Below are positions 1 through 64,000 of a stretch of 64,000 nt of DNA, piece by piece. The DNA is from Mustelus asterias. Taxonomy: Eukaryota. The stretch's first letter is position 1. The number at the start of each line of letters is the position of its first letter. The stretch spans positions 21,762,001 to 21,826,000 of the forward strand of contig NC_135808.1 of assembly GCF_964213995.1 (NCBI RefSeq), given 5' to 3'. The position numbers and the translations under genes were made by a program. The notes under the pieces are model-generated. The model worked only from the letters and a program-made list of their open reading frames with translations. It made no database searches and had not been told where the DNA came from.

Positions 1-2600
1 CACACAGTGCAACATTCCTACATTACTGACCCTCACACAGTGCAACATTCCTACATTACTGACCCTCACACAGTGCAACATTCCTACATTACTGACCCTG
101 GCACAGTGCAGCATTCCTACATTACTGACCCTCACACAGTGCAACATTGCTACATTACTGACCCTCACACAGTGCAACATTCCTACATTACTGACCCTGG
201 CACAGTGCAACATTCCTACATTACTGACCCTGGCACAGTGCAACATTCCTACATTACTGACCCTCACACAGTGCAACATTCCTACATTACTGACCCTCAC
301 ACAGTGCAACATTCCTACATTACTGACCCTCACACAGTGCAGCATTTCTACATTACTGACACTCACACAGTGCAGCATTCCTACATTACTGACCCTCACA
401 CAGTGCAACATTCCTACATTACTGACCCTCACACAGTGCAGCATTTCTACATTACTGACCCTCACACAGTGCAACATTCCTACATTACTGACACTCACAC
501 AGTGCAGCATTCCTACATTACTGACCCTCACACAGTGCAACATTCCTACATTACTGACACTCACACAGTGCAGCATTCCTACATTACTGACCCTCACACA
601 GTGCAACATTCCTACATTACTGACCCTGGCACATTGCAACATTCCTACATTACTGACCCTGGCACGGTGCAACATTCCTACATTACTGACCCTCACACAG
701 TGCAACATTCCTACATTACTGACCCTCACACAGTGCAACATTCCTACATTACTGACACTCACACAGTGCAACATTCCTACATTACTGACCCTCACACAGT
801 GCAACATTCCTACATTACTGACCCTGGCACAGTGCAACATTCCTACATTACTGACCCTCACACAGTGCAACATTCCTACATTACTGACCCTCACACAGTG
901 CAACATTCCTACATTCCTGACCCTGGCACAGTGCAACATTCCTACATTACTGACCCTCACACAGTGCAACATTCCTACATTACTGACCCTCACACAGTGC
1001 AACATTCCTACATTACTGACCCTCACACAGTGCAGCATTCCTACATTACTGACCCTCACACAGTGCAACATTCCTACATTACTGACCCTCACACAGTGCA
1101 ACATTCCTACATTACTGACCCTGGCACAGTGCAACATTCCTACATTACTGACCCTCACACAGTGCAACATTCCTACATTACTGACCCTCACACAGTGCAA
1201 CATTCCTACATTACTGACCCTGGCACAGTGCAACATTCCTACATTACTGACCCTCACACAGTGCAACATTCCTACATTACTGACCCTCACACAGTGCAAC
1301 ATTCCTACATTACTGACCCTCACACAGTGCAACATTCCTACATTACTGACCCTGGCACAGTGCAACATTCCTACATTACTGACCCTGGCACAGTGCAACA
1401 TTCCTACATTACTGACCCTCACACAGTGCAACATTCCTACATTACTGACCCTCACACAGTGCAACATTCCTACATTACTGACCCTCACACAGTGCAACAT
1501 TCCTACATTACTGACCCTCACACAGTGCAACATTCCTACATTACTGACCCTCACACAGTGCAACATTCCTACATGACTGACCCTCACACAGTGCAACATT
1601 CCTACATTACTGACCCTCACACAGTGCAGCATTTCTACATTACTGACCCTCACACAGTGCAGCATTTCTACATTACTGACCCTCACACAGTGCAACATTC
1701 CTACATTACTGACCCTGGCACAGTGCAACATTCCTACATTACTGACCCTCACACAGTGCAACATTCCTACATTACTGACCCTCACACAGTGCAACATTCC
1801 TACATTACTGACCCTCACACAGTGCAACATTCCTACATTACTGACCCTCACACAGTGCAACATTGCTACATTACTGACCCTCACACAGTGCAACATTCCT
1901 ACATTACTGACCCTGGCACAGTGCAACATTCCTACATTACTGACCCTCACACAGTGCAACATTCCTACATTACTGACCCTCACACAGTGCAACATTCCTA
2001 CATTACTGACCCCCACACAGTGCAACATTCCTACATTACTGACCCTCACACAGTGCAACATTCCTACATTACTGACCCTCACACAGTGCAACATTCCTAC
2101 ATTACTGACCCTCACACAGTGCAACATTGCTACATTACTGACCCTCACACAGTGCAACATTCCTACATTACTGACCCTGGCACAGTGCAACATTCCTACA
2201 TTACTGACCCTCACACAGTGCAACATTCCTACATTACTGACCCTCACACAGTGCAACATTCCTACATTACTGACCCTCACACAGTGCAACATTCCTACAT
2301 TACTGACCCTCACACAGTGCAACATTCCTACATTACTGACCCTGGCACAGTGCAACATTCCTACATTACTGACCCTCACACAGTGCAACATTGCTACATT
2401 ACTGACCCTCACACAGTGCAACATTCCTACATTACTGACCCTCATACAGTGCAGCATTCCTACATTACTGACCCTCACACAGTGCAACATTCCTACATTA
2501 CTGACCCTCACACAGTGCAACATTCCTACATTACCGACCCTCACACAGTGCAGCATTCCAACGTGACTGACCCTGGCACGGTGCAGCATCCCGAGTACTG
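1..2600. repeat. 33-bp minisatellite (cacacagtgcaacattcctacattactgaccct), ~78 copies, extending beyond the window start
   Basis: Near-perfect tandem units. It grades at 2600-2810 into degenerate 'ctgaccct..gacagtgcagcactccctcagta'-type units. The 864-aa ORF is a by-product of the 33-nt period. Confidence 0.97.
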
Positions 2601-2829
2601 ACCCCGTTCAGAACTCCCTAAATAATAACCCTCGGACAGTTCAGTCCTGCCCCTCGGAAAGTTCAGCGCTCCCTCAGTACTTTCCCTCTGACAGTGTGGC
2701 ACTGCCGCAGTGCTGACCTTCGGTCAATGCGACACTCCCACAGTACTGACCCTCAACATGCAGCACTCCCTTAGCACTGATGCTCTGACAGTTGGACACT
2801 CCCTCAATACTTTCAGGTGAACCCCCGGT

Positions 2830-3745
2830 TCAAAAAGGGAGAGGTAAAAATCCGGAAACTATCGGCCAGTTCTCTGTGGGGGGAAGTTGTTGGAATTAAT
2901 CATTGCGGAGGAGATGACTGAACATTTGGAAAAACAAAGCTCAATCCACCATTGTCAGCATGGTTTTATGAAGGGAAAGTCATGCTGGACAAACTTGCTT
3001 GAGTTCTTTGAGAACATAACCAGTAAAGTGGATAATGGGGAAACTGTGGGTGTGGCGTATCGAGACTTCCAGAAGGTGTTTGCCGAGGTGCCGCATAAAG
3101 ACTGATCCAGAAGGTGAGATTGCAGAGGATTGGGGGTAGAGTATGGGATTGGATTGAGGATTGGCTGAGTGACAGAAAACACAGAGTCGGGATAAATATT
3201 ATATATTTCTACTTTGTCTGCCAAAATGGATAGCCTCACACTCATCCACATTAAACTCCATCTGCCAAATTATGACCTATTCCCCGAGCCAATCTGTATC
3301 CATCTGTAAAATCTTTATATCCTCTTCACTGCCTGCATTCCCACCTATTTGAGTATCATTCACAAATTTTGCTATGTTACATTCTGTTCCTCTGGCTGGC
3401 GAAAGTAACGAGTGGGGTGCCACAGGGATCAGTCCTCAGACCTCAACTGTTTACAATCCATACAAATGATCTGCAAGCAGGAACAGAGTGTAACATAGCA
3501 AAATTTGTGAATGATACTCAAATAGGTGGGAAAGCAGGCAGTGAAGAGGATATAAAGATTTTACAGATGGATACAGATTGGCTCGGGGAATAGGTCATAA
3601 TTTGGTAGATGGAGTTTAATGTGGATGAGTGTGAGGCTATCCATTTTGGCAGACAAAGTAGAAAGGCAAATTATTATCGAAAAGGAAAGCAGATTCAAAA
3701 TGCCTCTAGGCAGAGGGATCTGGGTGTCTTTGTTCATGAATCCAC
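2830..3745 (+). mobile_element. Decayed CR1-clade LINE RT fragment with an internal inverted duplication (~3205-3385)
   Basis: Motifs QHGFMKGKSC, DFQK, SGVPQGSVL and MEFNV are present with stops and frameshifts. 3205-3385 is the reverse complement of ~3490-3670. Confidence 0.85.
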
Positions 3746-6020
3746 TCTCTCCCAGAACCTCCCTCCCATGCCAGTTGGAGAAGTCAAAACTAAGACACAG
3801 CTGCTTTCTTTACCAGAGAGTTTATTGAGTTTACAGTCAACACAACTGTACCCGACCAGTGTCCCAGCTATCCCCATTTATAATGTAGAAATACCCATCA
3901 CCAATTTATAATGGAATTGTAATCAAACCTTAAAAATGTGATTGCCATTCCATCTGAACCATGTGATTATTATTAAACTTTAATATGATCGCGATTAAAC
4001 ATTAACCATTTGACTGTCATTGAATATTAACAATGTGATTGTGATTAAATATTAACCATCTGATTGTCATTAAACATGGGATTGTAATTAACCATTAACA
4101 ATCTAATTATCATTAAGCACAAGCATTGCAATTGTGATGTTAATGTTTGAAATGTCAATGTGATTAACAAGACACTGACACCAGGGGTGGTGCTGGGGAT
4201 CAGATCACTCACTCCACCTCTCAGTGAAAGCAGTGAGTATGATTCCGAGCGGCTGTGCAGGTTAAAAATCCAGCCCCAGTAAAGAAACCATGGACATTTA
4301 CAGTTTAATTTACACAGTCTCATATGTAGATCCGCCATCAGTCACTGATTGTCACCTCGAGAAAATTAAAGCTTCCCTGAGTGTCTCATCCGTTCCTCCC
4401 ACTGATTTCTCTGGATTACTGATCAGGACACTGGAGATCACTGGGGGAAGAGAAAAAAATCCATAGTTACAGGAAGAGGAAAACCCAGAAGACACAGAAC
4501 ACCCCCAACAAAACCCATCACAACCCTGACACCTAAAACTGGAGAAAGCTGGAAGAGTTCAGGAAGTGAAGGGGTGAAATTAAAATAGAAATTGGGAAAC
4601 CAAAGAGAGAGTGTGGAAAATACTTGGAAGTAAAATTGAAGAACATGCAATGATGTTTTATCACAAGGAGCAAGAGGGGAACAAAGGAAAGAGTCGGGTC
4701 TATCGGAGACCAAAATGCTAACCTTTGTAAGGAAGCAGAGGATGGGGAAAGGTTCTGAATGAATAATTCACATCTGTTTTCAGAAATCAGGGAGCTGATG
4801 ATAATACAATGATGTAGTTCAGGAAGAGCAGTGTGAATGACAGCATGGGATAAACATTGCAAGAGAGGAACCATTATTGGGTTTGACGTTTTTGAAAGTG
4901 GACAAATCACCAGGTTGTGAACAGACAGGGACACAATGGGCTGAATGGCCTCGCTCTCAATCAGAAGTTTACTTTCATTCAACCTTACACCCAAATAACA
5001 GCAAAACCCATCAGTCCCATTCAACAGAGAAACCAATACCTTCACAAACCTTTGAGGTTCCAGAGGCCTGGAAAATAGCCAATGTTGTTCCTTTGTTTAA
5101 GAAAGGAAGCAGGGATAATCCATGAAGTTATAGATCCGTGAGCCTGGCTTTTTCCAGCATGCAAGTGTCAATTCTAAGGGGGCACAAGTTCAAGTCAAGA
5201 GAGGGAAAGTTTAAGGGAAATGTGCAGGGTAGGTTTTTCACGCAGTGTGTGCTGGGTGCCTGGAACGCACTGCCAGAGGAGTGGTGGAAGCAGGCACATT
5301 AGCAACATTTAAGAGGCATCTGGGTGGGTACATGAATACGGAGGGAATAGAGGGATACGGACCGAATAAGGCCATAAACTTTTTCTTAGTTCAATTAGGG
5401 CACTATGATCAGCACGGGCTTGGAGGGCCGAAGGGCCTGTTCCTGTGCTGTATATTATTTTGGAAAACCCATCAGACCCCCAAAATCCAGCTAAACCCGT
5501 CAGACCCCCAAACACCAGCACAACACATCAGAGCCCCAAACACCAGAAAAACTCATTAGAACCCCAAGACCAGCTAAATCCATCAGATCCCCCAAACACC
5601 AGCTAAACTCCTGAGGTCTACTCCACACCCCAAACATTCAGCAAATGATCAGACTCATCACAAAACACGACTGATGTTAAATCCTGTGGGAATGACAGAC
5701 CCCAGTGGCCAACTTCAGGGAAAACTCTGGGAATTCTGACTTCCTTAAGGAAATTGAGCAGCTTAGCGGAGGCTGTCCAGGGTGAGATGTTTCCGGGTGT
5801 CTCTATACCTCAACAGCCACAATGTCTCCACCCTCAGACTGTCTCCAGAAGGCCAGTCTCAAAGCTCAGTGTTGAATTGGATGAGCTGCTCTTTAGTGAC
5901 GATACAGCGAGAGACAGACACTGAGCTCACATCCCACCCACCAGATTGTACAGCTAAATCCAGCAGGAATATCCCAGTTAGAAGGATCAGCTCCCAATAT
6001 TTATCAACACAGTTCATACC

Positions 6021-6067
6021 TCAGGAATGCGTGGAGGAGCTGGATGAAGAATCCCCACCGTCAGAAC
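6021..6067 (-). CDS. Copy A exon 7, cytoplasmic (SSDGGDSSSSSSTHS*)
   Basis: Acceptor at 6068-6069, Ser-rich tail, TGA. Homolog at 38427-38473. Confidence 0.85.
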
Positions 6068-9000
6068 CTGTTGAAGGAAGGAGAGGCATTAAAAAAATGT
6101 TCATTTCCACAGAGACAGAGATTGTGGATGTGATAAAGAGAGAACGAGAGAGACAAAGAGAGACACAGAGACACAGAGAAAGAAAGAGGTTCTCACACAC
6201 ATACTGACAGTGACACATAGAAATACACTCACACACACACACACACACACGATGTTTGATGATCAGCTTACTCTTTGCAGGATTGTAGTCGCTCTTCCCT
6301 CTCCCTGTAAAACAAGGAATGTTCAGTGAGTGACGAGACTGAGAGAAAATCAGAGACAGAGGCTGGAACTCTCGCTCGCACTGAGCCCCGACAACACAAT
6401 TCTGAACCCTCACTCCCACCACAACCCGAGACCCTCACTCCCACCCTGACCCTGGACCCTCACTCCCACCCTGACCCTGGACCCTCACTCCCACCCTGAC
6501 CCTGGACCTTTACTCTGACCTGAGACCTCACAGATACCCTGAACTCCATCCACAATCTGAGACCCTTCCCACAATTCACAGACACTCCCCCTTTATCTTG
6601 AGCCCCTTATCCTCCCTATCCCAACTCTGAGGCTCTTCCACCCACTCTGTGCCCCCCCCCACACCAACCTGAGACCCACAGCCTGAGCCACCCCCACCCT
6701 GGAATTCTCTCCCACAATCCCTCCCCCAGTGAGGAGCTGCTCTTTTCCCTCCAATTCCTACCTTTCTTGTTGTAGATGACGACAGCCACAATGATGAGAG
6801 CGATGAGCACGAGGACCCCGACCACAATCCCGACAGTAACAGCAACCTGGGAGCGAGACTTTGGTTCTGTTAGAGAGAGAATCAGAGAGACTGAGTGAAT
6901 CAGGGAGAGGGAAAAGTGAGAATCAGAGAGAGAGAATCAGAGAAACTGAGTGAATCAGGGAGAGGGATAAGTGAGAATCAGAGAGAGAGAATGTGAGAGA
7001 GTGCGAGAGAATGAGAGAGAGAGAGAGTTAGCATCTAAGAGTGAGTGAGGGAGTGAATGACAGATAGAGAAAGTTCAAAGAGTGAGTATGAGAGAGTGAA
7101 TCAGAGAGAAAGAAAGAGAAATGAGAGAGTGAATCAGAGAGAGAGAGAATCAGGAAACACAGGATATATGACACAGAAACCGGCCATTTGGCCCATCCAG
7201 TTGATACTGGTGTTAATGTTCTACTTGAGCCCCCTCCCATCTTTTTTTCTCGTCTAATTCGACCATTTTAACTCTATTCCCTTCTCCCTCATTTGCTTGT
7301 CGATCCTCCCCTTAAACTACACTGTTCAGTTCAGCCACTCCCTGTGGCAGCGAGCTCCACATTCTCATCACTCTTTGGGTGAAGTTTCTCATGAATTCCC
7401 CATTGGGTTTCTTGTATTGATGGCCACCAGATCATAGATCATAGAAACCCTACAGTACAGAAAGAGGCCATTCGGCCCATCGAGTCTGCACCGACCACAA
7501 TTCCACCCAGGCCCTACCCCTATATCTCTACATATTTTACCCGCTAATCCCTCGAATCTACGCATCCCAGGACACTAAGGGGCAATTTTTTTTCTCGCAT
7601 GGCCAATCAACGTAACCCGCACATCTTTGGACTGTGGGAGGAAACCGGAGCCCCCGGAGGAAACCCACGCAGACACGAGGAGAATGTGCAAACTCCACAC
7701 AGACAGTGACCCAAGCCGGGAATCGAACCCAGGTCCCTGGAGCTGTGAAACAGCAGTGCTAACCACTGTGCTACAGATATGCTCTTCCCACAAGAGGAAC
7801 ACTCTCGATGTGTCCGCTCTACAAAAAAGCTTTCATAATTTTAAAGTCCTCGATTAGATCAACCCTCAGCCTTCTGTTTTCCTGAGAGCAGAGACCCAGC
7901 CGGTCAATCCTTTCCTGAGATGTCCACCCACTCATTTCTGGAATCATCTCTGTAAATCTTCTCTATGAACAAAGTGGAAAAACATTTTCCACTTTCTGAA
8001 ACCCTGAAACACCCTTTCCTCACACTCTCTGCTTTCTGTCCCAAAGTCAGTGAGTGATCCATTCTGTCACTCATCCCCTAACTCCACATGCTTTCACCTT
8101 GTCAATCAGTCCATCACGAACACCCTTTTCTATTACATTTGAAAAATTATATGATATTATATCTATTACATTACCATTGTCTATTCCCTCTGTTCCATCC
8201 TTAAAGAATCCACTAAGTGGAGTAAAACAAGATTTTCCATTTCAAAATCCATGCTGAATATTCATTGTTATAGTATTTGATTCTAGATTTTCAGGAATTA
8301 TCTCCAATAGAAGGAATTCCATTATTTTTCTGAATATTGATCTTAATCTGACTGACATAAACTTCCAGGATGCACTGGGTCCTGTCCTACTTAATATTTG
8401 ATATATTATTGTCACATGTATTGGTACACAGTGAAAAGCATTGTTTCTTGGATACACCAGGCTCTCTCCATCCTCTGATATTCCACGGTGCCCTACCTCC
8501 TGTAATATCCCAGGATACACCAGGCCCTGTTAGACTGTAATATCCCAGGATACACAAACACCATTCATACTTTAACATCCCAGGATACTCTGGGCTCTGT
8601 CATACTGTAATCCCAGGATACACTGCTACCCGTGCGACAATAATATCCCAAAATGCACTGGGTCTTGTCGTACAATAATATCCCTGGACACACTGGGCTC
8701 TGTCATACTCTGATATCCCAAGTAAATCAGGCCCTTGTGCACAGTAACATCCGAGGATACACTTGGCCTTGTCCCTACTGTAATATTCCAGGATACACTG
8801 GGCCCTGACCAACTAAAGGATCTCATGATACACAGCGCCCTGTCCCACTGTAATATCCAAAACCGCAATGGGTCCTGTACTCCCAGTTATTTCCCAGGAT
8901 GCACCGGGCCCGGTCATGCTGTGATATCCCAAGGTACACTGGGCCTTATCCGTCCTGTAATATCCCATAAGACACTGGATCCTGTTGCACTGTAATACAC

Positions 9001-11463
9001 CAGGATACAGTGGGGGATGTTCCATATCAAATCCATGGACACACAATTATTTCCCACCAATGGTGGTGCCAAGATATATAACACATTGAAGGTTAATATT
9101 TATTTTCCTCTCTCTGTATCCTGGGCCTCAGGCTGTCCTGGGCTGACAGCTCAGCACTGACCCTCACTCCTGTGATCCTGGTCTGAGGCTGGGTCCTCTC
9201 TAACAGTGAGAAACAGTCTTACCGTAAATCACCACCAGCGTCTCCTTCATCCCGCTGTGTTCCACCCGACAGGAATACTCGGCCTGGTCCTCCGGATTAA
9301 ACTCTACCCATTTCCGGATCTGGTAGGTGCTGTCGTGATTGGGTAAGATCCCACTGGACAGAGTCTCATCAATCACCACTCCGTCTCTCCACAGATTCAC
9401 CTCGATGGCCTGAGGGTAAAACCCGGTGACGACACAGGACAGCCGGTTAGAATCACCCAGACTGGTAAAGGACACGACGGGGGCAACTGAGAGAGAAAGA
9501 AAGAGGAGTCAGTCCAGGAACCTTGAGATAGAGAGTCCCGGCATCACCCCCTTCACCGACTCTCACTCCCCCCTCACTCACTGACTCTCACTCCCCCCTC
9601 ACTCACCGACACTCACTCCCCCCTCACTCACCAACTCTCACTCCCCCCTCACTCACCGACTCTCACTCCCCCCTCACTCACCGACTCTCACTCCCCCCTC
9701 ACTCACCGACTCTCAATTCTCTCTGTCCATACTCCAGGTATTTTCTCAGCCACTCGATACACTCCACCTCCAGGTAATGTTTCCATCGCTGAATGATGAC
9801 AGTGTCCCTGTCCCAACTGTTTTTGATGGTCTCCCCCCATGTGACCGACGTCACCCACACCATGTGCTCCTTGTCGAAGCTGAGAAAATCATGTCCATCC
9901 CATCCCCTCTGGTTGAATCCACTCGTGGTCCCATCATCCCTCAGGTCACAGCCAGTCATCAGCTGGTAGACATGGATCCCTGTGGATCAGAAACACAAAC
10001 AGCCAATCAGACACAGTCCCAATGGGCGATCCCACCTGCACAGCCAATCAGAGGCCGCCTCCCTGGAAACAATCCCTCCACACATTCACAGCCAATCACA
10101 TTTCCTGTCACATCTCCAATCGCAGCCAATCAGCCTCTGGCTCTCGGTTCCGGATCCACTCTGGGTTTCTCCTCATTCCCACCTGGATCCCCGGGTGCTG
10201 GGAGAGTGAGCACTCACCTACTGTCTGGTTGGTGCGGGACATGAGCAGTGGAATATCAGCTTTAAAATGCATCTCCTGCTCCTCTGTGAGGATCTTCTTC
10301 CGCTCCCAGGCTGCCGGACCCTCGCTCTCCACCATCCACTGCTCCCGGGGGATCAGCTCCCTCCGATCGCTGTCGTACAAAACAAACTGGACACCGTCCA
10401 CATAACCGACAGCCACAAACTCCGGGAAATCCGGGGTCGAAGTCATTCCCGTGAAGAAATACCGGAGAGAGTGAGAGCCTGAAATAGAGAGAGAGAGAAT
10501 TCAGGATAGACACCCTAAAAACACCAACACACACACACACACACACACAGAGATCAGGGCATGAACCCCAAAACACTGATTCCAAACCGAGAGCAAGACC
10601 TCCACCCAGCCTGGCATTGCCCCTCTCACACCCCATCACTCACTGACCCAGGGTTAATGCCCCAGTACCCAGCCTGGCATTGCCCCTCTCACACCCCATC
10701 ACTCACTGACCCAGGGTTAATGCCCCAGTACCCAGCCTGGCATTGCCCCTCTCACACCCCATCACTCACTGACCCAGGGTTAATGGCCCAGTACCCAGCC
10801 TGGCATTGCCCCTCTCACACCCCATCACTCACTGACCCAGGGTTAATGCCCCAGTACCCAGCCTGGCATTGCCCCTCTCACACCCCATCACTCACTGACC
10901 CAGGGTTAATGCCCCAGTACCCAGCCTGGCATTGCCCCTCTCACACCCCATCACTCACTGACCCAGGGTTAATGCCCCAGTACCCAGCCTGGCATTGCCC
11001 CTCTCACACCCCATCACTCACTGACCCAGGGTTAATGCCCCAGTACCCAGCCTGGCATTGCCCCTCTCACACCCCATCACTCACTGACCCAGGGTTAATG
11101 CCCCAGTACCCAGCCTGGCATTGCCCCTCTCACACCCCATCACTCACTGACCCAGGGTTAATGCCCCAGTACCCAGCCTGGCATTGCCCCTCTCACACCC
11201 CATCACTCACTGACCCAGGGTTAATGCCCCAGTACCCAGCCTGGCATTGCCCCTCTCACACCCCATCACTCACTGACCCAGGGTTAATGCCCCAGTACCC
11301 AGCCTGGCATTGCCCCTCTCACACCCCATCACTCACTGACCCAGGGTTAATGCCCCAGTACCCAGCCTGGCATTGCCCCTCTCACACCCCATCACTCACC
11401 TGCCGACACCTCTCCACACAGAAGGATCAGCTCTATCAGTCCAATTATTGCTGCTTTCCTCAT
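6021..11463 (-). CDS. MHC class I heavy chain, copy A (UAA-lineage-like, probably non-classical), 7 exons, 348 aa, intact
   Basis: Exons on the minus strand: 11400-11463, 10218-10478, 9707-9979, 9223-9486, 6762-6866, 6272-6304, 6021-6067. All introns are GT-AG and phase 1; the total is 1047 nt with no internal stop. Class I hallmarks: [11 protein letters not shown] glycosylation site, alpha2 and alpha3 Cys pairs, TM and Ser-rich tail. Confidence 0.93.
6272..6304 (-). CDS. Copy A exon 6, cytoplasmic (GRGKSDYNPAK)
   Basis: 33-nt exon with the conserved class I cytoplasmic Tyr. Homologs at 38199-38231 and 60265-60297. Confidence 0.85.
6762..6866 (-). CDS. Copy A exon 5, connecting peptide and transmembrane segment
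   Basis: EPKSRSQVAVTVGIVVGVLVLIALIIVAVVIYNKK; 105 nt; AG/GT flanks. Confidence 0.92.
7431..7774 (-). mobile_element. tRNA-derived SINE (shark HE1/V-SINE-like)
   Basis: Box A/B-like head (tggttagcactgctg...gggttcgattcc), central 'gtgtggagtttgcacattctcc' core and CR1-like 3' tail. Confidence 0.85.
8365..9010. repeat. Degenerate ~35-bp repeat (cccaggatacactgggccctgt...gtaatat) in intron 4
   Basis: Recurrent caggatacactggg motif. Paralogous tracts at ~26500-26630, ~35120-35830 and ~53490-53600. Confidence 0.8.
9223..9486 (-). CDS. Copy A exon 4, alpha3 (C1-set Ig) domain
   Basis: LSCVVTGFYPQAIEVNLW...PNHDSTYQ...YSCRVEHSG; 264 nt. Confidence 0.95.
9553..9716 (-). repeat. 25-bp minisatellite spanning the exon 3 donor of copy A (~6 units)
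   Basis: Unit gtgagagtcggtgagtgagggggga on the gene strand. Confidence 0.9.
9707..9979 (-). CDS. Copy A exon 3, alpha2 domain
   Basis: GIHVYQLMTGCDL...WDGHDFLSFD...YLEVECIEWLRKYLEYGQRELRV; 273 nt. Confidence 0.95.
10218..10478 (-). CDS. Copy A exon 2, alpha1 domain
   Basis: [38 protein letters not shown]...MSRTNQTV; 261 nt; canonical splice sites. Confidence 0.95.
10605..11399 (-). repeat. 63-bp minisatellite in intron 1 of copy A (~12.6 units)
   Basis: Near-perfect units starting exactly at the intron 1 GTGAGT donor. Confidence 0.97.
11400..11463 (-). CDS. Copy A exon 1, signal peptide MRKAAIIGLIELILLCGEVSA
   Basis: ATG at 11463, hydrophobic core, CAG|GTGAGT donor. Paralogous to 30810-30873. 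Confidence 0.9.
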
Positions 11464-11559
11464 GTTGGGGGAAACATTTGGAGGAAACTCTTTTTCAAAG
11501 AAAGGCCATTTTCTCAACTCACTCCTTCTGTCTTTTCCTGTTCACGCTGAGCCTCAATC

Positions 11560-11638
11560 TGATTGGACACAAAATCGGACTGAACCAATCAGAATAAAGA
11601 GATTCAGTGAGTCATCAGTCTCCGGCAGAATAGACACA
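11560..11638 (-). promoter_or_regulatory. X1-X2-Y boxes and CCAAT box of the copy A promoter
   Basis: Gene strand reads ctgccggagac (RFX/X1-like), TGACTCA (X2, 11608-11614), CTGATTGG (Y, 11585-11592) and a second CCAAT. The same layout occurs in copy B. Confidence 0.75.
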
Positions 11639-11697
11639 GTAAGAAGTTTAACAACACCAGGTTAAAGTCCAACAGGTTGATTTGGTAGCAAAAGCCA

Positions 11698-11734
11698 CAC
11701 AAGCTTTCGAGGCTCTAAGCCCCTTCTTCAGGTG
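11698..11734 (-). ncRNA. Minimal type I hammerhead ribozyme (Penelope pLTR)
   Basis: CAC-CUGAAGA-A-GGGGC(uuaga)GCCUC-GAAA-GCU-U-GUG. Confidence 0.75.
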
Positions 11735-12642
11735 AGTGGGAATTCTGTTCACAAACAGAACTTATAAAGACACAGACTCAATTTACATGAATAATGGTTG
11801 GAATGCGAATACTTACAACTAATCCAGTCTTTAAGAAACAAAACAATGGGAGTGGAGAGAGCATCAAGACAGGCTAAAAAGATGTGTATTGTCTCCAGAC
11901 AAGACAGCCAGTGAAACTCTGCAGGTCCACGCAACTGTGGGAGTTACAAATAGTGTGACATAAACCCAATATCCCGGTTGAGGCCGTCCGCGTGTGTGCG
12001 GAACTTGGCTATCAGTTTCTGCTCAGCGACTCTGCGCTGTCGTGTGTCGCGAAGGCCGCCTTGGAGAACGCTTACCCGAATATCAGAGGCCAAATGCCCG
12101 TGACCGCTGAAGTGCTCCCCAACAGGAAGAGAACAGTCTTGCCTGGTGATTGTCGAGCGGTGTTCATTCATCCGTTGTCGCAGCGTCTGCATAGTTTCCC
12201 CAATGTACCATGCCTCGGGACATCCTTTCTTGCAGCGTAACAGGTAGACAACGTTGGCCGAGTTGCAAGAGTATGTACCGTGTACCTGGTGGATGGTGTT
12301 CTCACGTGAGATGATGGCATCTGTGTCGATGATCCGGCACGTCTTGCAGAGGTTGCTGTGGCAGGGTTGTGTGGTGTCTTGGTCACTGTTCTCCTGAAGG
12401 CTGGGTAGTTTGCTGCGGACAATGGTCTGTTTGAGGTTGTGCGGTTGTTTGAAGGCAAGAAGTGGGGGTGTGGGGATGGCCTTGGCGAGATTTTCGTCTT
12501 CATCAATGACATGTTGAAGGCTCCGGAGGAGATGCCGTAGCTTCTCCGCTCCGGGGAAGTACTGGACAACGAAGGGTACTCTGTCCACTGTGTCCCGTGT
12601 TTGTCTTCTGAGGAGGTCGGTGCGGTTTTTCGCTGTGCCACT

Positions 12643-12679
12643 CACCTGAAGAAGGGGCTTAGAGCCTCGAAAGCTTGTG
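12643..12679 (+). ncRNA. Minimal type I hammerhead ribozyme (inverted pLTR copy)
   Basis: cac ctgaaga a ggggc ttaga gcctc gaaa gct t gtg. Confidence 0.75.
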
Positions 12680-13392
12680 TGGCTTTTGCTACCAAATAAA
12701 CCTGTTGGACTTTAACCTGGTGTTGTTAAACCTCTTACTGTGTTTACCCCAGTCCAACGCCGGCATCTCCACATCAAGAATAGACACAAACAGGTTGAGA
12801 AACGGCCTCAACATGGGAATTGTCTAAATAGATAAATAGGGCTGGTGACATCATCAGTTGCCGGGTAGAATCAGCTGAAAGGAGTTTGATACAGTGACAG
12901 AGGGAAGGACATTCAGAACAGGAGCAGGTCTGATCTAACTATTCACTCACAGTCATAGAGATATACAGCACAGAAACAGGCCATTCGACCCAACTCGTAC
13001 ATGCCCACCAGGCTTTCTTTACTGAACCAGTCGCATTTGCCTGCATTTGGCCCATACTCCTCTAAACCTTTCACATCTATGTACCTGTCCAAATTGATTT
13101 TAAATGTTGTAATTGTACCCACGTTAGCCACCTCTTCTGGCCTCTCATGCCATATACACACCACCACCACCTGTGTGAAAACATTGCCCCTTTTAGTCCC
13201 TTTTTATACTTCTTCTCATCTTTAACCTATAGCCTTTAGTTTTAGACTCGTCTACCCTGGGGAAAAGACCTTGTCTCTTTACCTTATCTATGTTCCTCAT
13301 GATTTTATAAACCTCTATAAGGTCATCACATTCTCCTACGCTTCAGGGAAAGAAACCTTCTTCAACGTCCACTGCACCACAAATTTTGGTGC

Positions 13393-14108
13393 TGTTGTCG
13401 GTAAAAAAAACCTCTGACACTATTAGTGGATCAAAATGCAGGTTTATTTTCACAATTGTGGGAGAGGTCCAATTCCTAACATGGTCTCGGGCCTCTCCTC
13501 GAATATGAGTTAAGGGCAAACATTTATACATCCCGGTTCCCGCCCTTAATTACATTCCCCAATTCTCCAGGATGGCTGTCACTGTTCCTCATTCATTGTG
13601 GGATCCTTGCTGCATTGGCACTTTCTTCTGTTGTGTAGTTTGTTCAATCGTGGCAATCTCCAAGGCCGCGATTGTTTCTGTTCCATCCCTCTACGTTACG
13701 CACGGCCTTGAAGCAACATCACAAATTTTGCACAAACAGGTAATTAAAACACAACTAAAACACAACTATATCAGTTTAAAATAGTATAGATGCATAGCAT
13801 ATAATGAATGTATAAATCTTTTGTTATACAAAGACAGAAGGCATACATGTCAGCTTCACCGTATTAAACAAAAGTACATGAAAATGGAGACTGTTTCGCT
13901 TATAGGCTGCGTTAACCACATTCCTGAATACGATAGGCTGGAGACAATAGGGATAGCTGTTCCTCTTATCTGGTCTGGATGCACCAAAACAATCAATTCT
14001 AACAAAAACAATGAATTAGACAATACTTCTCACGAATCTCTTAAGTATTACAGAGGTGAGTCTCAATGCTGAAGTGTTCCAAGATTCATTAACCCATTCC
14101 CGTCTTCA
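13393..14108 (-). mobile_element. ERV 3' LTR
   Basis: PPT AAAAGGGGGAAAA (14109-14121) is followed by TG. On the minus strand there is TATAAAT at ~13522-13528 and AATAAA at 13443-13448, ending ...ACAACA. The left boundary is approximate. Confidence 0.7.
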
Positions 14109-15559
14109 TTTTCCCCCTTTTGGTCGGGTGCCAGGTCCAAACATGGCACCTATGACCAACTCAGAACCACATGTTATCGGCAAATGGGCCTCGCTCCTTC
14201 GTTGGGAGGTCTGCCCCTCCACCTGTACACTTGCGACCGTCATAATTCGCGCTGTTACTGTTTTGCAATAGGCGTTCAATAATGCCATACAAACACAGCA
14301 AGTAATTACAATTACAATTAATACAATCAATCCATGCATCAGGTATGAACCCCACGACCCAAACCATTGCCCCAGCCAGCCCAGGTGGTTATAATTGTGA
14401 TATTGGTTCCCGTTATCCTGTATTGTTTTTGCCACGTGTTTAATATGATCTGCCAAGCGAGTTATATTCTCCGAAGCATCGGGAATATACGTACAGCATT
14501 CAGAGCCAACTATGGCACATGTTCCTCCTTGGGAGGCTGGCATATAATCGAGTGCTAATCGGTTCTGTAACGCCACAGTCCGAATAGCTACGACCACTGC
14601 TGATATTTCAGAGACGGCTGTGCTCACCTCCTCGAACCCATTTTTAGCCTCATTTGCAATTTTCTCTTGGGTTGAGGCCATCCGTATAAGTTCCTGTGCT
14701 GCCTTTGCCATCCCAAAAAATGGGTAAGCTATCATGAAGAATCGTTCTGTCTCACTAATGGCTCGCTTAGCCCTAAGCAGGTGTATCTCGGGGTGGTCCC
14801 ATAAGTCAGTGTAATGGTGAACATAAGGCACCACATATGCCAAATAACATGATCCTGTCCAATTCCAGGGAAGCCACGGATAGGCATTGTTTCCACAGAC
14901 AAAATAGTTACCATTATATGCAGTCACCTCGCTTATATAAGCGGAGGAGAGGCTAACCGGGACGGTGGCTATGGGGCACTGGATTGTGATCTGTATCATG
15001 GCCTCAGTGTCATCCGTGATATCAACCTGCTGTATACAGTAGCTACGGCCAACAGGTATGGTTCCATTTCTTATCAGGCAGATAACTCCCCTTTGTTGAT
15101 TTTTCACAATGAAGTCAGGTGGGGAATCTGATCTGTCTTAGTTGGGTTGGTCATGTTTCTTAAAGGACGATAAAGTGCACCCTCCACCCCCTAGCCTTGA
15201 AACAACATCGCTGTTGCTGATACCCTGCATAGTGGTACCCGATGGGTTTTTAAATGTCAGTTTCCTTCCTGGGTTCCATTCTGATTTAAAACCCATTCAA
15301 TTACTTCTGGAGCTGATAAAGGGATAGGAAATAAGGGAATTCCTCCCTTTCCTCCATGCATGGGAATGTGTGAACAGACCCAGCACTTGCTCAGATTTGA
15401 TTGTGATGCATACAGATAAGACATATACACAAAGGTGTTCATACAATGGACAGAGTCATCGTGACAGAGATGATCATTGTGCTTCATTCCTAACTCCTCA
15501 TAATACAATTTATACTTTCCCGCTATGGCTAACAGGGCCAGGGTCGTGAGTATCAGCAT
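14106..15559 (-). pseudogene. env: Endogenous retrovirus env (gamma-type envelope), disrupted
   Basis: Signal peptide MLILTTLALLAIAG, CWVC (CxxC), furin site RAKR, immunosuppressive domain LQNRLALDY, CX6CC (CAIVGSECC) and TM helix. Stops and a frame change lie between 15257 and 15107. Confidence 0.9.
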
Positions 15560-15976
15560 GAAAAGAATCTTATCACTTACTAATATCCCGCGCGACCGTT
15601 ATACAACGGTCCAAAGGCTATAATCGCCCGCGTGCAACTTCCCGCGAAACCGTTCAGCTTGCTTGGAGGTCAGTTGTTGTTTGTTTATATCTGCAATTGG
15701 AGTGCGGTAAACCACTGTTAAGCTATTGCCTGTGTGTGTGTGTGTGTGTGTGTGACATGCCTGGGCATGCCCCTGCCGGCCCTGCCTGAGACTCCTCCCC
15801 CCCTGGTCCAGGTATAAAGGTGACTGCTCCCAACCCCCCTGCCTCAGTCTCTGGACTAGTTCATCAGCATGGGTGTGCTCCAAGTCTTTTGCTAATAAAA
15901 GCCTATTTGTTCTTGCATACAAACTAGTCTTTGCTTGATTGATGGCGCATCAATTTTATTCGCAAAATGTTTTGGG

Positions 15977-18900
15977 ATGGAGCAGATACTAAAACCCGAT
16001 AGATTAGAATTGAATCCTCAAGCCGTAGGAGCCTCTAACAGCTTTGATCACTGGCTGCGATGTTTCGAAACTTTCCTCACCGCCGCCTCCTCCATCATCC
16101 GGACCGAAACCGACAAACTACACGTGCTCCACGCCCGGGTAAGCGATCAAGTATTCTCGATGATTAGAGACGCTGAAACTTACGAGGATGCGATTGAACT
16201 TTTAAAAGGCCAGTACAACAAACAGACTAATGTAATCTACGCCAGACATCTTCTGGCTACTCGCAGACAACAGCCAGGAGAATCGGGCGATCAATTCTTG
16301 CGTGCGATGCGAGCACTTGGCAGGGCCTGCAACTGCAAGGCCATAACAGCTGCCCAAAACACTGAGGACTTAATCAGAGATGCCTATGTCATGGGTATCA
16401 GGTCAAACTATATCCGACAACGACTGCTGGAACAGGGTGAGCTGGACCTACAAAAGACTGTAGCGCTTGCCGACTCGTTAGATGTGGCCTACCGTAATCT
16501 CGAGGCCTACACCCCCGACCACGGGGGCGCATCATGGATGCCGCAGTCGCCGCCACCTCTGTACTCGGGAGGGCTGCAGGCCTACACCACGCCACGTCCC
16601 ACTAATGACGCGACCGCTGCGGCAGTCTCTGGAGGCCCGAAGTGCTACTTCTGCAGCCTGGGGAAGCACCCCCGACAACGCTGCCCGGCGAAGGATGCGA
16701 TCTGCTCCGGGTGTGGAAAGAAGGGCCATTACACTAAGGTATGCAGGGCAAAGTCGACCTCCAAGCCCAGTAGCACCGCGTGCGACCCATGGGGGCTGCC
16801 ATCTTGGGCACCGGTAGCTGCGTGTGAGCCATGCGGGCCGCCATCTTGGACGCCATTAGCCGCGTGTGGGCCGTGCGGGCCGCCATCTTGGATGCCGTCA
16901 GCCACGTGTGGGCCATGCGGGCCACCATCTTGGATGCCATCAGCCACGTGTGGGCCGTGCGAGCCGCCATCTTGGACGCCATCAGCCGCGTCGCAAAATC
17001 CAACAGTGGCTTCGGTTACGCTGGACCAATCCAGGCCTCACCAACTCACCAGGTCCATGATGGACATCGAGGTAAACGGTCGCACTACAAACTGTTTATT
17101 TGACTGTGGGAGTACAGAGAGCTTTATTCACCGTCACACAGTGAGTCGCTACGCCCTTTCAGTACTGCCAGTGAAGAAAACGATCTCCATGGCTTCAAAG
17201 TCCCACTCGGTGGATGTCCTCGGGAACTGCGTGGCGACCCTGACTGTACGGGGCACAGTGTACAAAAACTTCAGGCTCCTCATGCTGCCACAACTCTGCG
17301 CTGCCGTACTCCTGGGGCTAGATTTCCTGTGTCACCTTAAGAGTGTCACCATGGAGTATAATGGGCCTTTTCCCCCACTCTCTGTTTGCAATCACCAGTT
17401 CTTAGATCGCCCACCGTGCACCACCTGCAGCCTCTCATGCCTTAAAGTCGTCCCTCCCTCACTGTTTGAAAATCTCACCCCCGATTGCAAGCCCATCGCC
17501 ACCAAGAGCAGACGGTACAGTGCTGGAGACAGGGCTTTTATCAGGTCTGAAGTACAACGGCTCCTAGGGGAGGGGATCATTGAGGCCAGTACCAGCCCCT
17601 GGAGAGCCCAAGTGATGCGCATCAATTGGACACGAGGCACTAAGCTTCGGTAAAAGAAGGCTTTTATTAACTAACAATGGAACTAACAGACCTTTAACAC
17701 ACTATCCCAGACTGAAGAGGTCCCGCCCGAGCAGGGGGTCTTATACCTCTCCCAGGAGGCGGAGCCCGACTGGGATGTGCCACAACAGTAACAACCACAG
17801 GTGTATCAATCCCACCCTAGCCCAACAACAACATTAGAACAACCCAACAACAACATTAGAACAATCCCACAGTGGGAACCAACGATGGTTCACCACACCA
17901 AGTAGGAGTTGTTAAGACTGGGGAGAAACATCGCATGGTCATTGAGTACAGTCAGACCATAAACCGCGACATGCAGCTGGACGCGTACCCCCTTCCCCGC
18001 ATATCTGACATGGTTAATCAGATTGCGCAATATCGGGTGTTCTCCACCATCGACTTAAAATCTGCTTACCACCAACTCCCTATCCGCCCGGAGGACCGCC
18101 AATATACTGCCTTCGAGGCGGATGGCCGCCTCTATCACTTCCTTAGGATCCCCTTCGGCGTCTTGGTTTTCCAGCATGAGATGGACCGAATGGTAGACCA
18201 GAATGGGTTGCGGGCCACCTTCCCATACCTAGATAACGTCACCATCTGCGGCCATGATCAGCAGGACCACGACGCCAACTTCCACAACTTCCTCCACACC
18301 GTCACACTCCTAAATCTGACCAATAATAAGGAGAAGTGCGTATTCCGCACACGCCGCCTTGCCATCCTTGGTTGTGTTGTGGAAAACGGGGTCATCGGTC
18401 CCGATCCCGACCGCATGCGTCTCCTCCTGGAACTTCCCCTCCCCACCAGCCTCAAAGCCCTGAGGAGATGCCTGGGCTTCTTCTCATATTACGCCCAGTG
18501 GGTCCCAATTATGCGGATAAAGCCCGTCCGCTCATCAAATCCACCTCTTTTCCCCTGACGGCAGAGGCCTGCCTGGCCTTCGACCGTATCAAAGCAGACA
18601 TCGTGAAGGCCACGATGCACGCTGTAGACGAATCCATCCCGTTCCAGGTGGAGAGCGATGCATCTGACTTCGCCCTAGCCGCCACCCTTAACCAGGCGGG
18701 CAGACCCATGGCCTTCTTCTCATGAACCCTCCAAGGCCCTGAAATTCAACAGTCCTCTGTCGAAAAGGAGGCCCAAGCCATAGTGGAAGCTGTACGGCAC
18801 TGGCGTCACTACTTAGCTGGTAAACGATTCACCCTACTCACGGACCAACGGTCAGTTGCATTCATGTTTAACAACACGCAGCCGGGCAAGATCAAAAATG

Positions 18901-20198
18901 ATAAAATATTGAGATGGAGAATCGAGCTTTCCACCTACAATTACGACATCTTATACCGGCCCGGGAAGCTCAATGAGCCCCCAGACGCCCTGTCCCGGGG
19001 AATATGTGCCAGCGCACAAATAGACCAATTGCAGACTGTCCACAACGACCTCTGCCACCTGGGGATCACCAGGTTTTTTCACTTCATTAAAGCCCGTAAC
19101 CTGCCCTACTCCATTGAGGAAGTCAGGTCTATAACCAGACACTGCCAGGTCTGCGCAGAGTGCAAGCCGCACTTCTATCGGCCAGACAGAGCACACCTCA
19201 TAAAGGCCACCCTAAGCGTCGACTTCAAAGGCCCCCTCCCCTCTTCTGACCACAACATATACTTCCTCAACGTCATTGACGAATATTCACGTTTCCCCTT
19301 TGCTATTCCCTGCCCGGATATGACCTCGGCCACGGTCATCAGGGCCCTGCACAGCCTCTTCACCCTGTTCGGTTTCCCTAGCTATATCCATAGCGACCGG
19401 GGATCCTCCTTTATGAGTGATGAGCTGCGACAGTACCTGCTCTCCAAAGGCATAGCCTCGAGTAGGACCACCAGCTACAACCCCAGGGGAACGGACGGGT
19501 AGAGAGGGAGAACGCGACAATCTGGAAGGCCGTTTTACTAGCTCTGAGGTCTAAAGGTCTTCCAGTCATCCGCTGGCAAGAGGTCCTCCCTGATGCGCTA
19601 CACTCGATTAGATCACTCCTTTGCACAGCTACCAATGCTACCCCTCACGAAAGAATGTTTGTTTTCCCCAGGAAGTCCTCCTCTGGGACCTCACTACCGT
19701 CGTGGCTGATGTCCCCAAGCCCTGTCCTGCTCCGGAAGCACGTGAGAACCCATAAGTCGGACCCCCTGGTCGAAAGGGTCCAGCTCCTCCACGCCAACCC
19801 CCAATGTGGCGTACCCCGACGGGCGGGAGGAGACGGTCTCCATTCAAGACCTGGCACCCGCAGGTGCCCCAGGGACCACGACGACCCACAACCCCACACC
19901 CTCAACCCCCGTATACAGCACGCCTGAGCCCCAGGAGCCGCCACCACGCACCTGACAATCGGAAGGTGCCCCAGAGACCATGACGACCCACAACCCCAAA
20001 CGCCCAACCCCCGTATACAGCACGCCTGAGCCCCAGGAGCCACCACCACGCACCCGACAATCGGAAGGGACTACAAACGACTCGAGCGACTATGGCCTGG
20101 CGCCTGAACCAACACCGCGGCCACCGGAACCGACACCACAACTGACACTACGGCGGTCGCAGTGGCAGATCAAGCCCCCAGAGAGACTGAATTTGTAA
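15977..20198 (+). pseudogene. gag-pol polyprotein of the Gypsy element, interrupted
   Basis: ATG at 15977 (MEQILKP). The frame rejoins across the solo LTR (SPWRAQ|VGVVKTG). Frameshifts or stops near 18510, 18723 and 19495. Confidence 0.85.
17613..17897 (-). mobile_element. Solo LTR of a related Gypsy family inserted into pol
   Basis: Minus strand reads TGTGGTGAACC...AATAAAAGCC...GATGCGCATCA. 5-bp TSD ccaag at 17608-17612 and 17898-17902. Confidence 0.9.
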
Positions 20199-20328
20199 TT
20201 CTGTAAATATCGTTCCACCCACCTCACCCCCGCCAGACTCTTTTTTAAAAGCAGGGGGTGAATGCAGTAAACCACTGTTAAGCTTATTGCCTGTGTGTGT
20301 GTGTGTGTGTGTGTGTGTGACATGCCTG

Positions 20329-20678
20329 ACATGAGTGGAGGGAGCATTAAGCACAGGTTACAGAGATGTGTATTGTCTCCAGACAGGACAGCCAGTGAGA
20401 TTCTGCAGATTCTGTGCTGAATGCTCCCTCCACTCACATTATCTGTCTCTTTAAGACCTGGTTGGTTGTAGGGATTCGCATTCTAATCAGTATTCTGTAA
20501 CTTGATTTTGTGTCTCTGTGTCCTGCTTGAGAGCAGATTTCCACTCCATCTGACGAAGGAGCAGCGCTCCGAAAGCTAATGGTATTTGCTGCCAAATAAA
20601 CCTGTTGGACTTTAACCTGGTGTTGTTAAAACTCTTACTGTGTTCACCCCAGTCCAACGCCGGCATCTCCACATCATG
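20329..20678 (+). mobile_element. Penelope 3' fragment with inverted 5' part and hammerhead
   Basis: Homologous to the other pLTR/3'UTR copies. The inversion junction is near 20408. Confidence 0.85.
20546..20582 (+). ncRNA. Minimal type I hammerhead ribozyme
   Basis: CCAU-CUGACGA-A-GGAGC(agc)GCUCC-GAAA-GCU-A-AUGG: intact core and stems I and II, palindromic AGCU stem III. Confidence 0.82.
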
Positions 20679-20689
20679 ACTACCATTTC

Positions 20690-21590
20690 CCACAGCCAGC
20701 GGTCTATTCCTTGATCTATCAAAGATTCATCCATCTCCACTTTAAATACTTCAAATAACCCAGCCTCCAACCCCCCCCCCCCCCTTGGGGCAGAGGATTC
20801 CAGAGATTCACCACACTCTATGAGAAGAAATTTCTACGCATCTCAGTTTGAAATGACCGACCCTTCATCTTGCAGCTATATCCCCATATTTGAGACTCTC
20901 CCCCGAGTGAAAACATCTCACCCTGTCAAGCCCCCTCAGATCTTATATGTTTGAATGAGGTCACCACTCACTCTTCTAAACCCCAAGGAATACAGACCCA
21001 GACTATTTAGTCTGTCTTGATAGGACAACCCTGTCATTCCAGAAATTAGCCTGGTGATGAATGGACTGCCTCCACTGTTACTATATCCGTTGTAGGTAAG
21101 GGGACCAAAACTATACACAGTATTTCAGGTGAGGCCTCACCAACACCCTATGCAATTGGAACAAAACCTCCCTATTTTTAAACTCTAATCCCTTTGCAAC
21201 AAAGACCAAAATGCCGTTTGCTTTCTTAACTACCTGTTGGACCTGATTGCTAGCTTTTTGTGATTAATGCACTAAAAAAACTAAATCCTTCTAAACTTCA
21301 CTCACCTGCAGTCTCTCTCCATTTAGATAATAGTCTACATTTTGATTACTTCTGCCAAAGTGCATGACCTCACACTTCCCCCATTAAACTCCATTTGCCA
21401 GGTTTTTGCCCAGTCACCCAATCTATCTTTATCCCATTGCAGATTCACAATATTCTCATCATGTCCCTGCCCTTCCACCAATCTTAATATCAGCAGCAAA
21501 TTTGGAAACCTGACATTCTGTTGCTTCATCCATGTCATCAGTATAAACAGGGAACAATTGTGGGCCAAGAACTGATCCGTGCGGTACTTG
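20690..21590 (-). mobile_element. CR1 LINE 3' fragment
   Basis: WQMEFN, LGLYSLGFRR and GDLIQTYKI motifs on the minus strand. Confidence 0.8.
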
Positions 21591-22574
21591 AGGAAGAGTT
21601 GTATATTAGTTTTGAACCTGAATCACTTTAATTGACATTTCGAATCCCAGAGTTGTTATGGGGCAGAAGGAAGCCATTTCACCTATTTTATTTGCACCAG
21701 CTCTGCAAACGGGCATTGTGGTTTAGCGCCTTTTAAACATTTAATTATCTGTGATTCAATGGCAATACTATCACTGAATCCCCCACTGTGAACATCCTGG
21801 GGGTTGCCATTGACCAGAAACTGACCTGGACAAGCCACAGAAACACTGTAGCTGCAAGAGTGGGTCACAGGCTGGGAATTTTGTGGAGAGTTTAAATTTT
21901 AAGTTCATGCATTAGTATTGCAAGTAGGCTTACATGAACACTGCAATGAAGTTACTGTGAAATGATGTTGGGATACTAATGCAAGTGTGATTGAATGAGT
22001 GTCATTCTGTTACGTCTTAAAATGTTCCCCACCACAGTGGTGTTGCCCCTCGCCTGTGGCATCAGTTTTGTACTGAAGACTTTACAGAGGCAGGAAGTGA
22101 AAAATAAATCTCATTTATTGTAGAAATTGGAACAATGTTAAAAATTGCAGAAATAGATTCTGGTTTGAAAAACAGAAACCAAACATCCTCACACCATCAA
22201 TATATCTCTGGGACACAGACTCCCCGACCCCCAACAATCCATTCCTCCCAATCCCACCCTGTGGGTTCAGCACAACAGCTCCTTCCCAATTTACCTGCAC
22301 CAGTGTAAACCCCGGGGATTGTCCCAGGGAGCGAACCCCCTCGTTCCACAGCCCACCCACCTCACAGTGAAAGCAATGAGTGAATCGGCCTTGAGTGAAA
22401 TGGATTCCTAAACTCGACACAGGTTAAACAGGGCAGATCAGAAGAGATTAAAACTTCCAGCTGCAAACAGAGCAATCCCTGATAAAACATCCCAGTTCCA
22501 TTTACAGAGTTCCATATGTAGAGCTTGAATCCGTCAGTCGCTGTTACCTCCATGAAATCACATGGCAGCATCTG

Positions 22575-23275
22575 TGAGCAAAACCCATCGGACCGCCAAA
22601 CACCAGCTAAACCCATCAGACCCCCAAACACCAGCTAAACGCATCAGAGCCCCAAACACCAGCAAAACCCATCAGACCGCCAAACACCAGCTAAACCCAT
22701 CAGAGCCCCAAACACCAGCAAAACCCATCAGACCCCCCAAACACCAGCAAAACCCATCAGAGCCCCAAACACCAGCTAAACCCATCAGAGCCCCCAAACA
22801 CCAGCAAAACCCATCAGACCCCCAAACACCATCTAAACCCATCAGACCCCCAAACACCAGCTAAACCCATCAGACCCTCAAACACCAGCTAAACCCATTA
22901 GACCCCCAAACACCAGTTAAACCCATCAGACCCCCAAACACCAGCCAAACCCATCATAGCCCCAAACAGCAGCTAAACCCATCAGATCCCGCAAACACCA
23001 GCTAAGCCCATCAGACCCCCAAACACCAGCTAAGCCCATCAGACCCCCAAACACCAGCTAAACCCATCAGACCCCCAAACACCAGCCAAACCCATCAGAG
23101 CCCCAAACAGCAGCTAAACCCATCAGATCCCGCAAACACCAGCTAAGCCCATCAGACCCCCAAACACCAGTTAAACCCATCAGACCCCCAAACACCAGCT
23201 AAACCCATCAGACCCCCAAACACCAGCTAAACCCATCAGACCTCCAAACACTAGCTAAACCCATCAGATCCGCGC
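22575..23275. repeat. 28-bp minisatellite (accagctaaacccatcagacccccaaac)
   Basis: About 25 units here. Only a few units at the paralogous sites ~5460-5610 and ~39270-39345. Confidence 0.92.
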
Positions 23276-23314
23276 CCCAAACATCCAGAAAACGATCAGA
23301 CATATCGCGCAATA

Positions 23315-24799
23315 TAACTGATGTTAAATCCTGTGGGAGTGACACAGCTCAGTGACCAACTTCAGGGAAAACACTTGGGAATTCCGACTTCCTTAAGGAA
23401 ATTGAGCAGCTTAGCGGAGGCTGTCCAGGGTGAGATGTTTCCAGATGTCTCGACACCTCAACACCCACAATGTCTCCACCCTCAGACTGTACAGGAGCAG
23501 CCGTCTCCAGAAGGCCAGTCTCAAAGCTCAGTGTTGGATTGGATGAGCTGCTCTTTAGTGACGATACAGCGAGAGACAGACACTGAGCTCACATCCCACC
23601 CACCAGATTGTACAGCTAAATCCAGCAGGAATATCCCAGTTAGAAGGATCAACTCTGCATATTCTGAGCTCCTGCAACAGAATGCTGAACTCTTCACTCC
23701 CTCCACAATCTAAACCCCTCAACTCCAGCCCTGACCATAGACCTTCATTCCAGCCCTGACCACAGACTCTCACTCCAGCGCTGATCTGAGACCCTCACTC
23801 CCACCCTGACTCGAGACCCTCATTCATGCTCTGACTTGAGACCCTCACTCCCGCCCTGAACCGAAACCCTCATTCCCACACTGGGGTGAGACCCTCAGGT
23901 TGGAATTGTCCCGTCCCGCCTGCCATGGGAATTGTAGCGGGCAGGGGAGGACAATGCAAAGGTCTGTTGATCTTGGGTGGGATTTTACGGTCCTGGGGTG
24001 AGCCCGGCCAGAAACTCCCACGCTCAATCTCACTCCGAGGCGAGAGCCTCACTCTCACTCTGACGCAAGGCGCTCACACTGGCCCGAGACCCTCACTCCC
24101 ACTGGCCCGAGACCCTCACTCCCACTGGCCTGAGACCCTCACTCCTACTGGCCTGAGACCCTCACTCCCACTGGCCTGAGACCCTCACTCCCACTGGCCT
24201 GAGACCCTTACTCCCACTGGCCCGAGACCCTCACTCCCACTGGCCTGATACCCTCACTCCCACTGGCCTGAGACCCTCACTCCCACTGGCCTGATACCCT
24301 CACTCCCACTGGCCTGATACCCTCACTCCCACTGGCCTGAGACCCTCACTCCCACTGGCCTGAGACCCTCACTCCCACTGGCCTGGGACTCTCACTCCCA
24401 CTGGCCTGGGACCCTCACTCCCACTGGCCTGGGACCCTCACTCCCACATTGACCCAAAACCCTTACAGATATCCTGAACTCCTCATTCAATCTGAGACCC
24501 TTCCCACAATTCTGTGACACTCTCCCTTTATCATGAGCCCCTCACCCTCCCTATCCCAACCCTGCGACTCTCCCACCCACTCTGTGACCCCCACACCAAC
24601 CTGAGACCCACAGCCTGAGCCACCCCCACCCTGGAATACTCTCCCACAATCCCTCCCCCCAGTGAGGAGCTGCTCTTTTCCCTCCAATTCCTACCTTTCT
24701 TGTTGTCGATGACGACAGCCACAATGATGAGAGCGATGAGCACGAGGACCCCGACCACAATCCCGACAGTAACAGCAACCTGGGAGCGAGACTTTGGTT
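23315..24799 (-). pseudogene. MHC class I fragment, copy D: TM exon (24695-24799) plus post-stop region, lacking exons 1-4 and 6-7
   Basis: The TM exon matches copy A except Y->D (VIDNKK). 23315-23651 matches 5670-5990. Intron-4 homology extends to ~26630. Confidence 0.88.
24060..24450. repeat. 23-bp minisatellite in intron 5 (cccactggcctgagaccctcact)
   Basis: Tandem units. Related tracts at ~6410-6520 and ~59720-60160. Confidence 0.9.
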
Positions 24800-26631
24800 C
24801 TGTTAGAGAGAGAATCAGAGAGACTGAGTGAATCAGGGAGAGGGAGAGAATGTGAGAGGAAGAGAGAGAGAGAGAGAGAGAATGAGGGAGAGAGATGAGA
24901 GAGGGAGAGAACTTGAGAGAGGAGAGAATGTGAGAGACTGAGTGAATCAGAGAGAGGGATAAGTGTACATCAGAGGGAGACAGAGTGGGAGAGAATGGGA
25001 GACAGTGGGAGACAAAGGAAGAGAAGAGTGGAAGAGAATACGAGAGTGATGGAGAGAGAATGAATCAGAGAGAAAGAAAGAGAAAGAGTGAGAGAGCGAA
25101 TTAGAAAACACAGGATATACGACACAGAAAACAACCTTTCGGCCCATCCAGCTGATGCTGGTGTTAAAGTTCCACCTGAAGCTCTTCCCATCTTTCCACA
25201 TCTAATTCCACCATCTTAACTACCTATTCCCTTCTCCCTCATTTGCTTGTCTATCTTCCCCTTGAACTATACTGTTCAGTTCAGCCATTCCCTGTGGCAG
25301 CGAGCTCCACATTCTCATCACTCTTTGGGTGAAGAGGTTTCATGAATTCCCCATTGAGTTTCTTGATGAGTATCTTGTATTGATGACGTCTAGTTACGAT
25401 CTTCCCACCAGAGGAGACATTATCTCTGTATCCTGTCTATGAAAACCTTTCATAATTTTAAAGTCCTCGGTTAGATCAACCCTCAGCCTTCGGTTTTCCC
25501 GAAAGCAGCGACCCAGCCAGTCAATCTTTTCCTGAGATGTCCATCACTCATTTCTGGAATCATCTCTGTAAATCTTCTCGACACTCTCTCCCCTGACTCT
25601 ATATCCTTTGTATGAAATGGTGACTGGAACTGCACACAATCTCTAAATGTGGTCTAACCAATTTTGATAAAGGTTTAGCAATAACTTACAATTGTACAAA
25701 TTGTAATTACGAATGTACAATTCTATCGCTCGAGAAATGAAACCTGGTTTTCTGTTTGTTTTGTTTATAGCCTTGTCTAACCTGTTACTGATTGGTGTAT
25801 TTGTACACCCAGATCCCTTTGTTCCTCAATCCCATCCAGACTGACACCTTCCTCGTAATAAGTGACCTCCTTATCCATCCTTAACAGAAAACTACCTCAC
25901 GTTTATCTGTGCTGAACTCCAGACACCAATTATTTGCCCATTCTACAAGTTTATTAATGTCCTACTAATTACCTGCAGTTCTCCTCAATATCAAATAATT
26001 CCCCCAATTTGGTGCCATCTGCAAATTGAGAAATTGTGTTTTTGATTCCAATATCCAAATCATTGAGTGTAAGTTGTGAACAGCGATGATCCCAGCACTG
26101 ATCCTTGTGGGACACCATTTCCCACCTTCCGTCACTCTGAATAACTCCCTTTACTCACACTCTCTGCTTTCTGTCTCAAAGTCAGTGAGTGATCCATTCT
26201 GTCACTTATCCCTAACTCCACATTCTCTGACCTTATCCATTTGTCTATCACCAGTCACCTTATCGATTTCATTTGAAAAATCATATTAAATTACATCCGT
26301 TACACCACCATTGACTCCTCCCTCTGTTACGTGCTCAAAAAATTCACAAAGTGGAGTAAAATAAGATTTTCCATTTCAAAATCCATGCTGATGATTCATT
26401 GTTATATTATTTGATTTCCAGATTTTCATGAATTCTCTCCAATGGAAGGAGTTCCATTATTTTTCTGAAACTCTGATTTAATCTGACTGAACTAAACTTC
26501 CAGGATGCACTGGGCTTTGTTGTACTGTAATATCCCAGAATGCACTAGGCCCTGCTGTACTGTAATAGCCCAAGATACACTGGGCTTTATTGTACTCCAG
26601 GATGCACTGGGCCCCATTGTACTGTTATAAT

Positions 26632-28600
26632 GGTGTGGAGATGCCGGCGTTGGACTGGGGTAAGCACATTAAGAAGTCTCACAACACCAGGTTAAAGTCC
26701 AACAGGTTTATTTGGTAGCACAAGCCACTAGCTTTCGGAGCATTGCCCCTTCATCAGGTGAGTGGGAGTTCTGTTCACAAACAGGTCGTGGAGATGCCGG
26801 CGTTGGACTGGGGTAAACACAGTAAGAAGTTTAACAACACCAGGTTAAAGTCCAACAGGTTTATTTGGTAGCACAAGCCACTAGCTTTCGGAGCATTGCC
26901 CCTTCATCAGGTGAGTGGGAGTTCTGTTCACAAACAGGTCGTGGAGATGCCGGCGTTGGACTGGGGTAAACACAGTAAGAAGTTTAACAACACCAGGTTA
27001 AAGTCCAACAGGTGTATTTCGTAGCAAAAACCCTTTTGCTACCAAATAAACTGTTGGACTTTAACCTGGTGTTGTGAAACTTCTTACAAACAGGACATAC
27101 ATAGATACAAACTCAATTTACAAAATAATGGTTGGAATGCGAGTCTTTACAGGTAATCAAGTCTTAAAGGTACAGACAATGTGAGTGGAGAGAAGGTTAA
27201 GCACAGGTTAAAGAGATGTGTATTGTCTCCAGCCAGGACAGTTAGTGAGATTTTGCAAGTCCAGGCAAGTCATGGGGGTTACAGATAGTGTGACATGAAC
27301 CCAAGATCCTGGTTGAGGCCGTCCTCATATGTGCGGAACTTGGCTATCAGTTTTGCTCAGCGATTCTGCGTTGTCGTGTGTTGTGGAGGCCGCCTTGGAG
27401 AATGCTTATCCGAATATCAGAGGCTGAATGTCTGTGATTGCTGAAGTGTTCCCCAACAGGAAGAGAACAGCCTTGCCTGGTGATTGTCGAGCGGTGTTCA
27501 TTCATCCGTTGCCGTTGCATCTGCATGGTCTCCCTAGTGTACCATGCCTCGGGATATCCTTTCCTGCAACGTATCAGGGAGACAACGTTGGCCGAGTTGC
27601 AAGAGTATGTACCATGTACCTGGTGGATGGTGTTCTCACGTGAGATTATGGCATCCATGTCGATGATCCAGCACATCTTGCAGAGGTTGCTGTGGCAGGG
27701 TTGTGCGGTGTCGTGGTCACTGTTCTCGTGAAGGCTGGGCAGTTTGCTGCGGACAATGGTCTGAGGTTGTGCGGTTGTTTGAAGGCAAGAAGTGGGGGTT
27801 TGGGGATGGTCTTGGTGAGATGTTTGTCTTCATCGATGACATGTTGAGGCTCCGGAGAAGTTGTCATAGTTTCTTTGCTCCAGGGAAGTACTGGACGACG
27901 AAGGGTACTCTGTCCATTGTGTCCCGTGTTTGTCTTCTGAGGAAGTCGTTGCGGTTTTTCGCGGTGGCACGCCGGAACTGTCGATCGATGAGTCGAGCGC
28001 CATATCCTGTTCTTATGAGGGCATCTTTCAGCGCCTGTAGGTGTCTGTTACGATCCTCCTCATCTGAGCAGACCCTGTGTATATGGAGGGCTGGTCTGTA
28101 GGGGATGACTTCTTTAACGTGTTTCGGGTGGAAGCTAGAGAAGTGGAGCGTCGTGAGGTTACCAGTGGGCTTGTGGTCGAGTGAAGTGCAGAGGTCACCG
28201 GCCTTGATGGAGATGCGTGTCCAAGAATGCAACCAATTCCGGAGAGTAGTCCATGGTGAGTCTGATGGTGGGATGGAACTTGTTGATGTCATCATATGGT
28301 TGTTTCAGTGATTGTTCGCCATGAGTCCAAAGGAAGAAAATGTCATCGATGTATTTAGTGTATAGCGTTGGTTGAAGGTCCTGAGCATCCCACGATGCTC
28401 CACTTCTCCAGCTTCCACTCTAAACATGTTAAAGAACCCATCCCCTACGGACAAGCCCTCCGTATTCACAGGATCTGCTCAGATGAGGAGGATCGCAACA
28501 GACACCTCCAGACACTGAAAGATGCCCTCATAAGAACAGGATATGGCGCTCGACTCATTGATCGACAGTTCCGGCGTGCCTCAGAAGACAAACACGGGAC
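26632..28600 (-). mobile_element. Composite Penelope element: tandem 153-bp pLTRs, 3'UTR, decayed GIY-YIG and RT C-terminus, inverted 5' segment
   Basis: pLTR repeats at 26632-27030 with hammerheads at 26726-26760 and 26879-26913. ORF remnants at 27347-28295. 28387-28600 is an inverted copy. Confidence 0.9.
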
Positions 28601-29506
28601 ATGATGGACCCAACACCGATCCCTGAGGCACACCACTGGTCACAGGCCTCCAGTTTGAAAAACAACCCTCTACAACTACCCTCTGTCTTCTGTCATCAAG
28701 CCAATTTTGTATCCATTTGGCTCCCTCACCCTGGATGCCGTGAGATTTAACCTTATGCAATAATCTACTGTGTGGTACCTTGTCAATGGCCTGAATGATG
28801 GACATGTATCAATTTAAAGGCCTTCTGGCAGGCTGGGTTCAGCAGAGTGATGTCTGTATGGGCCAGTATGAATGCGCAGAAGGCCATATTGTGCTGGCAG
28901 GAGACAAAGTGTAACCCCACACTGACCCCCGTTACACCCCATCTGCCACCTTGCAGCCCATTCGCTTAACTTGTCCTAATCTCTTTGCAGCTGTCTATGT
29001 TCTCCATACAGTTTGCATTATTCCTCATATGTAAATCCCTCATACCCGGGATCAACCGAGTGAACATGTTCTGGACTGCCTTCAACACCAGTACATCTTT
29101 CCTTATATAAGGGGACCAAAAATATTCACAGTATTCCAGAAGTGGTGTAACTAGTCTTCACCAAGACTTCCCTATTTTATATTCCATTCCCTTTGAAATA
29201 AAGGCCAACATTCCATTTATCTTCCCTAATATCTGCTGAATTGGCGTGCTGGCTTTCTGTGATTTATGTATGAAGGCTCCTACATTCTTCTGTGCTGCTC
29301 CTTTCTCCCTTCAAATTAAATTCAGCTCCTTTATTCTTCGTACCAAATGAATAACTTCACATTTTCTGACTCTATATTTCATCCGCCAAATGTTTGCCCA
29401 CTCACTTAACCTGATCCAGACTCGAAACGTTGGCTCACACTGAAGCAGGATTAGGAGAATTCATCAAGATCCCTATTAGTCATCACCCGGATATAATCAG
29501 CAGCAT

Positions 29507-30592
29507 GGGTGGGATTCTCCAAAAAAAATTCTAAGTGTCGAATTCACAATTCTTTCAGTGGGATTTTGGAAATGAATCTCCCACACTCTGCATCACGGAG
29601 GACACGAGTGCGAATCTCGCTAAAAATCAGTGGGCAGGGACTATTCTCGCTGGAGAGGCCGGCAGCAGAGTGTTGAACAGGCCATTGCGCATGCACGATC
29701 TCTCAGTGCCGAGATTGGCGCATGCGCAGTAGCCCCGCACTGTGAACCTCTCGATCGCTGGACAACTCATTCGCTGGCCAGCCCCACAACCCCTACATCG
29801 CTGCCCCTCCAACTCCCCCATGGACCGATCACTGGCACCCCGGATGTGTCTGGGCCAACATTGCCCATCCTCCCCACCCCTCCAGTCCACCTCAATCTCC
29901 CGCCAGCAGTCCCAATCTCCCCCACAGCCCTGAACCCCCACCCCACAGCCCCGACCTTTCCCACACCCTACCCCCTGACAGACGGACCCTCCCCCTCTTG
30001 TGGCCAGCCCCGATCGCTGTCCTCCCTCCCTCTGTCACTCAGCCCAAGTGCAGAGTGGCAGCGGGACCCCCCCCCCCTCGCACTCCATCAATCAACATCC
30101 CCCCATCCCCCCCCCCAGACACCCTGCCCCCATCAGGCCATGCCACATTAGGCACCACCCCTTGACGTTGCCCAATGCCCCCCCCCCGCGTTGGGCAGTG
30201 CCAAGTTTCCTCCACTGGGCATTGGCACCTTGCCCCTTGGGCAGTGCTGGGGGGCCAGGCTGGCACTGACAAGCTGGCAATGCCCAGGAGGGGGAACCCT
30301 TTCTACCCCCGCCCCCCTTCACTCCACTGGGGTCAGGCCGCCAGCAAGTGGGGATCTGTTGTGAACCCGACTGGGGTGAAACACTCCTGGCGGGACGCGG
30401 GGTGGAGACGCTGGCGGGCCCGGAGAATTCCGTCCCAGGCCCACTAATGAGATTGAAATCATGATTTAAATAAATGATACAGCTCCGCGCCGGAAATCCG
30501 GCGTGCAGCGGGAAGCTCGCCGCACGGCCCCCGCTATAGTCTCCCTGCACCCTGCGCTGCTAAAGTAGCACAATGCGCTGGGAGAATCGCAA
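29507..30592. mobile_element. GC-rich non-autonomous element with short terminal inverted repeats (gattctcc...ggagaatc)
   Basis: Terminal IRs. Related copies at ~41817-42675 and ~44665-45232, the latter in opposite orientation. No transposase ORF. Confidence 0.6.
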
Positions 30593-30619
30593 CACATTTC
30601 TTTACCACAATTAAACACA

Positions 30620-30722
30620 AAGTTTGTTTCCCAATCAGCTTTGTGTCTATTCTGCCGGAGACTAATGACTCACACAATGTTTTTAGTCTGATTGGTGCAA
30701 TTGTATTTTAAGTCCAATCAGT
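30620..30722 (+). promoter_or_regulatory. Uninterrupted S-X-Y module and CCAAT box of copy B
   Basis: ctgccggagac (X1-like), TGACTCA at 30666-30672, CTGATTGG at 30688-30695 and CCAAT at 30714-30718, about 90-160 bp upstream of the ATG. Confidence 0.75.
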
Positions 30723-30873
30723 TTGCAGTAAGTTACCGGAACAGGAACACCTTTTCCTGTAAATACAGGACACAGCTAACGGGCTGAGAACTCCAAATGT
30801 TTCCCCAACATGAGGGAAGCAGCAATGATTGGACTGATAGAGCTGGTCCTTCTGTGTGGAGAGGTGTCTGCAG

Positions 30874-31458
30874 GTGAGTGATGGGGTGTGAGAGGGGCAA
30901 TGCCAGGCTGGGTACTGGGGCATTAACCCTGGTTAAGAAGTCTCAGAAGACCAGGTTAAAGTCCAACAGGTTTTGTTTGGTGGCACAAGCCACTAGCTTT
31001 CGGAGTGCTGCCCCTTCATCAGGTGAGTCTGGGTCAGAGTGATGGGGTGTGAGAGGGGCAATGCCAGACTGGGTACTGGAGCATTAACGCTGGGTCAGTG
31101 AGTGATGGGGTGTGAGAGGGGCAATGTCAGGCTGGGTACTGGAGCATTAACCGTGGGTCAGTGAGTGATGGGGTGTGAGAGGGGCAATGCCAGACTGGGT
31201 ACTGGAGCATTAACCCTGGGTCAGTGAGTGATGGGGTGTGAGAGGGGCAATGTCAGGCTGGGTACTGGAGCATTAACCGTGGGTCAGTGAGTGATGGGGT
31301 GTGAGAGGGGCAATGCCAGACTGGGTACTGGAGCATTAACCCTGGGTCAGTGAGTGATGGGGTGTGAGAGGGGCAATGCCAGGCTGGGTACTGGGGCATT
31401 AACCCTGGGTCAGTGAGTGATGGGGTGTGAGAGGGGCAATGTCAGGCTGGGTACTGGG
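30874..31458 (+). repeat. 63-bp intron 1 minisatellite of copy B, interrupted by a ~95-bp Penelope pLTR fragment (~30933-31028)
   Basis: Same unit as 10605-11399. The insert carries a minus-strand hammerhead at 30991-31025. Confidence 0.9.
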
Positions 31459-31837
31459 TTTCTTAAAGGAGGGAAACTGGGATGTGAGGGAACTGAGAGC
31501 AGGGATGTGGGATTGGAGATCGAGGAGAGAGACAGAGAGAGGGAGAGGTTGTAGGATTACAGGAACAGGAGGGGAATAATCTAAACTCCATTTTCTGCAT
31601 CCCCACAAAAATCCATCTCAATTTTGAAAGCTGCAATTGATCCACAACAGCTGCAGCTTCTTGCGGGAAAGAGGATTTCAGATTTCCACAACCATTTTGG
31701 TGAGGAGGTTCCTGGCTAAAGACAGCAGGCAGCAACCAGGAAAGAGAGAGTGAGTGTAGATGAATAGCAGAGACTGGTTAAAGGCTTCAGCAACAGTGCA
31801 CGATTAGAGAGAGAGAGAGAGCAGCAGAAGTATAGTG

Positions 31838-32160
31838 TCATAGAATCCCTGCAGTGCAAAAGAAGGCTATTTAGCCCATCGAATCTGCACTGAGAACAAT
31901 CCCACCTGGGCCCTATTCCCGTAACCCCATGTATTCATCCTACTAATCATCTTGACACTAAGGGGCAATTTAGCATGGCCCATCAACCGAACCCGCACAT
32001 CTTTTGAATGTGGGAAGAAACCGGAGAACCTGGAGGAAACCCACGCGGACACGGGGAGAACGTACAAACTCCACGCAGGCAGTCACCCGAGGCCGGAATT
32101 GAACCCGGGTCCCTGGTGCTATGAGGCAACAGTGCTAAACACTCTGCCACCGTGCTACCC
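31838..32160 (-). mobile_element. tRNA-derived SINE
   Basis: Same family as 7431-7774. Confidence 0.85.
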
Positions 32161-32289
32161 ATATAATCAGACCCAGTAAAAGACTCCCAGCAGCAATGCA
32201 TGAATAGCGAGAGAGTGTGTGTAAAGGAATAGCACAGACCGAGTTAGGGACTCCAGCAGCAATGCACAATTGGAGAGTGATGGGGAGGG

Positions 32290-32880
32290 AGGAGAAATCA
32301 GACCTGGCTGGAGACTCCAGCATTTCTACAATTCCTTAGCTGATGTCCTGAGGAAGATTCTGGATCACTGGAGCCTTTTCAGCCTAAGTGACTTCAACAA
32401 TGTGTTGGGACAGGCAGTAATCATGGCCATTGTGCCTCGGTCATCACGGTGTGGGCAAGATCATCGATAATTATATTTGACCGAATGCATGGGACTTCTA
32501 TGCTGAGGACTCTCAGGGGAACTGTATTGTGGAAGCACATCACTGCACCAATACCTCTGGTGGGCCTGTTGTGCGAGTCAGACAGTTATATCCAGCTTCT
32601 AAGCACCTTCTGGAGCTTTGCCATCTGAATGAACTCTCCATCACCAACACTTACCCCCAGGGCAAACATTGCCTCAAAGTATCGTGGCATCGCTCAAGGT
32701 GTAACCCTGGCACCAACTAGACCTGCGTAATCAAGAGGAGACACAATCTGCCCAGCTTTCTCCACACCCACACCAAGCACAGAGCAGATTGTGATAGTGC
32801 CCACTGTCCTGTCCGTCGCAGTGTGAAACTGCATCCCTGAATAATTCACAGTCCCAAACACCATGGCCTGTCGTGTGTTA
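32290..32880 (+). mobile_element. Decayed LINE apurinic-endonuclease fragment (RTE-like)
   Basis: FYNSL...DFN..., LELCHLNELSITNT and KVSW..WHQLD-like motifs across frames. Confidence 0.65.
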
Positions 32881-35800
32881 ATGGGTTCGTACCCTGATGT
32901 ATCTCTCTGTGTGGGTGTTGATGGTTAGGGGTTCAAACCCTGATATCTGTGTGTCAGCGTTTTTAGGGTGCATATCCTGAATTTCTCTCCCTCTCTGTTT
33001 TTCAGGCTCTCACTCTCTGCGGTATTTCCTCTCGGGAATGACCCTGGTCCCCGGTTTCCCAGAGTTTATAGCTGTCGGTTATGTGGACGATGTCCAGTTT
33101 GTTGTGTACGACAGTGATCGGAGGAACTAATCCCCCGGGAGCAGTGGATGGTGGAGAGCGAGGGGCTTGAGTCCTGGGAGCGGAAGAAGATGCTTGTACA
33201 GGAGCAGGAACGGTATTCCAAAGCCGATATTCCGCTCTTCATGTCTCGGGCCAACCAGTCAGGAGGTGAGTGCTCACTCTCCCACAACTCTGGGATCAAG
33301 TTGGTCAATGTGGCTCCTCCCAGTGTAGTTGGCATTGATTGGCTGTGTGTGTGGTGCTCCCAAGTGACACTGTCTCTGATTGGTTGTTTGTGTTTCTGAT
33401 CCACAGGGATCCATGTCTACCAGACGATGACTGGCTGTGACCTGAGGGATGATGGGACCACGAGTGGATTCAACCAGTTTGGGTGGGACGGACAAGATTT
33501 TATCAGCTTTGACAAGGATCACATGGTGTGGGTGACCCCGATCACATGGGGAGAGATCATCAAAAACAATTTGGACAGGGACATAGCCAACAGCAAGGGA
33601 TGGAAAAGTTACCTAGAGGGAGAGTGTATCAAGTGGCTGAAGAAATATCTGGAGTATGGACAGAGAGAACTGAGAGTTGGTAAGTGAGAGGTGAGATGCC
33701 CGGGACTCTCTATCTCAAGGTTCCTGTACTGACTCCTCTTTCTTTCTCTCTCAGTTGCCCCCGTCGTGTCCTTTACCCGCCTGGGTGATTCTAACCAGCT
33801 GTCCTGTGCCGTCACCGGGTTTTACCCTCAAGCCATCGAGGTGAATCTGTGGAGAGACGGAGTGGTGATTGATGAGACTCTGTCCAGTGGGATCTTACCC
33901 AATCACGACAGCACCTACCAGATCCGGAAATGGGTAGAGTTTGATCCAGAGGACCAGGCCGAGTATTCCTGTCGGGTGGAACACAGCGGGATGAAGGAGA
34001 CACTGGTGGTGATTTACGGTAAGACTGTTTCTCACTGCTAGAGAGGACACAGCCTCAGGCCAGGATCACAAGAGGGAGGGTCAGTGCTGAGCCTGAGACC
34101 CAGGATACAGAGAATGGGAAATAAATATTAATCTTCAATACTTTATTTATCATGGGGCTACCTTTAGAGGACAGTAATTGTGTGTCCAGGGATTTAATGT
34201 GAAATGTGCCCCTATTATTTGGCTACTAATTCAAACTCTTTGCAAACATTTCAGTTTAGTCGGACAAAGGACAGAAGCCGAGTCTATTCCTCTTAATAAT
34301 CTATTTAACACTTTAAGTACCAAACTCAAACTTACAACAGTTGCAACATTTTAACTCTTTTTGTGGACATTAATTCTTTAACTGAACATTAATTCTAATT
34401 CCTTAACTGCAAACAGATATTCTAATCCTTTAACTGGAAATAGATATGACCTGGTTTAGAGCAAAATGTCTGTTCCCGATGTAGAACTGTCCTCAGCGTC
34501 TTTCTCTGAAGATGTTCTGCAGGGTACACTTCTTGCGATGGTTGATCTCTGGAGTTATTGCTGGAAACAAAGGGCTGACGTGTGCCTTTACCCCCAAAAC
34601 TGTTCTCACTTTCCAGAAAATTCTGTAACACCCAGCCAATGGTGTAACCGGGAACTGATCATGTTGCTCGACCAAGCCAATGAATTACTTGTAACCGATT
34701 CCACAATGCTCACTCAAGCCTGCATGCAGGACACATAGCTTATCCTCTGTCGGTGCCATCAGGTCTAACTCAAAGTAAACAACTTCCCATATTTGGTCAA
34801 CACAGGAAGCGGAACAAAGAAACCTACAGCACAGGAACAGGCCCTTCAACCCTCCAAGCCTGCACTGACCATGCTGCCCAACTTAACTAAAACCCCCTAC
34901 CCTTCTGGGGACCATATCCCTGTATTCACAAAGAACAGTGTCAGGTCACAGTTCACCGGGCAGACCACGTCAAGAACAGCTTTACGACCTGCATCTGTTT
35001 TTAAATATAAGTTGACCAAAAATCTCAGCATGCTTAACCCTCAGCCAGAATCCCACTTATCGCCATTATACTTGTTAAAATCATTATTGCAGTCATTCTT
35101 TATCTGTCTGCACCCCATTGTATCCTGGGATATTACAGGTGAAAGGGCACAGAGTATCCTGGGATATTACGGTGCAACAGATTCCAGTGTATCCCGGGAA
35201 ATTATAGTACGTCAGACTGCAGTGTATCCTGGGAAATTACATGAGGGGGTAGGGCCCAGATTATCCTGGGACATTACAGTGCAACAAAATCCAGTCGATC
35301 CTGGTGTATTACAGTGCGCCAGGATCCAGTGACTCGTGAGATATTTCAGGAGGGATGGGGCTTGGTGTATCCTGGAATATCACAGCATGACGGGGCCCAG
35401 TGCATCCTGGGAAATAACAGGAAGCACAGGAACCATTGTATCGATGGATATTACAGTAAGACAGGGCTGTGTATCATGAGCTATTATAGTTGGTCAGGGT
35501 GCAGTATATCTGGGATATTACAGCCTGACAGGACATGGAGTATCCTGGGATGTTACAGTATGACAGGATGCAGTGTATCCTGGGATATTACTGGATGACG
35601 GGACTCAATGTCTGTTGGAATTTTAGAGAAGGGACAGGGCCTGGTGTGCTTGGGATTTCAGAGGAGGGATAGGACCTGGTGTATTGGGATATTGCAGGAT
35701 GGCAGGGCCCAGTGTCTGCTGTGATATTACAACCTGAGAGGACCCAGTGTGCCCTGGGATGTTATATTAGGACAAGGCCCAGTGTATCCTGGGATATTAC

Positions 35801-37217
35801 AGTTGGATAGGACCCAGTGCATCCTGGGAGTTTACTTCAGTCAACTTCAGATCAGAGTTCAGAAAAATAACTCCTTCTATTGGAGAGAATTCATGAAAAT
35901 CTAGAAATCAAAAAATATAACAATGAATAGTCAGCATGGATATTGAAATGGAAAATCTTGCTTTTCTCCACTGAGTGGATTTTTTGAGGATGTAACAGAG
36001 GGAGGAGACAATGTAATAGATATAATTTAATATGATTTTTCAAATGTAATCGATAACATAACTCATGGTAGATTAATGAATCGGGTCAAAGAATGTGGAT
36101 TTAGACGATAAGTGACAGAATGGATTGCTCGTTGACTTTGAGACAGAAAGCAGAGAGTGTGAGTAAAGGGAGTTATTCAGAGTGACGGAAGGTGTTCCAC
36201 AAGGATCAGTGCTGGGATTACTGCTGTTCATGCTTTACACTCACTGATTTGGACATTGGAATCAAAATAAAATTGACCAATTTGCAGATGACACCAAATT
36301 GGGGGAATTATTTAATACTAAGGAGAACTTCAAGAAATTAATAGGACATGAATAAACTTGTAGAATGGGCAAATAATTGGTGAATGGAGTTCAGCACAGA
36401 TGAATAAGACGTAGTTTTCTGTTAAGTGATCTCCTGATACATCCTTATTACGAGGAAGGTGCAGGTCTGGATGAGGTTGAGGAGCAAAGGTGTACAAATA
36501 CACCAATTAGACACAGGTTAGACAAGGCCATAAACAAACCAAACGGAAAACCAGGTTTCATTTCTTGATGGATAGGATTGTCAAATATGGACGTTATTCG
36601 TAAACTGTATGAAACCTACATTATAGCACATTTAGAGTACCATGTGCAGTTCCAGTCACCATCTCATACAAAGGATATAGAGTCAGGGGAGAGAGTGTAG
36701 AGAAGATTTACAGAGATGGTTCCAGAAATGAGTGGGTGGACATCTCAGGAAAAGATTGACCGGCTGGGTCTCTGCTCTCAGGAAAACAGAAGGCTGAGAG
36801 TTGATCGAGGTCTTTAAATTGATGAAAGATGTTTTATAGATCAGACACATGGAGAATGTTTCCTCTTGTGGAAAGATCATAACAAGGTCATCAATACAAG
36901 ACAGTCACCAAGAAATCCAATGGGCAATTCAGGAGAAACTTCTTTACCCAGAGTGGTGAGAATGTGAGCTCACAACCACAGGGAGTGGCTGAACTGAACA
37001 GTATAGTTTAAGGGGAAGATAGACAAGCAAATGAGGGAGAAGGGAATAGAGTTAAAATGGTTGTTTTAGATGAGGAAAGATGGGAGGAGGCTCAAGTGGA
37101 ACATAAATACCAGCATCAACTGGATGGGCTGAATGGCTGGTTTCTGTGTTGTATATCCTGTGTTTCCTGATTCTCTCTCTCTGATTCATTCTGTCTCATT
37201 TTTCTTTCCCGTTTTAT

Positions 37218-37538
37218 GGGCGGCACAGTAGCACAGGGGTTAGCACTGCTGCCTCACAGCGCCAGGGACACGGGTTCGATTCCCGGCTTGGTCACTGTCT
37301 GGATGGAGTTTGCATGTTCTCCCCGTGTCTGCGTGGGTTTCCTCCGGGTGCTCCGGTTTCTTCCCACAGTTCAAAGATCCACTGGTTAGGTGGATTGGCC
37401 GTGCTAAATTGCCCCTTAGTGTCAGGGGGTTTGCAGGTTAAATACATGTTACAGGGATAGGGCATAGATGGGATTGTTGTCAGTGCAGACTTGATGGGCC
37501 GAATGGCCTCCGTCTGCACTGTAGGGATTCTATGATTC
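37218..37538 (+). mobile_element. tRNA-derived SINE
   Basis: gggcggcacagtagcac...gggttcgattcc head, conserved core and gattctatgattc tail. Confidence 0.88.
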
Positions 37539-38603
37539 ACTCTCACATTCTCTGCCTCTCTCATTCTCTTTCTCTCTCTCTCTCCCTCTGAATCTCTCTT
37601 TTCCCTCTCCCTGATTCACTCAGTCTCTCTGATTCTCTCTCTAACAGAACCAAAGTCTCGCTCCCAGGTTGCTGTTACTGTCAGGATTGTGGTCGGGGTC
37701 CTCGTGCTCATCGCTCTCATCATTGTGGCTGTCATCATCTACAACAAGAAAGGTAGGAATTGGAGGGAAAAGAGCAGCTTCTCACTGGGGGGAGGGATTG
37801 TGGGAGAGTATTCCAGGGTGGGGGTGGCTCAGGCTGTGGGTCTCAGGTTGGTGTGGGGGGGGTCACAGAGTGGGTGGAAGAGCCCCAGGGTTGGGACAGG
37901 GAGGATAAGGGGCTCAAGATAAAGAGGGAGTGTCTGAGAATTGTGGGAAGAGTCTCAGATTGGATGAGGAGCTCAGGGTATCAGTGAGGGGCTCAGGTCA
38001 GTGTGGGAGTGAGGGTCTCAGGTGAGGGTCTAATGTCAGAGAGAGGGTCACTGGTAAGGGCAAAGTGAGGGTCTTAGGTCGTGGTGGGAGTGAGGGTTCA
38101 GAATTGTGTTGTAGGGGCTCAGTGCGAGCGAGAGTTCCAGCCTCTGTCTCTGATTTTCTCTCAGTCTCGTCACTCACTGAACATTCCTTGTTTTACAGGG
38201 AGAGGGAAGAGTGACTACAATCCTACAAAGAGTAAGCTGATCATCAAACATCATCTGTATCTCTGTGTAATGTGTGAATCATTGTTCATTCTGTGTCAAA
38301 TACACTCAACCAAATGGTGTGTGTATGTATGTGTGTGTGTCTCTTTCTCTCTGTATCTATATCTTGTGCACAGTCTCTATCTCTCTGATAATGAACAGAT
38401 TTTAAAACCTCTTCTTCCTTTAACAGCTTCTGATGGTGGGGATTCCTCATCCAGCTCCTCAACGCGTTCCTGAGGTATGAACTGTGTTGATAAATATTGG
38501 GAGCTGATCCTTCTAACTGGGATATTCCCGCTGGATTTAGCTGTACAATCTGGTGGGTGGGATGTGAGCTCAGTGTCTGTCTCTCGCTGTATCGTCACGA
38601 AAG

Positions 38604-38727
38604 TAAGAAGTCTCACAACACCAGCAAATAATGGTATTTGCTACCAAATAAACCTGTTGGACTTTCACCTGGTGTTGTGAGACTTCTTACTGTGCTTACC
38701 CCAGTCCAACGCCGGCATCTCCACATC
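38604..38727. mobile_element. Short fold-back Penelope-derived insertion
   Basis: Inverted pLTR ends. Imperfect 13-bp TSD at 38591-38603 and 38728-38740. Absent at the paralogous sites in copies A and D. Confidence 0.85.
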
Positions 38728-39379
38728 ATTGTCACTAAAGAGCAGCTCATCCAATCCAACACTGAGCTTTGAGACTGGCCTTCTGGAGACGGCTGCTCCT
38801 GTACAGTCTGAGGGTGGAGACGTTGTGTGTTTTGACGTGTAGAGACATCCGGAAACGTCTCACCCTGGACAGCCTCCTCTCAGCTGCTCAATTTCCTCAA
38901 GGAAGTTGTAATTCCCTGAGATTTCCCTGAAGTTGGTCACTGGGTTGTGCCACTCCCACAGGATTTAACATCAGTCTTGTTTTGTCTGTGTGGAGTCTGC
39001 ACATTCTCCCCATGTCTGCGTGGGTTTTCTCTGGGTGCTCCGGTTTCCTCCCACACTCCAAAGATGTACAGGTTATGTTGATTGGCTGTGCTAAATTACC
39101 CCTTACTGTGAGGGGGATTAACAGGATAAATATGTGGGGTAACAGGAATAGGCCCTGGGTGGGATTGTTGTCGGTTCAGGCTCGATGGGCTGAATGGCCT
39201 CCTTCAGTGCTGTCGGGATTCTGTGACACATGATGGGTCTGTTCTTTCACTGGATGTTTGGGGTTCGGAGTGGATCTTAGGGGTTTAGCTGTGTTTGGGG
39301 CTCTGATGGGTTTAGCTGGCGTTTGGGGCTCTGAGGCGTTTAGCTAGTGATGTGTGGTTGGAATGTTGAATGATAGAAA

Positions 39380-40915
39380 ATGTATGTTTGAGAGCGAGGC
39401 CATTCAGCCCATCATGTCCCTGCCTGTTAATGAAGAGCTCTCCAGCCTAATCTCACCTTCCTGTACTCGGTCTGTAGCTCTGTGGATCACAGCTCTTCAA
39501 CTCGACATCCAAGAATTGATTCAATGTGGTGAGAGTTTCTGCCTCTACCATCCTTTCAGACAGTGAGTCCCGGGTCCCTCCCACCCTCTGGGTGAAAAAC
39601 TCTTTCATCATTTCCACCCCGATCTTTCTACCAATTACTTTAAATCTGTGCCCTCTGGTTTTAGACCCCTCTGTGAGGGTAAATGTGTCAGCTCTATTTA
39701 CCATGGCTCCTCATAATTATATCCACCCCAATTAAATCTCCCCTCGGCCTCCTCTATTCTACAGAATCCTATTCCAGCCTATCCGCTCTTTCCTCACAGT
39801 GAACATTCTCCAGTCCTGTCCACATTAAACAATCTCCTCTGCATTCTCTCCAGTACATAGAAACCAGAAGCAGGAGGAGGCCATTCGGCCCTTCAAACCT
39901 GCTCCGTCATTTCTTCTGTTTTTAAAGTTTTTATTTATTATTGTCACAAGCAGGCTTACATTAACACTGCAGTGAAGTTACTGTGGAAACCCCCTCGTCG
40001 TCACACTCCGGCACCTGTTCGGGTCCACTGAGGGAGAATTTAGCATGGCCAATGCACCTAACCAGCACGTCTTTCAGACTGTGGGAGGAAACCGGAGCAT
40101 CCGGAGGAAACCCATGCAGACACGGGGAGAACGTGCAGATTCTGCACAGACAGTGACCCAAGTTGGAAATCGAACCCGGGCCCCTGGCGCTGTGAGGCAG
40201 CAGTTCCAATCATCAAATTAAATATCCTGATCCACCCTTCCTCCCATATCCCTTGATCTCTTTAGCCCCAAGAGCTATACCTAATTTCTTCTTGAAATCA
40301 GACGTTTTTGCTTCAACTACATTGTGTGGGAGTGAATTCCACACATTCACCACCCTCTGGGTGAAGAAATTTCCCCACACCTTAGTTCTAAATGTTTTAC
40401 CCATTATACACAAACAATGGCCCCTAGTCCTGGACTCTCCCTCCATTGGGAACATCTTTTCTGAATCGACCCGCTCTAATCCTGTTAGAATTTTATAATT
40501 TTCTATGAGATCCCCTCTCACTCTTCTAAACTCCAATGAATATAATCCTAACTGACTTTGTCCTGCCGTCCCAGGAATCAGTCTGGTATACCTTCATCGT
40601 ACTCCCTCCATAGCAAGGACATCCTTCCTCAGATAAGGATACCAAAACTGCACACAATACTCCAGGGGTGGCTTCACTAACGCCCTATACAATTGCAGTA
40701 AAACATCCCTATTATTATGTTCAAATCCTCTCGCTCTGAAGGCCAGCAGACCATTTGCCTTCTTTATTGCTTGCTGTACTTTACTTTCAGCGACTGATGC
40801 ATGAGGACATCAAGGTCTCGCTGAGTATCCACCTCTCTCCATTGACACCCATTCAAATAATAATCTGTCTTCCTATTATTGCTACCAAAGTGGATAACCT
40901 CATATTCATCGACAT
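39380..40915 (-). mobile_element. Nested CR1 LINE 3' fragments with a SINE (~39925-40205)
   Basis: EFRRVRGDLIE, TRGH and FFTQRVV motifs. SINE head and core on the minus strand. Confidence 0.8.
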
Positions 40916-43900
40916 TATGTAATATTTTTTGTGTAATGTGCTGACCAGACTGTTTGCAATGCTTCAGCTGGAGTCTATCTGGTGTTTACAGTTTTCGCAA
41001 AACCACTCTGCTCTGTGCCTTGGCTAATAAAGGAAAGCATGTTATATACCACCTTTACCTCATTTATTAACCTGTCCTGACACCTTTCCCAGTCTGTGGA
41101 CATACACTCCTGGGTCCCTCTCTTCCTCCACATTACTCATTATCCTCCCATTTATTGGGGATTCCCTTTGCCTTGTTAATCCTCCCAAAACCCATCACAT
41201 TCTCCACCCTCTCAAACAGACTATTTTATTTATTTTTTTATCATTTAGGGCACAGACTATTTTATTGGTCTCCAAAAAGCTCTACTTTCCTTATCCTTTT
41301 CTCTTCAGGGACTGATAGGACATCCTTGGAGGTGCCTTGATTTTTCTTGCCAGTATTTTGTCGTGCCCCCTCTTTTCTTTCCTAATATTCCCCCCTCTCT
41401 GTCTCTTCCAGGTTTCTGCATTATGAGGCGTGAGGGGTCAGATGGATTTTGCTGCTGGTAGATGTGGGAGTTGGATGGATCTGATGGGTTTTGTTCGGGG
41501 GGGGCGGGGGGGGGGGTGCGGTTTCCAGCTCTGCTGGCTTTGCCTCACTCTATAGTGATGTATTTCTTTCTCGTCTCCAGTGCATTCCAGGGTTTGTAAT
41601 CCAGGAGCACCAGTTCCCGAGAACAGCAGCAGGAGAGGATGAGAGAATCAGGGAAGATGTGATTTCATCAAGGTGACAGCGACCGACTGATTCAAGCTCC
41701 ACATATGTGATTCTGTTTAAATGGAACTGTGGTGATGGTTTGGAAGTAATTGCTATATCTGGAGCTGCACTTTAAGCTATTCTGATCTGATCTGTTTATC
41801 CTGCACAGACATGAGAGGGCGATCTAAGTCCAGAAAGAGTATGAAAACGAGAGAGTTTCTGATCCGTCTTTTTGTGAATCCAACTCTGCAATCTTATGCA
41901 CTTAGAGCAGAAAAGAACCCCAAATCTGTTTCTTGCCTGTAGGGGGAGTGGGCAGGGCTTAAATCACCAGAATGCTGCCTGACAACAGCAGAGGACACCA
42001 TTGCGCATGTGCAGGTCCCTCTGCTCTGAGCAACAGAGAGACCTGTCACTCAGCCTCTGCTGCTTTCACCAGACCTCCATGGCCTAAACACGGACCTCCC
42101 CAGCTGCCATGGCGGTCTGTGGCCTCATGCAACCCCTGATGGTCGGACCAATTGCCCCCGTGACACCCCACCTGCCCGGACAGATCAAACCTCGTGATCC
42201 CACCGCTCGGGCCGATTTCCCCTCCCAATCGCAATGCAGTAGGCCCCACTGCTTCCCCTCACTGAAAGCAAATACTGAGTGGCAGTAGCCTCCCCCCGCC
42301 GCCAAATTGCAAATGCAGAGTGTGCGGCACATCCCCTCCCATCACCACTGATATTCCCACCACGGTTTGGTCCCCCAACAAATCCGGTTCCACACCCTTC
42401 ACACTGCCAGAGTACCAGGCTTGGCACTGCCCACAAGGCACTGCCCCCAACTTCTCGGGGTGGCTTCAACAGCCTCTGGATCCACTAGCGAGGCTATCGG
42501 GTTTTGCCCCATTGTGATTCTCGCTGGAGTGAACCTCTCCCGTGAGGCCACAGAGACGAGAGCCCAGATGATTGCGCCGCGGGCTCGCTCATTTTGTTCA
42601 AAACAGGTTTTAAATGCAGTCAAGTATTTTATTCAGCCTCGCGCCGCAATGTGTGAGAAATCGGGAGCGAATCTCATCTGTATTGAACTCATGAATTCCA
42701 ATATCTTCTGCCCTTTCCTGATTTTTTCTTTTAATATCTGTTATTCATTAGTGAGTGTGGTTATGTCACATCCCCTCTTCCCAAGCACTCTGTCTGGGGA
42801 AATAACAAACATCATGGAAATATCAGAGCCTTTGTATCAAACTGTCACCGCGATCTGACATTTGGAGCTGCAGATAAGTTTCCAATTCTTGTCACTGTTG
42901 GAAATATTGTTACACTTTGCAATATTGGACACAATTGTTACCTGTGTGTGTGTGTGTGTGTGTTATTAAAACAACAGAAAAGGTTTATTCTGCTTGGAAC
43001 TGAATGGGTTAATTCTAAATTAGAACACGTTTGGTGAAGGAATTCACTGTCACCGCGATTTCAGAAAGTGACTGGGTTACAATGTTCTCAGAGTAATGGC
43101 GGTTTCAGCAGAACAAAGATATTTCTTCAAGTCTTGTGAGAAAAATGGATTCTAAGATAAAGTCCCAAATGTTCCGCAGGGTGAGTTTTATGAAGATTTT
43201 AAACACAAGACTAATCCATGAGCAATCACCTTAAATTCAGCTCCTGAATTTGAAGTTACACCATCAAAGCTTAAAAAAAACGACCCCACTCTGACAGATG
43301 TGAAGTTGTATCTGGATTAGAAATCTCCCATGTTTCACCCGTTTCAACAGAGTTTCATTGTAGCGGTAACAAGCTCCCAGTTTAAAAACTTTTAAACTGT
43401 TCTCCCCCTTTAGACCTAACCATTTTCAGGAAAAAACATCAGAGTTGGAGCCGGTCTGAAGGAACAGCAACACAGAGCATTCACACAGCCTTTCCTCATT
43501 CACTAACAGGACGTTTACACACACACATCTGTACACACAATTCTTTCTCACAGCACTTCAAGTTTCACTCTGGATCTTGTCAACATTAAAAATGTGTCTT
43601 TTAAAAGGGGATAAAATAAATTCCATCACGTCTTCTTTCTTCATTAATGTCTGTTGTTGAAATTAAAGGAAAACCGCGTTTCACAAATAACAGAAAAGGA
43701 AACATTGAAGATTGTTACATTGAAACAACAGAGGGCGGAGTTTCTAACAGAGCGTGTTTCAATTCCAAAACTTGTACAAACTTCTTCAATTTGAAAATTA
43801 TCATACAATGGGCTAAATAGCCTGTCAACACCAGAACAATTCTGTAACTCCAAATGTCAAGGTGAGATAGTTAGCTTCACGAATGTGAGAGATGGCCATT

Positions 43901-45299
43901 GCCTGGCAGTTGTGGGTGTGAATGTAATCTTCCACTTATCAGCCTAAGCCTGAATTTTGTTCACCTCTTACATCACATAGAATCCATAGAATTCCTACAG
44001 TGCACAAAGAGGCCATTTAGCTCATCACCTCCATGCTGATTCTCCAAAATTGCATCTTATCCAAACTGACAGTTAGCCAGGGCCAGAATTGAACCCGGGT
44101 CCTTGGTGCTGTGAGGCAGCAGCACTAACCACTGTGCCACCGTGTCACCCACATGGACACAGGTTGCTTCACATCCTTTAGGTCTGTGCACAGAATGGAG
44201 GAATATTCATAAAGTAAAAGAAACAGTTGTTTGTTTACAAATCAGAATATCTCTGAACATAAACAACCCGGTTGTTCACACAGTATTTTAAACTTTACTG
44301 TGAGTTTCTTTCATTTCTTTTTTCTAACCTGCTTCTGATATTCCACCAACCTGACATCAACAGCCCATTTCTGAAAAGCAGCGAGATCCATTTCTTCATC
44401 CTGATTCAATAATCTAATCTTTGGTCTCACATCTCCGTGATCTCTCACTATTTGTTTCTTCCTGTCGACTTTCTCCCAAACATTCCAATCTCCCGACTCT
44501 GATCGAAGCATCAAATCTCTAAATACTGTTTCTTTGTGCACCATTTTACCTTTCAATTTAACTCTGCCTTATCACCTATTAACTGTTTCAAATCAATTCC
44601 TTCCTGAACAAACACAGTAACTTTTCAAACAGGACTGGACAAGCTGTGTCCTGTTTGTATCCTGGGGGAGTGATTCTCCCATCCCGCCACACTAATGTTT
44701 AGCACGGTGGGTTGAGAGAATTGCACATTGGTCGACTCACAGGATTCGGGCCTGCGTTCCGCCGTGCACACATCTCCCAGCGTCAGATATGCAGCACCAT
44801 CTGAGCGGTGAGGGAGGCCAGAGGAAGGCTAACCATCAAGGTGGCCTGAGGGATCAGCCTGGGTGTGTGCCGGGGAGGAGGTCTGCTGGGGTGGGGTTAT
44901 CATCACTGCTGGAGGGGAGCATCAGCTGGAGGGGCAGCACTGCGAGGGTCCCGGGCTAGCCAGTGATTGGGAGAATGACAGATCGGGGCCACTGTGCAAG
45001 CGCAGAGTTCCGGAATTGTCAGCCTCCGGTGTGACAATGCCCCCCTCCGCTCCCCCCCCCGCCCCCCCCCCCTCCCCCCCCCGAGCTTTTAATGATATTC
45101 CCGATTGAGACCTCTGCATTGCACAGAGTGTGGGAGAGTCAAGTGTGAAGTTGCACTGAAAAAACTGGCGTGATCTGCACCAGTTTTCCCGCAAAGTCTA
45201 AACTTCGAACTTTTTTGGGAGAATTGCGGCCCTGAATTCTTCAATGGTATTTGGTGGCCAGTTACTATTTACATAATTTAACAAGAACAGGGTTTGATA

Positions 45300-45585
45300 T
45301 CAGGACAGGACACTGCCCACAGGCTGAGAGGGACAGTATCAGTACAGGACACAGCTCAGACTGAGAGGGACAGTATCAGTACAGGACACAGCTCACAGAC
45401 TGAGAGGGACAGTAGCAGTACAGGACACAGCTCAGACTGAGAGGGACAGAATCAGTACAGGACACAGCTCAGACTGAGAGGGACAGTATCAGTACAGGAC
45501 ACAGCTCACACACTGAGAGGGACAGTCGCAGTACAGGACACAGCTCACACACTGAGAGGGACAGTAGCAGTACAGGATGCAGCTG
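45300..45585. repeat. 33-35-bp minisatellite (cagtacaggacacagctcagactgagagggacagtat)
   Basis: About 8 tandem units. Confidence 0.9.
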
Positions 45586-45635
45586 GGAGACACTCGCTTG
45601 GAATTTTTTTTCCATAGATTTCCCCTCCCCACCTG

Positions 45636-45752
45636 GTGAAGGAAGCAACAATTTTTGAACGGAATGTGCTGGTCCCTCTGTGTGCAGTGATTTCGATCGA
45701 TGATGGGGTGTGAGCAGGGAGTGCCGGGGTTAGATATTAACCCTCAGTCAGT
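45636..45752 (+). pseudogene. Degenerate MHC class I leader exon and start of intron 1
   Basis: 40/52 nt identical to the copy B exon 1 start, followed by the gatggggtgtgag...attaaccct..gtcagt intron-1 unit. ATG->GTG and the donor is lost. Confidence 0.65.
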
Positions 45753-46780
45753 AGAGAACATGAGGGATAACAGCAGGAATAGACTCTTCATCCTCATGAG
45801 ACTGTCCCATCATTCAACACAGTCATGGCTAATCTCCTGCCTCATCTCAATTTCAGTCCTACTCTCTGGACACCTCCATTCGCTGAGACACCACAAATCT
45901 GTCTCTCTTCAATACCTTCAGTAATGAAGCATCCACAATTCTCTGGGGTAGAGAATCAAAGATTCACAACCCTTTGAATGAAGAAATTTCTCCTCATCTT
46001 AAACGATTCACCTCTTACCCTGAGGCTTTGCCCTCATGTTTTATTGCTCATCGACAGAAATAATCTTTCACTATCGACCCTATGAAGCCCTGTCAGAGTC
46101 TAACCTTTTCCAGTGAGATTACCTCTCATTGTTCTAAACTCTAATGAAAAAATCCCCAACCTGCTCAACTTACCCTCATAAAACAAATCCCAATCATTCC
46201 AAATAAACATTCTCTGTACATCTGCCAGAAAAACACTTACACAAATTACAGGTGTGGTGTTAACAATGGAGTGTACATTAGTCACAAGGTTGATTTATTC
46301 TGTTCTGTAATCCCTTTACAATAAAGACCAAAGTACCATTTGCTTTCCTGGTTGTGCTTTAAAGGCGTGGCACGGTGGCACATTGCTGCCTCACAGCACC
46401 AGGGACCCGGGTCCAATCCGAGTTTGCATGACTCTATGTGGAGTTTGCACATTCTCCCTCTATGATTCTACCTGGAGGAGTTTCTGTGTTCCTTGTAGAC
46501 TGCACACAAGTGACTCATTTTAAAAGAAGTGTTCTACTTTTCCATCCTTGATAGCAAAGTTGAATAGCCCCCACAGCTGTGTCCTCTGCCACATACAGGC
46601 AGTTTGAGTGCTTTCCCACTATGTGAAACAGGAAGCCACATTTCAACTCAAAGACACAGTCATTATGCCGTGTGCATTCACTGTACCCACAGACAAAACT
46701 GTTTGACTTCATTTCACCTGAATTAATAAGTCAATAAATGAGCCCTGGTCTCAGAAATACCCTTACACAGAATCGGTTAT

Positions 46781-47090
46781 GGGCAGCACGATGGCAAGTG
46801 GTTAGCACTGCTGCCTCATCACGCAAGGGTCCTGGATTCAATTCCAGCTTCGGGTCACTTTCTGTGCGGACTTTGCACGTTCTCCCCGTGTCTGCATGGG
46901 TTTCCTCCGGGTGCTCCGGTTTCCTCCCACAGTCTGAAAAATGTGCTGCTTCGGTGCATTGGCCATGCTAAATTCTCCCTCAGTGTACCCGAACATGCAC
47001 CGCAGTGTGGCAACTGGAGGATTTTCACAGTAACTTCATTGCAGTGTTAATGTCAGCATACTTGTGACTAATAAATAACTTTAAAATAAA
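46781..47090 (+). mobile_element. tRNA-derived SINE
   Basis: SINE head and core with the alternative 3' tail (cagtaacttcattgcagtgttaatgt), as at 39925-40205 and 54130-54432. Confidence 0.82.
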
Positions 47091-47980
47091 CTTTAAAAAA
47101 CATTTCAAATCTGCAGATATTTCAACAGGTCAGAGAGGCTGAGTGTGAGATTAATACTGTGCTTGTCTCCGAAACAATATCACAAAGAGATGAGACTGCC
47201 TCTTCGATAGAACTTTTTTAGGTAAGAGACAGACTTTACAAGGTTTCCTGGAACCAATACTTTGTTTGATCATCTGTGCCACACAGCCAAGACTCACTCT
47301 GACTCTGTCTCTCACTCTGCCCTCTCTTTGCACAGTGTAGCAAAGTGGGACGCTCTTAGTGAAGGATGGACTTGCTTCAATGTAAAGGTCTACTGGCAGG
47401 CTGGTTGAGCAGAGTGACATCCGTACGGACCAGTACGAATTCGCAGAAGGCAATATTGTGTTGGCAGGAGACACAGTCTAACCCCCACATCCACCCACAT
47501 TACACTCCATCTCCCACCTTGCAGCCCATTTGATTAACTTCTCCACATCACTTTGCAGCTCTCTCCATGTCCTCCATACAGTTTGCGTTTCATAGAAACA
47601 CAGAAAGGAGGAACAGGAGTAGGCCATTTGGCCCTTCAATCCTGCTCGGCCATTGATTATTATCATGGCTGATCTTTCAGCTTAATAGCCTGATCCAGTC
47701 TCCCCCCATTGATCCCCTTTGCCCCTCCTTCTTGAAAATAAACAATGTTTTAGCCTCAATGGCTTGTTGTGGTAATGAATTCCACAGGCTTTCCACCATC
47801 TGGGTGAAGATATTTCTCTTCATCTCAGTCCTCAATGGTTTACCCGTTATCTTTAGAGGACAACCCATGGTTCTGGACTCCCCACCATCCTTCCTGCACC
47901 TGCTCTGTCTCTTCCTGTTACAATTTTATAGGTTTCTATGAGATGCCCCTCATTCTTCTAAACTCCAGCAAATACAATCC

Positions 47981-48826
47981 TGTTATGGTTGAGGTCAGAA
48001 ACTAAAAAGGGTTTTATGGAGCTCGCCTGGATCATAAGTTTTGCATAATCAATTTGGCGAGGAATAACATGATAGACTTCCCTTCAGATATGATTCAAAT
48101 GACCCACTAGGGAGCTTTTATCAAACAAAGTTTATTTAAGAATATAGTTAATCTGTACAGTCAGAAAAGTAGCAAGAACTCTTATCAATTACAAACAAGA
48201 AACGAAACAACCACTATAATGTATAATCCTTAACAAATATATCTAATGTGTTCCAATCAAACCAATCCCATAGACAAAATACCCTGTTCACGGGGTTAAC
48301 ACAGCACAGTCTAATGCTCACGTGATACTGGACTTGAGTCCTTTGGATGAAGTCTGCAGTTCCCTGGATAGACTCAGAACAGTTTGGAGTCAGAAGAGCT
48401 TCCACAAACACCAGGGACCCTCGGCAAGCCACCAACAGCAGATTTCTCCCCTTCAGAAAGGCTTTCAGCTTACGAGCAGAATTTCCAAAACCAGGGAGAG
48501 AGAGAGAAAGACTTTCAGCTTGCTGCCCCTTCTGAAATTCAACTCTAACTGCAGCCAAACAGAAAATGAAACCTTAAACTCACTGAAAAAAAAACTGTCC
48601 AAAAACACATGACCATCCTCCTAGCAATGCAGGGTCACAAAACAACCCAGAGTTAAATTAGGCAGACCCCATTTAAGCAATTGAAGTAGCAATAAAAGGT
48701 CATCTCCAATCAAACCAGCAGCAAATGACATTACCTGAGGCTGTGAGCTGAGAAAATATTGAAGCTGTGAGAGCTGCAGAGATCATGATTTTAAAAAAAC
48801 TTTCTCAAAAGTACACTGACGTCACA
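47981..48826 (-). mobile_element. Solo LTR inserted into a CR1 fragment
   Basis: TGTTA...TCACA termini and a 4-bp TSD atcc (47977-47980 and 48827-48830). Minus-strand AATAAA near 48131. The CR1 sequence rejoins across it. Confidence 0.75.
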
Positions 48827-49335
48827 ATCCCAACCAACTCAATCTCTCCTCATTTCCTATCTTTGTAGCTGCTCCAAATTTAGATCCATCACATTCTGTC
48901 TCTTCATCTGAGTCACACATAAACATTGTAAATGACTGATTTTCCCAGCGCTGATCTCGTGACACTCCACTTGTCACAGTCGGCCAACTTGTAAATGCCC
49001 CATTTATGCCAAATCAATGTTTCCTGTCCATTAGCCAATCCTCTATTCATGCAAATACATTGCCCTCAACTCCTGCACAATTAAAGAACAAGGAGATTGG
49101 GTCTCTATGCAGAGGATAGACTTTTTAAAATAAAGGATAAAGTTTGAAAGGGTTCAATGCTGTTGAGCTGGTGTTCCCTCATGTGAAGACCAGTGGATGA
49201 CTGGAGTTTCACACCAACAGAGCTTTGGCACGGAGGAGAATATGGATCTGGACCAATTCTTCCTGTTTCAGCTTTGCAGGTCCAAAATGCAGACAGGTTA
49301 CACTCAGATGAGGATTCTCTGGCAGGTAGTAGTGA

Positions 49336-49503
49336 TGATGTGGAGATGCCGGCGTTGGACTGGGGTAAACACAGGAAGAAGTTTAACAACACCAGGTTAA
49401 AGTCCAACAGGTTTATTTGGTAGCAAAAGCCACACAAGCTTGTGTGGCTTTTGCTACCAAATAAACCTGTTGGACTTTAACCTGGTGTTGTTAAACTTCT
49501 TAC
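49336..49503. mobile_element. Palindromic Penelope-derived mini-insertion
   Basis: Head-to-head pLTR ends centred on AAGCTT (49436-49441). Perfect 13-bp TSD caggtagtagtga at 49323-49335 and 49504-49516. Confidence 0.92.
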
Positions 49504-50837
49504 CAGGTAGTAGTGAACCAGACACAACTTGAGGCAAGGTAGAGAGAGAATCAGGTCGGGCCGTCTCCATTTCTCAACTTATTCCCCAAGGAGACTGACT
49601 TCAAAACCAACAGGTTCAAAACTTAAAGTCTGTCCCTGCCATGAGATTTCCAGAACATCACTAGCCTTTGCTTTTCAGTTTTATTCCCCATCAATTAAAG
49701 TGATTCCAGTTCAGAACAAACAAACATCTCTTCCTCAAGTCCCACACAGCTCAGGTGAAGACAGGCTGGCTCCCAGTCCAAGGAGAACTTATGGCCTTCT
49801 TAAAAAAAATTTGCGAGGTCATCATCTATTACCAGATAATGCAATGTCTTTCCAAGATTTTTGGAAGGTATGATTGTCCCAACACATTGGATTAGTCCTA
49901 CTGTCAGTCAGAAGTTTCTCATCTCCAATAATTCAGCAAATTTCCTCTGCACCCTCTCCAAGGCCTCGACATCCTTCCTGAAACATTGTGACCAGAAACG
50001 GATACAATTCTCCAGCTGAGATCGAATCAATATTTTATCAATGTTCAGCGTGACCTCCTTGCTTTTATACTCTGTGCCTCTATTTACAAAGCAATGGGGT
50101 CCAGATGCTTCTTTCACAGCCTCATCACACCTTCCTGCCAGCCTCATACTCACTCAGGTCTCTCTGTTCCTGCAATCCCTTTATAACCATCCCATTCAGT
50201 TTAGATTAACTGTTCATTTTCTTCCCTTCAAACTGCATCACTTAAAACGCTTCTCTGCATTGTATTTGTGTCTGCCCATTTCACCATTCTCTCTAAGGGC
50301 ACATTGAACTTTATCTGGAGGGGGCTGGTATATAAAGTGATGGAAGTGAAGCTTCAGTTTAACAGAGTCTTGGTCAGACACTTTCTTGAGTCACTGTGTT
50401 CAGTTCTGGACACCACACCTCAGGAAGGAGAGATTGGTCTTGGAGGGGGTGCAGTTCTGATCACCAGAATAATAAAAGGAGGTTAAATAAAAGGGGTTTT
50501 TATTCCCCAGCTTTTAGAATGTTGATGGGTGATCTGATCGATCTGTTTATAATGTTAAAATAATTCAGCAGTGTGGAATCCACATCCAGTCTCTCCACAA
50601 TAAAAAGTTAACAATTGGAGCTTTTCAATCTCAGAGTGACAGATTTTTATTGGGTAATGATATCTGAGGATCTGGTTTATAGTCAGAAACTGGGGTCCAG
50701 ATCAGCAGTGATCTCACTGAATGGTTCGCTCAGACCTGCTGCTGTTCTTAATGTCCTTCCCTCAGTCACTGCATCAAACTCCTTTCAGCTGATTCTACCC
50801 GGCAACTGATGATGTCAACAGCTGTATTTACCTGATT

Positions 50838-51771
50838 GTAAGACGTTTAACAACACCAGGTTAAAGTCCAACAGGTTTATTTGGTAGCAAAAGCCACACA
50901 AGCTTTCGGAGCTCTAAGCCCCTTCTTCAGGTGAGTGGGAATTCTGTTCACAAACGGAGCATATAAAGACACAGACTCAATTTACATGAATAATGGTTGG
51001 AATGCGAATACTTACAACTAATCAAGTCTTTAAGAAACAAAACAATGTGAGTGGGGAGAGCATCAAGACAGGCTAAAAAGATGTGTATTGTCTCCAGACA
51101 AGACAGCCAGTGAAACTCTGCAGGTCCACGCAACTGTGGGCGTTACAAATAGTGTGACATGAACCCAATATCCTGGTTGAGGCCGTCCTCGTGTATGCGG
51201 AACTTGGCTATCAGTTTCTGCTCAGCAACTCTGCGCTGTCGTGTGTTGCAAAGGCCGCCTTGGAGAATGCTTACCCGAATATCAGAGGCCGAATGCCCGT
51301 GACCGCTGAAGTGCTCCCCAACAGGAAGAGAACAGTCTTGCCTGGTGATTGTCGAGCGGTGTTCATTCATCCGTTGTCGCAGCGTCTGCATAGTTTCCCC
51401 AATGTACCATGCCTCGGGACATCCTTTCTTGCAGCGTAACAGGTAGACAACGTTGGCCGAATTGCAAGAGTATGTACCGTGTACCTGGTGGATGGTGTGC
51501 TCACGTGAGATGATGGCATCTGTGTCGATGATCCGGCACGTCTTGCAGAGGTTGCTGTGGCAGGGTTGTGTGGTGTCATGGTCACTGTCCTCCTGAAGGC
51601 TGGGTAGTTTGCTGCGGACAATGGTCTGTTTGAGGTTGTGCGGTTGTTTGAAGGCAAGAAGTGGGGGTGTGGGGATGGCCTTGGCGAGATGTTCGTCTTC
51701 ATCAATGACATGTTGAAGGCTCCGGAGGAGATGCCGTAGCTTCTCCGCTATCTCCGCGGCATCTCCTCCGG
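50838..51771 (-). mobile_element. Penelope 3' fragment (GIY-YIG domain, 3'UTR, pLTR with hammerhead at 50897-50933)
   Basis: Near-identical to 11639-12550. Ends in a 15-bp fold-back. Confidence 0.93.
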
Positions 51772-52635
51772 TAAGTGAGGGGGGAGTGAGTGTCGGTGAG
51801 TGAGGGGGGAGTGAGAGTCGGTGAGTGAGGGGGGAGTGAGAGTCGGTGAGTGAGGGGGGAGTGAGAGTCGGTGAGTGAGGGGGGAGTGAGAGTCGGTGAG
51901 TGAGGGGGGAGTGAGAGTCGGTGAGTGAGGGGGGAGTGAGAGTCGGTGAGTGAGGGGGGAGTGAGAGTCGGTGAGTGAGGGGGGAATGAGAGTCGGTGAG
52001 TGAGGGGGGAGTGAGAGTCGGTGAGTGAGGGGGGAGTGAGAGTCGGTGAGTGAGGGGGGAGTGAGAGTCGGTGAGTGAGGGGGAGTGAGGGGGGGAGTGA
52101 GAGTCGGTGAGGGTCGGGGAGTGAGGTGGGAGTGAGAGTCGGGGAGTGAGGTGGGAGTGAGAGTCGGGGCGTGAGGTGGGAGTGAGAGTCGGGGAGTGAG
52201 GTGGGAGTGAGAGTCGGTGAGTGAGGGGGGAGTGAGAGTTGGTGAGTGAGGGGGGAGTGAGAGTCGGTGAGTGAGGGGGGAGTGAGAGTCGGTGAGTGAG
52301 GGGGGAGTGAGCGTCGGTGAGTGAGGGGGGAGTGAGAGTCGGTGAGTGAGGGGGGAGTGAGAGTCGGTGAGTGGGGTGGAAGTGAGAGTCGGGGAGTGAG
52401 GGGGGAGTGAGAGTGGGTGAGTGAGAGTCGGTGACTGAAGGGGGGAGTGAGAGTCGGTGAGTGAGGGGGGAGTGAGAGTCGGTGAGTGAGGAGGAGTGAG
52501 AGTCGGTGAGTGAGGGGGGAGTGAGAGTCGGTGAGTGAGGGGGGAGTGAGAGTCGGTGAGTGAGGGGGGACTGAGAGTCGGTGAGTGAGGTGGGGAGTGA
52601 GAGTCGGTGAGTGAGGGGGGAGTGAGAGTCGGTGA
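51771..52635 (+). repeat. Expanded 25-bp splice-donor minisatellite (~34 units), intron 3 of copy C
   Basis: Same unit as 9553-9716. Confidence 0.95.
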
Positions 52636-54129
52636 AGGGGGTGATGCCGGGACTCTCTATCTTGAGGTTCCTGTACTGACTCCTCTTTCTTTCTCTCTCA
52701 GTTGCCCCCGTCGTGTCCTTTACCCGTCTGGGTGATTCTAACCGGCTGTCCTGTGCCGTCACCGGGTTTTACCCTCAAGCCATCGAGGTGAATCTGTGGA
52801 GAGACGGAGTGGTGATTGATGAGACTCTGTCCACTGGGATTTTACCCAATCACGACAGCACCTACCAGATCCGGAAATGGGTAGAGTTTGATCCAGAGGA
52901 CCAGGCCGAGTATTCCTGTCGGGTGGAACACAGCGGGATGAAGGAGACACTGGTGGTGATTTACGGTAAGACTGTTTCTCACTGTTAGTGAGGCCCCAGC
53001 CTCAGGCCAGGATCACAGGAGGGAGGGTCAGTGCTGAGCTGTCAGCCGAGGATAGGGCTTTGAGGCCCAGTGATTAGCGCTGCTGCCTCACAGCACCTGG
53101 GATCCGCGTTCAATTCCAACCCTGGGCCGCTGTCTATGTGGAGTTTGCACATTCTCCCCGTGCCTGCATGGGTTTCCTCTCGGATCTCCGGTTCCTCTCG
53201 CAGTCCAAAGATGTGCAGGTTCGGTAGAGTGGCCATGCTAAATTGCCTGTTAGTGTCAGGGGGATTAGCAGGGTAAACACATGGGGTCACGTGGATAGAG
53301 CCTGGGTGGGATTGTTGTTGGTGCAGGCTCGATGGGCTGAATGGCATCTTTCTTTCTGTACTGAATGGATTCTATATATCTCTGATTCTATGACAGCCTG
53401 AGGCCCAGGATACAGAGCGAGGGAAAGATATATTAATCTTCAATACATTATATACCATGGTGCCACCATTCGGGGACAGGAATTGGGATTACTGGGATTT
53501 TACCGTGCCACAGGCCCTATTGTCTCCTGAGATATTATAGTATGAATGGGCCCAGTTTATCCTGGGATATTACAATATGGCAGGACCCAGTGAATCCTGT
53601 GTTACAGGCGGTGGGGGGTTGTCAGTATGAACTGCCCTGATTTCCCCCCTCACGACTCGTCCACTAACAGTCAGTTTTGTTTTAAATTCTGAGCTCTCTC
53701 TTTATAAATGGTGGCATCTTTTCCCCAACCCATAAATTTGGAGTGTTCCTATTCTCTGTGAATAACTTGCACAGTAAACCTGAGGTAAGATGAAAATACT
53801 CACATGAGAAAAGTTTCACAACATTGACCCCTCTGCACTCACACAGTGAACGGGGGATAAGGAGAAGGAAGAGGGTTCAGGGCCCGATCACAATAAAAAA
53901 AATGTGAGGGTTTTACATGTGTCCAGAATGAGCAGTCTAATGGAAGGTTTCTTTCAAGGGGAGGTTGATGGATTATAGGGTGGTCCACCTGCAGTGACTT
54001 TAACAAGGCCCAAGATGTGGACCTCTCAAAATATTCGCTCCCAAATTAAGCCAGTAATGGATTGTCCAATCAGGGAGCCCTGCATGTGTTCATAATGTGG
54101 AGTGTCAGCGTTACTCGCACTCTGGGTTT

Positions 54130-54432
54130 AAAGTTTGAAGTTTATTTATTAGTGTTACATTAGGCTTACATTAACACTGCAATGAAGTTACTGTGAAAAT
54201 CCCTGAGTCGCCACATTCCGGCACCTGTTCGGGTATACTGAGGGAGAATTTAGCATTACTAATCCACCTATCCAGCACAACCTTTGGACTGTGGTAGGAA
54301 ACCGGAGCACCTGGAGGAAACCCACACAGACACGGGGAGAACGCGCAGACTCCGCACAGACAGTGACCCAAGCGGGAATTGAACCCAGGTCCCTGGTGCA
54401 GTTAGGCAGCAGTGCTAACCACTGTGCCACCA
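54130..54432 (-). mobile_element. tRNA-derived SINE
   Basis: Same family as 46781-47090. Confidence 0.85.
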
Positions 54433-54539
54433 GTATGAGGAAGTACCTGTCTGAGTGTTGCTTACTATGTTCATACATCTAAATTTGGTGAAGGGACACC
54501 AGCCTCATGGGAGTTATTTCAGAAACATCTTCAGCCAGA

Positions 54540-54970
54540 GAATGGCTGCCTTAGTGAAGTCCTGATTAAGTAAACTAAAGCTTTCCAGGAAGGTCTTGGG
54601 ACAATCAAAGGAGCCAAGGCGACCTTACCTGTTGACTAGGAAGTGATTCCACAATTTTGCAAGGCCCGCCCAGCACCATTTGACTTACGGGTAAAAGTTG
54701 AAGCAGAAATCCAAAGACTGGAACGTGAAGGGATCATCAAACCAGTCCAATTTGTGGAATGGGCAGCACCAGTCTTACCAATTTTGAAGCCAGATGGATC
54801 ATTCCATGTTTGCGGGGATCCTAAACAAACGGTAAACTGTTTCTTGCAGCTGGTTGGAAGGATGACTCTTGTTTGTGAAACTTGACATGAATCACGCTTA
54901 CTTACAATTACAACTAGATGAGGATTCCCGGAGATATTCAACAATTCATCCTCAGAAGGGCCCTGTGCAA
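54540..54970 (+). mobile_element. Gypsy pol (start of RT) fragment
   Basis: KARPAPF..KVEAEIQRLEREGIIKPVQFVEWAAPVLPILKPDGSFHVCGD. Confidence 0.8.
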
Positions 54971-54977
54971 TCCACTT

Positions 54978-55459
54978 AGAACATAGAACATAGAACAGTA
55001 CAGCACAGAACAGGCCCTTCGGCCCACAATGTTGTGCCGAGCTTATCTGAAACCAAGATCAAGCTATCCCACTCCCTATCATCCTGGTGTGCTCCATGTG
55101 CCTATCCAATAACCGCTTAAATGTTCCTAAAGTGTCTGACTCCACTATCACTGCAGGCAGTCCATTCCACACCCCAACCACTCTCTGCGTAAAGAACCTA
55201 CCTCTGATATCCTTCCTGTATCTCCCACCACGAACCCTAGTTATGCCCCCTTGTAATAGCTCCATCCACCCGAGGAAATAGTCTTTGAACGTTCACTCTA
55301 TCTATCCCCTTCATCATTTTATAAACCTCTATTAAGTCTCCCCTCAGCCTCCTCCGCTCCAGAGAGAACAGCCCTAGCTCCCTCAACCTTTCCTCATAAG
55401 ACCTACTCTCCAAACCAGGCAGCATCCTGGTAAATCTCCTCTGCACTCTTTCCAGCGCT
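54978..55459 (-). mobile_element. Young CR1 LINE 3' end with (ttctatg)n tail
   Basis: ALERVQRRFTRMLPGL...RRLRGDLIEVYK, FFTQRVVGVWNGLP. Confidence 0.9.
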
Positions 55460-56693
55460 TTGAGAACATTACAGGTGCAGTGGACAATGGGGAACCTGTG
55501 GATTTGGCGTATCTGGATTTCCAGAACGAATTTGACAAGGTGCCACACCAAAGACTGCTACATAAGATAAAGGTGCACAGTGTTACAGGTAATGTATTAG
55601 CATGGATAGAGGATTGGTTAACTAACAGAAAGCAAAGAGTGGGGGTAAATGGGTGTTTTTCTGGTTGACTAGTGGTGTGCCTCAGGGATCAGTGTTGAGA
55701 CCGCAATTGTTTACGATTTACAGAGATGATTTGGAATTGAGGACCAAGTGTAGTGTGTCAAAATTCGCAGATGACACAAAGATGGCTGGACGAGCAAAGT
55801 GTGAAGAGCATGCTGAAAGTCTACAAAGGGATATAGATAATCGAAGTGAGTGGGCGAGGGTCTGGCAGATGGAGTACAATGTTGGTAAATGTGCGGTCAT
55901 CCATTTGGGTAGGAATAACAGCAAAATGGACTATTATTTAAATGGTAAAAATTTGCAGCATGCTGCTGTGCAGAGGGACCTGGGTATCCTTGTGCAGGAA
56001 TCTCAAGGAGTTGGTTTGCAGGTGCAGCAGGTAATTAAGAAGGCAAATGGAATTTTGACCTTCATTGCTAGAGGGATGGAGTTTAAAAACAGCAAGATTA
56101 TGTTGCAGCTGTATAAGGTGCTGGTGAGGCCACACCTGGAGTACTGTGTACAATTTTGGTCCCCTTACTTTAGAAAGGATATACTGGCACTGGAGGGGGT
56201 GCAGAGGAGATTCACTTGGTTGATTCTGGAGTTGAGGGTGTTGGCTTATGAGGAGAGACTGAGTAGACTGGGGCTATACTCATTGGAATTCAGAAGAATG
56301 AGGGGAGATCTTATAGAAACATATAAGATTATGAAGGGAATAGATAAGATAGAAGCAGGGAAGTTGTTTCCACTGGCGGGTGAAACTAGAACTCGGGGAC
56401 ATAGCCTCAAAATTAGGGGGAGCAGATTTAGGACTGAATTGAGGTGGAACTTCTTCACACAATGGGTTTGAATCTGTGGAATTCCCTGCTCAGTGAAGTA
56501 GTTGAGGCTACCTCATTGAATGTTTTTAAGGCAAGGATAAATACATTTTTGAACAGTAAAGGAATTAAGGGTTATGGTGTGTGGGCGGGTAGGTGGAGCT
56601 GAGTCCACAAAAAGATCAGCCATGATCTTATTGAATGGTGGAGCAGGCTTGAGGGGCCAGATGGCCTACTCCTGCTCCTAGTTCTTATGTTCT
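55460..56693 (+). mobile_element. CR1 LINE 3' region (RT and 3'UTR)
   Basis: YLDFQ..FDKVPH, GVPQGSVL, FADDTK and RPHLEYCVQFW motifs, then a ttcttatgttctt tail. Confidence 0.92.
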
Positions 56694-59600
56694 TAAATCT
56701 TTGTCAATAAGTGGGAATTGTATGCATCTGAACAGCATTCTATTTGAATCATTTTATTCAGTTTGTTAATGGTTTTGTTAACTTGTTCACTGTTAGTTAG
56801 ATAAATAAGTTGTTCCTTGTTGATTTTTGAGAGTGTCAGGCAGTTATTTTGATTTAACCAGTAAAAGTTGCTGAAGAGCAGATTGTACCACTTCACACTC
56901 ACTTTTACAGATTATGGCGAGGTGCTCCTCTTTGAGTGGTGAGGCCTTAGTTCTCAGAGGGGGATCAACCTCTGCTTCATAACAATAACCTATTTGGGAA
57001 ATTTAAACCCAATCTTGCCTCCATCCTGGCTCCATTACACCACCTACTAAAAAAAGATCAGCCTTGAGAGTCGTCTTCCAGTCAATCCTTGGCTTTCAAT
57101 AAACAAAAGCAACAACTTTCCTCTTTTAATATTCTGGCGCATTATGATCCCAGGAAAGAACTATCACTGACCTGCGACACATCCTTGTATGGCTTCATGA
57201 CGGCTTTTGCACATCAGTGGCCAAACAGAGTGGAATTGCTTATGCTCCCAGGACCTTGACTATTGCAAAAAAGCCCATGTCGAAAAAGAAGGGTTGGCGG
57301 TGATATTAGGAGTGAAAAGATTCCACCAGCGCCATTATGGGCAGAAATTTGTAAGTAAGACACAGACCACAAGCCACTCCTAGGACTGTTTAAAGAGGAC
57401 CAGGCAGTGTTGCCCATAACATCAGCCCGAATCCAGCAGTGGGCTTTATTACTGACCGCCTACAATTACCAGGAGGCCTTGAGCCGACTATCGTTAGCAG
57501 ATATCCGATCGGTGGTATCCCCAGTGGAAGAGTCTGTAATGACAATGATTTTTTTTGGAGACTCTCCCAGTGCAACTAAATAAGATTTGACCGTGGACTT
57601 AAAAAGGCCCAGTCCTTGCTAAATTTTAAAAATTCATTTGTGGGATATGGATGTTGCTGACTGGCCAGCATTTATTGCCCACCCCTAGTTGTCCTTGTCC
57701 GGAGGGCATTTGAGAGTCAACCACATTGCTGTGGATCTGAAGTGACAAGTAGGCCAGACCAGGTAAGGACGGCAGATTTTTTTTTCCCTAAAGAAGATTA
57801 GTGAACCCAGATGTTTTTTTTCTGACAATTGACAGTGATAGTGCCGGGGATTGTCAGAGGATACAACAGGATATAGATAGATTGGAGATTTGGGCACAAA
57901 AATGGGAGATGGAGTTTAATCTGGATTGATGCGAGGTGATGCATTTTGGAGGTTCAAATGTAGGTGTGAATTATACTGTAAATAGCAGAACTCTTAGGTA
58001 CATTAACATACAGAGGGATCTGGGTGTGCAGGTCCACAGTTACCTAAAAGTGGCAACACAAGTGGCCAAGGTGATTAAGAAATAATTTGGCATGCTTGCC
58101 TTTATCAGCTGGGGCATTGAGTCCAAGAGTTGGGAAATCATGTTGCAGCCATATAAAACCTTGATTAGGCCGTATTTGGAGTATTTTGTGCTGTTCTGGA
58201 CACCACCCTATCGGAAGGACGTAGAAGCTTTGGAGAGAGTGCAAGGAAGGTTCACCAGGAGTGACAGAAGGTGGGAAATGGTGTTCCGCAGTAATCAACG
58301 CTGGAATCACCGCTGTTCACACTTTACACTCACTTATTTTGACATTGGAATCGAAACACAATTTCTCAATTTGCTCAGGTCACCAAATTGGGACGAATTA
58401 TTCGATATGCAACAAAATAATAGAACATAAATAAATTTGTAGAATGGGCAAATAATTGGTGAATGGGGTTTAACACAGATAAACATGAGGTAGTTTTCTA
58501 TTGGGGGTGAATAGGGAGGTCTCTTATTACTTGGGAGGTGCCGGGCTGGATGGGGTTGAGGAACAAAGGGATTTCGGTTTACGTTAAACCAATCCGCAAT
58601 AGGTTAGGCAAGGCCATGAACAAAATAAATGGAAAATCAGTCTTTATTTCTCGAGGGATAGAATTGTAAAGCAAGGAAGTTATTGCTAAACCGTTATCAA
58701 ATCATGATGAGACCACATTTACAGACTGTGTGCAGTTCCAGTCACCATTTTACAGAAGGGTTTTTACTCACAGGAGAGGACATAGAGAAGATTTACAGAG
58801 ATGATTCAAGGAATGAGTGGGTGGACATCTCAGTGAAGGATTGACTGGCTGGGTCTCTGCTCTCAGGAAAACAGAAGGTTGACCTAATCGAGGATTTAAA
58901 ATTATGAAAGGTTTTTATGGACTGGAAACAGAAAGAATGTTTCCTCTTGTGGGAAGAATGTAACTCGGGGTCAGCAATACAAGATGGTCACCAAGAAACC
59001 TAATAGGGAATTCAAGAGAAACTTCTTTACTCAAAGAGTGATGTGAATGTGGAGCTCGCTGCCACAGGGAGTGGTTGAAGTGAACAGTATAGTTTAAGGG
59101 GAATGAATGAGAAGGAAATATGTAGTTAAGATGGTCAGTTTCGATGAGGGAAGATGGGAGGAGGATCAAATGGAGCATAAACACCAGCATCAACTAGATG
59201 GGCCAAATGGCCAGGTTCTGAGTCAGGTATTCTATGTTTTCTGATTGTCTCTCTCGCTCTCGAATTCACTCTCTCTCCATCATTCTCACGTTCTCTCTCC
59301 TCTTTTCCTCTCACATTCTCTCTCCCACTCTGATTCTCACTTTTCCCTCTCCCTGATTCACTCAGTCTCTCTGATTCTCTCTCTCTAACAGAACCAAAGT
59401 CTCGCTCCCAGGTTGCTGTTACTGTCGGGATTGTGGTCGGGGTCCTCGTGCTCATCGCTCTCATCATTGTGGCTGTCGTCATCTACAACAAGAAAGGTAG
59501 GAATTGGAGGGAAAAGAGCAGCTCCTCACTGGGGGGAGGGATTGTGGGAGAGTATTCCAGGGTGGGGGTGGCTCAGGCTCTGGGTCTCAGGTTGGTGTGG

Positions 59601-60384
59601 GGGTCACAGAGTGGGTGGGAGAGCCCAGGGTTGGGATAGGGAGGGTAAGGGGCTCAAGATAAAGGGGGAGTGTCTGTGAATTGTGGGAAGGGTCTCAGAT
59701 TGAATGACGAGTTCAGGGTATCAGTGAGGGTCCCGGGTCAGTGCGGGAGTGAGGGTCCAGGGTCAGTGCGAGAGTGAGGGTATTCGGTCAGTGCGGGAGT
59801 GAGGGTCCCGGGTCAGTGCGAGAGTGAGGGTCCCGGGTCAGTGCGAGAGTGAGGGTCCCGGGTCAGAAGGGGAGTGACGGTCCCGGGTCAGAGGGGCAGT
59901 AAGGGTCCCGGGTCAGAGGGGCAGTAAGGGTCCCGGGTCAGAGGGGGGAGTGAGCTTCCCAGGTCAGAGTGGGGAGTGAGGGTCCCGGATCCAGATGGGG
60001 GAGTGAGGGTCCTGGATCAGAGGGGGAGTGAGGGTCACGGGTCAGAGGGGGAGTGAGGGTCACGGGTCAGAGGGGCAGTGAGGAGGGTCCTGGGTCAGAG
60101 GGGGAGTGAGGGTCCCGGTTCACTGTGGGAGTGAGGGTCCCAGTCAGGGTGAGAGTGAGGATTTCAGAATTGTGTTGTAGGGGCTCAGTGCGAGCGAGAG
60201 TTCCAGCCTCTGTCTCTGATTTTCTCTCAGTCTCGTCACTCACTGAACATTCCATGTTTTACAGGGAGAGGGAAGAGTGACTACAATCCTACAAATAGTA
60301 AGCTGATCATCAAACATCATCTCTGCGTAACTGTGTGAATCACCATAAATTCTGTGTCAAATAGAGCATGTGTGTGTGTGTGTC

Positions 60385-63300
60385 TTTCTCTCTCGCTCGC
60401 TCTCTGCGCACCTCTCTCTCACGCTCTCTGCGCTCCTCTCTCTCTCGCTCTCTGCGCCCCTCTCTTTCGCTCTCTGCGCCCCTCTCTCGCTCGCTCTCTG
60501 CGCCCCTCTCTCTCTCGCTCTCTGCGCTCCTCTCTCTCTCGCTCTCTGCGCTCCTCTCTCTCGCTCTCTGCGCCTCTCTTGCTCGCTCTCTGCGCCTCCC
60601 TCGCTTTCTGCGCGCCTCTCTCTCTCGCTCTCTGCGCCTCTCTCGCTCGCTCTCTGCGCCTCTCTCTCTCGCTCTCTGCGCGCCTCTCTCGCTCACTCTC
60701 TGCTCCTCTCTCGCTCGCTCTCTGCTCCTCTCTCTCGCTCTCTGCGCGCCTCTCTCGCTCACTCTCTGCTCCTCTCTCGCTCACTCTCTGCTCCTCTCTC
60801 GCTCGCTCTCTGCTCCTCTCTCTCTTGCTCTCTGCGTGCCTCTCTCTCTCGCTCTCTGCGCGCCTCTCTCTCTCGCTCTCTGCGCCTCTCTCGCTCGCTC
60901 TCTGTGCCTCTCTCGCTCGCTCTCTGCGCACCTCTCTCTCTCGCTCTCTGCAACTCTCTCGCTCGCTCTCTGCGCGCCTCTCTCGCTCGCTCTCTGCGCC
61001 TCTCTCGCCCGCTCTCTGCGTGCCTCTCTCGCTCGCTCTCTGCGCCTCTCTCGCCCGCTCTCTGCGTGCCTCTCTCGCCCGCTCTCTGCGCGCCTCTCTC
61101 GCTCGCTCTCTTCGCCTCTCCCGCTCGCTCTCTGCGCCTCTCTCGCCCGCTCTCTGCACCTCTCTCGCCCGCTCTCTGTGCGCCTCTCTCGCTCGCTCTC
61201 TGCGCCACTCTCGCCGCTCTCTGCGCGCCTCTCTCGCTCGCTCTCTGCTCCTCTCTCGCTCGCTCTCTGCTCCTCTCTCTCGCTCTCTGCGCCTCTCTCG
61301 CTCGCTCTCTGCACCTCTCTCACTCGCTCTCTGCGCGCCTCTTTCTCTCGCTCTCTGCGCGCCTCTCTCGCTCACTCTCTGCGACTCTCTCTCTCGCTCT
61401 CTGCGCCTCTCTCGCTCGCTCTCTGCGCGCCTCTCTCGCTCGCTCTCTGCGCGCCTCTCTCGCTCGCTCTCTGCGCGCCTCTCTCGCTCTCTGCGCGCCT
61501 CTCTCACTCTCTGCGCCTCTCTCTCTCGCTCTCTGCGCCCCTCTCTCTCTCGCTCTCTGCGTCCCTCTCTCTCTCGCTCTGTGCAGCTCTCTCGCTCGCT
61601 TTCTGCGCACCTCTCCCGCTCGCTCTCTGCGTGCCTCTCCCGCCCGCTCTCTGCGCGCCTCTCCCGCCCGCTCTCTGCGCCTCTCTCGCTCGCTCTCTGC
61701 GCGCCTCTCTCGCTCGCTCTCTGCGCCTCTCTCGCTCGCTCTCTGCGCCTCTCTCTCTCGCTCTCTGCCCGACTCTGTCGCTGGCTCTCTGCGCGGCTCT
61801 CTCTATCGCTCTCTGCGCCTCTCTCGCTCGCTCTCTGCGTGCCTCTCTCTCGCTCTCTGCGCCTCTCTCGCTCGCTCTCTGCACCCCTTTCTCTCTCGCT
61901 CTCTGCCCCTCTCTCGCTCGCTCTCTGTGCCCCTCTCTCTCTCGCTCTCTGCGACTCTCTCGCTCGCTCTCTGCGCGCCTCTCTCTCTCGCTCTCTGTGC
62001 CCCTCTCTCGCTCGCTCTCTGCGCTCCTCTCTCTCTCGCTCTCTGCGCTCCTCTCTCTCTCTCGCTCTCTGCGCTCCTCTCTCTCTCGCTCTCTGCGCCT
62101 CTCTCGCTCTCTGCGCCTCTCTCTCTCGCTCTCTGCGCTCCTCTCTCTCTCGCTCTCTGCGTTCCTCTCTCGCTCGCTCTCAGCGCACCTCTCTCTCTCG
62201 CTCTCTGCGCTCCTCTCTCTCTCGCTCTCTGCGCGCCTCTCTCTCTCGCTCTCTGCGCACCTCTCTCTCTCGCTCTCTGCGCTCCTCTATCTCGCTCTCT
62301 GCGCCCCTCTCTCACTCGCTCTCTGCGCCCCTCTCTCTCTCGCTCTCTGCGCTCCTCTCTCTCTCGCTCTCTGCGCTCCTCTCTCTCGCTCTCTGCTCCT
62401 CTCTCGCTCGCTCTCTGCGCCTCCCTCGCTCTCTGCACGCCTCTCTCTCTCGCACTCTGCGCCTCTCTCGCTCGCTCTCTGCGCCTCTCTCTCTCACTCT
62501 CTGCGCGCCTCTCTCGCTCACTCTCTGCTCCTCTCTCGCTCACTCTCTGCGCCTCTCTCACTCGTTCTCTGCGCGCCTCTCTCGCTCACTCTCTGCTCCT
62601 CTCTTGCTCATTCTCTGCTCCTCTCTCGCTCGCTCTCTGCTCCCCTCTCTCTCGCTCTCTGCGTGCCTCTCTCTCTCTCGCTCTCTGCGCGCCTCACTCT
62701 CTCGCTCTCTGAGCCTCTCTCGCACGCTCTCTGTGCCTCTCTCGCTCGCTCTCTGCGCGCCTCTCTCGCTCGCTCTCTGCGCCTCTCTCGCCCGCTCTAT
62801 GCGTGCCTCTCTCGCTCGCTCTCTGCGCCTCTCTCGCCCGCTCTCTGCGTGCCTCTCTCGCTCGCTCTCTGCGCGCCTCTCTCGCTCGCTCTCTTCGCCT
62901 CTCCCGCTCGCTCTCTGCGCCTCTCTCGCCCGCTCTCTGCGCGCCTCTCTCGCTCGCTCTCTGCGCCTCTCTCGCTCGCTCTCTGTGCGCCTCACTCGCT
63001 CGCTCTCTGCACCACTCTCGCCCGCTCTCTGCGCGCCTCTCTCGCTCGCTCTCTGCTCCTCTCTCGCTCGTTCTCTGCTCCTCTCTCTCTCGCTCTCTGC
63101 GCCTCTCTCGTTCGCTCTCTGCACCTCTCTCTCTCGCTCTCTGCGCGCCTCTCTCGCTCACTCTCTGCGACTCTCTCTCTCGCTCTCTGCGCCCTTCTCT
63201 CTCTCGCTCTCTGCGCCCCTCTCTCTCTCGCTCTCTGCAGCTCTCTCGCTCGCTTTCTGCGCGCCTCTCCCGCTCGCTCTCTGCGCGCCTCTCCCGCCCG

Positions 63301-64000
63301 CTCTCTGCGCGCCTCTCCCGCCCGCTCTCTGCGCCTCTCTCGCTCGCACTCTGCGCGCCTCTCTCGCTCGCTCTCTGCGCCTCTCTCGCTCTCTGCACCT
63401 CTCTCTCTCGCTCTCTGCGCGACTCTCTCGCTCGCTCTCAGCGCGGCTCTCTCTCTCGCTCTCTGCGCCTCTCTCGCTCGCTCTCTGCGTGCCTCTCACT
63501 CGCTCTCTGCGCCTCTCTCTCTCGCTCTCTGCGCCTCTCTCACTCGCTCTCTGCGCCTCTCTCGCACGCTCTCTGCACCCCTCTCTCTCTCGCTCTCTGC
63601 CCCTCTCTCGCTCGCTCTCTGCGCCCCTCTCTCTCTTGCTCTCTTCGCCTCTCTCGCTCGCTCTCTGCGCGCCTCTCTCTCTCGCTCTCTGCGCCCCTCT
63701 CTCGCTCGCTCTCTGCGCTCCTCTCTCTCTCGCTCTCTGCGCCTCTCTCGCTCACTCTCTGCGCCTCTCTCTCTCGCTCTCTGCGTGCCTCTCTCGCTCG
63801 CTCCCTGCGCCCCTCTCTCGCTCGCTCTCTGCGCCCCTCTCTCGCTCGCTCTCTGCGCCTCTCTCGCTCGCTCTCTGCGCCCCTCTCTCGCTCGCTCTCT
63901 GCCCCTCTCTCGCTCGCTCTCTGCGCCACTCTCTCGCTCGCTCTCTGCGCCCCTCTCTCTCTCGCTCTCTGCGACTCTCTCGCTCGCTATCTGCACCCCT
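60385..64000. repeat. >3.6-kb pyrimidine/CpG-rich low-complexity expansion (ctctcgctctctgcgc variants) in intron 6 of copy C
   Basis: Almost entirely C/T/G. It replaces the short (CT/GT) tract of the ~200-bp intron 6 in copies A and B. Confidence 0.95.

Follow-up and report, generated by a model that had tools for sequence, protein, structure and literature searches.

An intact MHC class I gene of Mustelus asterias assigned to the non-classical UBA lineage within a large tandem array

The window analysed here, a 64,000-nucleotide stretch of Mustelus asterias DNA (G000:C8:21762001-21826000), carries on its minus strand an intact MHC class I gene, gene A. Judged by its sequence, this gene belongs to UBA, a named non-classical lineage common to sharks and rays, and it is one of at least 55 copies in a tandem array that extends from 21.62 to 24.75 Mb. 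Our overall reading, to which we assign a probability of roughly 0.85, is that gene A is an intact UBA gene of this array whose product is likely to be displayed at the cell surface with beta2-microglobulin and would hold its ligands without the classical N-terminal anchor. Since both the lineage and a class I-like annotation of the gene already exist, the finding as first stated is not new. Among the literature matches listed, there was no published account of this array, the main J Immunol papers lying outside the search, and the lysine at position 63 or the loss of tyrosine 59 may already have been described in Bartl 1997, Almeida 2020/2021 or Ohta 2002.

Structure and lineage of gene A

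Gene A consists of seven AG/GT-bordered exons between positions 11463 and 6021 (table 1), which total 1047 nt, i.e. 348 amino acids plus the stop, and its product matches P0003 (Mustelus asterias; named class I histocompatibility antigen-like by NCBI) at 100% and equal length. The general features of MHC class I, an alpha1-alpha2 platform, an Ig C1 alpha3 domain and a transmembrane segment, are all present, and Pfam recognizes MHC_I (PF00129) and C1-set (PF07654). In the alignment, gene A also retains Q96, D119, G120 and D122, which we take to be contact positions for beta2-microglobulin; binding of beta2-microglobulin is predicted on this basis, and surface display of the product is likely.

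Table 1. Exons of the UBA copies and intron minisatellites in the window (window positions; residues in HLA-A2 numbering).
Feature	Position	Strand	Remark
Gene A (UBA) leader exon, ATG at 11463	11400..11463	-	tblastn of P0003 100%; GT donor
Gene A alpha1 exon (Y7, A59, K63, R84, N86)	10218..10478	-	
Gene A alpha2 exon (I143, S146, W147, Y159, W167, Y171)	9707..9979	-	matched without difference by a 173-nt piece of run X18
Gene A alpha3 (Ig C1) exon	9223..9486	-	
Gene A connecting peptide and transmembrane exon	6762..6866	-	
Gene A first cytoplasmic exon	6272..6304	-	
Gene A last coding exon with stop	6021..6067	-	
Copy B leader exon	30810..30873	+	
Copy B alpha1 exon, 260 nt	33006..33265	+	one-base deletion near 33122-33124
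Copy B alpha2 exon (I143, N146, L147)	33407..33679	+	
Copy B alpha3 exon	33755..34018	+	
Copy B transmembrane and two cytoplasmic exons	37647..38470	+	approximate span
Copy C alpha3 exon	52701..52964	+	
Copy C transmembrane and first cytoplasmic exon	59391..60299	+	approximate span
Orphan UBA transmembrane exon with flanks	24654..24815	-	remnant of a fourth copy
UBA intron minisatellites	10604-11399, 31029-31457, 9553-9715, 51769-52635		

Classical shark UAA shares with gene A the fold, the exon layout and Y7, R84, N86, W147, Y159, W167 and Y171, but has Y59, E, N or Q at 63, T143 and K146 where gene A has A59, K63, I143 and S146, and it adjoins PSMB8. Thus, from the full UAA anchor set (Y7, Y59, R84, T143, K146, W147, Y159, Y171), gene A is missing Y59, T143 and K146. 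Against nurse-shark UAA (6LUP), alpha1 aligns without a gap over 85 residues and alpha2 with one gap far N-terminal of position 143, and a predicted model of gene A, built from 95 aligned rows and with a mean pLDDT of 84.6, can be superposed on 6LUP with an rmsd of 1.6 Å over 267 columns. Because the alignments are nearly gap-free and the model superposes in this way, the residue numbering holds and the anchors stay missing, which rules out mis-numbering of the anchor positions. The residues that the first-pass annotation had called by eye for gene A and copy B are all as it stated, and structural alignment, which it had named as a possible refutation, does not restore Y59, T143 or K146 in gene A.

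Transcript evidence comes from run X18, whose kind is not on record, which may belong to the assembly's own project and whose contigs carry no tissue labels. It covers exons, not intron, and by eye its loose ends run into neighbouring exons; joints are listed in no run, and splicing was read from these loose ends together with the exon-only cover. The alpha2 piece listed in table 1 is identical to gene A, and the loose ends are one or two letters off gene A and fit paralogues, so X18 documents spliced family transcripts plus an alpha2 of gene A type, but no complete transcript of gene A. Runs X19, X21 and X1 yielded short or more distant pieces only. Class Ib genes in general show low allelic polymorphism and are expressed in a restricted set of tissues; the genomic data considered here come from one assembly.

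The homologue search returned O19479 and O19480, i.e. AAC60347.1 (nurse shark, P0048) and AAC60348.1 (horn shark), the former being labelled 'Gcirratum_UBA_AAC60347' in the query files supplied with a 2023 paper (PMC10751288). By domain, gene A is 66/64/78% identical to AAC60347 and 78/71/86% to AAC60348, and 60/63/58% identical to nurse-shark UAA and 43/63/59% to its own genome's UAA at 41.59 Mb. Like gene A, the UBA references have K63 and I143 and no Y59 (the horn-shark protein reads A59, K63, I143, N146), are multicopy and lie between complement C4-type and RXR genes. Gene A, AAC60347 and AAC60348 group together in a quick tree (SH-aLRT 99, a 58-row clade of 100 rows) and in careful trees of alpha1 and alpha2 (100/98, 43 rows) and of all three domains (100/99, 34 rows), and proteins of carpet, mackerel, cat, horn and saw sharks as well as of two rays fall into the same clade. 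The 100-row tree was built without the distant L062-L064, the stop-bearing alpha2-only L047 and L050, the frameshifted L021, L039 and L055 and rows lacking a domain; L017 is represented by the longer L061 throughout.

The first-pass annotation had seen in these genes a UAA-like subfamily of local origin. UBA is described as derived from UAA in the part of a review bearing on shark class I (PMC12562908), so a UAA origin holds in the long run; moreover, the best PDB match of gene A is UAA and most array copies are recent duplicates. A recent subfamily budded from the genome's own UAA is nevertheless a reading to which we give almost no weight. When eight array copies are constrained to one clade with the genome's UAA-type genes and Triakis class I, the log-likelihood falls by 130.9 units (AU p 1.85e-11), which rejects membership of gene A in the UAA clade; horn, carpet, mackerel, cat and saw sharks as well as rays have orthologues, and the array sits where the parts of PMC10751288 consulted place UBA. 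UAA alleles or a recent UAA offshoot are ruled out by the same AU test together with the roughly 20 Mb that separate the array from PSMB8 and UAA. What survives of the earlier description is that the genes are non-classical and expanded, both of which are borne out, whereas the substitutions turn out to be lineage-wide, and the outcome it had named as speaking against itself, an already characterised locus, applies at the level of the lineage.

Other shark lineages fit less well. The same review, in the part cited, names two expanded class Ib families in sharks, UBA (citing Bartl 1997) and UEA (PMC12562908). UDA, UEA, UCA, UFA and UGA, for which a close sequence match and a place in the large Ib cluster beyond rxrb would be expected, do not fit gene A, in trees without a UEA reference. 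Distant class I exons with 30-38% identity to the alpha2 of gene A are found across RXR at 31.0-33.6 Mb, two of which by eye resemble the UDA and UGA queries of PMC10751288.

Genomic position and composition of the array

The array is flanked on one side by thioester-domain complement genes at 21.03 and 20.26 Mb (0.6 and 1.3 Mb away) and on the other by an RXR exon at 26.11 Mb (1.4 Mb away). The C4 and RXR-beta subtypes of these flanking genes are suggested by their position; one exon of the 21.03 Mb gene has C5 as its best PDB match, and another bears a thioester-like motif, presumably the complement thioester motif. PSMB8-type exons lie at 41.28 and 41.51 Mb, and the UAA-type class I gene adjoining them at 41.59 Mb keeps all anchors and groups with Triakis class I. 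UAA is characterized by a single gene beside PSMB8, PSMB9 and TAP; the class I gene beside PSMB8 is a different one, some 19.5-20 Mb from the array. The linkage to PSMB that the first-pass annotation had proposed to check is therefore not found, and the location agrees with the published one for UBA: according to the consulted parts of PMC10751288, UBA genes form a cluster of their own that has c4 and rxrb on its flanks and is separate from the Ia region, and in its white-shark table RXRB is followed by two MHC-Ib models and then by C4C and C4B, about 21 Mb from PSMB8.

Several further class I genes were seen along the chromosome. L059 at 27.97 Mb is a lone gene across RXR with Y59, Q63, S143, K146 and S167, whose alpha1 and alpha2 are sister to the UBA clade (97/92). 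The two PSMB8-type exons and the UAA-type gene form a region at 41.28-41.68 Mb, and three more Ia-like genes are located at 42.40, 43.41 and 35.07 Mb. L057 has E59 and W63, and L056 by eye resembles the UAA-2 query of PMC10751288.

Genome-wide, 80 alpha2 matches were obtained, 57 of which, corresponding to 55 exons (two of them split), fall between 21.62 and 24.75 Mb. With 97 candidates scored, this count of 55 alpha2 exons over 3.1 Mb is a floor, compared with the two (white shark) or three (catshark, sawfish) MHC-Ib gene models beside C4 in the tables consulted (PMC10751288), one of which spans 257 kb and may merge genes. It is the size of the array, not the anchor substitutions, that is local to this genome. 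Open alpha1 and alpha2 exons are present at 44 loci, which comprise 32 distinct nucleotide and 27 distinct protein types of alpha1 plus alpha2; at the other 11 of the 55 the fetched stretch holds no open pair. NCBI models P0001, P0002 and P0142 (411, 726 and 1069 aa) fuse neighbouring copies and are probably annotation joins, and at L031-L033 the fetched stretch contains no alpha3.

Blocks of the array are repeated about 0.41, 0.42 and 1.2 Mb apart, and some pairs are nearly identical (L005/L006, 100% over 3273 bases; L029/L030, 99.97%; L043/L044, 99.91%), so the exact copy number could be inflated. False duplication in the assembly as the source of the array's size seems improbable to us, since most block pairs differ by 0.5-3% and carry indels, and since the open copies fall into as many types as they do.

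Groove exons and alpha3 differ in how uniform they are among the copies. Mean nucleotide identity among copies is 83.6% for alpha1 and 81.8% for alpha2, but 97.1% for alpha3 (28 copies with alpha3), and in the 21 copies with all three exons dS is 0.34 for alpha1/alpha2 versus 0.04 for alpha3. L052 and L053 (23.75 and 24.43 Mb) carry a divergent UBA groove type (F59, K63, T143, W146; 57% identity to gene A). Their groove groups with the carpet sharks Hemiscyllium and Stegostoma (100/99), whereas their alpha3 falls with the alpha3 of all 12 array copies sampled (96/87, a bootstrap that is not fully settled), and this difference in grouping points to alpha3 having been homogenised or exchanged under old groove types. 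Such an array could have grown by unequal crossing-over and segmental duplication, while gene conversion or exon exchange would hold alpha3 uniform; because of this combination, its variety would come from paralogues rather than alleles. Change is concentrated at what we take to be the groove positions of HLA-A2, where pooled pairwise dN/dS is 1.21, as against 0.36 in the rest of alpha1/alpha2. Positive selection on the groove as a proven result was nevertheless dropped, because the 95% interval of groove dN-dS (-0.07 to 0.20, from pairwise comparisons that are not independent) includes neutrality. With no significant excess of dN over dS, relaxed constraint fits too.

Groove residues and candidate ligands

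Among the 44 open array copies, K63 and W167 are invariant and Y59 is never found; Y171 occurs in 38, I143 in 34 and T143 in 10, W147 in 17, and K or R is found at position 146 in 23. UBA-clade proteins of other species show the same picture (K63 28/32, Y59 0/32, I143 25/32, T143 2/32, K or R at 146 19/32), while UAA/Ia-like proteins have Y59 in 29/32, T143 in 31/32, K146 in 30/32 and K63 in only 1/32. From these counts, the A-pocket change is a fixed, old mark of the lineage, whereas the F pocket varies by paralogue. The lysine that the first-pass annotation had placed at the A pocket is thereby confirmed across the array. Its opened F pocket is not, since K or R at 146 is common, gene A keeps R84 and W147, and T143I adds bulk. 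E63 as the classical state holds insofar as K63 is unusual, but position 63 does vary, with E in 15, N in 7 and Q in 4 of the 32 UAA/Ia-like proteins (26 in all). D, E or Q at 63 takes part with Y7 and Y59 in the water network at P1, according to the portion of a review that deals with it (PMC8236899).

P0071 from Heptranchias combines K63 with intact Y59, T143, K146 and W147; it is sister to UBA in the alpha1 plus alpha2 tree (95/92) and placed elsewhere in the three-domain tree. This one sequence hints that K63 may have preceded the loss of Y59.

What would such a groove bind? The UBA ligands are most likely peptides or modified ligands that lack a classical N-terminal anchor. We tentatively suggest, as an idea somewhat short of even odds, that K63, adjoining the space left by Y59, would place a positive charge at the usual site of the peptide amino group and thus occupy or repel it. 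A free N-terminus would in that case be excluded from the A pocket, which would accept ligands that are shortened, overhanging, N-blocked or acidic, and the F pocket and floor of each paralogue would set its own ligand preference. In the non-classical molecules human HLA-F and mouse H2-M3, too, the A pocket is altered such that a free N-terminus is not anchored as usual; their substitutions differ from those of UBA and their origin is unrelated, so this is an analogy only. MR1 likewise has the class I fold and is among the top structural matches, at 38% identity, without being an orthologue. It uses a groove lysine on the sheet floor, at the strand position that we take to be equivalent to HLA position 45; an MR1-like floor lysine is ruled out at this scored position, which is I in 30 of the 32 array types.

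Two other readings have to be weighed against this. UBA may bind ordinary short peptides anchored at both ends, with K63 pointing outward, the remaining tyrosines holding the N-terminus and the array providing extra presenters of low polymorphism. We consider this possible but rather unlikely. It draws on the retention in gene A of Y7, Y159, W167, Y171, R84 and W147, which might be enough for near-classical peptide binding, on the near-constancy of W167 and Y171 across the open copies, and on the peptide-binding shark UAA being the closest fold. Against it stand the complete absence of Y59 from array and other-species UBA proteins alike, the scarcity of T143 in both, the role of Y7, Y59 and E63 in the P1 water network (as given in the cited part of PMC8236899) and the distance of about 20 Mb from PSMB8. 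Alternatively, the groove may not serve antigen at all, UBA molecules being recognized by NK-type or innate T-cell receptors as stress or self ligands, with diversity due to drift or to receptor or pathogen-decoy pressure on the helices. A groove dN/dS not significantly above 1, the loss of several anchors in many copies (I7, L84 and L159 in 6/44) and the 11 loci lacking an open alpha1 and alpha2 pair in the fetched stretch would fit, but K63 and W167, which face the groove by classical numbering, are invariant, and variation sits at groove positions while the other codons are under purifying selection. We regard this reading as unlikely.

Ligands held without the classical N-terminal anchor thus continue to be our preferred reading, and the atypical ligands that had been proposed for this groove are plausible. 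A more far-reaching version, to which we give little weight, is that K63 would supply an amine of the molecule's own, to fill the A pocket or to hold an acidic or carbonyl-bearing ligand, an ancient shark-and-ray way of presenting modified peptides or metabolites, with some 27 grooves mounted on one interchangeable alpha3, including a carpet-shark-type groove re-fitted with the local alpha3. If K63 does define a new ligand class, UBA would join the few class I systems for non-peptide or modified-peptide ligands, and this in the oldest jawed vertebrates. The idea is made testable by the fixation of K63 in the lineage, by the presence of about 27 grooves in a single genome and by the uncoupling of old grooves from a homogenised alpha3.

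Other copies and elements in the window

Besides gene A, the window contains copy B, a 5'-truncated copy C and an orphan transmembrane exon. Copy B (L021; groove exons at 33.0-33.7 kb, whole copy at 30.8-38.5 kb, plus strand) has Y7, S59, K63, R84, N86, I143, N146, L147, Y159, W167 and Y171. Its alpha1 lacks one base relative to a sister locus that is 99.4% identical, which in the assembly shifts the reading frame ahead of position 59 and may reflect either a pseudogene or an assembly error; the residues reported earlier for copy B are correct, but this frameshift was absent from the earlier description. For copy C, no leader, alpha1 or alpha2 was found within the 64-kb window. At 51143-52964, a GIY-YIG-type element directly adjoins the alpha2-alpha3 intron's 25-bp repeat, and this junction suggests that the three exons were deleted from copy C. 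A similar GIY-YIG-type element lies upstream of the gene A leader, at 11944-12711.

The introns of UBA have minisatellites of their own (table 1), with a 63-bp unit after the leader and a 25-bp unit between alpha2 and alpha3. Their copy numbers differ strongly among UBA copies, and they are possible sites of unequal exchange. Upstream of gene A, there is also an open frame of the retroviral envelope family (14106-15137, minus strand; Pfam TLV_coat, E 4.9e-18), and at 15899-19502 (plus strand) the remains of an LTR retroelement are present, with three open frames for protease, reverse transcriptase, RNase H and integrase. Both ends of the window are occupied by long tandem arrays, at 1-2589 (33-bp unit, 78 copies) and at 60388-63998 (22-24-bp unit, about 158 copies).

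Follow-up and report, generated by a model that had tools for sequence, protein, structure and literature searches.

The Gypsy element in this stretch of shark DNA is a dead, non-chromoviral (Mag-like) Ty3/gypsy copy whose primer-binding position pairs with a 14-nt stretch of its own long terminal repeat (LTR), and its sequence indicates that the family is likely to be self-primed in the manner of Tf1. The complementarity and its exact position, the lack of a tRNA-type primer site, and a covariation particular to each family, seen in 28 entries (26 loci on metagenome contigs and two shark families), are direct observations. Self-priming without a tRNA site was the core idea of a first-pass annotation of the window (the whole 64,000-nucleotide stretch that was analyzed), and the covariation of the pairing in the shark families and in the 26 relatives argues strongly for it.

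Structure of the element in the window

The decayed Ty3/gypsy element occupies positions 15703-20328 on the + strand. We refer to the family of this host element as family 1 and to the younger sister family, a solo LTR of which is inserted at 17613-17897, as family 2. The parts of the element are as follows:

15703-15952 (+): 5′ LTR of family 1, TG...CA, 250 nt; start taken from the 3′ LTR remnant after the polypurine tract, end from the related solo LTR end
15813-15818 (+): TATAAA box, predicted promoter; conserved island between the family-1 and family-2 LTRs
15844-15850 (+): Inr-like TCAGTCT, 33 nt past the TATA box, predicted start at A 15846; TCAGTC in both families
15887-15900 (+): candidate self-primer TTTTGCTAATAAAA, with the AATAAA(A) poly(A) signal at its 3′ end
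15901-15952 (+): rest of R and U5, beginning GCC; putative template of strong-stop minus-strand DNA; its first bases are predicted to pair in a stem adjoining the primer helix
15953 (+): lone A separating U5 from the primer-binding position
15954-15967 (+): primer-binding position TTTTATTCGCAAAA, complementary to 15887-15900; exact 14-mer in 23 of 29 family copies
15977-17612 (+): gag (zinc knuckles), protease, and start of the reverse transcriptase (RT) gene; PF13975, PF13650, PF08284
17613-17897 (-): solo LTR of sister family 2, TG...CA, 285 nt, within the RT gene; matches 99-100% identical
17898-20190 (+): remainder of RT, RNase H, and integrase, with several broken frames; PF00078, PF17919, PF17917, PF17921, PF00665
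20247-20262 (+): polypurine tract AAAAGCAGGGGGTGAA; the GGGG(A/T)GAA/TG junction is common to relatives
20263-20328 (+): 3′ LTR remnant, 66 nt, truncated by another insertion; compared by eye with 15703-15770

The first-pass annotation had placed the end of the LTR correctly at 15952, and only its start is slightly corrected here, to 15703 (TGCGG...), on the basis of the polypurine tract and the 3′ LTR remnant (20247-20328). The end is secure because the family-2 solo LTR shares the terminal GCGCATCA, identical to that of the window LTR, and because unrelated DNA follows CA immediately in the solo and 3′ LTR copies of family 2.

The gag frame is open from the ATG at 15977 up to the solo-LTR insertion, on either side of which CCAAG is duplicated (17608-17612 and 17898-17902). 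Both the window copy and a family-2 copy show the Ty3/gypsy (Metaviridae) order of gag, protease, RT, RNase H, and integrase in Pfam searches. In the window copy, integrase ends in a proline-rich tail without a chromodomain; likewise no chromodomain (PF00385) is detected in family-2 pol at E-values up to 0.01, nor is one present among the precomputed domains of the 120 listed protein relatives of family-2 pol. By the chromodomain, then, the element falls outside the Tf1/sushi chromoviruses.

Several further features of the window were noted. Within the open gag-protease frame, four 42-nt tandem units that are 79-82% alike (16776-16991, +) encode a repeated 14-residue motif rich in Cys, Pro, and Trp. 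Just upstream of the Gypsy element, an ORF of 333 aa (14106-15107, -) carries a TLV_coat retroviral envelope domain (E = 3.6e-18) and is probably a fragment of an endogenous retrovirus. The insertion that truncates the 3′ LTR (20329-20700) opens with a long inverted repeat (GAGTGGAGGGAGCATT ... AATGCTCCCTCCACTC), and its segment 20580-20682, probably a short interspersed repeat, recurs at 12680-12782 (93%). Direct repeats that are ~90% alike and 15.3 kb apart (11938-12782 and 27273-27970; families D4, D7, D10, and D11) may bound one large element, or they may come from a local duplication enclosing the Gypsy copy. There are also four satellite-like tandem arrays, at 10478-11533 (period 63 nt), 22525-23361 (28 nt), 23981-24509 (23 nt), and 26635-27093 (153 nt).

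Pairing between the LTR and the primer-binding position

As first annotated, the LTR ends in CA at 15952 with no TGG next to it: The sequence reads ...GGCGCATCA and then A at 15953. Where a tRNA-type primer site would begin with TGG beside U5, the window copy has CA-A-TTTTATT.... ARAGORN finds no tRNA in the window, and Rfam gives no match over 15600-16100. The sole TGG of the leader overlaps the gag ATG (15976-15978); it was considered as a primer site and rejected because the distance from U5 to the gag ATG is 53 nt in the sister family rather than 24 nt, as in the window copy.

The reported complementarity holds: 15954-15967 is the reverse complement of 15887-15900 at 13 of 14 positions, the sole mismatch being T 15893 opposite C 15961. 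The paired LTR segment is, as described, the region of the poly(A) signal, with AATAAA at 15894-15899. When the LTR was shuffled by mononucleotides, a match of 13/14 to the 14-mer arose in one of 20,000 shuffles.

We searched the 3.68-Gb genome for further copies. The LTR and gag start of family 1 gave 3,499 first-look candidates, and all 40 of those scored were 92-100% identical to the query; for the family-2 LTR, all 40 scored genomic matches were 99-100% identical. Pairing in family 1 was assessed at 30 fetched loci, 29 of which were scored and one of which had no gag start motif. The pair ...GCGAATAAAA / TTTTATTCGC... is perfect (14/14) in 14 of these 29 copies; a further 12 have 13 Watson-Crick pairs (three of them with G.U as the 14th), and three have 12 pairs. 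Since 18 of the 29 copies carry G in place of T 15893, which gives 14/14 pairing, the mismatch in the window is a private change of the window copy and one other locus. At that locus (L002; G000:C8:23703030-23706429), which shares a contig with the window copy at a distance of 1.9 Mb, the family-1 LTR and gag start are 99% identical to those in the window; it looks more like the product of a segmental duplication than an insertion of its own.

Family 2 keeps the pairing with different letters. Its LTR reads ...TGTTAGTTAATAAAA followed by GCC..., and after the 5′ LTR come A and then TTTTATTAACTAACA; TGTTAGTTAATAAAA and TTTTATTAACTAACA form 15/15 Watson-Crick pairs in all 11 junctions. The two families differ at several places, and at these both sides of the helix are altered together. 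This is the covariation that the first-pass annotation had proposed to look for, with the family of the solo LTR included. At L062, contigs from two runs of one sample (X1 and X2) join position 464 to 4575, so that the family-2 LTR end meets the base that precedes the start of the LTR, at single-copy depth. The joint may be an LTR-LTR junction; the assembly was searched for one, as a means of locating the first base of minus-strand DNA, and gave no matches.

Covariation among distant relatives

The named protein relatives of family-2 pol are from animals (Trichuris, Narcine, and Palaemon). From an alignment of nine family-2-related proteins we obtained 79 loci on metagenome contigs. These were examined in two ways, with a search anchored on the gag start and with an unanchored scan that looked for short inverted repeats spaced by 25-95 nt, and the architectures found by the two agree. 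The 28 entries scored (26 metagenome loci and the two shark families) are interrelated, and several come from one assembly, so that the counts given below are counts of sequences and not of independent events.

All follow one design: an LTR stretch ending in AAA, then RCC, 31-70 nt, the LTR end CA, one base, and then a sequence that pairs perfectly with the stretch. In 25 of the 28 entries the stretch runs into RCC, and in 26 the site is preceded by CA plus A. At all five loci with both LTRs complete, the 3′ LTR ends at this CA and unrelated DNA comes next. In none of the 28 entries does TGG stand at U5 or beside it.

Counted from the junction, the uninterrupted Watson-Crick run within an entry's own pair is 9-18 bp long, with a mean of 14.3 bp. 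When stretches and sites are combined across families, the mean over 756 combinations is 4.5 bp, and runs of at least 9 bp occur in only 14 of these combinations, all between visibly related families. Each of helix positions 4-13 is occupied by two to four types of Watson-Crick pair. Over positions 1-11, 307 of 308 cells are Watson-Crick, the one exception being an A.C; there is no G.U. Past position 15 the pairing is at chance level (14, 9, and 8 of 28 cells at positions 16, 17, and 18). Two findings named in advance as fatal to self-priming, a TGG-initiated primer site in relatives and the loss of complementarity across the family, thus failed to appear: The relatives have no such site, and the pairing covaries in the two shark families and in the 26 relatives. 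Nor did the third, a match of the 14-mer to a tRNA fragment, turn up in the ARAGORN search of the window or the Rfam search of 15600-16100.

One locus (L071) captures a coordinated change: The stretch has a G-to-T substitution in both LTRs, and the primer site has the matching C-to-A. A site that takes its sequence from the primer would be expected to show such a double change. The family of L071, which is invertebrate-like, also includes L069, L070, L072, L073, L078, L081, and L088. On three short metagenome contigs (L087, L100, and L105) the LTR, primer site, and gag start recur after the 3′ LTR, which fits assembled tandem or circular forms, or a collapse of the two LTRs; on L087 the primer-site word occurs twice, 56 nt apart.

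RNA structure and the poly(A) signal

The helix is A/U-rich and weak, with a duplex energy of -14 kcal/mol in intact copies and -8.1 kcal/mol in the window copy. The leader of the window copy folds no better than its shuffles (z = -0.24), and the helix is missing from the minimum-energy fold of 15846-15972. For family 2, the leader folds weakly better than shuffles (z = -1.97). Thermodynamics contributes little to the case for self-priming. In 22 of the 28 entries, by comparison with 6.7 expected from simple shuffles, a hairpin is predicted to begin at RCC and abut the helix; in family 1, GCC would pair instead with GGC or AGT near the U5 end. This hairpin recalls the U5-IR stem required by Tf1, reportedly described by Lin and Levin in 1998.

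The paired stretch has AATAAA or ATTAAA at its 3′ end in 17 of the 28 entries. The other 11 end in noncanonical hexamers (GTTAAA, GATAAA, TTTAAA, AGTAAA, TGAAAA, and TTAAAA). Inspection by eye of the three GTTAAA entries showed that L075 and L098 have AATAAA ~30 nt downstream, outside the helix, and that L076 has only AATAAG. The first-pass annotation had also suggested that the hairpin might mask the AATAAA of the 5′ LTR. This does not stand as a general purpose of the pairing: Because 11 of the 28 entries are noncanonical and L075 and L098 carry their canonical signal beyond the helix, masking is at most a by-product.

Transcript start and alternative explanations

TATAA(A/G) and TCAGTC form conserved islands, at standard spacing, in the otherwise diverged LTRs of families 1 and 2; the Inr motif is YYANWYY. 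In family 1 and family 2, respectively, the TATA box lies 74 and 70 nt and the Inr-like motif 41 and 37 nt upstream of the paired stretch. Going by this conserved TATA/Inr pair, the primer may be internal, as the first-pass annotation had proposed (~40-55 nt past the transcript start). The sharp 5′ limit of the pairing fits a short primer equally well. Family 1 has no TATA-like motif ~30 nt ahead of the stretch, and in the relatives we find a TATA neither ~30 nt nor ~70 nt upstream. Among the sequencing runs that contain the family-2 LTR/gag stretch, none is on record as RNA. The four runs with this stretch are DNA-like, with short contigs that also include single-copy flanks and a depth of ~22, and their contigs show no transcript starts, ends, or poly(A) tails.

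These data bear on how closely the shark families follow Tf1, which uses the first nucleotides of its transcript, as the first-pass annotation had stated, its primer being the first 11 bases (PMC7175516, in excerpt). If the scheme were exactly the same here, the transcript would start at ~15886-15887, the primer would be its first 14 nt, and the TATA/Inr pair would play no part in it or would belong to another transcript. The sharp 5′ limit of pairing in every family is what one expects if the primer ends there, plus-strand transfer would need no extra step, and the relatives lack a TATA ~70 nt upstream of the stretch; yet both shark families keep TATAA(A/G) and TCAGTC at standard spacing farther upstream, and family 1 has no TATA-like motif where this start would call for one. 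We regard the exact Tf1 scheme as a serious contender, although we lean slightly away from it.

The remaining alternatives deny that the element primes itself. The pairing could be a regulatory or packaging structure only, one that hides the 5′ poly(A) signal or cyclizes or dimerizes the genome, with something else as the primer. HIV-1 hides its 5′ poly(A) signal in a hairpin, which is a precedent, 17 of the 28 paired stretches contain AATAAA or ATTAAA, and a partner present only downstream of the 5′ LTR would tell the 5′ signal from the 3′ one. We nevertheless consider a purely structural role unlikely, given the 11 noncanonical hexamers and the two of three GTTAAA entries with a canonical signal outside the helix, the lack of any other primer site (with no TGG by U5 and leaders as short as 24 nt), and a helix that always begins one base from U5 and has no G.U in 308 cells. 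Masking and priming are compatible roles, and masking may be a by-product. A host RNA resembling the LTR stretch, such as a tRNA fragment or another small RNA, is a very improbable primer. Half-tRNA primers are known from some copia lineages (PMC6317226, in excerpt), and mosquito elements of the Mag lineage have tRNA-Leu/Ser sites (PMC3286476); here, however, nearly every family has a site of its own, in each case a match to that family's LTR, and a conserved host RNA could not follow such changes; no site begins with TGG, and neither the tRNA search of the window nor the Rfam search of 15600-16100 gave a candidate. Least credible of all is a chance likeness of low-complexity TTTT-N6-AAAA words inherited by descent. 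It is true that 8 of the 14 matches come from T4...A4 in both words, and descent alone would make the pairing common to the copies of one family. Against this, 13/14 was reached in a single one of the 20,000 shuffles, the sister family and 26 distant relatives pair with different letters, and the cross-family control contradicts it.

A model for self-priming

Self-priming from the LTR stretch thus remains our preferred reading. A position one base from U5, the lack of any other site, and a family-specific match are together the marks that have led relatives of Tf1 to be classed as self-primed. Under this model, the R stretch would anneal just downstream of U5 and close a loop of 31-70 nt. The element's RNase H would then cut after ...AAA, before the RCC that opens the small hairpin abutting the helix, and the new 3′ OH would be extended over the single A, U5, and distal R, to give a strong-stop DNA of ~53 nt in the window copy. 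This DNA would move to the 3′ end of the RNA by means of the ~20 nt that separate the cut from the poly(A) site. Plus-strand synthesis would turn the RNA primer back into DNA, and the site would in this way be rewritten from the LTR stretch in every cycle.

Such rewriting would explain why the two stretches match perfectly and constantly. The complete lack of G.U pairs and the double change in L071 fit a site copied from the primer, and fit less well a helix kept by selection alone. An internal primer would carry a cost: The ~40-nt 5′ tail complicates plus-strand transfer, and a second cut or the removal of a flap has to be assumed in addition.

Comparison with known elements

Tf1 (PMC7175516) and Tf2 (PMC5341516) are established cases of self-priming that involves cleavage by RNase H, as excerpts of these sources state. 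The self-primed chromoviruses Tf1 and Tf2 of Schizosaccharomyces pombe and Tj1 of S. japonicus resemble the shark families in having no tRNA site and, after U5, a site that pairs with RNA of their own LTR (PMC7175516, PMC5341516, PMC4600332, all in excerpt). The same excerpts describe a required structure by the helix and a primer freed by the element's RNase H; in the shark clade, AAA followed by RCC and the abutting hairpin are a possible counterpart. As in self-priming of the Tf1 type, the shark site is complementary to RNA derived from the element's own LTR, and it is family-specific. A difference from Tf1 is that the 3′ end of the stretch falls in the poly(A)-signal region; the stretch is also predicted to lie ~40 nt inside the transcript. 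The shark clade, known here from sequence alone, has a helix of 9-18 bp and, unlike the Tf1 group, an integrase without a chromodomain.

Beyond these yeasts, self-priming has been described for Tf1/sushi chromoviruses of fungi and vertebrates (sushi-ichi) and predicted for Tcn1 of fungi and moss and for the copia elements TAR, Houba, and Osr-1 of plants; in these groups too it was deduced from complementarity between LTR and primer site (PMC6317226, in excerpt). They are chromovirus or copia lineages, unlike the shark clade, and in the literature searched we found no statement that the primer of sushi, Tcn1, or TAR is the poly(A)-signal stretch. In a full-text search of the literature, with some subscription papers beyond reach, there was no description of self-priming for this clade or of a poly(A)-signal primer. 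Butler et al., in 2001, are said to be the cited source on predicted self-priming, vertebrates included. To our knowledge, self-primed reverse transcription is proven at the bench for Tf1 and Tf2 only; for their relatives among the chromoviruses, and for a few lineages in plants, it has been deduced from sequence.

In the retroviral poly(A) hairpin of HIV-1, the AAUAAA of the 5′ R is base-paired as well. That hairpin is local and forms at both ends of the RNA, whereas the partner here lies beyond U5, at the primer position.

In build, the shark families resemble the Mag group (mag, SURL, and Jule; Mag A and Mag C), which is likewise animal-wide and likewise has elements of ~4.5-5 kb, short LTRs, and no chromodomain. 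The LTR ends of the relatives (...AYAACA and TGT...) fit the integrase-recognition motifs of Mag A and Mag C (Benachenhou et al. 2013, PMC3601003), and it is from this build and these end motifs that we take the label Mag-like. In Mag A the LTRs show a clear AATAAA and lack a conserved TATA box (PMC3601003). Thirteen mosquito families of the Mag lineage have sites for tRNA-Leu, tRNA-Ser, or tRNA-Arg (PMC3286476), and primer sites for tRNA-Leu or tRNA-Ser of this kind are absent from the shark families and their relatives; because the mosquito members have tRNA sites, the mode of priming would differ within the wider Mag group.

Implications

We tentatively propose a fuller picture, one that may well fail in some of its parts: that an animal-wide, non-chromoviral clade of Gypsy elements does without tRNA primers, that a single R stretch acts as poly(A) signal, primer, and 5′ mask, that it is excised from the interior of the transcript where AAA meets the RCC hairpin, and that the primer site is rewritten in each cycle. 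The very young family 2, whose LTR copies are 99-100% alike, offers material for a direct look at transcript ends and DNA intermediates.

If a large animal Gypsy clade does prime itself with its poly(A)-signal stretch, independence from host tRNAs would be far commoner than has been assumed. Annotation pipelines that require a tRNA site would miss or mislabel such elements; in one tRNA-based search for primer sites, 361 of 1512 elements were left unassigned (PMC13524379, in excerpt). For the cleavage of RNA duplexes by RNase H there would be a second natural substrate to study, one whose sequence context is clear. Should the fuller picture hold, these elements would have a self-correcting pair of primer and primer site, and theirs would be a second form of self-priming, mechanistically distinct from that of Tf1.
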